Source of the DNA: Lytechinus pictus
Lineage: Eukaryota
Assembly: GCF_037042905.1 (NCBI RefSeq)
Contig: NC_087256.1
Location: 21,886,001-21,950,000 of the forward strand
Direction: 5' to 3'
DNA length: 64,000 nucleotides
The notes under the pieces are model-generated. The model had not been told where the DNA came from. It was given only the letters and a program-made list of their open reading frames with translations, and made no database searches. The stretch's first letter is position 1. Each line of letters opens with the position of its first letter. The translations under genes were made by a program, and so were the position numbers. Positions 1-64,000 of this stretch are shown here, piece after piece.

Positions 1-837
1 TATTATAGATGGGGATTTGAAGAAGCGACGTATCATAAACTGATCTGAAATATAATCGAGGGCTTGACTAATCAGTCAGTGCCTTGTATACAATCAACAA
101 AATCTTGAATTAACACAACAAATATCTAATGTTTTTGTTATTCTATAAAAAACATGACTATCCCCCTCAAAAAAAAAATCAGAGTTGAAAAAAGGACATA
201 GATTTTTTGTGTGGAAGCCAAGAAATATGCGAATTTATTTTCAAGAACCAGTAATTTACAGATATATTCTCGATTTACTTCTATTATGGATTCAATTATT
301 CCACAGTAGGTACATGTAAGATCTCTTTGGCAGGGCACAAGCTTGTCGACGCACCACCACCATCTTCACTTGTTAAAAATATACATGTAAATGGACTTTA
401 TGAAGAGGGGGTGTCAGGCATGAAATATAGGCCTATATATCTTTTTTTTAGAATATATTCTTTATTTTTTATTCTTATCACAACTTACTGCCTAAATCTC
501 CTACAAACATTGGAAACATAAATATTGCAGTGAATGGGTAATTTCTGGGACTCTCTTCTAATTTTCACAATTTCCAGGGCTCTCTCTTTTCATCGTTTCG
601 GAGGCAAAATCGCTCCGAGCCCCTGTGTAATTTTTCCCATGGGGATACATACAAGCATAATATTAAGGTATTATTTGTGTGAAAAGTTTGAGTAAAAAGA
701 GGGCATGTGCTCCTTTTGCCCCCCCCCCCCCCCACCCCCAATCTGTGCCAGCCCACTATGAAACATGCATGGAAAAGAGCAACGTATATTGTTAAGGCAC
801 CTTCCAGGCTAAACTGATGGTAAAAATTTATACAAAC

Positions 838-2843
838 CTTCCTCCTTGAGAGCCCTCCCTGGATGTTGACCTGCTTTCTCTCTGTGCTTCCATCAATAGT
901 TTCTCCATGTTGGTACCAAAATGGATGCCCCCATGTCTGCCGTTCCCCGATCCAGTGCTGTAGGGGGTGCTGGATCCTCCGTTGTTACCCCCTCCGGATT
1001 CTAGGCTAAGGAGGGGGTCATTCACGCCCGCATGTTGGGAATACTGGAGCTCCACCCATGATTCTGAAGTAATAAGGGAAATTAACAATAACATAATGAA
1101 AATAAGAGTAGAGTTTAATATTTAATGACATTCCTCTGAATGAACTTGCTTGCAATATTCATACAACTGCTGGGCTCCGTTGCATAAAAGTTTCCATTAT
1201 GGTAACTTGCCATCAATTGGTAACTTGCATGGAATCCTTGATTTTGATTGGCTATTGATCAGCATTACCATAGTAATTACCATTGGATGGCAAAGTTACC
1301 ATAACTTTTATGTACTAACGGGGCCCAGTAGTAGTTTAAATCGAAGATCTGCACATTTAATAGGGTGTTAAGATTTAATCGAACCCTTAACACACTACCA
1401 GTTCTTCACGTATCCTCATAGTCATACTGAGTATTCTGAACCAAAATATAAAATCCATCAACATCTAGAGTCTAGACCTAGACTGAATTTTATGTCTCTG
1501 CTCCATCCAATCCAGTTGCAAACTTACAATGTCACTACTACACAAAGACATTATATTATTTGTGGCAACAAAAACAAAATGCACTAGAATGAAGAAAACA
1601 ACAAAAGAGAGCAAATTCAATAGCCAATCAGATTCTATAGTATAATTTTATAAACGTAAGGTAAATAAAACTTTTCAGAATTAACGCACTGTTTCTCTGT
1701 TACTAGCACATTAATAATATATTTAGAGACATCTCAAAACTTCTTGCCATCGAGCAACTGATTTGTTGCAGCCATGTATGATGTAATGATGTATGTGGTC
1801 AAGGAAAAAAAATTAAACAAAGAATGTAAATTGTAATTTATGACTCAGGAGTCAGGGAGTTTATTCTGCTGTCTTGGGTGGCGGAGCTCCCCGGGCCGGG
1901 CATGCCGGGCGTGAGCTGAGCCCAAGACAGCTGACAGAATCTGACTCTCTGAGACTTACAACAAGTTACATGTAGAATCTTGTGAAAGTAATGAAAGTGC
2001 ATACGCTATCTTTCAACTAAAATTTGACTTTGTTCGAATGGATTAACAGTAGAGGCGCACAGCCAATATTGGAGACTGTCTCCAATGAGGGAGATTATCT
2101 CCAATATCAGAGACTTTTGTAAAGAATTTGGGTATCCAATTTCAGAGACAGTCTCCAGTTTTGGAGACCAATTTCCTTTGTTTACATTTGCTGCAAAAGG
2201 ATTACCTTGGCGGCAAATAAAAATCTGATAAGCAGATTCCTCATGAAAAATTACCCCTTTCCACCGTCTACTTTAAAAATTCACCGTCTACTTTTGTTTT
2301 GATAAGGATTTTTGTTGTCAATCACACACAAAACAAATGGGCTTCTGACCTCAGTGAAACAAAATTTTGGGTGGAAAAAATCATGCTTTTGTTGGTGTTG
2401 TTTCTTTTGTCCTTTTGCAAAGCAAGTCTCCAATGTGGGAGATTGTCTCCCCTATTGGAGAGAGTCTCCCATATTGGCCGTGCGCCTCTACTGATTAATA
2501 CAATTACAAATAGGCCTATATCTACTTAAAATAGTTATCTAAAAACCACCTCTAATGACCACAATTAAATGAACAAAGAAACTATGGATTCTTTCATTCA
2601 TTGTCATTCTACTTCTCCTATCCCTCACTGTTCTGAGCTGTGTGTGTGCCATCAGGCCCGGTCGCGCCCCGGTGCAGCGGGCGGGAAGACGGGCAAATAC
2701 AACAACAAGAAATGGAGCTCAATCAACTCGTACAAAACGGTCAGATGTTAAGAAATTCACAAAGAATTTTGACTGATCAATAATTGCTGAGTGTCCTTAC
2801 CATTAAGAGAATCATCGTGCTCACTCCTAGGAGTAGAAGTCAT
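838..2843 (-). CDS. BNIP3: BNIP3/BNIP3L (NIX)-like mitophagy receptor, first two coding exons; gene continues beyond the left edge
   Basis: Exon 1 is 2843-2801 (MTSTPRSEHDDSLN+G, donor gtaagg). Exon 2 is 1063-838 (acceptor ttcag, donor gtttgt). The joined frame reads SLNESWVELQ, the LIR motif like vertebrate BNIP3/NIX SWVEL, and later MEKLLMEAQRES, like the conserved MEKILLDAQHES segment. Confidence 0.92.
1170..1328. mobile_element. PIF/Harbinger-like MITE
   Basis: Terminal inverted repeats ctgggctccgtt...aacggggcccag and internal inverted tatggtaacttgcc/ggcaaagttaccata. Confidence 0.7.
2047..2493. mobile_element. Non-autonomous DNA transposon (CAG termini, 5-bp TSD; hAT-like)
   Basis: TIRs CAGTAGAGGCGCACAGCCAATAT / ATATTGGCCGTGCGCCTCTACTG; ATTAA duplicated at 2042-2046 and 2494-2498; subterminal ggaga/tctcc repeats. 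Confidence 0.85.
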
Positions 2844-2923
2844 CTTGAGAACCCTGCTTTCTTCTAAAATATGTGCTTTGTTTTGATCCGTTTCTGATTA
2901 CGGCTGCAAAACTCATACGATTA

Positions 2924-2940
2924 TTGTTTACGTGTGACGT
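2924..2940. promoter_or_regulatory. Overlapping FOXO (TTGTTTAC), HIF response core (TACGTG) and CRE half-site (TGACGT) upstream of the BNIP3 ATG
   Basis: Sequence ttgtttacgtgtgacgt lies about 80-97 nt upstream of the ATG; a second E-box/HRE CACGTG is at 3216-3221. Motif match only. Confidence 0.45.
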
Positions 2941-4682
2941 TTCGTGTTTTGCTTCCGTATCGCGACCGGGGTTGCATGACCTATTGAACATCGACATCAA
3001 ACCATTTATTTCAATACAGTGGTCCCCTGGTGTTGGAGCATATATTGAAGAATTCGTGAATTTAATGAATAGAATTATTTATTCTTGGCAAAGTATTTTA
3101 AGCTATATTACTGAAATATATCAGAAAACCACGTTATGATGTATAGAAATAAGGGGCCGTATTATACAGTTATGTGGTACCCCTCGTTCTTTATACACGA
3201 TTGTCATGTATGACGCACGTGCGGTCCCTGCCATCTATGGTCCCTGCAAACTGCCTAGTCTGCAAGCTCAGACCCTGACGTACCAAATTTATTTCCTTCA
3301 CTCTTCAGTAATTTCGTCGTCCTCTTTGAAACACATTTTTCGCATTCCCCTTTCCAATATCCATTAAATAATCGCAGGGATTGACCGCCCCACTGCACGC
3401 CCCTGGAAATTTATGGCGGCCCTGAAAATGCAACATGCATCCTTCTCTTAATGGATGAGTAATGTGTAAAAATCATAAACGAAGAAATTATGGGTCGAAA
3501 ATAAGGCGATAAGAAAAATTCATCGACGTAAAAAGTATTAACGATAGCAAATGGATCAAGACGTATGGCCGTTGTTATGATTGTTTAAAATGTATGATTA
3601 AGATTGATTTTAGGCATACTTACCAATGATAAGAACAATCATAAAAAGGTGGTGATGGTATAAGGACTGCTTAGAGTAAAAAGCATGAGTGTATTTTTTT
3701 AGTGAACATTCATTGGACCGACAACTAAAGTCCTCTCCGAGGGACCAAACATATAACTTTGCTAATATTGGACGGGCCTTCACAGTAAATACTATTGATC
3801 TCGCAACTATATGCGATCGACCGCTGCGATTTTGTACAAAATAAAATGGTTGCAAAAGGTCAAACAGTCATACAGCTGAAGAATATATATATATATTTTT
3901 AAATTTCATATTGACTTGAAAACGATTCCATATGAATAGGATATTTCATTAAACGGTAGTGTGAGCGATTTTTTAAAATTTCGATATCATAAAAATGTCG
4001 AAAGGTTTGCTATGTAATGCCCCTTTATATGGTTCACTTCTTTTCCTCTTTTGATTTTCTTCATCTCCTTTCCTCTATCCCGTCCTACCTCTTCTCTTAT
4101 ATGCGTCTTTTCTTATTTGTTAACGTGTAGCCAAGTTGGGGGGGGGGGGGGCATCACTGCACCTGACTCACACTTTGCTGTGTTTTTTTTTTTCATCACA
4201 GCGTGTGCTATAGGAAATCTAGCGTTTCGGCACGGTCCTTTTATTTATTCCATTTCCCTAATTCCACTCCAAACTTTTCTTTCTCTCTTTCCTTTTTGTT
4301 GTTGCTGATGGATCCGCATCTGGCGAATTAGGTAATTCTCCCTCGGACTTCCCTTTTTCTTTTAATTTTCCTCTTTCATTCCTATATTGGATGTCGATCG
4401 GTGTTCATGGTTGGGGGGATGACTGACACATTTTCTCTGAGAGGGATTTTTCTTTCTTTTACTTTGAGGGGGAGGGGTCGTGGTCTGTGGGTCTATATAT
4501 ACATCTTTAGGGGGCCAGACATGGCATAAAGAGCAACATTTTTAGTAAAAAATCTGCGAGCGAGCAAATTATTTGACCATTTTAAAACAAAATCTAATTT
4601 TGTGATAGATTTTGACATGACATTTAGAAAAATATGAAAGATTTCACCCTTTTCCCCTTTCAATCATTTTCTTAAAAAAAAT

Positions 4683-4862
4683 TTACCCAATATTTGGTAA
4701 AAAGGGAACATGCATGTTTGCTAGGAATTTTTCACCAATATTGGGCAAAATGCATGTTTGAAGGGAAAATTCCAACCCAACAATGCGTATAACTTTACAA
4801 AATATTTGGTATCTTTTTACACAACAAACATGCATGTTCCCCTTTTACCCAATATTGGGTAA
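4683..4862. mobile_element. Palindromic MITE-like element
   Basis: ttacccaatatttggtaaaaagggaacatgcatgtttg versus caaacatgcatgttccccttttacccaatattgggtaa. Confidence 0.65.
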
Positions 4863-6379
4863 GCTTCTTTTTTTTTTTAGATGTTTCTTTCATTTCTCCT
4901 TCTGTCTTGGTCGTTAAACATTTTTTTTTGGGTGGGGGGGGGGTCCGCGTGGCCTCCAAACCCCATGTCTGCATGCGACCGGTTCATCCTGAATAAAACA
5001 GAGTGAGAATACGAGAATAATATCCACATTTTTCGAAAACCTAAAAAGAAATTTGAAATTTTCTAATGAGTGACTATTTAATGTTGCTCTTTCTTTGATT
5101 CAACAAAAAATAAATATTTTGCACACCCTCATCCAAAACAATTTCAAACACAAATAGATATGACAGTTATTTAAAAATTGTAACATTTACTTGCTCTTAA
5201 TGAATATTCAGGTATCATTTAAATAAGGCGTTGATTGAAAAATAGAAGCACATTCAACATGATAATTATAAGTAATAATTATCTTTGCCTAATTGGAGTT
5301 AGATTTACTTAATCGAAGCAAGCTAGCTATACGTGAATTTTTGCAATTGTATATTGAACCCAAATAAATCAAGTAAATTAAAAGACAATTTAAATCTCAC
5401 GTACTGAAAAAAAAATCGAGAAATAATTAAAAATAATAAATTCTACTTATATACATTAAGTGTTAACTACTAATTCAGATTTTTTTTTACAGTGTATAGG
5501 TACTTATACGGATTATACCAAATAATGGCGAGCGCGAAGCGCGAGCTGAATATTTTTTAAAGTTCATGATGACCTGAAAATGAGAAAATTTTAGGACTCT
5601 TATCGGTTTTTCATGGTTATATGATTATATTTTATACACTCTTTTAAATTTCAATTCTCCTTTCTTTTGTATTTTCTTCGCTTTATTTTACCTAATGAAC
5701 TTGAAAATAAGGAAAAAAGGCTAACAAAAATTAAGTGACATTCCAAATGATGGTAAAACAAAGGAACCACACCACATGCGCTTGGTTGCGGGAAGGGGTA
5801 ATTTAAAAAAGATTGTCATGTATAAAAGTATAATCATATAGGCCTAAACATGTTATTCTATTTCATCCTACATTTTTTTCTTTCTCCATCCATCTGTTTG
5901 TAACAGTTTCTAAAACGAATTGTGTCATTCAACAGCAATAAACTAAACAATATCGTTTTGCTCATAAGAAAATTATGAGCAAAACAATAATATCATAATG
6001 CATAAATAAGATAACCGTCGCTAACATCATCATGGTTATCAGGCATCATAATTATTTATATAATAATAATAATAATGATGATGATAATAATAATAATAAT
6101 AATAACAACAACAAAAACAACAACAATATAATTGGTATAACCTGTCATATGATTCATCATGTTAAAATATGATAATTTTCGAACTTGAAGTATTGAGGGG
6201 GGTGATAACACAGGCCATCGGCCCTATCTGAAATATTGGGGGATCGACACCCATACCGATGTGGGAGAAAAGTCCTGCGACTCTAAACAAAAAGTCAAGT
6301 TCTGTCAGTCCCAGCCAGGCCAAGAGGAGGCGATATTAGAAAAGTACACACCGCAGCTGCACTGGGTGCGGGGTCAGTG

Positions 6380-6553
6380 TAGTCTGCTGGGCAAACCCTT
6401 CACTCGAGTTAAGGGTCTGAATGTGCAGCCTACTCATGCCTTGTGTACTGAAGGCTCTCTCGCTCTGGAACAGCAAGTTTTGTATGTGCTAGTCTTTGCG
6501 TGGAGGCACACTTGTTGATCAAAGTTCCAATCAGGGTCTGTGCCTGCAGACTA
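6380..6553. mobile_element. MITE with 9-bp TSD in the ACCS promoter/5' region
   Basis: TIRs TAGTCTGCTGGGCAAACCCT / AGGGTCTGTGCCTGCAGACTA; perfect direct repeat GGGTCAGTG at 6371-6379 and 6554-6562. Confidence 0.85.
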
Positions 6554-6673
6554 GGGTCAGTGGTGGTCCTTGTATCATCACTGGAGTAATCAGCCGAGCC
6601 GATTTAGACGGCTACAAAACGAAAACTTCTTTCTGTTGGTTGAGTTGATCATAGACAGACGCGATCAGAGGAC

Positions 6674-7852
6674 ATGGCGACTTCAAATTTTGTATCTAAA
6701 GCTATTTCTCAGAGAGCCAGGAATATGTTTGCCTTCGATTTTCCACTGAAAATTCTGTTTGAGAAAATGACGGGAAATCCGTATCACGAAGATAACAAGG
6801 ATGTGAGTATATAGGCCCATCCATATACCGGTATGTATTTCTTAACATCGTTGCACTGCTATGATGACCGTTCGAGATCGAGGGATTGAAATTTTATATA
6901 CTATGCAGTTTTTTTTCTCTCTCTTGTTTATAGGGTATCATTAACCTTTCAACAGCATACAATGAAGCGGTGAAAGATGTCATTACTGAAAAGGTAATAA
7001 TGATTTAGTTGGGTGTACTGGGCTGGCATAACATATTACAATAGAATTATGGAATTAAGATGAAAAATTGCCATCATCTAATTTGCACCTTGGTTGCATA
7101 ACATGAAAATTCCCTCAAAATTGTACTCTCTGTCAGATACCGAAGTCTGCAAGTCCTATTATCCTGCAAAGGGCATAAAAATGACAATGATGATGGTGGT
7201 GCACGGTGATGATGATGACGATGATGATGATATGATAATGATGTTAATGATGATAAATAAACTAAAAATCATTGATGTACTTAAGCTACTATAGGCATAT
7301 ATAGTACTACTATATACCACTATACTACTACTACTACAACTACTACTACTACTACTACTACTACTACAGAACTGCTCTACTACTCTACTACTGCTGTACT
7401 TCTGCTACTACTGTTACTACTACTACTACTACAATCCTATACTATACTACTACTACTGCTACTGCTACTTCTANNNNNNNNNNNNNNNNNNNNNNNNNNN
7501 NNNNNNNNNNNNNNNNNNNNNNNNNNNNNNNNNNNNNNNNNNNNNNNNNNNNNNNNNNNNNNNNNNNNNNNNNNNNNNNNNNNNNNNNNNNNNNNNNNNN
7601 NNNNNNNNNNNTCNNNNNNNNNNNNNNNNNNNNNNNNNNNNNNNNNNNNNNNNNNNNNNNNNNNNNNNNNNNNNNNNNNNNNNNNNNNNNNNNNNNNNNN
7701 NNNNNNNNNNNNNNNNNNNNNNNNNNNNNNNNNNNNNNNNNNNNNNNNNNNNNNNNNNNNNNNNNNNNNNCTACTACCACTACTACTACCTCTACTACTA
7801 CTACGACTACCACCACCAACACTGTTACAACTATACTACTACTACTACTATA

Positions 7853-7892
<40 letters not shown>

Positions 7893-8034
7893 GCTCTACT
7901 ACTCTACTACTGCTGTACTTCTGCTACTACTGTTGCTACTACTACTACTACTACTACTACGATCCTACTACTACGATCCTATACTACTACTACTACTGCT
8001 ACTGCTACTTCTACTACTACTACTACATGTACTA

Positions 8035-8100
<66 letters not shown>

Positions 8101-8279
8101 CTCTACTACTTCTACTACTACTACCTCTACTACTACGACTACCACCACCAACACTGTTACAACTATACTACTACTACTACCTCCTCTCTACTACTACTAC
8201 TACTACACTACTACTACTACCACTACTACTACCTCTACTACTACTACTGCAACTACCACCACCAACACTGTTACAACTA

Positions 8280-8327
<48 letters not shown>

Positions 8328-8425
8328 CACTACTCTACTACTACTATTACTATGACTACTACTACTACTACTATACTACTACTACCACTACTACTACTAC
8401 GACAACTACTACTACTAAAAAAAAG

Positions 8426-8466
<41 letters not shown>

Positions 8467-8505
8467 TTAGTACTACTATAGCAACTACTACTAATTCTAT
8501 TAATG

Positions 8506-8537
<32 letters not shown>

Positions 8538-11500
8538 GTATACTATTACTACTCATATGAAATGATATCATAACAATTAGAGCAGTGAGAGCTAGAGATA
8601 ATAGAACATGACCATACATGACATGTCCATGTTTACAGGAACATCAACTTTGAAAATAGACCCTAATCAAATAAATATTTTTCAATCTCAAAATAGGCCC
8701 CAATACCCAATCACAAAGATGAGGGAGAGAGAGGGAGAGGGGGGGGGGCGGGGTCAAGCTTAAGTGTAGAGAGAATATCTGACATCTCTGCTGTACAGTA
8801 GGGAATCAGGATCAAACCACTGTTTTAATTATCTTGAATGTTATCATCTAGTTTAACCAGCAGGAGCTAAAGAAATGGGACTCCTCGATGCTACCCTATC
8901 CCAGTCACTGTCAAGGGGCTGCCTGCATGAGGAAGGTCATAGCAGATTTTTTGTCGGCTGAGACCAATGCTGCCCAAGTGCTTGACCCAGAGAAGGTAGA
9001 TCTTACTCATTTTTGTTACACTGCAAACGCGTGGTGCTAACTCACGTACATGTAGTATGCAGAGGAAAACAAGTCATTTAACTCCGGTTTTAAATTTGCA
9101 GTGTTATTTAAACGGTTCGTTTATTTCCAATTCGTCTAATTCCAAATCGTCCAATTAACAACTTGTCTACTATCATTTGGTCTATCATCAGTTCGTCCAC
9201 TATACACATGGTCTCATTGCCAATTCGTCCTCTCACCATTTCGTCTAATAACCAGTTGGTCCAATATGAATAGCCATTTAGTCCATGTACCATTTGGTCT
9301 AATTGGACTAAGTGTTAACTGTGCAAAATGAATGAAAATGAAATGGATATTAGACCAACTGGTTATGAGACGAAATGGTCATAGACAAAATGTTGGTTAA
9401 ACAAAGTGATGATTGAACCAAATGGTTATTGGACAAAATGGTGGTGAGTTGATGAGTTGGCAGTAGACAGATTGGCAATTTACCATTTAAACACCCATGG
9501 GTGTAAGTAACACCTCTTGTGTACTTTAAACACTCTTTGGTGTTGTTCAAACTTCAGGGTATAATGTTAACACCGGCTTAGGGTGTGGTTCTCTCGGGAC
9601 ACCCGCTCTGGTGTCAGTTAATGTGGAAAATGATTATATGACACTTTAACTGCTCAAATTTTGTTTTCTATGTCTATATCTAGTATTGTTGAGGATGACC
9701 TCATCCCCATCGCCCCCCCTCCCTTCGGCCACTCTCAGGTGGTCATTTGTACCTCTGCACGTTCCATATTTTTAAAGAAAAAACTAGGGGCTCAGTTCAG
9801 GGAAAAAGATCCTGAAAAATCATTGAAATAGTGTGAATTTTTCTACCACTTTTCAAGAAATGTTATTGATTAGAGTATTTGTACATGGACCAATGGGATA
9901 TGTTTGACTGAATTTACTGCCTTGTGAAATATGCTTTTGTATTATAAAGCACAGCTAGGCAAAATCATCCAAACTGAAATATACAGTTTAGATTAGATAA
10001 TTGTCAAGTACATTGTGAACACTGAATGCAATTCTTAATGCTGTATTTCATACTTTAGATGGTGATAATGGCTGGAGTAACTGCTGTCATAAATGTGATG
10101 GCATTCATACTCTGCAATCCGGGGGGTGAGTCTATCAGTTAAACAGGGGGGTGTTTCACAAAGATTTAAGTGTGACTTATAGTTTCACTTAAATGCTTAG
10201 TTGCGTGCGGTGTAAAAGGCTTGACCGCATTGGTCAGATCTTGCCATGAGGACGCGCACTAACTGCGTATCAATCGATAAGATCGTGCGTTGCATATCAT
10301 GTACTTAAGTGCAACTCTTAGTCATACTTAAATCTTTGTGAAACACCCCCTGGTCTATCAAAAACTTTGGTGATTGGTCAATAATGTGAAGTATACTCGA
10401 GTTTCATATATATTCCAATACATGTATTACAAAAAATGTTATTGTTATTCAATGGTTTGTTCAGCCATTGGAATTCAAATTTGGATTTTTAAAGCCTTTA
10501 CAATTTAAATTTGATACCTAGTGCCCTCTCTCGGTAATATCCTTATTGGAGATTGTAAGGCTAGCTTATAGACAAAGATTATATCCTGAACTAATAATGT
10601 ATATTTTGTATAACAGGCTTAGTGCCCCATGTTTAAAAATAATACTGTACTGTATTGGTTATATGGTTGTAGACATCAGTTCCCATTTTTCCATGCAACT
10701 TGTATCTCAGTTTCCTTGATATACTTGTTTGTTTAAAAACCTCCATATTTATGTCGTCTTGGATAACCAGTTGTGTTTTTTTAATCCTATCAATAGTTGT
10801 TGGGAAACCATTTTATAATCATAGCTTGTATATTTTGTTTTGTCTACTTTATTTACCAAATCACCTATCTTTGTTTAGATAACACTGATATTAAGTTATC
10901 ACTTTGCCACATTCCTTTTTTGGGGGGTGGGGGAGGATAAGTGGGTAGGTTTTTGTCTCACCTGCATAGCAGAGTGAGACTATAGGCGCCGCTTTTCCGA
11001 CGGCGACGGCGTCAACACCAAATCTTAACCTGAGGTTAAGTTTTTGAAATGACAGCATAACTTAGAAAGTATATGGACCTAGTTCATGAAACTTGGCCAT
11101 AATGTTAATCAAGTATTACTGAACATCCTGCCTGAGTTTCATGTCACATGACCAAGGTCAAAGGTCATTTAGGGTCAATGAACTTAGACCATGTTGGGGG
11201 AATCAACATCAAAATCTTAACCTAAGGTTAAGTTTTTGAAATGTCATCATAAATTAGAAAATATATGGACCTAGTTCATGAAACTTATACATAAGGTTAA
11301 TCAAGTATCACTGAACATCCTGCATGAGTTTCACGACACATGACCAAGGTCAAAGGTCATTTAGGGTCAATGAACTTTGGCCGAATTGGGGGTATCTGTT
11401 GAATTACCATCATAACTTTGAAAGTTTATGGATCTGATTCATGAAACTTGGACATAATAGTAATCAAGTATTACTGAACATCCTGTGCAAGTTTCAGGTC

Positions 11501-14500
11501 ACATGATCAAGGTCAAAGGTCATTTAGGGTCAATGAACTTTGGCCAAATTGGGGTATTTGTTGAATTACAGCCATAAATTTGAAAGTGTGTTGGTCTAGT
11601 TCATAAAACTTGGACATAAGAGTAATCAAGTATCACTGAACATCCTGTGCGAGTTTCAGGTCACATGAACAAGGTCAAAGGTCATGTAAGGTCAAAGAAC
11701 TTTGGCCACGTTGGGGGTATTTGTTGAATTGCCATCATATCTCTATAAGTGTATTGGTCTAATTCATAAAACGTGGAAATACGAGTAACCAAGTATCACT
11801 GAACATCTTGTGCGAGTTATAGTAGTTTTCAAAATCAGCACTGCTGCTATATTGAATCGCGTGATGCAGGTGAGACGGCCAGAGGCATTCCACTTGTTTT
11901 TTATTATTATGGTTATTTTGTCTTTTTTGTGTAACTAACTTGTGTTTATGTGATTTGCGATCACCTAATAATCATTTGTAAATTTTGTGATTTATTTCAA
12001 TTTATAATAAAAACAGAAAAACAAAAAAAAAAAAAGATTATATCCTGAACATATTTTTAGGCCATCATCCATGCCTTAGAAGGGGTTTTACAAAACAAAA
12101 ATATGTTGATAATTTTAATGTAATCAGGCACCCAGTCAAAATAATCATGGTGTAAAATCTGTAGATTTATCCAATCAACACAATTTTATTTCATATCGTA
12201 AATGTTTTAGATCACACATTCATATAATCTTAAAATGAATTGGAATAGTGACCGAGGGAATTATCAAAATTAAAGATAGGCTTTATAGGGGAATCCATCC
12301 TTGGTAATGAAATGAATGTGTTGGAGGAGAAAAAAAAAGAAGGGGAAGACAGCGGTTGTAAGTTTGAAAGAAATCAGACAAGGGGTTATGCAAGGCCATT
12401 AGGAGCGCATAGAGATATAATATCATATGAGCTGTAAGAGAATTGTTTTTTATCATTAAAGGGGAATGAAACCCTTGGAACAAGTAGGCTTCTGTCGAAA
12501 CAGAAAAATCAAAGAATAAGAACAAAGAAAGTTGGCAATGCGACAAGGATGTGTGATGTCACGCGTGAACAACTTTCCCTTTGATGGACTATAAAATACC
12601 CCAAAAATGTATCTTTTTGCTTTTTCGCATGGTGATACAAACTCTTTATCCATGATGTATTCTTTAAAAATCTGTATAACATGCCCTCCTATAGAAAGAA
12701 TATATGCTCTACTGATAGATGTGAAAAAAGAGGCAGTTTAAGTGAAATATATACTAAAGTAATGGGGAGAGTTGTTCACAAGTGACATCACACATCTTTG
12801 TAGCATTGCCAATTTGAGGATCTACATAGCATTAGTGATCGCAATATTCAAGTGCTCATAATTTTCTCATTATTTGTGCGATTTTTCTCAAACTTTCGTT
12901 GATCTGTTTCTTTGATTTTTCTGTTTTCACACAAGCTATCTTGTTCCAAAGGTTTCATTCTCCTTTAATTATTATTAATTATTATTATCATTATTGATTA
13001 TGATGATGTAAGTTACTATAATTCTTGTCTTTGAAATATGTTTCAGATACTGTGTTGACCCCTTCTCCAATGTATGGGGGTATACCACGGGACATCAAGT
13101 ACCAGGCTGAAGTTAATACATATCCTGTCTATCTAAGCAGTAAGGTACATGTAGGAACTGGTATGAATTATGTGTACCGGTGACGAGTCATTTATTTTGC
13201 CTAACCCATAGATCTACCAATCCAGTGATAATTGGTCAATAGTAAAGCAATATTGACTGGCCGCCCAAACTAGATTTATATCAATTTAGTGAGGGCGATA
13301 TATGTCCTTTTGCCCCCAGGCCAGTCGATATTGCTATTATTAACCAAATCAGACATCTAGAGCAAAAATTGTTAAAATTGTTAAAATTTCGATATTTTAG
13401 AGTTTAAGAATGGGAATCTATTTTGTCATGTAGAGCAGACTGGGCCTCTGAACTTTACCATTGTGACGTAATTGACATGACGCGTCCCTGGCCTAGGGAC
13501 GCAGGATCCAGCGTTGTCTCAACTTGATTAGCATTGTGACGTATAGCACTGCGCGGTCCAAGGCCGCGTAAAAAAGCGCGTAGAATACCCGGATGTTAGC
13601 TCTGCCTTATTGCCCGCTACATTTCCACGCATTTTCTCATTGACTTTCCTGAGCGGGCAATAAATTTGTACGTGGATAAACAAATGAACATTTATTGACC
13701 GACAACTTGATCCCAGTCTTAAGCAGGCAACAATGTAATAAATTTGCCCTGCTCAGATGTCTGATACCGTTAATAATAAGGTATAATGACTGGTCAAGGT
13801 TTTTTGAGATGAGCCTGTGTTATGTATTCATCATCACTCAATCACAATAAAGATGTAAACGGACATTAAGTCACAAAATCCAAGTATCATGTTTAATGCG
13901 CATCCAACACTCAAGAGGTCATGATGGGAAGTACAGTACCCGCAGTGCTTACATCGCTGATGCTTGTATACTTGTTTGAACTTCAGACTTATACATTTTG
14001 TATGGCCACATCACTATTTCATGAAACATATAATACACAGGCATTAGAATTATTGCATACACTTGTTACATTTGAAACAGTCCAAACGCCCTCTCTGCTA
14101 CTCCTTGGGCATGAACTTTTCCCATGGTATCTTTACTTATTATGCCCTCGATGATACATACTAAAATCCCTCCTTCTTCCGCACACTCCTGTTCTGATTC
14201 ATCTATTCAAATTCTCAGAAGCCTGTTATGTCATAATTTGGTTTAATAGAGTATAATTGGATAAATCAGAGTGGGAAATAATTCATATAGTTTCAGGCAG
14301 GCGCTACTTTTTAAGTTGGCCGGGCATTTACTGAATTTTTGGGGCTATTCCTTTCATCTTAAGGGCTATTTTTGTACAACCAGCAATTACGTGGGTAATA
14401 AAAATCATCATTTTCCCCTATGTATAGATTTGATTTTCAAGATATTCTTGAATATTTGGCCGATCTATTAGAGCGACTTCAGAGAAGGTCGCCCTGAAGC

Positions 14501-17500
14501 ATGTCATTTGGGGAGATATATAGGAGTGATTTGGAACATAATGAGGGCGAAATCACCCGTTGCCCTCGTGTATTTCCCACACTGAGATAAATGTTAGATT
14601 ACAGTTTCCTGAATGTTATTGTTGATCATACTGTGCCATGAAATGACACAATTTGCCAACTACCTTGAATGGCTTTGCTGAGTCCTGTTTCTATAGCAGT
14701 TATGTTAGCAAGGTTCTTATGCAATATTGACCTTTGAACTTCGTTCATATTTTTGGCTTATGCATACACAATTGGTATTTTAATAGATCTGACCCCATTC
14801 TTTGCCTTTGACACTGGGCTATTCCACGGTTACTCACGCTACATTTGGAGACACCTTGACTCATGCTTGGAGCTGTAACTCCATTATTATTGATAGGAAC
14901 TAAACATCTCTTTATTACAACATAGTACGCAGTCTGACTATCCTTTGTATAAAAACAAAACTTGGGAAATTTCATTATGCATAAAATGAAAAGTGGACAT
15001 TATAAGTGAAAAGTGTCCTCATGCAAGGCTTTTATGAAAGTTGATTATATCCATTTCAAAGAAGTATATTAGGGAGACAAATTTGTATATAATTAAAAAA
15101 ATAAAGAACACATGGTTTTTACTAGGGGTGCAGATAAAGTGGTTATTCACGTTACGGTTCAGATGGGCTTTATGTACAAAGACACATTGAACTCATGTCC
15201 GCCAACCTATGGAATTGCCCCACTGAAGTTTGGTTTATCATGCTCCTCTTACAATATATATGAATCCAAGTTATCTTGTATTCTCAGAGAAATTTGACGA
15301 ACATACTTTATCTATGTGAAATGGAATGAAAACAAAATCAAGTGCAGAATGAATATGAAAACTTGGAAGCATATCATCAACAATTTTGTCTGATAACTTC
15401 CTTCATTTGTATTGACTGAGAAGCATTGTAGCATTGCTACTCTATGGTAATAAAAGCGACTTTGTCAGATAAAAATGATGATGATGATGATGATAATAAT
15501 GATAATCATAATGATAATATTAGTAGGTAATAGTAGTAGTAGTACTACTACTACTACTACTAGTAGAAGTAGTAGTAGTAGTAGTAGTAGCAGTAGTAGT
15601 AGTAGTGGCAGTAGTAGTAGTAGNNNNNNNNNNNNNNNNNNNNNNNNNNNNNNNNNNNNNNNNNNNNNNNNNNNNNNNNNNNNNNNNNNNNNNNNNNNNN
15701 NNNNNNNNNNNNNNNNNNNNNNNNNNNNNNNNNNNNNNNNNNNNNNNNNNNNNNNNNNNNNNNNNNNNNNNNNNNNNNNNNNNNNNNNNNNNNNNNNNNN
15801 NNNNNNNNNNNNNNNNNNNNNNNNNNNNNNNNNNNNNNNNNNNNNNNNNNGATTTATATCTCACTTTCCATCTTATTAGATGCTCAGTGACTCGGAGCGA
15901 ATAAGAAAAGAAAAGATATACTTCACACTGCGTCCCACAAAAACCAAAATCGAGATTTAGTGATGGTTTATCATAACTTAATCATAAATACAATAGACAA
16001 ATGACCTACCAATGTAAAGCTTAGAATCTCCTCTTTCATCTGAAATTACTTAGATTATTCCTCATTCACGCATAAGTGAGCAAGAACAATTTGAAGAAAG
16101 GATACTAAAAACTCACTTGGCGGGGGGGGGGGGTATCTGAATTTAAAAAAGAACATCACATGCCCAAAAGGTTCAATATCTGCTCTTTTATTTGATACCT
16201 TGATCACAGAAAATAATTAAGAAGTAAAAAAAGTTCTGTTCCCTCGAAAGAATGCTTGTATATCCATAATTTCATTAAATAAACATGTTTTCACCGATTT
16301 TCCACAGAAGCTATCGCACCGTTAAGAAATCACTTAATGCATGGCTGATCGTCAACGAAATGGAGTGTCGAGTGAGTCTGAACGCTAGGCTGTAAAACCT
16401 CTTCATTTTATGAAATTATTGAAATTCAAGCCTTATTTCAAATAACCAGAACTTTCTTATTTCTTGACCATTATCTGTAATTGAGGTATCAAATCAAAGA
16501 ACAGATATTGAACTTTTAAAAAATGTGGTTTTCATTTTGAAACCCAGATACATCCGCCAAGTGACTTTTTGGTATCTCCACTTCAAATTGTCTTTGCTCA
16601 CTCATGCGTGAATGAGAAATAATGTACGTAATTTCATATGAAAGAGGAGATTCTAAACTTTACAATGGTAGGTCATTTGTCTATTGTATTTGTGATTAAG
16701 TTATGATAATTCATCGATAAATCTCGGTTTCGTTTTTGTGGGACGCACTGTATAGATATATATATGTATGTACATTAAAACATCTGACAAGTCCTTCATG
16801 AAAGGCTTCCCAGATCAGCACCTGTATATCCAAGATGTCTATCATGGTGTTCATGTATACTATTATGTGTTTAATTCTGTTTGAAGGCAGAACCAGATGG
16901 AAGAGAACCATACGAGCTGACTGTTCAACTACTAGAGGAAGCCTTGGAGAAAGCCAAACAAGAGGTGTGTAAATAATTTGCCCTAACACCCTTTTTGATG
17001 GAACCAAAATTCAACCAAAGTGATGCACTGGTTCAAGGCAGATTTACACCTTGTAAATGCGTTTTGCTCAGAGTTCAATAACGTTTTGTGAAGGCAAAAA
17101 AATGGCAAAGTCTGTCAGTTATGTCACAAAGTGCGCCAGACTTGCAATTAAACTACTCGCAAACAAAGAAATGACTCATGCGAATGAGTTTTGGAGGCTT
17201 TCGAAACTTCAGTACACGTTTGGTGCACTTATGCGGCATTAAAATTCAAATGTTGGACTTGGCCATTATTCAAATTCGCATCCTTTACAAAACATTTGTG
17301 AGCCCTGTAAAATTTGCATTATAATGGGAACTAAGAATAAATATGTAAATTCTTCTTTTTATAGTTAAAAATATGCTTTTCCTTTAGCCATTCATAATAA
17401 ATGAGACAGTTGCATTATAATTTGAGCCAAAATTTTGAGGGGGCATAACTTGGCATATGGGGCAAAATTTCTGTAAAAAAAAAGTTGCAAGTGAAATGTT

Positions 17501-20500
17501 GATGTTTTTCAGATGAAAGTGTAATTATTTGATAGATTTTAACAAGATGGCAAATGATATCATATTCCCGGATCACATTTCATCCTTTTACTTTTTTTTG
17601 TCATTATTATTATATTTTTTTTTTTTTTTGGGGGGGCCTGTATTCAAGTGGAAGAAGCTTTGTGCACTGGTGATCAGAAGAAAATTCTACTTTAAATGAG
17701 TTAAATTTTGTGAATAGTTGATTTGTTGATACTAATGTGTTGCCAATTTGATAATAATGATGATTTTAATGTTTCATTTTTATTTGTTAGGGTCACAAAG
17801 TGAAAGCCCTTATTCTTGTCAACCCATTCAATCCTTGTGGGACTGTTTACACCAGACAGCAGGTCTTGGAGTACCTCAAATTTTGCCACAAGTAAGCTCT
17901 CATAGTTTTACAACTGTAAAGCAAAGAAATTAGATAAGGATTGTTTTTTGAAACACCTAGGGAGTTCTGAAAGTTCCTTGTTCTTTTGGTTAAAAGATAT
18001 TATTTTCTTCGTAATAATAATATTTCTGTTTTTGTATAGGGCTTATCATATTTGACAATGTTATCACCCCATTCATCGGATCCTGGATTGCTCACACTTT
18101 CTCCGATTCCTGGGGCACATTCCAGCTAGACTCTTGGCAAAGAACAGTGTACAATATTTGAAATATCAAGAATATTTCATGCATTAAATTCCAATATTTT
18201 TAGGTCAAGGCCAATTTTTTGTCGCGCATATTACAGTACAAGTTGGAAAGATAAATAAGGCACAACAAATCTCGACAACAAATTGACGGCAATGAGTGGG
18301 GCATCCAGGCTAGTCAACAGATGGGCAGCAAAAGAAATCATAGCCCTCAGTGGTCTTTAATAATTTAAGCTTATCTATTTCCCCAAAGTCGCTTCAAGAA
18401 CTTATACCATGCAAAAAAAAGAAAAAAAAAGACTATTCACACAGGGTTCTGCAAGTCTCATAAGCATCTAATTCTTTACCATGTAAAAATACAAAGCACA
18501 TTTTAACAAAGCAAAAACAAAAATAAATGGAAGAGAATGAGGAAATCAAAAGTTATTCTTCAAAACCAATTTGATAATTCTCTCAACAGATGAAGTATAT
18601 CCATCCTAAATAGTGTAAAAATCATTCTATTTTGAAAATAAACTTTTGTTGTCATAAGTGGTTAATTTTTTCGATCATAATAATTTGTTTGTTTATGTCG
18701 TAATCAATTGTATTTTTTATGAAGCAATGTTTCTCGAAACTTCATATCAATGGTATCTGATAAGTTGCTATGTAGATGCACATTTAGGATTGTCATTGAT
18801 GATGCTTGATGCTTCATCATGTTTACATCTGACTGAATTAAATGAGATTGAAACCCTTGGATCAGGTAATACCTTCTATGAAAACAGAAAAATCAAAGAA
18901 TAAGATAAACAAAAGTTTGAGTTGTTATATACATTATTATTGATTGACAAACATTAGTTTTGTTAATTGCTGAATTATATTGACCTTCGTTAAATCATAT
19001 TGAATATCATATTATTATATTGATCATATTGAATATCATATTATTATATTGATCATATTTCCAATTATATTGGTATATTGTATGTTTCTCTTAATTTGTT
19101 TCCTTTATTGACAGGCACAGTCTACATTGTGTTATAGATGAGATTTACAATTGCAGTATTTATGATGATTCTGTCCAGAGTTCGAGTATATTCACCTTTA
19201 ACCCAGATGATCTACCCGATAAGGATAGGACACATGTCTTATGGGGAATGGCCAAGGTTATTTCTTTTTTCATTAGATTCATTATCATCCAGGGGGGTGG
19301 TTAGATTTTGGCAAATAATCATAATTTGCTCTGATCAACAACAACAAATAGTCCAAATCTGTATATACATTTCAAAAGGCTAGAAATTATATAAAACCCA
19401 TAAGTCTAGCCATTCATAAAGACAAATGGAAAATGATTGGTAGTTCTTGTAAGTGATGGGATAAGTGAATTTGAATTCAAAGCTGTTTTAATGAGATATT
19501 TTTTTTAAAATTTTGTTCTTCTTTTGATTAAAATACAACTAATGCCAGAAATCAGAATGGCACATGATGGCATACATGTATGACATGCCAATACATGTGT
19601 TCATTGCCATGCAGGTAACCTTAAAGAGATAGGGGTTGGACAGGATTTTATTTATCTTTTTATCATGTACCATTTCTGACATGTTGCCTCAGTTGCTGCT
19701 CTTACAGATTACATGTACTGCCACTATAATCCCTGATCTATATTTCTGGCCAACTCTTTTTTTTTGCATAAATTGTAAATGAATGTGGACTATAGAATTT
19801 TGGTATACCTAAGCCTGTCAAAGCTTTCAATTGGTAAAGGTTCAATCAATAGTAGATCAGGGAAAAGGGGCAGTTTTTTGAAAAAAGAGGTGATGCAGAT
19901 GACAGTCTTTCTTTGATTTAGCTATCTGATTTCTAGAATATAGAGGGTTTAGGGACATCCTTTGTGCCCATGTCTGGACTCTGGACCCTCCACTGGGTCA
20001 TTAATGTGAATTATACCCAGTATCACATAATATTATGCCAATCTTACAAAAGTTTTAGTGGCTATTTCTTTTTCAATTTGAAAATTTTAGTATTCTTAGG
20101 AAAGGCCCTTATCGTACGAATTTAGTAATTGAGTAGCAGAAAGCTATGGACAAAGATTAAATCTTTTAATGCTTGGAAAGGTGTACATAATTTTTTTTAC
20201 TGATCAGGCACCGGATCAAAATATTTTTAAAATGTAAAATCACCAAATTTATCCAATTAGACACATATTTTTATTTTATATCGTCAACAATATAACTGTT
20301 TAAGGGCACACACAGATTCATATAACCTGTACTTAAATTGGAATTGCGATTTGCACCGATTTGGGGATTCAGCAACTCTTAAAATAGGCTTTCAAACTTT
20401 TTTTACTCTTGTATTTCTCTTTCAGGATTTTGGAATGCCAGGTAGTCCTGTAGGAGTAGCATATACCTGGAATCCCAGTGTCTTGGCCGCCCTGATTGCT

Positions 20501-22589
20501 TTGGTGGATTTTTATCAAGTACCTCTGTTTCTCCAGATTGCCGTGACAAAAGTTCTAAAAGACAAAGGTATAAAACAAAGTATATTTAAAGATATATATA
20601 TAAATGAAATCGTTTGAGATGGAACCGTATGCTTTACTTTAGGTCTCTCCACTTTCAATGCAAATCTTTAGATGGTTCCTTTTTGCCTCGCCTGCATAGT
20701 GGAGCAAGACTATAGGCGCCGCATTTCCGACATCGGCGGCGTCCAACACCACCAAAAATGCCTATTAAGATTCTAATGGGTATAAAGACACAAATAATTA
20801 TGTGACAATGTGAGATCACTGTTCCCTTCAAATTAATTTTTTTTTCTTCAAAAGCTTACTTTGGATTATTACTGACTATTTGCATTTTTTTTTAATTTCA
20901 GAATGGTTAAAATGGTACCTGTCAACCCAGAAAAGCATGTTACTTGAATCTTCCAACATCGTGCAGGAAACATTAGATGAACTTGGGGTACAGTATATGA
21001 AACCGGTTGCTGGCTTATTCTTATGGGCAGACTTTAGAAAGGTAGACTATTCTTTATATGTTTATAACACTACAGGTAGTCTAATCATGTTAACATGATC
21101 TTTTCAATGTATTTTTATTGGTGACATGACATTTGCTTGGGTCTCAATGTCTCAGAGGGCATGGGGTTAGTGTTAGGATTGTAATAGTTTTTGGTTCAGA
21201 ATATTGTAAAGATAATGATTAGGGTTTATTTAGCTTTGGAGGTTAGATTTCATGTTTTGCTTAAAATGCAGATTTTCCATCGGAGCAATTGTTGCTGTAG
21301 CAAATGTCATGGAACCATTTTTATTATGATCAAGTTTAAGTTGCTATATTACAGTTATAACTTAAAAGAAAAGGAATTTTCAAGTGATTTATAGATTTGC
21401 AGTACACACACATTTAAAAAAACATGAAATCACTATTCTCTCTAAATGTCCAACATATGAACAGAAAAGAAAGCAGTATAAAGTGCCTTTTGACATGATC
21501 AATGTTTTGCCTTGACAGTGAATTTAACTTTGCATCAGTGCAATAATTAATTGACATCATAAGACTACGAAACACTGTTCATCTAAAGTTGTAAGCCTGA
21601 AGATTTATTTCTCTCTCATATTTCCGCAGTTCATCCCTAATGCAACCAAGGAATCCGAGATGGCGTTCTCCATGCACTGCCTTGACAATGGGATTGCCAT
21701 TGCACCGGCCTCGTCGTTCTATTACAATGAGTATGGCTGGGCGAGGATCGTCCATACTTTACCAAAGGAAATCCTTATCGAAGGTGATTAAAATCCATTT
21801 TTTATGGCAGCTTTTCTACTAAGCTACTGAACAAAAGTTTGAGCTACTTTTAAATTTGTCCAAACTTTTGTAAGGGGAATTCTGGTCCTATATTTGCATG
21901 CCCTTCCAATCCTCCTATTGCTACATCTAGACAAAAAACTAGGGGATCGTGAAATGGGATGATGACATGGACAACCCTTTTTTCCACCAAGGTTCCTACT
22001 GAGACATTCAGGCCTGAATTCACAAGAGTGGTTTTGAATCTATGGTTTGAAGCCATGGTTATATGCAGATTTCACGCAGTGATAACACTTAATCAGTGCA
22101 TAGATTCATAAGCATCCAATGTTGATTGTGCACTTCATCTCTGTTAAATTGGAGCTTGTGAGGTCATCGCATTATTGAGCTCACTGTTTTGAATTAATGG
22201 GTCCTCTCATTGTGTTGATTATGAAAAGTGGGTCATTAATAACAATAACCTTAATAACTAGCCCTGTGATAAAATCATGCACTCATTTTTGGATGCTTTC
22301 TTAATATACATATACATGTACATGCTGATAAGTGTAATCAATGCATGAAAGCATGCATAAACCATGGCTTCAAACCACAGATTCAAAATCACATTTGTGA
22401 ATGTAGTTCTATTTGTAATTTTTTTGTACTCTTGAGAAATAGTAGTCTTCATGTGAATTTAGAAGTGATTATGAGTTGTTACTCTGTTCTCTTTGAAAAA
22501 GTGTAGCTGAAATCACTGAACAAATGTTTCCTATTTTATTTCCAGCCATGAAGAGACTCAAAGCATCGTGTAGATCATTCCAAGGTTAA
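6674..22589 (+). CDS. ACCS: 1-aminocyclopropane-1-carboxylate synthase-like protein (PLP-dependent class I/II aminotransferase fold), 12 exons, 432 aa
   Basis: Exons: 6674-6802, 6934-6993, 8852-8995, 10059-10125, 13047-13144, 16887-16964, 17791-17891, 19115-19256, 20426-20567, 20902-21041, 21630-21783, 22546-22589. All are GT-AG with consistent phases, 1299 nt in total. Family motifs seen: NPYHEDN-GIINL, LCNPGD..LTPSPMY, LILVNPFNPCG, DEIY, HVLWGMAKDFG (PLP lysine), AGLFLWADFR, GWAR. Exact paralog identity is uncertain. Confidence 0.9.
7304..8551 (+). repeat. Long imperfect (TAC)n microsatellite containing an assembly gap (N 7474-7770)
   Basis: Directly visible; internally re-duplicated variant blocks such as ctgctctactactctactactgctgtacttctg and accaccaccaacactgttacaactat. 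Confidence 0.97.
9114..9485. mobile_element. Foldback MITE built of short tcgtcta/tagacga-type subrepeats
   Basis: The left half has tcgtctaa/ttgtctac/tcgtccac repeats and the right half their complements (tagacca, gagacga, tagacag). Confidence 0.6.
10144..10352. mobile_element. PIF/Harbinger-like MITE (second copy at 44773-44909)
   Basis: TIRs cagggggg-tgtttcacaaagatttaagt / acttaaatctttgtgaaacaccccctg; starts about 18 nt after the ACCS exon 4 donor. Confidence 0.85.
10951..11899 (+). mobile_element. Helentron/DINE-1-like non-autonomous element with internal tandem array
   Basis: Subterminal inverted repeat GTCTCACCTGCAT (10955) / ATGCAGGTGAGAC (11864-11876), 5' stem-loop gtctcac..gtgagac, T-rich flanks, five internal units of 162-192 bp. 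A truncated 5' relative lies at about 20680-20750. Confidence 0.75.
12460..12964. mobile_element. Kolobok-like MITE (AGG termini, TTAA TSD)
   Basis: ttaa|aggggaatgaaacccttggaacaag ... cttgttccaaaggtttcattctcct|ttaa. Confidence 0.85.
13337..13776. mobile_element. Non-autonomous element with inverted termini (class uncertain)
   Basis: ttattaaccaaatcagacatctagagc versus gctcagatgtctgataccgttaataa; CpG-rich interior. Confidence 0.55.
15475..15850 (+). repeat. (ATG/ATA)n then (TAG)n microsatellite running into an assembly gap (N 15624-15850)
   Basis: Directly visible. Confidence 0.95.
15926..16750. mobile_element. Tc1/mariner-like MITE with long TIRs
   Basis: cactgcgtcccacaaaaac..cgagattta versus taaatctcggtttcgtttttgtgggacgcactg|ta; inverted similarity extends more than 250 bp inward. 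Confidence 0.85.
21120..21317. mobile_element. MITE family with ggtgacatgacatttgct/agcaaatgtcatggaacc termini (copies at 28441-28917 and 45018-45215)
   Basis: Shared inverted termini and a ggttagg-rich interior in three copies. Confidence 0.65.
22009..22408. mobile_element. PIF/Harbinger-like MITE
   Basis: ttcacaagagtggttttgaatctatggtttgaagccatggtt versus aaccatggcttcaaaccacagattcaaaatcacatttgtgaa. Confidence 0.75.
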
Positions 22590-22637
22590 CCAGCACCTAC
22601 CAAGGAAGGACACTTTCCATTCCACTGCCTTATTACA

Positions 22638-22643
22638 AATAAA
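22638..22643 (+). promoter_or_regulatory. Candidate polyadenylation signal of the ACCS-like gene
   Basis: AATAAA about 50 nt after the stop codon; more distal signals also exist. Confidence 0.4.
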
Positions 22644-23599
22644 GAAATATTTGCTAACACCATGATACAAAGCAGAAGCAGATCCAGGATTATCCAAAAG
22701 GGGGAGGGCATTTTTGTACAGAAAAAGAAATTAACAACCCCCTCCCCCCACAAAAAAGGTGCTTTATGTCGGGAATAATTCAACAAGCAAAAACAAGGTA
22801 TTCACTACACAATGGAGGTCACATAAAAAGGTCCTCATTTGAAAGGGGGGGGGGGGGTATCTGCAACTGATACATGTACATAGCTAGGTAGCTGTAGAGA
22901 TCATGTTTACGACCACAATGCCATACCAAATAATATCTGTCAAGGCAATGCAGGGTAGATATGACAATTCATTTACAAAATAATGTATATGTCTGTTGAC
23001 TCTGTTCCCTTCAGTATTACACTATTTAGTGATTTCATTTTGTTTCCATTCATTTCATTTCATTTATTTCACCTTCATGTTTAGAAATAAAAATATATTT
23101 ACCATGTGTACAATTAAATTAGGCGTTGATATATAAGGTGGGTGCCCATTAAAATACAGAGAGCTTAAGATCTGATTCCAAATTGCTTGCAGTTCCTAAA
23201 TCCATGAAATCGGGGGGGGGGGGGGATTAGTCATTTGCATATGCTGGACCTTCCGTGTGGAATCAGTTGCCAGTTGAAATATTCTATCCGGAATATTTCA
23301 AATATAGATCCATTTGTTTTAAAATTGCCTTCCAGTAGTTTCCTCATTGTCATGATTGTGTTTCTTTTATCCTGTCTTTTCCCACTCCATGTAATCTTTC
23401 TCGTTTCCTTTTCTCAGCGCCTTGACTTGATTTGGCGCTTTAGAAATACTCTATATTACTATTATTATTAACGGGGAAAAGGAGAAAAAGAGGGAGAAAG
23501 GAAGAGAAACGTAGTGGGAAAGAAGACATTATTGTTCATTATAATGTTATATTATATCATAATTATGTTATGTTATATTATATTACATAAGAAACATTT

Positions 23600-24520
23600 T
23601 TTTCATAACTTTATGAAGCATAATTTGCTCAGGGCCTATGTCTTCATTGTTCCTGGTGCTCGCATTGTCTGTTTACCGAGATATATAATCCTGTTATACT
23701 AAAACCTCCCGTTTTCAAGTCAATATACACCAAACTGCCAAATATATTTCCTCGCACTTCGAGTTATTGTTCTATGTACAATAGTATGCTTCTTTTTCAT
23801 GACTACTTAAAGTGATTGCCCCATTTTAAGGTCTTGATATAAAACATTTCCTGTCCGTGCTTATGTTCGCAGTAGTGGATTGGTGAAATATGTCTGCTCT
23901 CCATGAATTCCTAGAATCAGTCCTTAAATGTCCCTCTTTCTAATCTGAATATCAAAAATTTTCAGCTCGCGCTTCGCGCTCGCATAATTTGGTTAGTGAA
24001 CTACGTATGGTCTTCGTGAATTTCTACAAACAAGCCTTAAAATGCCCCTCTTCAGGTCTGAATTTCCTAAATTTTCAGCTCGCGCTTCGCGCTCGCAAGA
24101 TTTGATTAGTGAGACGGGTATGTTAATCATGATTACAAGTGCTTTATGTGCATGTTTAGATGTAATTCTAACAAAATCAGCAAGCGCTTATTGGCACTCG
24201 CATTAGATGACTATGGTGAGATGTGTATACTCTTGATGGATTCCTAAAATATAGTCCTTAAAATCTTCCTGTTTGGGGGTCAATATTTACAAAAATTTCA
24301 GCTCGCGCGAAATTATTTAGCGAGACAGGTCCATATCACGATTACAAAAGATTGATTATGATGTCCCATTACTTGACCAGTCAGTGAGAGACATATCCGT
24401 TTAATGGCACTGTCCTTAAAATGTCTCTATTAGGTATACCTGGCAACTGGGCGCGCTCACTTAGTGACTCCAAATTTTTGCTGGTGCCCCCCCAATGCCG
24501 TGACCCACGGTACGCCACTG
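23600..24520 (-). mobile_element. DNA transposon remnant with CAGTGGCGTA terminus and internal gctcgcgcttcgcgctcgc repeats
   Basis: Right end ...gacccacggtacgccactg; repeated aattttcagctcgcgcttcgcgctcgca units; left boundary approximate. Confidence 0.6.
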
Positions 24521-25450
24521 ATTAGAGAGCTTATCACCAGGGGTCGAAACATAGCATATAAATATGTTTGAATTGCGACAAGTAACATACAATGAGAAGT
24601 GATTACATAGAACAGGAACAGCTTTGGTATCCCATTTAAAACATTTTGTGAAGTTAATGTCATTAATTTTCTTTAATGTCTCTTGTGAATTTCTTTGGTC
24701 TTACGCAACAATCAATTCGAGCAAGTAATTTACTTGTTACATTTTATGTTGCAGAATAAATTGCATATCGTATCACCCTTGAATGATATATGATGCCAAT
24801 CGTGTGTGTGTGACATGAAAGAATGATAGATTCATATAGATGTAATACATGTCCTATAGCAATATACACGTACCTTGTTTAGCATTAATGGAGGGAAAAA
24901 GAAAGAATATAATCATGTGCAAATGAAAGAAACAAGGTGTAAGACTTTGGTTTACTCATATCTTTCAACACTGAATTGATACATTTATATCAATGTAACA
25001 GATGTTTTATAGAGTACTGAAGTGATGACGTCACTAAAAACTTTGTTAGCATTTCAGTGTTTTTGATACCATATTTTGGAAGAGCATGATGAAATAACCC
25101 CACTACCAAAATTTGGTGGGAATCCATGGGGGCCTTAGATATGACCTCATGAATACATAATTAACCTCATTGAAGTCATTGTATTATTGACCTGGTTCTA
25201 AGGAAGTTTAACAGGAGATGACACATTTTTTGTTAGTTGTCTTTTCAAATGTTTTCATTATAGAAGTGGCTGTACGTGAAAAGTCACATTCTTCAACACT
25301 ATGAGATAGGGTACCCTGCATGGAGTCTAAATCATCCCGGATAGTGGATATTTTTTTAAATAAATAAACATTTCTTGTGTAGCACATTGTATAACACATA
25401 TCACATTATGATTATAATGTCTGTATGCGCTTCCAAAGGACTTGATAATT

Positions 25451-25671
25451 ATTACCTTGGCTTTTATAGCTTTGCGGCCGTAATTACTTACAGCAAACAT
25501 GCATTTCAAGGAATGAATTCCTACAGGTACCCATTTACATGTACCTCATCTGGGTCGAGTGCAGCACTATGTGGATAAATTCCTTGTTGAAGCAAACTAT
25601 GCCAAAGCTGGGATTTGAACCCACGACCCTCTGTTTCAAAGTCAGGGACTAATCCACTGGAGCACAATGCT
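25451..25671 (-). mobile_element. tRNA-derived SINE (relatives at 37500-37753 minus and 59219-59390 plus, partial)
   Basis: Minus-strand head with A-box-like tgctccagtgg and B-box GGTTCAAATCC, followed by a core gctgcactcgacccag..aaatgggtacc shared among three copies. Confidence 0.8.
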
Positions 25672-27601
25672 TTAGTAACAGAAGTACGTGTCCCCTATAC
25701 TGCATGTGTATAACATGCAAGCAGTAAAACACTTATGCTTCGTCAACAGAATTACTATGTCTTATACAATTCAGGTACAGTTATTTGTTTGGAATACTAT
25801 TTTATCAATATTATGTTTATTATATTTAGTGATGCATGGAAAAATAAATTCATGCTGTTGTTCATGAATTGAGAAATCTATTCTTTTAATGATAATAAAA
25901 TAATATTTTGCTTTTTTATAGTACTTAGTACATCTACATCCCAACAACATGTACGTCTCTAATAAAATGTCGGAAAATCTTAGAAAGAAATCTTGCCATT
26001 TCCCCAGACGATAGAATGTGGATTATGAAATATGATTGACTGCATTAATTAATGATCGATGTACTAACACAGGGAGTAGCCATGGCATGTCAATGGCCTT
26101 TTAAAAAGGCTGCTTTGTCATATCAACTTAAGTATATATTTTGTTATTTTATATATTGGAAGTTAATGTTTTAATGCATTTTCTTAGACATGATCACCAA
26201 TCTTTTCTGGGGATTTAGTTATATATTTTTTTGGATATTTTAATACCATCCGTATCACAGCTGGTAGTTTGCTAGTGCAAGCATCATTGAGATGGTCATA
26301 TGTATTAAAACATGTTCCATTTTCATGTTTTCAACATCTTGTTTGGTCTATATGAGTTTCTTTATAAGATTTCAAAATCCATGGATATTTGCTTATCTGC
26401 GAAGAAAATCATGCCTCTATTTCAAAATATTTGCAGTTATGCTACGTATAAATTTTATTTTAATCATAAATTTTTTGATTCTCTGTATTGTATTCTGAAT
26501 GCATATGATGCGTGTGCTTTTGGTAACATTTATAATTTGTATTTCTTTATATTAATTTCTTGTCTTGTATCGTATTACTACATGTATATTATTCTATTTC
26601 TATGATTGAAAATAAAAATGAAATTTGATATTAGATTATATTTTGGTTTAAAAAAATTTGAAATGAATAAATTCTGATTTCAAATTGAATGTTTTACTGA
26701 AATTCGTTATCCCGGCCCCCTCTCTCTCATTCTTTCCCTCGTCTTATCTTGCTTAGTGTAATTTACAATGGGTATTGCATCATCAAAATTCAACGACACT
26801 GGATAACACTCAATTCCAATAAATAAATAATTCTTTGGAAGAAATTCAATAAAATAAGAGTCAATTGAAGGCAAAGTCATTTAGTCATGATAATACATGT
26901 ATATTTACATAACACTCTACATGCACTTAATGTATTGTTTATACAAAAACAAAGATATTATATATAATTTAAATGAAATCGTGTAATAAAGCAAATTAAT
27001 GATTCATAGGCTACAGAGCAAGTACCACACAAATAGTGCTGGGAGGTCTATCTATATTGAAATTATGTGGTATTGAATATTCGATAGTGGTTATGTGATT
27101 ATGTTGATATATCATAGTAACGAGACGACAGCAAAAAATTGCAGATTATGAAAAGTACATCACTACTTATTGACCACAAATACTGCTCTGTACTGCTTTA
27201 AACCAACTCAGAACTTTTTTGAAGTGGATACCCAAATGCACAAATTCTTCTGCGATTTTGATAATTTGAGTCGATCAGATTTGTCCTAGATGATGTCACA
27301 TCAAATATGCCGCCCTGCTGCGGCAGAGACCGCATACACGTAAATGACGTGCCTAGGAGATGCAGCACGTTGCAGAGCTGTGACGATGTGTGTGCCGTGT
27401 GATGCGATTGCACCAAGATAAATTGGCAATTCGTTGCAGTCCCGAAATCATGTAAACTGACTGAGGGCAAATTTTTCCAGTAAATTAGAAATGTTTGTAT
27501 TGGTGGTGTGTTTTATGAAACCAGTGTCCAGGTCTTCCAAGGATGACAGCGGCCACATAACCAAGATGTCAGTTTTTAGCACCAACATCTATTCCCCTTC
27601 A

Positions 27602-27777
27602 CAGGCGCGGATCCAGGGGGGGTCTTGTCAAATTTTTCGGGTACGAAATATCCTTTATTTCTGGTTGAAAACCTTTCCTTAATTTGTGGTTGAAAACCTT
27701 TTTTTGGGGGGCTTGTCAAAATTTTCCTCCGAAAAATTTGCCCCCCCCCCTTTTGGAAAATCCTGGATCCGCCCCTG
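27602..27777. mobile_element. hAT-like MITE downstream of the RRP12 stop codon
   Basis: TIRs CAGGCGCGGATCCAGG / CCTGGATCCGCCCCTG; 8-bp TSD ccccttca/cccctaca (7/8 match). Confidence 0.8.
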
Positions 27778-28081
27778 CCCCTACACATCATTTGATGCGA
27801 TTGACTCAGTCCCAGATGTATGTGGTGACATCGTATGGTAAACAACAGGGATATGATATGAAAACAAATGTAGAGACAAAGAATTATCAAACTGGAGGAG
27901 AATTTTTAAGTTCTTTGCTCGAGGAGTTCCCTATGCCTGAGCTGTATGTGGTGTGATCGCATGTTAACACCAGGGATATGATAAGGAAATACATGCATAG
28001 ATGACATCTCAAGGCAAACAGCAATCAAATTCTAGTTTTGATTTCAGTTTTTTTCTGCTAGAGGGGTTCCTTCAGATGCCA

Positions 28082-31000
28082 TCATCGTTTCTTCTTTGAC
28101 TTGTTTTTCTTCATTGCCATCTTGCTTCCTCCTTTACTCAGCGAATTCCACTGACCAGCTGCCTTTTTCTTCATTCTGTTGAAAGATGAAAATATGACAA
28201 AAATATCTTTATGAGACTCATCCACACAGTAGGATCAAAGTACCGATGCAGGAATATAAAACATAGTTATGAAAGAACCCCAGAAAGAGGCAAAGGTTAA
28301 ATGGCTCTGTAAAATTATCACTGAAGTAGGAAAAATATTACATGAGGACTCGGGACGTGTTTGCCCCTGAAATGTTTATAAGAGCCATAGGAAATCCACA
28401 TTCATTGCAATGTTAATGCTTATCCAATGCTTCAAATTTTTTTCCATGACATTTGCTCCAAGGACAATACAGTACCGAAGCGATGACGTCAGTTGCCATG
28501 GTGTCATGACGGCCTGGTTCTAAACAAATGAACCCACTTAATGAAAGCGTGTTTCTCATAGGAGAAAACGGCTGCTATCGGAATTTGATCGCTTGCAACC
28601 TATTTTTCAGACGAGCCAAAGTCACTTGCAAATACAAATGTGTACAGAAGATCGTCAGCTGCGACTCTGTTTAGAACCAGCCCGCAATGACACCATGGCA
28701 ACTGACGTCACACTTCGGTACTCTATTGCTCAGAAGGGAAATCTGCACATTAAGCCAAACATGAAACCTAACCTCCAAAACTAAACAAACCCTATTCCTA
28801 ATCTTTTCTCTAAATTCTGAAGCAAACACTCTTACAATCCTAACTCTAACCCTATGCCTATGCCTCTAAAGTTTTAAGACCGGAGCAAATGTCGCAGGAG
28901 CATACGTCGTGTAACCACAGATTCAGGCAGTAGGCTGCAAAAGTAGCAACCAAACATGAAGAAGTAATTTTGTTGCCTGCACTGGAGAGATAGCATTCAA
29001 GGCAGCCATGATTTCTTCTTTGGTATAATTCCTACCTTCTATTCAGTTGCTGTCTGTTGAGTGGAATATATGCAAATGGATCCTGTTTTCCTTTCTTCTT
29101 CATGTCACCGCCGGCTTTCTATACATTTCAAACGAATACAAGAGATGCTGTTTGATTCATAAACCAATACAATTTCACAGCCTCTGAAAATAACCTACTT
29201 AATGGCACTATAAAAATACATTCAATCCTGGAGGGGTTTCATAAAGCTGTTCGTAAGTTTAAAGCGATTTTAAGAACGAATGGTGAACCTTTCTTATGGT
29301 AAACTATATTCACCATTAATGCTTATTGGTGATTATTTAGCGCGTAAGAAAGGTTCACCAGTCGTTTAAACTTACGAACAGCTTTATGAAACGGCCCCCT
29401 GGTGGGGGTTTCATACAGCTGTTTGTAAGTAACAAGCTACTTAAAGAAAGACTGGTGTCTCTTTTTAGGAACTACATCAACAGAAAGGAAAACGTGGTGT
29501 GTATCATTTACCACAAGAAAGGATAACCAATTGTTTGTAAGTAACAAGCTACTTGAAAAACGACTGGTGTCCCTTTTCAGGAAAACTTACGAACAGCTTC
29601 ATGAAACACCCAACTGCATTACTTACCACCTCAATATAGCAGTCACCTGTCTCTAGTAAGTAACCACTATAACTGATTCCCACTGAGGCAGGTTATGTGG
29701 ATCTGTCTTAAGTAGTTGCCTGTCTATGAAGGTCATATTTCGTGTTTTCGTTGGATGGTCATTATAGATAAGACTTACTGTAATTCCTAATCAAATTCAT
29801 TCAAAATTCAAAATATTTTCATCACAGAAAAGAACTAAAGTTCTTCAATTTTAGGCATCAGGATGTAGCAAATACACAATGCAATCATGAACCAATTAGA
29901 TATTTAGAGGAGCACATTCTGGGCCCCGTCTTACAGAGAGTTACTGATCCAATCAATCTCAACTGTATGGAAATCCATCCACACCACAATATTTTCTACA
30001 GGAAATTAGCTCAATCTCCTTAGTAAACAAAGATAATAACGCTAAATCTTCAAGTGAATAATGAATGTATGAACATATATTATAGAAAGAAAATATTTTG
30101 AACATTTTATATTTGCACTTAAGATGTTAACGTTACTGGCCGTCCATAGTTGTGGTTGATTGGATCAATTATACCCCCTTGTAAGACAGGGCCCCAACAT
30201 ACTATGGTGTGATTAAGCTTTCCATACAGTACATGCCAATACCACTTATCAATTTGATTATCACACTTATTTTGTCTTGGTAATTAAAAAATTGCCGAAA
30301 TGCCTAACCAAAAAAGTTTAATGACTACTAAATTATAGACAAAACCATGGCACTAAATCATAAAGCTTTATAAAAGACTTGATCCTACCTTAGCTGCGTA
30401 TTCCTGACCAGGTTTCACGACAGGTTTCTCTTTCTTAGGGACCCCGATTGGACGATGGATACCGCTCCCTCCAGCTGTTTGGGAATGATATGAACAGAAT
30501 TTCACGTGAGAAAAAGAAATCGGGGACAAATATAGGATATCCGTAATTAGAAGGATGTTTGTTGTTTCTAAAGAGTCGACACTCTTACTACTAAAAAAAA
30601 AAAAAAAAAAATCACTGCACACCTACGTGTATATGCAACCACCTTTATATCTTGCTACATTTACACTCTAAATAAGAAACAAAAAATCTCAAGATGTGAA
30701 TTTTTCATTTTAAATGTACAAAAAAAAATCAGGGTAAAACAATATTCACCTTTAAATTCTTTTGCTCAATATCTCATATTTTTCTGATATCTCAGATCTG
30801 ATATCTCAGGAATTTAAAAAAATGGGCAATCCCATAGAGAAAAAAATCATTATGTACATGTACATTCAAAACCAATTTTCTCTATTTTTTAAAATTCACT
30901 TTAATATGTACATGAAGAGTAGAAAAGAACAAAAAAACATTTCGAAAGGTCCACAAAAATGGAGTTGGAAATATATATTTTATGAAATCACCCATGTGAT

Positions 31001-34000
31001 TTATTAGACTTTATTACCAAAAATTCACAAGTAAAATTCTAAATGTATACTAAAAAAAAAAGACTCATTAAATTTATGATGCTGCTGACCTTTGTACTTG
31101 GTAGGCGTCTCGTCTTCATCATCTGATATACTGAGATCCTCAAGCTTCCTTTTTGTTGTCTTTTGAAACTAATGAAATAAAAATAAAATAGAAACACTAG
31201 CAAAATGATTCAAATAGTAAAAGCATGAACAAAGTTTAAATCTCACACCTCGGATCATTTTCATCACCACCACCGCCACGGCCTCCATGATATTTGCCAA
31301 ATCACAATAAATATACAGTATTACAATGTTGTCAGGAATGACTCAGAGAAAGAGAATACACAGTTCCAGTAAGATAATAACATCAATAAAGCAGAATTTG
31401 TCTGGAATTTCATTCCATATTGATAGAATGCTTGCAGAAATATCTTGCTCATCAATAAATTCTACAGTAATTCATTTAACCACTATATGATGCTTTCTGC
31501 ACAAGAGATCTTCTCTTCTTACAAGAATCCTTCAGTTCTGGGTGTATTTTACAAAGAATCAAGTCTGACTACAATCCATGCCTAAGTACCATTACATAAA
31601 TGATATTAAATGCTTAACCGTCTTGATTTATACATTTACGTAGTAGGGCATGCACCATCAAGCGTATCATGACCAAAACAGCAATGGGGTGAGTGTAAAT
31701 TAAAGTGCAATTTTTCTTTCTTGAATCTTTGTGAACCCCCCCCCCCATTTTCCTATAAGAAACTTCTCCTCACCTTTGAAAATTCATCATCCATCATATC
31801 CTCCAAATCGTCAGTCGCTGCTCCTCCTCCTTTGGCCTTCCCTCCTTGTTTCTTCTTTCCCTTCACCTTCTCCGCTTCTTCTTCTTCCATCTCTGCAATG
31901 AGGAGCCTACCATCGGGAAGGGTCTTAAAGTTATGCTTGATGTGACCCGCTGATTGGGTCTCCTTTGATTCCGGTTTGGTGGCTAGTTGCAGGGGGGGTA
32001 AACGGAATTGGAATGAATGGATTCATCGACAACCAACTTGGAAGGAGTTTGTGCTCACAGGTATGGTAAAACATGGACACAATCATAAGAGAGAATATAT
32101 TGGAATGAATGGAATGAAAATAAAAGTATAATAGATACATTAATTCCAATAATGAATGGATCTTAGAAATAAAATATAAGAAATTCCTAAGTATGAAAAG
32201 TGACATCCAGGTGCACAGGACAACCAAATAGGAGATATATTGATCTTGTACATGTCAAAGAGACAATTTTTGTGGTATTGTATATGGCTAATGCGGTCAC
32301 ATCCATGAGGCATGCAGACAGCCTGAGCATGAATGCCACACATTGGTCCAAGTTGCGGGAGAGAAGAGGCAGCGTAGCTCAGTCGGTTGAAGCGCCTGTT
32401 TCGGATAAGATCATTCGTGTATGATCTCAACGTGAGGGCTTCGAGTCCCACTGATCGAAACGCGGCAAAAATCTCATGCTAGCGTGACTAACTGCTGTAT
32501 TCAGTGCACATATGAATGCAGTTGGAAAACACTCCATCCATTGGAAAGGGCCCAAATGCTGGTCCTGTGTATAGGAGAGTCTCAACAAGTGCATGTTAAA
32601 AACAATACACTATTCAGGGGTGAGAGTGGTCACAAATAAAAAGATCTGAAAAAAGCTGAAGAGTGTTGAAAAAGTCTGATATAGAAAGAGCTCCCATACT
32701 TTTTGTACAGAGGAAGGCCCAAAATAAGCTGAGATTAAGCTGAAAATCAAAACAAAAAAATCTAAAATCAGATAAAAATCTGAACTCTCACACCCCTGAC
32801 TATTAGTCAGAAAAGTCAAATAATAGGGTGTTCACCTGGTGTATTGCACCTGCCAGTCCCCAGCAAACCTCGGTAGGAGTACAATAATACACCAGAGGGT
32901 GGTCTGTACTCAGAGAGGAAGAAGAAGATTTTGCATGGTTTGTCCGTGCCAAGCAATGCCAAAAATATAGAATCTGCATCAAAACCATGACAGCATGGTC
33001 ACCAGCGTTGGGAGCTCACACTGATGTTCCAAATCACATTAAGGTGTTCAAACTTAAACAGGAGGAGAGAGAAATGGACTGTACGATGCAATTACTCCAG
33101 GAATGGGAATCTATTGTCACAAACTGTTTATAATACTTCTACTAGTTTCAATCTATTGGCAAATATGTACCTCTGATTCTGTCATGAGCCTTTATTCTAA
33201 CCACTCTATAACTAAAACCAGTCCATTTCTTGTAAGCACCAAACCGAGTGTTTTAAGGCCACCGCACACCTTACAACTGTTCGCGATCCGATTTTGGAAC
33301 AAAATCGCATTTTGCTCATTTTCTGAAAATGTGAATGGAAAATATCATTTTATTTGAGGTTAAAATTAATTAAAAGAATACTAATATAACAATTTTGAAA
33401 GATTGGAAGCCTTTATTTTGGAGTAATGGCCAAATTAGTTTCAAATCGTAGCCAATCGTACGACTGCTATGCGTCATTATGACTAGATATTAAATTTGCT
33501 TTTATTCTAAGAAGGATGATAGCATAGTCACATAATTGAACATAGGTATTCGTACGATGATTTCGAATATTACACAGTGAGATATTCCAAGTCTCAATAT
33601 TAGCATCAAATTCTACTACGTTTTATTCCAAAATTGAGTCGCAGACCAATCGTAAGGTGTGCGGTCGCCTTTATAGTCTTCTCATTTCCTTTCTTCTCTC
33701 TACTATTCTTCATAGAAAGATCTCTGCAACAGAGGAACAGAGCGCACAGAATTACTTCATTCATCTGACCAACTGCCGAAGCAACTGCAAAGGACTGAGA
33801 AATGTCACATATTCACTATATATGACTAACTCTGCGACAGAGCTTACAGAATTACTACATTCATCTGACAAACTGCAGAAGCAACTGAAAAGGACAAAAA
33901 AATGTCACATATCCTTCTATATGACTAACTCTACAATGATAGCTTGCAGACTTTTACTTTGTTCAACTGACAAACTGCAGATGGAACAGAAAAGGGTTAA

Positions 34001-37000
34001 GGAATGTCACATATACTTCTACATGACTTACTCTACAAGGATAGCTTGCAGACTTTTACTTTGTTCAACTGACAAACTGCAGATGCAACAGAAAAGGGTT
34101 AAGGAATGTCACATATCCTTCTACATGACTTACTCTACAAGGATAGCTAGCAGACTTTTACTTTGTTCAACTGGCAAACTGCAGATGCAACAGAAAAGGG
34201 TTAAGGAATGTCACATATCCTTCTACATGACTTACTCTACAAGGATAGCGTGCAGACTTACTTTGTTCAACTGACAAACTGCAGATGCAATAGAAAAGGG
34301 TTAAGGAATGTCACATATCCTTCTACATGACTTACTCTACAAGGATAGCTTGCAGACTTACTTTGTTCAACTGACAAACTGCAGATGCAACAGAAAAGGG
34401 TTAAGGAATGTCACATATCCTTCTATAATGACTAACTCTACAATGATAGCTTGCAGACTTTTACTTTGTTCAACTGACAAACTGCAGATGCAACAGAAAA
34501 GGGTTAAGGAATGTCACATATCCTTCTACATGACTTACACTACAAGGATAGCTTGCAGACTTACTTTGTTCAACTGACAAACTGCAGATGCAACAGAAAA
34601 GGGTTAAGGAATGTCACATATCCTTCTACATGACTTACTCTACAAGGATAGCTTGCAGACTTACTTTGTTCAACTGACAAACTGCAGATGCAACAGAAAA
34701 GGGTTAAGGAATGTCACATATCCTTCTACATGACTTACTCTACAAGGATAGCTTGCAGACTTTTATTTCAACTGACAAACTGCAGATGCAACAGAAAAGG
34801 GTTAAGGAATGTCACATATCCTTCTAAATGACTTACTCTACAAGGATAGCTTGCAGACTTTTACTTTGTTCAACTGACAAACTGCAGATGCAACAGAAAA
34901 GGGTTAAGGAATGTCACATATCCTTCTACATGACTTACTCTACAAGGATAGCTTGCAGACTTTTACTTTGTTCAACTGACAAACTGCAGATGCAACAGAA
35001 AAGGGTTAAGGAATGTCACATATCCTTCTACATGACTTACTCTACAAGGATAGCTTGCAGACTTTTACTTTGTTCAACTGACAAACTGCAGATGCAACAG
35101 AAAAGGGTTAATGAATGTCACATATCATTCTACATGACTTACTCTACAAGGATAGCTTGGATACTTTTACTTTGTTCAACTGACAAACTGCAGATGCAAC
35201 AGAAAGGGGTTAAGGAATGTCACATATCCTTCTACATGACTTACTCTACAAGGATAGCTTGCAGACTTTTACTTTGTTCAACTGACAAACTGCAGATGCA
35301 ACAGAAAAGGGTTAAGGAATGTCACATATCCTTCTACATGACTTACTCTACAAGGATAGCTTGCAGACTTTTACTTTGTTCAACTGACAAACTGCAGATG
35401 CAACAGAAAAGGGTTAAGGAATGTCACATATCCTTCTACATGACTTACTCTACAAGGATAGCTTGCAGACTTTTACTTTGTTCAACTGACAAACTGCAGA
35501 TGCAACAGAAAAGGGTTAAGGAATGTCACATATCCTTCTACATGACTTACTCTACAAGGATAGCTTGCAGACTTTTACTTTGTTCAACTGACAAACTGCA
35601 GATGCAACAGAAAAGGGTTAATGAATGTCACATATCATTCTACATGACTTACTCTACAAGGATAGCTTGCAGACTTTTACTTTGTTCAACTGACAAACTG
35701 CAGATGCAACAGAAAAGGGTTAAGGAATGTCACATATCCTTCTACATGACTTACTCTATAATGATAGCTTGCAGACTTTTACTTTGTTCAACTGACAAAC
35801 TGTTGAAGCAACAGAAAAGGGTTGAGAAATGTCACATATCCTTCTATATGACTAACTCTACAAGGATAGCTTGCAGAATTGCTTCGTTCATCTGACAAAC
35901 TGCCGAAGCAACCGCAAAGGACCGAGATATGTAATATATTCACTCTATGTGACTAACTCTACAAAGATGGTGTGCAGAATTACTTTGTTCACCTGACCAA
36001 CTGCCGAAGCAAATGCAAAGGACTGAGAAATGTCACATATTCACTCTATGTGGCTAACTCTAAAAAGACAGCGTGCAGAATTGCTTTGTTCATCTGCAGA
36101 AGTAACTGAAGTGGACTAAATGTCACATATTAACTCTACATGAATAACTCTGCAACACAGCATATGGAATTACTTCGTTCATCTGACCAACTGCCAAAGC
36201 AAAATTCTATTTTACTTATTATTTCCAATGATAATAATATTCCGCATTTATATAGCGCTTAACACATCGGAGCGACATCTCTAAGCGCTTTACAGATATA
36301 TGATGATGAAATGGTGGAGATTGAGTGTATGCAGGGATGTTGAAGAGGTCAAAGTTGTCATTGCACTGTATGATTATGTCTGAGGACCTGACATAAGAAA
36401 TTCAATCGATCAAGATCAATGCAAAGTGGCTGAATCTTTCAGTCGCCCTGCGATAGTGAGCGCAGCAAAGACTAAGGGTCCTCCATAAAAAAGGAGTACA
36501 TGTATGAGTGTGCGTGGATAAGTTGTAGAGGTAAAGCGAAATGATTTTGTTTGAGGACCTGACATAGGAAATACTATTGATCAAGATCAATGAAAAAGTG
36601 GTTGAATCTTTCATTCGCCCTGCGAGAGTAAGCGTAGCAGAGGCTATGGGTTCTCCGTCAAAAAATAGTTTGAGTATATGCGGTGATGTTGTAGAGTTGT
36701 CATTGCAGTATATGACTTTGTCTGAGGACCTGACAGACTAAGTACTGTATCATGTGGAAGTGCCATGTTATAAGTATGACATTTTTAGTCCAATTTTGTT
36801 AATCTTTATTTGCTCATTGCTATGTAACGGTACATATTCCTGGAAAAAAATCTTTCTACAGATTTTTTTTTTTAGCATTCAGTATCAAATTTGTTTGGTT
36901 TCAGGAAAAAAGAGTTGTGAAAGTCAGCTTGTCATAACTATTAAAGACTTAACAAGGGAACTAACTTGGTTGAGCAGATTGATTTTTGAATTCCTTATTA

Positions 37001-40000
37001 GAGACTTCTACACAAGTTGACTGGTATGGTGTGCATTGTCTTTTCAAGAACATCAAGTGATATCAGAAGTGCCACAAGAAACTGTTTTGGTCCCCTATTT
37101 CTGGTTTACATGAAAGACATAGCAGATAATACATCCTGCAACTTCCTATTTTTTTGCCGATGAAGCTGAAATATACTGCAAGACAAAACTCTCACAAATA
37201 TGTTATAAAAAATAAGAATTATGGTCACTTTAAAATACATTCAACCAAATCATTAACTTACCAAGGACTCTTCTTGATACACTAGGATCAAGGAAGTCAA
37301 GAGGTGCGTCTTCTTTCTCTCCTTCCTTCAACCATGCCTTGCCTCGCTGACCTGCCACCTTCTTTGTCTTGCGACCTTTGACCTTTGACTTGGCATCTTT
37401 GGCGTCCTCATCCTCCACATCACTCTCTGAGTCTGTTTCCTGAAGAATCTCCTCGATGCTGTAATAATAAAAACAATGCAGGGAATTTGTCAAGTGCACA
37501 TATCCACCCTGTTACATGTAGGTGGTCAAAGAGCTCCTATATTAAGCCAGCAAAACTTGTCTACCGATTCCGGTGCTCACAGCTTTTTGAGGTATTACTT
37601 CCTGCCGGTAACCATTTACATGTACCTCACCTGGGTTGAGTGCAGCACATTGAGGATCAATTTCTTGCTGAAGGAAATTACGCCATGGCTGGGATTGGAA
37701 CCCACGACCTTCTGTTTCAAAGTCTGGAGACTAATCAACTGGGCCAAAATGCTCTAGATTGGCTTTTAAATGTTAATCTGTCTCATATTACATGGAACTC
37801 ACAAATTAAAGACAGTTTTCCTTCAAAGAACCTGGCTAAATATATTCAAAATTGTTGGTCTTCGAGTTTAGACAAGCCAAAGTATTAACTCAAAATAAAA
37901 AAAACAAAAAACAAACACAAAATACATGTTCATCAAAACTTCACTTTCATAGCAGCAATTTGTAATCTACTCTATTGCAATAAAACGTGAACACCTATCC
38001 CTTTACCTTTACAAATGAGGCTATGATCAATTGATGTTATTATCACCATATCCTTTCTATTCAATATATCCTTTATCTTATTTTATATTGTAAAAATTTG
38101 CAATATCATTATTCTCTATCCTTTGCCTTTCTGAACTGAAACCTCTAATGCTTTACTTCAGTATCTTTTCTCAGATAATATAAATTTCAAATAGAAAGGA
38201 CCCTTTTTTATAAAATTCATACCTTTCAGGTTTAGGTTTCTGTGGTACGAGGGCATCAAAATCCTCTCCTTCCTCGTCCTCGCCCCCCTCTTGATCGCCC
38301 TGTTTGGATGCAGCCTTGAGAGCCTTGTGCCTCTTGGTCCGTTCCTGGGTCTTCTTGATGTTGTGCACCATCTTCTGATGGTGGTCTGGGATCATCTTCC
38401 TGATCATCTCGTACCTGGAACGAAAGATGGAAAATTCAAGATTGGGTTTAAAGGTGGTTGGTTTCAATCAGCAAAATGCTTCTTAAGGTAGGGAGGGATG
38501 TCTTCTGGACAATCTTGTTCCAAGGAGAAAGATTCAAGATCTGAAATACAGTTTGTAAATTCACAAGGGGCATTTCAATCTAGTCACCATCTTCTAATGG
38601 TGGTCTGGGATCATCTTCCTGATCATCTCGTACCTAGAATGAAAGAATCCAAGATTGGGTTTAAAGGTGGTTGGTTTCAATCAGCAAAATGCTTCCTAAG
38701 GTAGGGACGGATGTCTTCTGGACAATCTTGTTCCAAGGAGAAAGATTCAAGATCTGAAAAACAGTTTGTGCTAAATTCACAAGGGGCATTTCAATCTGGT
38801 CACCATCTTCTGATGGTGGTCTGGGATCATCTTCCTGATCATCTCGTACCTGGAATGAAAGATGGAAAATTCAAGATTGGGTTTAAAGGTGGTTGGTTTC
38901 AATCAGCAAAATGCTTCTTAAGGTAGGGACGGATGTCTTCTGGACAATCTTGTTCCAAGGAGAAAGATTCAAGATCTGATTAACAGTTTGTGCTAAATTC
39001 ACAAGGGGCATTTCAATCTGGTCACCATCTTCTGATGGTGGTCTGGGATCATCTTCCTGATCATCTCGTACCTGGAATGAAAGATGGAAAATTCAAGATT
39101 GGGTTTAAAGGTGGTTGGTTTCAATCAGCAAAATGCTTCTTAAGGTAGGGACGGATGTCTTCTGGACAATCTTGTTCCAAGGAGAAAGATTCAAGATCTG
39201 ATTAACAGTTTGTGCTAAATTCACAAGGGGCATTTCAATCTGGTCACCATCTTCTGATGGTGGTCTGGGATCATCTTCCTGATCATCTCGTACCTGGAAT
39301 GAAAGATGGAAAACTCAAGATTGGGTTTAAAAATGGTTGGTTTCAATCAGCAAAATGCTTCTTAAGGTGGGCAGGGATATCTTCCGGACAATCTTGTTCC
39401 AAGGAGAAAGATTCAAGATCTAAAATATAGTTTGTAAATTCACAAGGGGCATTTCAATCTAGTCACCATCTTCTGATGGTGGTCTGGGATCATCTTCCTG
39501 ATCATCTCGTACCTGGAATGAAAGATGGAAAATTCAAGATTGGGTTTAAAGGTGGTTGGTTTCAATCAGCAAAATGCTTCTTAAGGTAGGGACGGATGTC
39601 TTCTGGACAATCTTGTTCCAAGGAGAAAGATTCAAGATCTGATTAACAGTTTGTGCTAAATTCACAAGGGGCATTTCAATCTGGTCACCATCTTCTGATG
39701 GTGGTCTGGGATCATCTTCCTGATCATCTCGTACCTGGAATGAAAGATGGAAAATTCAAGATTGGGTTTAAAGGTGGTTGGTTTCAATCAGCAAAATGCT
39801 TCTTAAGGTAGGGAGGGATGTCTTCTGGACAATCTTGTTCCAAGGAGAAAGATTCAAGATCTGAAAAACAGTTTGTGCTAAATTCACAAGGGGCATTTCA
39901 ATCTGGTCACCATCTTCTAATGGTGGCCTGGGACCATCTTCTGGATAATCTCTCATAATAGGAAAAAAATGGAAAATTCAAGATTGGGTTAAAGGTGGTT

Positions 40001-43000
40001 TTAATCAGCAATATGCTTCTCAAAGTAGGGAGGGATATCTTCTTGATCACTTCATACCTAGGAGTTAGATTCAGGATCTGGGGACCAATCCATGAAAGTT
40101 GCCAGCATTGTCAAGTTAACTTTCTCTGAACGATTACCATAGTGACAGTCAGAGTCTAGTGCCTCTGAGCCAATCAAAACAGAGGATTTCACTGATACAA
40201 AATCAGCGCTGACAACTTAGTTAGTGCCGACACCTTTCATGAAAGCCCCATTGACATACAGTTGTATTAATTCACAAGGGGGTGTCAGTCTTGTGCAGTA
40301 TCTCCTGAAGATAGTCCAGGACCATCTTCTGGATCATTTCGTACCTAGGAGAAAGATTCAGGATCTAAAATACAATTTGTGCTAAAGTCACAAAGGGCAT
40401 TTCAATCTAATGCACCATTATCTGGTGGAAGTCTGGGACCATCTTATAGATCATCATCATATATTGAGGAGAAAGACGGAAAATTCATGATCTGAAATAA
40501 AGCTAGTGCCAAATTCATAGAGATTTTTTTTCATCAGTATCTTTTATTCTTTCAGAGAAGAGAAAGTCAATACAGGACTAAATGCAGGTCAAAGTGAATT
40601 TCAAATAAAAATGAATTACTTACCCAAACTTGCGGACTAGACGAGCATATATTCCTTTGATTGGGGCTCTCAAGTTTCTTATGTTAGCTTCTTTCAGACC
40701 GGCTATGCTAAGAATCTACAAAGGGTATCAAAAAATTGTAAAAATGTTATTGGCAGAAATTAGCATACAGTAATAGAAGTATGAATAGTTGAAAACTAGT
40801 ATACAGAAGTAATTGTAATGATAGCAATGGCAGGAAATAAGCGAATTAAAGTAATCATGAACCCACTGATTTGATTTTTTTCCATTATGAATGGGGATCC
40901 TAACTTTTCTTAAAATCTGAAAAAAAAATCACCTATACAGGTTGCATTTACAATGCCATGTAAATGAGGTCAATTTCATCATGGTTTTTTAAAACATGTT
41001 ACATCAATGTACCTTAAAGGTACTCCATGCTAAATATAATTATATCTAAATAAATTCTCGATGCGTGAAATTCACCAAGCAAAATGCTGAATATTTCATC
41101 AAAATCTGATAAAAAATAATGAGTTAATTGAATATCACAGTTTCGCAATATTATGAGAAAACATTTATATGCACACCGTCATGAATATCCATTACATGTG
41201 TCGATGATGTCATGTCCACGCTTTATTTTTTTTTCATATTATTAAATGAGATCACGAGTATCTCATATTTCCAAACATGTGTGCATATGTCTATCTTGTA
41301 AAAATTAAGTTGATTATCTCATACATTAAATCGGTAGTCAATCCATTATTTTCTGGGTGGAATTCTTTTTTAAAGATATAATTCCATATACCAGTAATGA
41401 AATACAAAAGTGGAGGTATGATATCAAAAGTTTGCTCATTGCATATTCATGAAGACATGCACAGAACTATTTCACAAAAATAATGCACAGCCCTTGTCCA
41501 ATTTTGATTTTCAGTGTTTTGTTTGTCTGATTTTACTTTATCTTAATTTAGCTACATCTGTACACAAAAAGTCAAATACAAGGGATTGTCTATATATATT
41601 TTATTTAAAGATAGGTAAAAGTATTAAAAGCAGCTGCAGTAAAGACTGATCTCATGATAAACTCTGTAAAGCCAAGGTTAAATGACACTATTATCTCATG
41701 GATCGAGATCTGGTACAGTTACATAAAGTGAACTTTGTTAAATCATCAAATTTAAGCTCAAATTAATCACACTGAAGATCTCTCACACAGATAAGAATAT
41801 GGGGGACAATGTATTATCAATACTTGGAAGAAGAACAGACATCTAGGGCATGTTGTATAAAAGAAAAATTCTGGCAATTTTTTTTGGCCAGAGGTTTTCA
41901 ATGTGTTAGAGTCATTGAGTCAATGGCATAATTTGGTTTGCCAGAGTTGTTGTTTATTTGCCAGAGTCTTTATATAGCAAATTTTTTTTTCTGCAACAGG
42001 CCCACTGACTGGAATTTCATGCATGTTTTGCTAAATTCACAGCAATTACACAATTTTTGTATTGCCTGGATTCTGTACGAACTCATTTTGAAATCGATAC
42101 CAGAACCGTCAACTTAAAAGGCTGTTGCACCTGAACATTTTTACTCGCATATGCTGACAAAAGTAGGCTATGGCAATCTGGGTTTTTTTTTACCCCCATT
42201 TCTGGACATCAAGAATTGCCTTTTACTAACAACACAAATAACCATTATTTACATGCACTGATGCAAAATAATAAAGATGACAATCAACTTACAAGCTTTT
42301 CTACATGTGGGGCTAGGACAACATCAGGAATGACAGTGCATAAGACCTTAATGAGTCCCAGTGCAGATTTGAGTATCTCTCGTCCCTTTGCTTGCATCAG
42401 GGTATCCACAGCGTCTACTAACTGCTCCAATAGAGGGCCTCGCATAATGTCTAGTCGGAGAAACAAAAGTGAACTTCTGATACAAATGTGTGATTCTTTG
42501 AAAGTCTTCCATTCCCTTTCATTTTATGAACTGATTCAGTTGTGAACTCTAAAAACCTTACAAGAAATCAGAACTGTATTGAAACAGATCTTGAATAGGC
42601 TCAAAGATGAGCACAGCTGGAGAACTCGTCAGCCCTGGCAGTAAATGAAAACTACAAACATACACAGATAATTCGATATAAGACATTGGGATCCCCATTT
42701 TTTATTTATTAAAAAAAAGAAAATTATTTCATTTTATTATTTTTTCACAACCTTCATGAATTTTCAAGCTTTAAGCAATAACAATTTGTAGAAATCCTTG
42801 TTCCAGACAAAATAACCTCCAACTTTTTAAATGACTTTGAGTAAAAGAAGGAGGTTTGCAAAATGAATACGAGATATGGTGAAATGTGGAGGGAAATAAA
42901 AATATCATTTTTGCACATTAAAGTACGAAAGAATTGTGAAAATAAAGGAGACGTTCAAGCATAAAATTGATTGAAATTATCAGCTTATGGTTATCTGTGT

Positions 43001-46000
43001 ACACTATCAATTATATTGAATTACGATTGGGTATTTTCATGTGACAGGGCCCAACGGGCATAAAATAGTATGAAGCACACTGACCTTTGAACTCAAATAG
43101 AATCCTTGTCAGAGCTAGGACAGTTGCACTGACCATATGAGGTGACCCCGCTAAGCCAGCAGCCAACATCTCCAAGTACTTGCTGACACACACTGAAAGA
43201 AAAATATCAATATAGATTCATTTTGTTACAAGCATAATGACAATAATAATAACAGCAACAACACTACTACTACTACTACTAATACTTCACTACTACTGCT
43301 GCTGCTACTACTACTAATACTGCTAATGATAACAGTTACTTTATATAGCGCTTCATTAATACACTTGAAATCAATATTACCCAATAATCGGATCCTCCTC
43401 CTCCCTCCTCTTGGAGGTAACATCTAACTCTAACCCTCACCCTAAAATAAACGAATGAGCAATTGCTGCAGGTGTAACTGTCATGTTACCCCTTCTTAAA
43501 GTATAAACTAAACGTAACCCTTCAGACAAAATAGAAACATGGAATGTGCACACAGAAGAAGAAAATTTTCTTTAGATAAAAAAAGAGCCATACGAAAAAT
43601 GCATGATGTTGAAATATCTGACAAAAAGAACACAAGTGAGCTTGAGCCGATGGACAGGATCGACTTAAAAGAAACTGTTGTGGAAGTTATAGAGAGAAGA
43701 GGTTTGAGATGAATGGGCCAAGAGTTGAGGAGGGATGAAGCTGAAACTGTGAAAACATCGGATCTGGAAGTGGATGCCATAAGAGGAAAGAGAATACCAA
43801 AGATTTCACAGAAATACATGGTGAGGAAGGAAATCAGTACGGTTGGTCTGAATGCGAAGGATACTCGAGACAAAAAGAAGTGGAAGAAAAGAGTGCCATC
43901 ATGACGCCAGAGTCAGTAATATTTCATAAGAGGGAAAAATGGGGAGTGAAATGAATAATAGTGATGGTAAAAATCTACAAATTCATCCATTCAGATATCA
44001 ACTCCCTTCCTTTTCTTGTGCAGAATATAGTGTCTCCTCTACACACTTAAATCATTATATTAACCTCAAGGGGGTCTTGCTAAACACTGCTTTAACATAC
44101 ACCTGGGTTCTGTTACACTAAGCATAGCAATCAATCATAACTTCTGTTGGAAAATGTATTACATTGACTGCAAGGCACGATCAATAATGAAAATCAATCG
44201 CAATTGCTGAGCTTGTGTGAAGTGCCCTAGATATCACTACAATACTTACATTCTCTTGGCTGATCAGAGTGCTTGAGTAACGTGTTTCCAATCTCTACAA
44301 GGAGCCCAAAGGCTGATGCTCTGGCCTTCTGATTGATTTCTTTGGTACAGAGTATGATCTCGGGTAGTACGGCAACGATAAAAGCTTCATTCTCTTCTGG
44401 AAGACTCTTGACGATGTGATGCAAGCACCTTAGTCTTGGCTATTAATAAAGGAGGAATGAAAATGTAGAGCATGGCAGATGGATTTGCATGTTGCTGAGT
44501 AACTGTCAGACTATAGCAGGATGCAAATAAGAAATGACCAAAAGAAATAAATTTGCATAACAGGAAATGTAACAAAAGTCGAAACGTTGGCTCAATAGCA
44601 ATTTAGACAAAATGGTATACAGTGTAGAACTGGTTAGAGATGATCTAGGATTAGACCACGAGGGACGAGACCAAACGGAACTTTGCCTAAGTTAGTGTAG
44701 ACCAAGTGGAAACATACCACACTGACTATACTTCTAAATCTAATGTGCTAAGAATCAATCTAAACTTGTGATCTGGGGGTGTTTCACAAAGATTTATGTG
44801 CGACTTTAACTTGTACTAATCAATAGGATTGCATGTAGCAAATCATGTGCGCTTCGGCATTCAAGCACGACTCTAAATCACACTAAACTCTTGGTGAAAC
44901 AACCCCCTGTTTGAATGTGTGTGTTTCAAAATATATGTGCACAAGCTGAACCCTTATTGGGACATTGCTCCTTTGCGTTAATCCCAAGCAATTGGTCGAC
45001 AAGATGAGTTCAAACACCGGTGACACAACATTTGCTCCTGCGACAATTGCTCCAGGCTTTATTTTGTCTAAGATTTTGTTATAGGGTTTTATTTTAGGTT
45101 TTTGGTTAGGTTTATGATAGGGTATAGTGTTAAATTCAGGTTTGAAGTTGGCTATTCGATTATTGTGTGGAAATCACAGCGGAGCAATTGTCGCCAGAGC
45201 AAATGTCATGGAATCAAACGCCATGCATTGATTAATGTCTCTATTTCAAAGTTATTACAAACCTAAACAAAAACACTAGTTTTCCTGGAATCTCACTTAT
45301 AACTCTTCTGATTTAACCTCATTATTCTATATGCTTGTGATTCATAGTTCAGTAAAATGTCTATATTTACAATTCTCACTTGTGGCCTGTGCTATCACGA
45401 ATGTCCTAGGAAAAGCTGTACGTCTCGGTTGACAGTTCTAGACAATGAACATTGGTTGCGCAAGTATTACAAAATGCACAAATAGAGTGTTTCTCTCTTT
45501 AAAAAATTCATTTGGGGGGATGTTTCACACAAGTACTCACTGCTTTAGATGATGGTGATGAGCTGGAGAGTGATTTTAAGAGAACAGTCTGAAGGTTGTC
45601 CAGGTTAGCTTGCAGGAAACCCTGTGAAGCGGTTGATTCGGCTTCACACAGCTCTTCCAACACTCGGTAAGCTTTCTTCTGCATCGTACGATCTGTGCTC
45701 TGGAGTATGAAAAAGTAGTCATAAAATGATGATGGTTATCGGATTCAATGTCTTGAAAAGGACAGGAATTATTCTCTTTTTTTTAGTTAAAGGATCAGTG
45801 AAGCTATATGACGATGAATAAAACAGGCTATACTTTTTTATTGTTTCAACACACTCTATATCATTATTATCATTTTCATTTTTTTCTTAGAATTATTATT
45901 ATTATTATTATTCAGATTGGTTTCTGAACTTTATCATTGATTATCACTTTTTTCATTGGGGAGGGGGCCAGAGCATCAGCTGGGCTTGAGAGGGGAAAAG

Positions 46001-49000
46001 CAAAGAATCATCGTCACCATTGGGTGTCTTATTCAGATTTTAGTATAATCGATTGGGGGTTTAGGGGGCAATAACCACACTGGGTCCATTCCCTATCATA
46101 GAATGGCAACCAACAATAATTACCGACGCATGGCCAGCCATGCATTCAATAAATTTGCCATGCTTCGGTAATTACTTATGCATGGTTGCAAAAAAAAAGT
46201 TTTTTCACCAAAAAATTCCAGCATTCTATAAAACAATGATTCACAGGTTTGTTCATGCATTGGTAGGACAAGTGAGCATTCGGTAACCATGGAAATTTGT
46301 CTAAACCCACTTGGCTGTGCCTCGTGGGTTTAACAGTTACATAGTTACCTTATGCTCACAAAACCTACCGATGCACTCACATAGGTGCATCATTTGTATA
46401 CTGTTATATATGTAAAGATAGTGACTCTCTCCCATACTTGCTATAAATAGAAGCATAATATTTTATACAAAGATTCTACAGCAATTGTCATTACATAAAC
46501 ACTGTGAAAGGAACAAAGACCATGCTGGAAATAAAAAAAAACACCTAAAACTGGGTTATCATAAAATCTAATGAATTGAATATTCCATGAAAGAGAGAAA
46601 TATTGCCTTTGTGATCACCTTGTAGCAAATGCCATGCTTTATGTAATATTCTCTTTGACATGCCTCCAGTTGTCGATGTATATTGAAAATTTTTGTAATG
46701 ATTTATTCATCTCAAATTTCAATGGTTTGCCAGAGAGTGCCTTAGGCATGTCTTTCCATATTCCTTCTTCATGTGACCTTTTTACTCTAGTAGCGTACAT
46801 GCTGCTCATTTCGTTTGTATGCTTTTTTCCCAAAATCACACTGGAACCTATCATTTAGACCACACACTTCTGAAAAGGAAATGCAGATACACTGACAAAG
46901 AACATTGCATTTGCCTACCTCTAGCATGGGAGTGATCATCTTGTAGAGCTTCGTCATGTGATCTGCATCCAGGTGGGCTGCCATGGCGATGACAAGATCC
47001 ATAACTGCATGCTGGCGTTCAGTTGTTTCCTGCTCCAGCTTGTGACAAGCCTTGTCTGACATAGAAGCAATCAGCTGATAGAAAGAGAAAAGTACGTGAC
47101 CAACGCCAGAGGCCATTTTTAGAAATGTTATTAAAGGAGAATGAAACTCTTGGAGCAAGTTAGCTTTTGTGAAAGCAGAAAAATCAAAGAATAAGATCAA
47201 CAAAAGTTTGAGTAAAATAGGACTAGCAATAGAAGATTTATGAGCATTTGAATGTCGAGATCACTAATGCTATGGAGATCCTCCCATTGGCAATGCGACC
47301 AAGATCTATGATGTCACAGATGAACAACTCTCCCCTTTTGGACACTGAAAATATACCCCAAAACATCTCTTTTTGCTCATTCTAATCATATGACAAACGA
47401 TTCATCAATGATATAATGTTGTGAAACCTCTGTACTTGTCCTCTCATAAAGAAAACACCTCACCTTGTGATAGACTCTATAAAAGTGAGAATATAAGCGA
47501 AATAAGTACTTAAGTAATGAGGGAGTTGTACGTGTGTGACATCACAGATCTTGGTCACATTGCCAATGGGAGGATCTACATGGCATTAGTGATCTCAATA
47601 TTCAAATGCTCATAACTTTCTTATTATTCATTCAATCTTCCTCAAACTTTCAACAATAAGTTTCTTTGATTTTTCTCTTTGATATGGATTCAGGTAGTTT
47701 CAAGGGTTTCATTCTCCTTTAATAATGGAAACACTTCCTTATGTCAACTCCACTAATTAAAAAAAATAATTATCCCAAACCCCCTTCTTTCGTTCTCTTT
47801 TTTTGGTTCTTCTTCTCACTTCCGGTTGAAACTTGGATTCAAACCTCTCACTGCAGAACGAGGCATCTCCAGTCTGTCGCCTTACTCACTGAGCTAGCAG
47901 GAATTGTTGAAAGCCATGGGTTTCATAACTGACGGTTATCAACCAATATTACGACTAGTCTACTCTCCAAGAGTGTAAGGTATTTATTTTTCTGACTAAA
48001 TAAACAGATGCCATTGGGAATTACACACACTCGAGATTTCTGAATAAAGCCATACTTTGGTATGTATCCAATTTTTCCTTCCTAAATCTCTTAGATATAT
48101 GTTAGATAATTCTTGACAAACCTCCATATTTTTTTTTCAAATTTAGTGGAGGGGACATATGGAAGTCTTGCCTGAATAATAAATGACATATAGTCATAAC
48201 AGGGTGGGCACCATGCTTTTACACCTTTTTTCAAAAGTCCAGGTCAGGACTGCCTTTACTTTTCAACACTCACATGTGCCAATGCACTCCATTAAATCAA
48301 TAACAAACTCAACCAATCAGGTAAAGGCAAAGTTGTATAGACTACTATGTTTTCTCAATTCTCACATCACCTCATAAACTGCCTTAATCATGATCATTGA
48401 TAGCATTACAGACTGATTAGTACCAGAAATCAGAGAAATATAAATTTGGGAAGTTCCTACATATAGGGGGGTTTGACGCTTTTATGTAATTACATTCTGC
48501 TTTGACAAGAGGAAAATGAAACCCACCTTAGAATCTGCAATCTGGAGATAGACCTTGACTGTCTCTAAGACGGCAAAGAGGGATGCATCCTGTCTTGCGT
48601 TTCCACTGGTGTACAGGTTGAAGAGAATAGGTAGGTAGTTCTTATCAAAGCGAGCCAACTCCGCTCGATTCACCTCTGCAGGAAATTCAGAAGAAATTTT
48701 CAAGATTTATTTCAGGAATTAATAATGTATCTGATTTCTAAATAAGAATTTATGGCATTACTGAACCGTTTGATCCTATCAACAAATGTAGTCTTTTCTG
48801 TTTTGGGGTTACTTTTGTGCTTTTCATCTCTTCCAGAGAATGTCAGGTTATCAATATGCTGGTTATTCATAAGGTGCAGGATATGTAGTCTCAAAGCACC
48901 TACAGATTATTGTTATCCCAGTCAGTCTAAACAGCCGCTGTGTGAAGAGCTCATAATGATAATGCTGCTACGATGTTTGCTTAACATTTTACCTGAATAG

Positions 49001-52000
49001 AACTACCGGAACTTTGATATGAGCATTGTCCAAAGCCCACATTAGCAACAGGTGGATTAACCATCTAGTTAGTGTCTCACCATGATCTAAGTTCTTTGTT
49101 ATCAGATTCCTGATGGCCGAACACACGACCAGTCGTAGGTCTGGTCTTTCGTTGAGTGCAGTTCCCAAGATCTTGGCGATGCCTTTGAAGGCTACTGCTA
49201 GATCTGTTGGGTTCTTGCAGAATCCAGGCAGCAAGGACCAGATCTGAGACTGGAGGACATCATAGGTCTTCCCTTCAACCTTCTTACCTTGCTCCGTCAA
49301 TTCAAGAGCTTTAACAAAAAATGAAAGACGTTGGAAAGATGGAAATTAGCAATGTGAGCAATCAAATTCTTTCCAATACCACAAAGGAAAAATTGAATGA
49401 AAGTGGGCATCCACAAATGTCAGTTCTTCAAAAGCCCTCAAATTAATGTATAATAAATAAAAGCTGAAACAGTTGGGCCAACTATAGAGTACCAAAGTGA
49501 TGATGTCACAAAAACTTTTTTTAGCATTTCAGCATTTCGGTAGAGCATGATGAAACCCCCCCCACTACCACAATGTGGTGGGAATCGGTCCATTGGGGCC
49601 TTAGATGTGACCTCATGAATACATAATTATACAAAATTGTGCTTCCAACACCAACATCGGACTGTCATCCAATATGACTGGATTAATCAAACACTTTGGA
49701 GAGAACACCTCACAAGCTATCCCTTGAGGGTTTAAAGCTAAACAAATGTAGTAGCAGCAAACAATGATTTCACGGGAAATTCTTTGCAATCAAGGTAAAC
49801 TGTCACTGTGCCATTACAGATCTACATCCGGTAGGTTTCCATAAATCTAACTTTGTGAATCATGCAATCTTGGCTGAAAAACAATCACAATGAAGATTCA
49901 TAACACAAATAAGCACATGTGGGACAGTGTATTATAAATGCTTGAAAAAAGGTTCTACACCTGGCTGGTCTGCAATGTCATCTTTGCTCATTTCTCTGCT
50001 TTTACACATTTTATTTAATCAAAATCATTTGGCATATACTTTCTAGTTAAAATACAAATACTTGGGTGGTCATTTTATTGGATTTGATTTGGATTGGATC
50101 TCATTTAGAGATCATTATGATAACAGGCTTTTACATGTTAACTAGTAAAATGTATGGCAAGTTCCCCCAAGTCGGCGCAGTCCCCCTTGTCTGCGCACAG
50201 GCATATCTGCGCGATTCTAGTGAAAGAAGATACGCAACAAACACAGACTTTACACATGCAATACATACACAGATATTCATCATAAAATCTTATTCAAAAT
50301 GGTGGGGAAAAAAAAATGAATTTTGGGCATTTCTTGTGGTGGCCTCAAAATGCACTGAGCCTTTCTCATAAAATTCCCCGAATCGCGTGCAAAGTGAATG
50401 GGTGCACAGACATAGGGCACCATTTTTTGTTCAATCTGAAAATCACTGCCCGAGTTTTTTTCCAAGAAAATCATATATTTCTTTCAAATTTTTATGAGAT
50501 ATTTGGCCACTTAACTGATAATGATGTAAGGAACATTATCAACTGACAGATTTTGTGAAATTAAAAGAAATTCATGTTAAATCTTAACTCAAATCGATAG
50601 GTGCGCAGACTTGGGGACCACCATCATAAATTTTGTGCCAAATTAATATCCTAGCTTTGGTGTTGTATGTGTACTATGTATATATCACTGTAAATTCAAA
50701 GGCCTAGTTCTCATTGCAAACAAGTCTAAATTGATTGGGGACTTAATTGAAAGCTTGATATATTATGGAATTCTTACATCTTGTTCTGAGTTTTGCTGCT
50801 AGTGGGAGGAAATACTTGGTGAAGAAACTCAGCTGAGTATTTGCCACATTGTCTCGTATCACAGGAATCAACCAGCTCCTTGGAAAATCATAGTTGTCTC
50901 TGTTGTGATACAATAGAAGAAAATAAAAGGGAAAATGTGTTTACTGCTTTGTATGGCACCCTTATAAAAACGTCTAATCAATAATTTATGAATTGCTATG
51001 AAGGCGAGACAAAAAACGATCACAATGAACATCGCAAACACAAATAAGCACATTTGGGACAGTTTATAATTATTTCTAGGAATAAGACCCAACATTTTGA
51101 TGAAATTTCATACTACTTTTGCTAATTTCTCAGCAATTACACAATATCTTCCAGAATCCTTTGACACTTACTTTTTATTCATACATAAAATGACACTTGG
51201 GTAGTCATTTTGATGGATTTTGTACAAACTCATTTAGGAAACATGACCATAATTGGCATTTACAACGTTAGATATAATGACGTGTCAGTGCTGACAACTT
51301 TTGCGACATGGTCCGCTGGAGACTATTTCATCAACATTTGTGTTCTAACAAGTTGTCAGAACTGACAACTTTCCTTGATTTTGATTGGCTGAAAAGCACA
51401 GTTCCTATTGTAACTGTTGGATAAAACAGGACTTTGTCAGATAAAACATCCTCAGATCCTTTCATGAATTGCTAGCCAGACCTTTTTAAAGGTCAAGTCC
51501 ATCCCAGAAAAATGTTGATTTGAATCAATAGAGAAAAATCAAACTAGCATAACGCTGAAAATTTCATCAAAATCGGATGTAAAATAAGAAAGTTATGACA
51601 TTTTAAAGTTTCGCTTATTTTTCACAAAACAGTGATATGCACATCTCAGTGGCATGCAAATGAGACGGTCGATGATGTCCCTCACTCACTATTTCCTTTG
51701 TTTTCTATTGTTTGAAATATACAATATTTCATTTTTTACCGATTTGACAATAAGGACCAACTTGACTGAACCATATAGTATTAAACAATGCTAATTCCAC
51801 ATGTTGATGGAGGAATTAATCGGTGTTTCACTTGACAAAGAGGAGAAAATTAGAATATTTCATATTTATAATAAAATACAAAAGAAATAGTGATTGGATG
51901 ATGTCATCAGTCTCCTCATTTGCATACAGACCAGGATGTGCATATGACTGTTCTGTGAAATTGAGCGAAACTTCAAAATGTCATAACTTTCTTATTTTAC

Positions 52001-55000
52001 ATCCGATTTTGATGAAATTTTCAGTGTTATTCTTGTTGGATATTTCTCTTTTTATTCAAATGAACTTTTTTGTTGGGGTGGACTTGTCCTTTAAGTAATT
52101 TAAAATTTATTATCTAATAAACACAAATTATCATGTGGTACATGAATTACCAAGAAAATTTTGATTTCAAACACATCACTTACTCATCTCCTGTGATTTG
52201 AAGTGGCGCAGCCTGGAGCACAAGCCTAGGCCCCATAGCCAAGATGGCTGCCCCCATGGCCTTGTCCAGCTCCTGCTTGTAGGCAAAATGCTGTGACCCA
52301 CGGAGGTCACACATGGTCTGGAGACACTTGGACATGAAACTGTGACCCTCCCTGCCATATGCCTACAAAGTCATACAAAAATAAAATTCTATTTAGATTT
52401 ATGAAAATATGGTTTATTATTGGTTAGTACAGTCAAGCTTTTCAAGAATAAGAACTTCATGTTTGATCTAGAGCTACCAGTACAAGAAAACATTTTATAC
52501 AGTCCTATATAATGTAGTACGCTAGGCATGCTTTTATTTTGATATATGATGAAAATAAATATGTCTTTAGGTTGGCTTTGAATGACTCTATCGACTTAGC
52601 ATTGCATACTGTTGAAGAATGTGCATCCCATCAAGTGGGAGTGCTATCAGCAAAAGCTTTTTCACCACATAAGCATTTGACTCTATGAGTTGTCAACAAC
52701 CTGGTTCCCGAAGATCCTAGATTTCTAGTAGGTACATATTCCGAGATAGGATCATCAAAATATTGACGAGCGCAACCGCTAACCATTTTCCATGTAAGCA
52801 ACAAAATCTTGAATTTGATTCGCTCCATCACTGGCAACAGTGAATATTTTTTTAGAAAAGGTGTTATGTGTGCATATTTAGGAGCTTCACTGAGAATTCG
52901 GGCAGCGGAATTTTGCACTCTCTGTAACTGAACGATCTGATCCCATCAGCTTACCTCGAAGAAGGCTGCCAAAATTTTCATGACAAGGCCCCATGAAGAG
53001 TGGAACTTGTAGGAGAGTCCTGCCTCCACTGCCTGAAACATCTTCCTGATAGAAGCACTGGCACCCTGGTCCTTGGCGATGTTTTCCCTGGCTGGCTTCA
53101 CACATTCTATGAGCAGTGTCTGGTAGAGTCAAGTGGTGTGATCAAAGATATAGAACATGGTGAGAACAGGAATAGGAACAGATAGACAGGAAAATGAAAA
53201 TATAAGAAAGGAAAAAGAGGAGTAAAAAAGAGGTGTAGGGGAAAGAGGAAAAGGGGAAAAAGAGGACAATGAGGAGGAGAGAGAGGAAAAGGGGGAGAGG
53301 AAAAGGGGGAGAGGAAAAGGAAGAGGAGGTTGAAAAGGAGAAGTGGAAGAGGGAGAGGAAGATGAAGGGGGAAAAGGATGAGGAAGCGGAGGAGGAGAAA
53401 GAAAAAGAGGATTTGGGAAAAAAGAGGAAAGGGAAAAAGAGGATGAAGAAGAAAGGGAAAGGAAGGAGAAGATGAAAAGGAGAAAGTAAAAGAAGAGGTA
53501 GGGGTAGGCAAAAGGAATAGGAAGATGAAGAGAAGAGGAGGTGCAGAGGTAAAGAAGGTGAAGAGGAAAAAAGTAAAATATTACAATTCAAACCCATTTT
53601 TGGAAATACTACTTAAATAACGAATTAAAATAGAAGTAGTGAAGCATGTCGATTACGGTATAAAAACAAAAAACAAACCTTGAGTATCCCGGTAGCAGAC
53701 ACTTCAACATCAGCCCTATCCGACAGGAAACACACCATGGCTGATGAAAATAGACGAGGTAAATGACTGACGCAAAGCTTCTCATCCAGTCTGTCAAAAA
53801 TGAAATAGAAAGAGAATTTGGAAATTGTTGAGGTTGGAATGCTTGAAGTAATTCCTTTGTTGAGGACATTTATGAGTTTTATCTCACACATCCTCTGAAT
53901 CTGAATTTGGAACATGGTCACAAACACTGGTTTACAGATGGGGGGGGGGGGGAATAAGGGGTTTAAATTGAAACATATTTTCAAGAAAATTGTATTTGTT
54001 AAAGCCATATATACATGATTGTTGAAAGTGCACACTTAAAACTAACTATCCCAGGCTATGCTTCTTTAATGTCGAATCTGTAAAAGTTGAAAAATGTTAT
54101 AATTCTTACAATAAAATACAAAACAGCACGTGACATTGACTCTCTGATTTTCATATCGCTGTGATGTGCTTATAATTATGAAATATAGGCAAAATTTCAA
54201 AATTCATAACTTTCTGATTTGACACTATCAGCATCATGCTTATTTCATTTTTATTTATATTTATTCAATTTTTGTTTGGGGTGGACTTGCCCTAGATAGG
54301 TTACCTACCTGAATAGATTTAGATGAGCCTGTTGCATGACGGCCAGCCACGCCTGCATGGCTTGGGAATCACTCTCACCCGGCTGGTAATCATACAGGGC
54401 ATTGATCAGCTGAGCATTCAGGTCTGGAGGGAGACTAGCAGGGCTTGGCTGCATGGTGAACATTCCATGCAGTGCCTTCATCGATACTGATGTCACAAGC
54501 TTGATGAAAAAGGATGGAGTAAAAAAAAGTTAGAGAATGTGCATTGAATATAAAAAGAGGAAAAATATCATCTGACACAGATTCTAGCTCTGGGGAGAGT
54601 AAACCAAATGAACATTCAGGTCTGAAGGAAGACTAGCAGGGCTTGGCTGCATGGTGGACATGCCATGCAGTGCCTTCATTGATACTGATGTCACAAGCTT
54701 GATGAAAAGGATGGAGTACAAAAAAGTGAGAGAATGTGCATTGAATATAAAGAAAAAAATATCATCTGACACAGATGCAGAGATGCCAACTTTTGGAAAT
54801 CAGAATTAGGGAGGATTTGCAACCGACACCAAATTATGTGCGCGTAGCGCACATCTCGAGCGTGGAGCGCTCAACCCTTGCGGCCGGGGTCGAGGGCCCG
54901 CCTTAGGGCCCTGGAAGCTCTGGGTTTCTAGATGCTCTCTGGTGCAATCTGACCCTTATTTTGGAGCATTTCACATGTTTTTAAAAAAACATTGTTCCCA

Positions 55001-58000
55001 CTTTTTTGACATAAAAATAAAAATATCAAATATGCATTTTTACATGTAAAAAAAATGAGGGGACAATAGAAGAAAAGTACCTGTTCAACTATAATAATGA
55101 GGAATTATCCTCTTTATTATTATTAAAGCGCGGGTAACGTCTTCCTCCTCGCTGGTCCCTTGCTTGGTGAAATAAGTCAACAGGGTACTAGTGGAGCTCG
55201 AAGATCTCGTCTTCGCAATGTCCGTATGCCGTTTGCTCCCTACGTGCTTCCGAATATCATCACGACCTCCGTGCTCAACTTTAATGTCCACGCTGCAAAT
55301 TGTGCAAAATGCATGGTAGATTCCTCTTTCCGAATACACGGGTACTGGAGACTGTATTCAGTCTTATACTTCTGAGACCATTTCTTGGTCTTTTTTTGTT
55401 GATTTTCCGCCATTTCATGTCAATATCAACCCATCAATACGCCGAAATCACACACCGATATTCCATCGCACGACTCGACAAATCCAGCGGCCGCGAGCGC
55501 ACACGCCTCGCGAAGCTAGCCAGGCCTACCGGCCTGGTGCACAGTGGATTCCCGTTGGGCATATCACATGCACCAGCTTTTCGCTGCTCCTTATTTGTCT
55601 GCCTTTCACACAGAATTTAGTAGCAGCGAAACGTAATGGAGTTACTACATGCTAAAGTCAGCAGACGATACATGTACTTCCAATCCAATTTGATCAATGC
55701 AAAAAAAATCGTAATTTCGGGAGGATAAGGATGGTAATCGTAAGGGCGGGAGTTGGGATGAATTTTCGGGAGCCTCCCGATGAAATCGGGAGGGTTGGCA
55801 TCTCTGCAGATGCTAGCTCTGGGAGAGTGAACCAAATGAACATTCAGGTCTGAAGGGAGACTAGCAGGGCTAGGCTGCATGGTGAACATTCCATGCAGTG
55901 CCTTCATTGATACTGATGTCACAAGCTTGATGGAAATGGATGGAGTGAAAAAAAGTGAGAGAATATACATTGAATATAAAGAGAGAAAAAATATCATCTG
56001 ACACAGATTCTAGCTCTTGGGAGAGTGAACCAAATGAACATTCAGGTCTGAAGGGAGACTAGCAGGGCTTGGCTGCATGGTGAACATTCCATGCAGTGCC
56101 TCCATCGATACTGATGTCACAAGCTTGATGGAAATGGATGGAGTGAAAAAAAGTGAGAGAATATACATTGAATATAAAAAGAGGAAAAATATATCAGAGC
56201 AATTCCATAAATTAAGTATGTCCGACCCCCAATTTGTGGGACCTTCATGAATGTTTCTGTCTCTGATTTCTTGTTCTTTTGACAGTCTGTAATGTTCTCA
56301 AAGGACCATGACTTGGTCAGTTTATGAAATGAAGTAAAACTTGAGAAAAAAGGTGGTCGGACGAACAAAAAGGTTGATCATTTTATGGAATTGCCCATCA
56401 TCTGACACAGATTTTAGCTCAATGGAGCATGAATTTAAATGAGCATTTAGGACTGGAGGGAGACTAGCAGGGTTTGGCTAAATAGTGAATATGTTATTGA
56501 AAATACATTTTTCTTTCTAATCCAATTCAAGAATTTATAAAGCGTTTATTGGAATGAATCTTGCATTACTTGCATTTTTTTTTTTTTCCCTCTCTATCTC
56601 TATCTATAATAGAGAGTTTTATTAATCCTATTGTTTTAATAGCAAAACTTCCCCAATCAAGGGGACTGGTATCACAAAACAAAATTGTCTGCTCACAATT
56701 AAAACTGAAAGAAAAAAGGGGGAATTACTTGCAAAGCATCTATCCCCATTAATTCAGCAAACAAACGCATCACACCGTGGATTACCATAAAAGAAAACTA
56801 CTCCAATCTACCGACTCCACTCCAAAACCACAACAATATCCACATCATGCAATAAAGGTTCATTGGTGACACTTCATACTCATTACAAACAAATACAAAG
56901 ACACTATAAGAGTAATGCAAATGAGTCTAAATTACCTGTAATATTAACAATTGATTATAATTAACTGTCCAGGGGCCTGTTGCAGAAAGAGTTGCATTTA
57001 AACACAAGTCAAAATATAAGCGCAAGTCCCGAATACGGGTGCTTCATTGGCTGAGAATCAAGTTGCGCAATATTTTTTTAGTTGCGTTTGATCGCAATTC
57101 TTTCTGCAACGGGCCCCAGATATGAAACTCATTTCTTAACTCACCACATTGCTCAGGGTCATGACCTTTAATATGGTTTCACATGTCGTCTTGAGTTGAT
57201 TCTTGGGAAAGGACACAAGAATATCTTTGAGAAGGGTCAACACATGACACGTTGTTCCTGCCTCTCCAGTACCTGGGTCAGGACAAGCAAAACAAGAACA
57301 AATTTGAATAATGGACATTTGAATGATCAAAAGTTTGCAAGTGGTGTTGGAAGAGGCCACTTCGTAGTTCCATTCTGCGCATGATCAGAAGAAGGTCATT
57401 GGCACTAAAGTGACATGGTGGTTTGATATTTAATGAGATAAGCACCAACTTTGGTGTCTTGATTATTCATATACTCTTTTGAATGGCATTTTTCATTGGA
57501 TCCACAAAAAGCAAAAATGCGTCCACTAGCGACTAGTATTTGACAGTTTTCCAAGTAAATTGTTATAATAACGTGCTAACGCATTCAAAGTAGAAATGCA
57601 ACAAACACCTTCATAGGGTATTCATTGGTGTGCTATTCTAGTCACCAGGGCCCCGTCTTAAAAAGAGTAGCGATCCGATCCATCCGATAACTCTATGGAA
57701 ATTGATCAGTGTCATAATTTTTTTCTACGAAAAATTTCCTCAATGTCTTTCGTATGCAAAGAGAAGCGCAGTGAATGTTCAAGAAAACAATGAATGCATG
57801 AATATACATGTAGCTAGAAAATATTTTGAACAAGCATGCATAATAGATGTTGACGTTGCTGGCCGTCCATAGTTACGATTGATCAGATCAATCGTAACTC
57901 CTTGTAAGATGGGGCCCTGGTCTATGCATTGTTTGCATCTTGATATGTAAGGCATGCTTACATAAGTCTTGCTTTGAAATTGATTGCATTTTTCCCCCAT

Positions 58001-61000
58001 TTAAATCTTTGTGAAACCACCTCTCTCTCTCTATCAACATGTCATAAATGGGAAATTCCATAAAATGATCAACCTTTTTGTACGTCAGACCCCCATTTTT
58101 TTTCAAGTCTTACTTCACTTCATAAACTGACCAAGTCATGGTCATTTGACAGCATTACAGACAGTCAAAAGAACCAAAAATAAGAGTCAGAATATTTCAT
58201 GAAAGTCCCAAATATAGGGGGTCGGACGTACATATTTTATGGAATTGCCCAAATGTAAACACCGGTACTACTGATTCTGCAACAGTTTCAAAAGTATCTC
58301 GAGTAAACTCACCTCCGTGTTGCTCTATCTGCTGCACACAGAACTTTGACGTAGTCACAGCTGCGGGATGATGGGAAGGCGGGTCGGGCAAGGTCATGAA
58401 TTTACTTCCTTTCAGAATAGAGCAAACGGCATGGTGAGCAGCTTTGCGTACCTGAAAGGGGATGAAAGATGAGAACTGAGGCTCTTGGCATGACCACTTC
58501 TAAACAAGTTATGGAGGCCATCATGAGAATCAACACACTGCTTTGAGTAAGTTACTTTCTAGGGCCCACAATCTCCATGGAACAGTGATCTAGATTGAAA
58601 TCTTAGTTTGCACACAGATTGATTGCTCATTCTACTGGCCTATTAAAGGCACGTTCAATAAATAGGAACCTTCATGAAACTGTAAGACAATGTAGAAAAA
58701 AAAATCAGAATGGAATAAAGAAAAACTGTATGCAATATTTGATTCCATTCCATTTTTTTAATTATGGCTTGAATTTCAGTATTGTGAGGAAGTAATAAGT
58801 GAATAGTATACCCAACTTTAAATTGCACATATCATAGCTTCAGTTGTTCTGCTGCCACTGAAGTTCCTTATTCATATTAACACTAGAATGGATGATATCA
58901 AGTAAATCTTTCTAATTCCAGTGTGCTGGCATTACTAACTCATGCCTATTTTTTCCTTACATCACATTATGGGTTGTGTTAATTCTGATCTGGGAAATGT
59001 ACGAAGATTACTGACTTTACTTACTACCTGTATTGTATGACTTAGAATTTTGTACAAAAGAATTCTGTAGGTTACAATCACAGAAAATGTTAACCACCAA
59101 AGCCAAGGGTCAAGTAATTAATAATGATTTTCTTGGTGAAATAAAGATTATCTCATCCTACAGAGTGGATTTAGTAATTTATATGTCACCTCATCATAAC
59201 TTCTTTAGCTAGATATTGTTCCACTTTGTGCTGCACTCAACCCAGGTGATGTAAATTGGTAACTGGCAGGAATTGATTCCTTGAAATGCTTGTTTGCTGT
59301 AAAAGGCTTGTTGGGCTAAAGCCAGGGTAACAATATTCAAAGTCCCTTTGGAAAGACAAAAAGCTGATAGATAAAGTGATATGAGATGTAGAAGAACTAT
59401 CATTTTTTTATTGTAATTATTCAAATCATCAAAAAGGGTATGAAGTTACATATTTCACCTCACCTTTGGTTTTGAATGAATGGCATAGTTGAGAATGCCA
59501 TGATATATTTGAAGCGTAGAGGAGTCGGACCAAACTAGCGGGTCCTGGACTCGCAGGATGGTGCTGAGACAGGAGAGGGTGGACCGAACGACCGATGTGG
59601 CCGCGGCAGGCGACGATGATTGCTGGGCTAGGATCTTAAGCAGTGTCTGACAGCAAACAGAAAACTTCAGCTTTAATATCGATGATGGTACTCTGAGATG
59701 AAAGAAAAGCAGTAGATTATTTCAATGAATTTTAATTTCATCAAATGGGTAGGACATTCTTGCAAAGAACGCACACTTGTTAGGTTCTTAAGCAATAAAC
59801 TTGACTGACCAAAGTAAGATTGTAGTCTACAATTTCAGCAGAAACTGTATCGGATCAGTAATTTGACAACTAGTATCAAGATATTGAAAATCATATACGG
59901 GTGTATATATCATATGTAATGGTGAATATAGATATATAGGAATACAGAACATACATGTAAATAAGGTGGTCCATACCTTTTGATGATAAGAGACAACAGG
60001 AAAAGCACGGCAGACACTGCTTCATCATCATCTACACTATCCAGTGTGGTCATCTTAAAAAAATATCAACAAAATAAATTACTTCACCGTACAATATTTC
60101 AAGAAAAATGAAAGCAAGTTGGACCATGTTACACCCACAAATGTAAAAGATGCCCACAAATGACATAGCACCAACAAATATAATAACGCGAATAACTGCA
60201 AAACACTTTCCACAAATGTAAGAACATCCACAGATGAAACAATACTGTACCCACAAATGCAATAATTTCACCCGCAAATGAAATAAATGCATAATGCATA
60301 ATCTTGAATTATACACAAATGTAATGACTTTACCCACAAATTTAATAAATTTGAAGAGATATTTTGTAGAATTTGTTGAAAAGTAAACTCTGTAATAAAG
60401 TATGGGTATAGTGTGCAGTCTTTACTCCAGACCCAGTTAAGTCACAACTACAATGATTCTAATACATTCACAAAACTTACCAAAGCAGCAAAATATTCCG
60501 TCTCTGTTTCCTTGCCACCTTTCTCCCGTATCACTTCAGTCACGGCAGCCAAAACAGCACAAATCTGAAACAGGAATGTGAGCGGGTGATTAATAAAAAA
60601 ATGTCATTCTATTAAAACACCTGCTCCTTTAGAGCGCTTAGAGACCTCTGATAGTGTTAAGCGCTATATAAGCAAGTATAATCAATATCATTTCAAAAGT
60701 AGATGGATTCTCGACCGCACACAGTCAAAATTTATGCCCCTGCCAATGCCAGATCTGAGATTTCTTGCATACTTTATTATGATATTGTGAAAACCAAGAA
60801 ATTAATCTAATCACATTAATGAGGCAATCTTTTTTTTTTTTTTACATTAATTAGACAATCTTCTTTCAAGCTTATACGACCCTCTTATGTGATATACCCT
60901 TTAATGATTATACATTCATGCAAGAGTGAGCAAAAACAATTTGAAGAATGGATACCCAAGAAGTCACTTGGCGGGTGGTATCTGAATATAAAACAGAACA

Positions 61001-62428
61001 GAATAGAATGTCTTCCGGACAAGATCTTGGTGGATGGATAAATGACAGGATGCAAATATTATGTATGAGCAAAAGCCGGTAATAAAGCACAACAATAACA
61101 CTAATACTTCGCACTGTAGTCTACCACCATTCTCCAACTTGACGTTATGTCGTTATTATCATTACTATTAACTTGTACAATGCCATTCCCACCCATTAAA
61201 GGTGACTGGATCACAACAAAAAAATGGAAGGACTGTTTGACATCAAAACCACACAATAAGCCAACAGGGTTTTGTGAATGAACACTTTTTTAAAAACAAA
61301 TAAGGCCCTAAAGATAAGGTTGGTATTATCAATCCTTGTTATTGCACAAATAAATCTCACTACATTGATTAGAAAATTTAGAAGAAAAAAAATTATGAAC
61401 CAGTATTAAGTACCTCTTTATGACTAGCGGAGCTTGACTCCCAATACCTCTTGACCCGATTGAAGGCAGGCTGGGAACAGTCGGTCACCCCGCTCAAGAA
61501 TGTACCATAAGTCTCCCCACCGACAGAGACACTGTCCGAGGCCACGCCCCCCATCATGACATCGCTGTCCCCTTGCACCACATTGTGCTCATCGAGAGCT
61601 TTCTGTGTCAATCCACTTTCTGTATATACACACCAATGACAGAGGGGTAAATGAAAAGAACAAATTACAATGAAATTAGGGATTAATTAAATACCTTAAA
61701 CTTGCATAGAGACAGAAATTGATGTACAAGAAACTCAACCTTGGTTAACTGTACAATACCATGGAAAACATAAGTCATAAATGTGGCAAAGTATTATTCC
61801 CTGTACATACCACCATAGCATAAAGGCATTTTTAAAATCTTAAATACAGATTTCATGGAAATATTTTAAAATTCAATAAGAGAAAAGAGCATTAGGAAAC
61901 ACAAATTTATGTACATGTAGTACCTGGGCATTGTGGCGTGCTACTGTAATAAGTTACGTGCGAAAGTTACAAACTGATGTAGTGGTTCAAGCTCTGGTCA
62001 AGTCTTTCAGATGGTGATGTTAAAAGGTTGGTCCCAATGTAAATAATTATATTTGATTGATACAGCGCTTTAAAAGCTCAATTACACACACACTCGACAC
62101 TCTTATCTGCTTGATACTTAGGGTGACTTTCACGATTTTTCTTGAAAATTTCCTATGGTTTCTGACCAGTGAGCATTCAGAAATTTTCATTAAAAAAGGC
62201 CAAATTTTCTCTACCATAATTGTTTGAACGAAAAGAAGCATGCCTCTTTCACACCAACTGCTACTTACCAGAATGTCTGGGAGCTTTCCTGAAATTAGAA
62301 GGCAGAAACCTGTTCTGTTTTGCTGCCTCTCTGTGCCCTTTCTTCTGTGGGTTGGTCACGCAGCTCTGGCCCTTTTTCCATCTCTTTCCCTTTGCTCCCT
62401 TGTTCTTGATCCTTCCAGGTCCTTTCAT
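28082..62428 (-). CDS. RRP12: RRP12-like ribosome biogenesis/export HEAT-repeat protein (NUC173 domain), 27 coding exons, 1323 aa
   Basis: Exons (minus): 62428-62269, 61619-61414, 60564-60481, 60053-59977, 59692-59464, 58451-58313, 57272-57145, 54499-54309, 53790-53679, 53119-52955, 52362-52184, 50899-50778, 49308-49081, 48675-48527, 47074-46919, 45699-45541, 44439-44250, 43192-43085, 42450-42293, 40715-40624, 38414-38223, 37458-37262, 31982-31774, 31168-31090, 30474-30389, 29118-29036, 28175-28082. All are GT-AG with consistent phases, 3972 nt in total. RRP12 motifs seen: [121 protein letters not shown]. An acceptor next to 62451 implies a further non-coding 5' exon. Confidence 0.96.
28468..28725. 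mobile_element. MITE with ~60-bp TIRs nested inside another MITE
   Basis: tacagtaccgaagcgatgacgtcagttgccatggtgtcat versus aatgacaccatggcaactgacgtcacacttcggtactcta; it splits the host motif gacaa|ttgctc. Confidence 0.8.
29228..29616. mobile_element. Two adjacent copies of a Harbinger-like MITE
   Basis: gtttcataaagctgttcgtaag / cttacgaacagctttatgaaac inverted pairs at 29228-29401 and about 29400-29616. Confidence 0.75.
29919..30196. mobile_element. Harbinger-like MITE (second copy at 57646-57919)
   Basis: gggccccgtcttac / gtaagacagggcccc termini; internal sequence shared with 57646-57919. Confidence 0.8.
32368..33000 (+). mobile_element. tRNA(Arg-like)-derived SINE with Meta-domain-like core, interrupted by a MITE
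   Basis: Head ggcagcgTAGCTCAGTCGGttgaagcg...cttcgagtccc (A and B boxes); core ggtcctgtgtataggagagtc..tgcatgttaaa resembles the MetaSINE core as recalled; right end approximate. Confidence 0.65.
32615..32798. mobile_element. CAG-terminal MITE with 6-bp TSD
   Basis: caggggtgagagt ... actctcacacccctg, flanked by ACTATT at 32609-32614 and 32799-32804. Confidence 0.8.
33256..33670. mobile_element. PIF/Harbinger MITE (TTA TSD)
   Basis: tta|aggccaccgcacaccttac ... gtaaggtgtgcggtcgcct|tta. Confidence 0.85.
33720..36200. repeat. 100-102-bp tandem satellite, about 24 units, in RRP12 intron 22
   Basis: Unit cttctacatgacttactctacaaggatagcttgcagacttttactttgttcaactgacaaactgcagatgcaacagaaaagggttaaggaatgtcacatatc; near-identical centre and diverged edges. 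Confidence 0.97.
36310..36735. repeat. Diverged 171-bp tandem duplication (about 2.5 units)
   Basis: tgaggacctgaca recurs at 36381, 36552 and 36723 with aligned flanks. Confidence 0.75.
36880..37180 (+). mobile_element. Decayed LINE reverse-transcriptase fragment
   Basis: Frameshifted remnants of [19 protein letters not shown] (GVPQGSVLGP) and FADE (YADD). Confidence 0.7.
38366..40500 (-). repeat. 216-222-bp tandem array containing copies of the RRP12 exon 21 acceptor and first ~48 nt
   Basis: Unit starts at 38366 (true exon), 38585, 38801, 39023, 39245, 39464, 39686 and 39908, with degenerate monomers out to about 40500. Confidence 0.95.
43560..43905 (+). mobile_element. RTE-type LINE 3' fragment
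   Basis: Decayed RW.G...RR....V...LEV..RGKR.PK....V.......L...D.RDKKKW, typical of the RTE C-terminus. Confidence 0.65.
47135..47718. mobile_element. Kolobok-like MITE, same family as 12460-12964
   Basis: ttaa|aggagaatgaaactcttgg ... caagggtttcattctcct|ttaa; about 60 nt from the exon 15 acceptor. Confidence 0.85.
51490..52090. mobile_element. Kolobok-like MITE (second family)
   Basis: ttaa|aggtcaagtccatccca ... tggggtggacttgtcct|ttaa with long imperfect TIRs. Confidence 0.85.
52560..52920 (-). mobile_element. L2/CR1-type LINE 3' fragment
   Basis: [19 protein letters not shown]...[14 protein letters not shown]...YVPTRNL.S matches the L2/CR1 ORF2 C-terminal signature. Confidence 0.85.
53165..53578. 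repeat. GA-rich low-complexity tract (polypyrimidine on the RRP12 sense strand)
   Basis: About 410 nt almost entirely A/G on the plus strand. Confidence 0.9.
54778..55806 (-). mobile_element. Internally deleted hAT-like transposon with BED zinc-finger remnant and 6-bp TSD
   Basis: Perfect 13-bp TIRs CAGAGATGCCAAC / GTTGGCATCTCTG; CAGATG duplicated at 54772-54777 and 55807-55812. A frameshifted ORF from 55413 reads [27 protein letters not shown] / [36 protein letters not shown] (C-x2-C...H-x5-H). Confidence 0.9.
56197..56396. mobile_element. Sola-like MITE (GRG termini, 4-bp TSD ATCA)
   Basis: atca|gagcaattccataaa ... ttttatggaattgccc|atca. Confidence 0.8.
56970..57119. mobile_element. Harbinger-like MITE
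   Basis: caggggcctgttgcagaaagagttgc / gcaattctttctgcaacgggccccag. Confidence 0.8.
58050..58250. mobile_element. Sola-like MITE (4-bp TSD AAAT), inverted copy of 56197-56396
   Basis: aaat|gggaaattccataaaa ... ttttatggaattgccc|aaat; the interior is the reverse complement of the other copy. Confidence 0.85.
60128..60348. repeat. Degenerate minisatellite of cccacaaatgtaa motifs (probably a transposon subterminal region)
   Basis: About 8 irregularly spaced cacaaatg motifs. Confidence 0.6.
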
Positions 62429-62960
62429 CTTGACATCTCCTTATCAAAACACTGTCAAACAAACAAAAGAAAAAAGTAGAGAGAGAGGGAGGGTGATTTT
62501 AAGCTCAATTTTTATTCGGGGTACCCCTGTCTTTTGCAATCTGCCTCATATGCATTATCCCAAGGCAAGATTAGAGAAGTGCAACCTGATTCAAACTGCA
62601 ACAAGTGGTATCAGATTAAGAGTATCAGAATGTTATCTTATTGATACACCATGATGAGCGTAGAACGTAGAATGGTGATAATCTGTGAGCAGGGGGGAGA
62701 GTGTTATGCTAGTGGCATCAGTCACAGATTCATTTCTTGCCTCAACTCGCACTCAAAAAGTTCTAAGAACAGACTGAGCAACATTTTTTTCTTTGCTACA
62801 TTCCAAGTTTCACACAGACAGATTTAACCTGAGAAATTAACAGCTGACATGAGACATTCAAGATCATCAAGAAAGTTAGTCACATCTAGCCTTGAGTACT
62901 CCGTGATGATGTTTTTAATTATTTTTACAAAACATCACGGAGCCTTGAAATGGTCACCAT

Positions 62961-63103
62961 CAGGGGCCGAGGAAGCGGGGGGCATCAGCCCCCCACTTTT
63001 TTTCCAAAACCATTTACAAAAACGTAAAAATTACCAAATAATTGTGATGTTTTGCATGGTTAGCCCCCCCCCCCCACTTTTGAAAACCGTTCCGCGGCCC
63101 CTG
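62961..63103. mobile_element. Short CAG-terminal MITE
   Basis: caggggccgaggaagcgg / ccgttccgcggcccctg; no clear TSD. Confidence 0.65.
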
Positions 63104-63116
63104 GCCAAACCTCAAG

Positions 63117-63815
63117 TGAGACTTGTCAAGGATGGATTTCCCTAGGAAATCCATATTTAGAGGGTGAAATCGGTTTGTTTCTCTTGATTTTATTATTTAT
63201 GAACCTTCATATGCCTCATGCGTATGAAGGGGTAAACAATATGTTAGCATAAATATGACTTACCAGACTTACCAGACCTATCTCGTGTAGATCCCTCGAT
63301 CCATTCGTAAACACCGCAAATACAACCCGGGGGGGGGGGGGGCACTCACATATATTGGTGGTAAGCGGGGACGCGCCGCTTTGATGACCCCCTTTTTTAG
63401 ACCTAATTTTCAGTTCTCTAGATAATCCAAATTACGAAGTTCATTTGAAACTTGATTATGAATATTGCAATAATGATTATTTATAATCAGGTTTTAAATT
63501 TTATTATTTGTTATATAATAATTTTTTCTATAATTTGTTCTTCAAAATGGCATTTTGTAACATCGCTTATCGAAGCTACGTCATAACGAAGCGGTTCAAG
63601 GGTCAAGCCTATTGTATGTGTGGTGTTTACAAATGGATCGAGGGATCTACACGAGATCGGTCTGGTAAGAAACCTCTTATTTTTCACATTACCTTCATAT
63701 GCATTAGGAGTATGAAGGTGTAGATCTATAGATAAATAAAATCAAACAAATTTACATGATTTCCATCTTCAAAGATGGATTTCCTAGGGAAATCCATCAT
63801 TGTTGACAAGTCTCA
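63117..63815. repeat. ~205-bp inverted repeat arms (63117-63325 and 63612-63815) with a spacer containing a CCCGG-terminal element fragment
   Basis: For example ttaccagacctatctcgtgtagatccctcgatccatt versus aatggatcgagggatctacacgagatcggtctggtaa. Confidence 0.85.
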
Positions 63816-64000
63816 ATTACATGCCTATGGCAAGGGTTTCAAGACTTCGTGATGAATAAGTATGTCAAAATAATATAAAATATCATCACGAAATCCTCAA
63901 GGCTAGCCTAGGGCTCGGGTCCCTCAGGAAAAATAGTAATTGCCGAACCTACATGTACCTCGGACAAAAATATTTCCACTATACTTTCTCAAACCCGATA

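What the first reader, a model, noticed from the sequence alone, without database searches (positions are those of the whole stretch)
38366..39960. Array of six 46-nt candidate poison exons cloned from RRP12 exon 21, lying directly upstream of it
Seen: each ~220-bp unit copies the real acceptor region (ccatctttc.ttccAG) and the first ~48 exon bases almost perfectly. Where the real exon continues ATG-GTGCAC, the copies read ATG|GTGACC or ATG|GTGACT, a plausible 5' splice site. This defines AG..GT-bounded 46-nt units at 38633-38588, 38849-38804, 39071-39026, 39293-39248, 39512-39467 and 39734-39689. Inclusion of one unit shifts the frame, and read-through without the donor hits TGA within about 8 codons. 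Inference: an essential ribosome-biogenesis gene must bypass six near-identical upstream acceptors. The array may be a copy-number-tunable NMD rheostat, or a natural test of exon definition.
Basis: partly seen in the sequence, partly recalled or inferred. Interest (0 to 1): 0.75.

Follow-up and report, generated by a model that had tools for sequence, protein, structure and literature searches.

The report
Unused copied splice acceptors in RRP12
A 222-base piece straddling an intron/exon border of the ribosome-assembly gene RRP12 has been copied in tandem, leaving six look-alike splice acceptors ahead of the real one, but the assembled RNA of four runs joins only the real one, so it is a tolerated repeat of a known kind ("mirage"), not a shown control device.

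Summary
On the minus strand, a 222-bp tandem array (38366-40043, 7.6 copies, 93% matches) repeats the 3' splice site and first 48 nt of an RRP12 coding exon (38414-38223). Six copies are AG..GT-bounded 46-nt units at exactly the stated coordinates.

Inclusion of one, two or three units, or read-through, always meets a stop codon.

In transcript contigs of four public runs (two studies), the exon 20 donor (40624) is joined directly to the true acceptor (38414). No contig lies on the array and no joint touches a decoy. Contigs cannot exclude rare, NMD-degraded isoforms.

The array is young: three units are identical. It is also nested: each unit is a dimer of an older ~111-bp unit, and 75-83% identical relics fill the upstream intron.

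This is the "mirage" class, meaning minisatellites that span an exon/intron boundary. They are described in amphioxus, where they do not disturb splicing. This scan has already noted many such arrays elsewhere in the same genome, and a second one sits at another exon of this same gene.

The "NMD rheostat" reading has no support. Verdict: a new member of a known kind, of low interest.

The parts
42293..42452 (-).
   Evidence: Piece of the spliced transcript contig in all four runs (table 8).
40624..40715 (-). RRP12 exon 20 (92 nt), donor TGG|GTAAGT with GT at 40623-40622
   Evidence: Contig piece 40621-40715 with joint 'cut +3'. It translates to ...[10 protein letters not shown]. It has the strongest U1 pairing in the region, -11.9 kcal/mol.
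38415..40623 (-). Intron 20 (2209 nt). Apart from its first ~130 nt and a ~220-nt spacer at 40081-40299, it is made of nested copies of its own 3' end plus the exon start.
   Evidence: The joint skips 2209 nt with GT..AG ends on the minus strand in four runs. Repeat content.
40300..40491 (-). Oldest relic copies of the junction (75-83% identical to the young unit). One keeps TAG|GTACGA (AG at 40346).
   Evidence: blastn of the unit against the window; anchored search; families D3-D6.
39909..40080 (-). Degenerate older 222-type unit (79% identity). Its junction half has lost the AG, and its other half keeps TAG|GTATGA (AG at 40059).
   Evidence: and sequence.
38366..39908 (-). Young array of seven 216-223-bp units (a-g). 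The last unit (g) is the authentic intron end plus exon start. Units b, d and e are identical.
   Evidence: TRF; unit alignment and pairwise differences.
39689..39734 (-). Decoy unit 1: CAG| + 46 nt + |GTGACC
39467..39512 (-). Decoy unit 2: CAG| + 46 nt + |GTGACT
39248..39293 (-). Decoy unit 3: CAG| + 46 nt + |GTGACC
39026..39071 (-). Decoy unit 4: CAG| + 46 nt + |GTGACC
38804..38849 (-). Decoy unit 5: CAG| + 46 nt + |GTGACC
38588..38633 (-). Decoy unit 6: TAG| + 46 nt + |GTGACT. It has a 6-nt deletion in the pyrimidine tract and one C>T change in the exon-like part.
38223..38414 (-). Authentic RRP12 exon 21 (192 nt), acceptor ...tttcgttccag|, donor AAG|GTATGA
   Evidence: Contig piece 38223-38411(+3) in four runs. 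The translation aligns to human RRP12 1017-1064, E=1.2e-4.
37262..37458 (-). RRP12 exon 22
   Evidence: Contig piece joined to exon 21 in four runs.

Best explanation
This is a 'mirage' minisatellite: a tandem duplication whose unit straddles the intron 20 / exon 21 border of RRP12.

A segment running from about 174 nt inside the intron to 48 nt inside the exon was duplicated head to tail, by replication slippage or unequal exchange (inferred). Only the last copy remains joined to the rest of the exon. Every added copy therefore lands inside the intron and leaves the coding sequence untouched.

This happened in at least two rounds. An old ~111-bp unit has since decayed. More recently, a 222-bp dimer (one decayed copy plus the live junction) was amplified to seven units.

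The decoys keep the branch region, pyrimidine tract, AG and 48 exon bases of the true site. Even so, mature mRNA uses only the true, most downstream acceptor (shown at the level of assembled transcripts).

The most likely reason is exon definition (inferred). Only the true acceptor is followed by the purine-rich 192-nt exon body and a proper donor (AAG|GTATGA). A decoy is followed by a 46-nt stub, a donor lacking +5G (GTGACC) and then intron sequence.

Any occasional use of a decoy would give a stop codon and probably decay. The array is therefore tolerated noise rather than a regulator.
For: Array anatomy.

Local origin: there is no copy elsewhere in the 64-kb window, and no contig lies on the array although dispersed repeats nearby reach depths of thousands.

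Direction of copying: the exon start encodes conserved RRP12 residues, the gene carries RRP12_HEAT, and an orthologous exon with the same intron position lies on an independent contig, L001.

Splicing: in each of four runs from two studies, one contig joins 42293-42452 | 40621-40715 | 38223-38411 | 37262-37458. Depth is 0 over 38438-40461 and there is no joint at any decoy. These contigs carry SNPs against the window, so they are not the assembly itself.

Youth and turnover: units b, d and e are identical, and a differs from g by 1.4%. The nested dimer structure shows 61/75 identical aligned columns. Older relics are 75-83% identical.

Context difference: the exon remainder is 65% purine, against 47% in the stretch after a decoy. 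The decoy donor matches 4-5 of 9 consensus positions, against 6-7 for the confirmed donors.

Known class: mirages in amphioxus do not disturb splicing (PMC3087553; PMC3902484). Many further cases are noted in this genome.
Against: The RNA evidence is assembled contigs only, at modest depth (about 22-188x). Contigs drop rare variants, and NMD would lower the level of any decoy-containing isoform further.

Tissue and stage of the runs are unknown.

By simple U1 pairing, the decoy donor (-5.1 kcal/mol) is barely weaker than the true exon 21 donor (-5.7). Donor strength alone therefore does not explain the choice.

The exon-like 48 nt vary less among units than the intron-like part: 1/48 against 27/174 columns, p=0.012 by columns and about 0.05 by events. 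This could hint at gene conversion from the exon or at constraint.

Copy number was not confirmed with independent DNA reads.
Confidence: 0.8

Rival explanations
1. Functional poison-exon array or NMD rheostat. A set fraction of transcripts splices in a 46-nt unit and is destroyed, so that array length tunes RRP12 output.
For: Each unit is AG..GT bounded and every inclusion gives a stop. The exon-like part of the units is less variable than the rest.
Against: No inclusion contig and no decoy joint in four runs. The array is very young, with identical units, unlike conserved poison exons. The same structure occurs at many unrelated genes in this genome and at a second exon of this gene, which fits a mutational by-product. 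The decoy donor lacks +5G and -2A.
Confidence: 0.04
2. Recursive splicing chain. Exon 20 is first spliced to an upstream decoy. The junction regenerates a donor (TGG|GTACGA against the native TGG|GTAAGT), which is spliced onward step by step until the true exon is reached. The final mRNA then looks the same as after direct splicing.
For: Every acceptor is an AG|GTACGA juxtaposed 3'/5' site. As donor look-alikes these are the best in the intron after the native donor (7/9 consensus, -7.1 kcal/mol). The regenerated site scores like the other weak sites here (-5.3). The end product cannot be told from direct splicing.
Against: Known recursive sites lie in very long introns, whereas this intron is 2.2 kb. 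The AG|GT arises simply from a Gly-Tyr codon pair; the ortholog on L001 has ag|CTATGAG. The same regenerated donor exists at the real exon 20/21 junction and is not used, since exon 21 is retained in all contigs. No intermediates could be looked for.
Confidence: 0.05
3. Assembly artefact. The array, or its copy number, is a mis-assembly of a shorter repeat or of two haplotypes.
For: Three units are identical, so their number rests on the assembler. No independent DNA reads could be laid, and no contig of the four runs covers intron 20. An amphioxus mirage was reported as mis-assembled in a draft genome (PMC3087553).
Against: At least five distinct unit types (a, b, c, f, g) carry private substitutions and indels in a fixed order. 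Unit c lies between identical b and d, and older diverged relics lie upstream. This cannot come from over-expansion of one unit. At most, the count of the b-type units could be wrong.
Confidence: 0.07

Closest known systems
'Mirage' minisatellites of amphioxus (Adh3, globin BflGb6/BflGb9, troponin C, PGBD5)
   Same: A tandem repeat whose unit spans an intron/exon boundary and carries the splice signal. BflGb6 repeats the 3' end of an intron plus the 5' part of the exon, with units of 150-160 bp that are 81-100% identical. Regular splicing is not disturbed. Central units evolve in concert while edge units differ (PMC3087553; PMC3902484).
   Different: The host is an echinoderm-type RRP12 gene. 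The unit is a 222-bp dimer that re-amplified an older decayed mirage. Each decoy also happens to end in a GT, giving a closed 46-nt pseudo-exon. Length polymorphism and somatic instability, shown for Adh3, were not tested here.
Human F7 intron 7 37-bp VNTR (donor-side pseudo-sites)
   Same: The first element of a minisatellite spans an exon/intron border, so the authentic site is accompanied by identical pseudo-sites that stay silent (PMC1557585).
   Different: In F7 the donor is repeated and the first, most upstream site wins. Here the acceptor is repeated and the last, most downstream site wins. What the two share is that the winner is the site joined to the real exon body.
Poison (NMD-coupled) cassette exons of splicing and ribosome-related genes
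   Same: A short AG..GT-bounded unit whose inclusion introduces a premature stop.
   Different: Poison exons are seen included in RNA, are regulated and are usually deeply conserved. Here no inclusion is seen in the assembled RNA and the units are evolutionarily recent.
Recursive splice sites (AG|GTAAGT ratchet points)
   Same: Juxtaposed acceptor and donor consensus, CAG|GTACGA, at each unit.
   Different: The intron is short, the motif is a by-product of codons, and there is no evidence of intermediates.
Intron gain or growth by tandem duplication across AGGT (Rogers model; Hellsten et al. 2011, PMC3265369, listed but not read)
   Same: Tandem duplication that includes AG|GT creates spliceable sequence without harming the reading frame. 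Here most of a 2.2-kb intron is built from such copies.
   Different: No new intron is created. An existing intron, whose position is conserved in the ortholog, is only lengthened.

Membership tests
Mirage minisatellite | Head-to-tail tandem repeat of minisatellite type | tested here: met
   Period 222, 7.6 copies, 93% matches; units aligned.
Mirage minisatellite | Repeat unit spans an exon/intron boundary and includes the splice signal | tested here: met
   The unit runs from intron -174 to exon +48. The boundary is fixed by the RNA joint at 38414, and the AG is present in six upstream units.
Mirage minisatellite | Authentic site is used; the mRNA is normal | tested here: met
   Spliced contigs in four runs join 40624 to 38414 and nothing lies on the array. 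This holds at contig level only.
Mirage minisatellite | Length instability or polymorphism between haplotypes | not testable with these tools
   The only indirect sign is three identical units and a higher-order 441-bp period. No DNA reads were available.
Poison exon (NMD-coupled cassette) | Inclusion isoform detectable in RNA | tested here: not met
   No contig or joint involves a decoy in four runs. Rare isoforms cannot be excluded, because contigs drop them.
Poison exon (NMD-coupled cassette) | Inclusion introduces a premature stop upstream of further exon junctions | tested here: met
   One 46-nt unit gives TGA inside exon 21. Two or three units, and 222-nt inclusion, also stop.
Poison exon (NMD-coupled cassette) | Evolutionary conservation of the cassette and regulated inclusion | tested here: inconclusive
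   Units differ by 0-7%, so they are recent. The only ortholog contig found has 42 nt of intron and says nothing about an array. Regulation is not testable here.
Recursive splice site | Juxtaposed 3' and 5' splice consensus (YnNCAG|GTRAGT) | tested here: met
   ttcattccag|GTACGA, 7/9 donor consensus matches.
Recursive splice site | Splicing intermediates or saw-tooth nascent RNA pattern; long host intron | not testable with these tools
   Only assembled contigs were available. The intron is 2209 nt, far shorter than known hosts.
RRP12 gene (host) | RRP12 HEAT-repeat domain and C-terminal region homologous to RRP12 | tested here: met
   PF08161 RRP12_HEAT on four exon pieces, best E=7.4e-28. 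Exon 21 aligns to human RRP12 1017-1064 in 7wts_K.

The most novel reading that the evidence does not exclude
The decoy acceptors are in fact used co-transcriptionally. Because each is an AG|GTACGA junction, splicing of exon 20 onto a decoy regenerates a donor that is spliced onward. The array would then be crossed by a chain of recursive steps and leave no trace in the mRNA. It would be a natural, copy-number-variable series of recursive splice sites inside a short intron.
Probability: 0.05. Interest if true: 0.7.

Novelty: new member of a known kind. Interest (0 to 1): 0.2.

Why it matters
As a single locus it matters little. It adds one more case showing that everything from -174 to +48 around a 3' splice site, including branch region, pyrimidine tract, AG and 48 exon bases, is not enough for that site to be chosen. 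The site joined to the full exon body wins over six earlier-transcribed twins.

Taken together with the many similar arrays noted in this genome, it suggests that boundary-spanning minisatellites are common outside amphioxus. Such arrays are a ready-made panel for testing rules of splice-site choice, and they are one route by which introns grow.

Tried and rejected
1. Independent genomic contigs, sought by exact-protein look-up of two window ORFs: nothing on record.

2. Homology search with the 98-aa ORF across exon 21: one hit, a 59-aa ORF on a 507-nt ENA contig. It confirms the exon and the intron position in another species. It holds only 42 nt of intron, so it is silent on the array.

3. 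RNA structure that could hide the decoys: the unit folds no better than shuffles (z=-1.03) and there are no inverted repeats of 14 nt or more. Only a 6-bp hairpin, CACCAT..ATGGTG, sits at the unit's end.

4. Rfam at gathering thresholds on 37000-42700: no match.

5. Dispersed-repeat or transposon origin of the unit: rejected, because there are no copies outside intron 20 in the window.

6. Exonisation of a repeat (copying in the reverse direction): rejected, because the shared 48 nt encode conserved RRP12 residues.

7. Donor strength as the sole discriminator: not supported by U1 duplex energies.

8. Not tried: the organism name given in earlier notes (Lytechinus pictus) was not checked.

9. 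Not tried: the exon numbering was not checked.

10. Not tried: the N runs at 7474-7770 and 15624-15850 were left alone.

Full report
**What is there.**

Read on the minus strand, 38366-40043 is a tandem array with period 222 (alternative period 441), 7.6 copies, 93% matches and score 2904. An anchored search finds the string AG|GTACGAGATGATC seven times at about 220-bp spacing. The AG lies at 39736, 39514, 39295, 39073, 38851, 38635 and 38416.

The six upstream copies share the pyrimidine tract, the AG and the next 48 bases with the last copy. They then read GTGACC or GTGACT where the last copy continues GTGCACAAC.

**The host gene and the direction of copying.**

Exon-sized open frames on the minus strand of the window hit Pfam RRP12_HEAT (best E=7.4e-28). 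The exon that ends the array translates to [21 protein letters not shown]... It aligns to residues 1017-1064 of human RRP12 in solved pre-ribosome structures (7wts_K, E=1.2e-4) and to a fungal RRP12.

A 507-nt contig from an unrelated public assembly (L001) carries an orthologous exon with the intron at the same place. The 48 shared bases are thus old coding sequence. The exon is the source and the intronic units are the copies.

The unit has no other copy in the 64-kb window. No transcript contig lies on it, while nearby dispersed repeats reach depths of thousands. It is therefore a local duplication, not a mobile element.

**History.**

The seven units (a-g, upstream to downstream) differ by 0-16 substitutions:
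- Units b, d and e are identical.
- Unit a differs from g, the authentic copy, by 1.4%.
- Unit c is the most diverged and lies between identical units, the signature of unequal exchange or conversion.

Each 222-bp unit is itself a dimer. Its upstream half aligns to the acceptor-plus-exon half with 61 of 75 aligned columns identical, but has lost the AG.

Further upstream lie relics that are 75-83% identical, at 39909-40080 and 40300-40491. Two of them still carry TAG|GTA.

Most of the 2209-nt intron is thus built from at least two rounds of duplication of its own 3' end. An old ~111-bp unit decayed, and a 222-bp dimer was amplified recently.

**What the RNA shows.**

Five runs held part of the stretch, and four were laid. 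In each of the four (two studies), one spliced contig of 909-1757 nt joins 42293-42452, 40621-40715, 38223-38411 and 37262-37458. The skipped parts have GT..AG ends on the minus strand.

The exon 20 donor (last exon base 40624) is joined to the true acceptor (first exon base 38414), skipping 2209 nt. Depth is zero in every bin from 38438 to 40461 in all four runs, and no joint starts or ends at a decoy.

The contigs carry two single-base differences from the window, so they are not copies of the assembly.

These are assembled contigs at modest depth. They show the main product, but they cannot exclude rare or NMD-degraded forms. Raw reads were not on offer.

**Consequences of using a decoy.**

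With the corrected exons (exon 20 is 92 nt, exon 21 is 192 nt), a local translation gives the following:
- One 46-nt unit shifts the frame and meets TGA inside exon 21.
- Two or three units meet TGA in the second or third unit.
- Inclusion of a whole 222-nt unit, or read-through, stops after ...VTRLKCPL.

**Why the last acceptor wins (inference).**

The acceptors are practically the same. The true one has G where the decoys have A at -7, and decoy 6 has a shortened tract. The difference must therefore lie beyond +48.

The remainder of the true exon is 65% purine with 11 GAR triplets in 143 nt. The same length after a decoy is 47% purine with 7.

The true exon ends in AAG|GTATGA (6/9 consensus positions, with +5G). 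The decoy stub ends in ATG|GTGACC (4-5/9, no +5G).

Simple U1 pairing energies are close (-5.7 against -5.1 kcal/mol). Donor strength alone is thus not the answer, and exon-body context is the likelier reason.

The donor-side counterpart is the human F7 intron 7 minisatellite, where the first of several identical donors is used (PMC1557585). In both cases the site joined to the real exon is chosen.

**Comparison with what is known.**

[quoted passage not shown] They were found again in amphioxus globin, troponin C and PGBD5 genes.

The globin BflGb6 case repeats the 3' end of an intron plus the exon start in units of 150-160 bp that are 81-100% identical. It varies in copy number between haplotypes and does not disturb splicing (PMC3087553; PMC3902484).

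The present array meets the three defining features that could be tested. Polymorphism could not be tested.

Earlier notes of this scan report the same structure at many other genes of this genome, including BRCA2, DDX19, Vps34, NCAPG, CSTF3 and WDR11. Those notes name the genome as the sea urchin Lytechinus pictus, which I did not check. I used the notes as leads and checked the 'mirage' literature myself.

A second such amplification sits at another exon of this same gene, with three copies 92-94% identical to intron -58..exon +92.

**Rivals.**

*Functional NMD rheostat.* It has the right anatomy, but there is no RNA support, no conservation, and the structure recurs genome-wide as a by-product. 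I give it 0.04.

*Recursive splicing chain.* The AG|GTACGA junctions allow it, and the final mRNA cannot exclude it. But the intron is short, the motif follows from a Gly-Tyr codon pair that the ortholog spells differently, and the same regenerated donor is not used at the real junction. I give it 0.05.

*Assembly artefact.* It is unlikely for the array as a whole, because at least five unit types occur in a fixed order together with older relics. The number of identical b-type units remains unverified. I give it 0.07.

**One loose end.**

The exon-like 48 nt vary less among units than the intron-like part: 1/48 against 27/174 columns, p=0.012 by columns and about 0.05 when indels are counted as single events. 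The units are related by descent, so this is weak evidence. Gene conversion from the constrained true exon would explain it without any function for the decoys.

**Verdict.**

It is a tolerated boundary-spanning minisatellite of a known kind, and its decoy acceptors are unused in the available RNA. The regulatory reading is unsupported. Interest is low (0.2).

Noticed in passing
window 54300-56500 (-): A second boundary-spanning amplification in the same gene. A ~150-bp piece (about 58 nt of intron plus 92 nt of an RRP12 exon encoding ...[25 protein letters not shown]...) has three further copies, 92-94% identical, at 56035-56184, 55837-55985 and 54609-54751, plus a partial one at 56440-56492. 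About 1.1 kb of other sequence lies between the second and third copies. It was already noted as s1-327739.
   Followed up: partly
window 33752-36040: A 102-bp minisatellite of 22.6 copies (93% matches) in another RRP12 intron. With further arrays at 36353-36735, 11012-11818 and 23878-24112, the window is rich in minisatellites.
   Followed up: no
window 37518-37885, 41014-41197, 41382-41749: Intronic stretches with summed contig depths of about 800-40,000 in all four runs. They are presumably dispersed, highly represented repeats (transposon-derived), in contrast with zero depth on the array.
   Followed up: no
window 38366-38383 and the same place in each unit (-): The unit ends in a small perfect hairpin, CACCAT-CAGAAG-ATGGTG. 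The array boundary, and the GT of the decoy donor, lie in its 3' arm. This is possibly where slippage or template switching set the breakpoint.
   Followed up: partly
window 40081-40299 (-): A ~220-nt stretch that interrupts the old relic copies and is unrelated to the unit. It may be a small insertion; it was not identified.
   Followed up: no
window 37389 and 42365: Single-base differences (C>A, A>T on the + strand) between the window and the transcript contigs of several runs, in RRP12 exons. They are probably allelic variation between individuals.
   Followed up: no
L001 400-507 (+): The 507-nt ENA contig with the orthologous exon carries a second called open frame (36 aa, running off the contig end) about 170 nt after the exon's donor. 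It was not examined.
   Followed up: no
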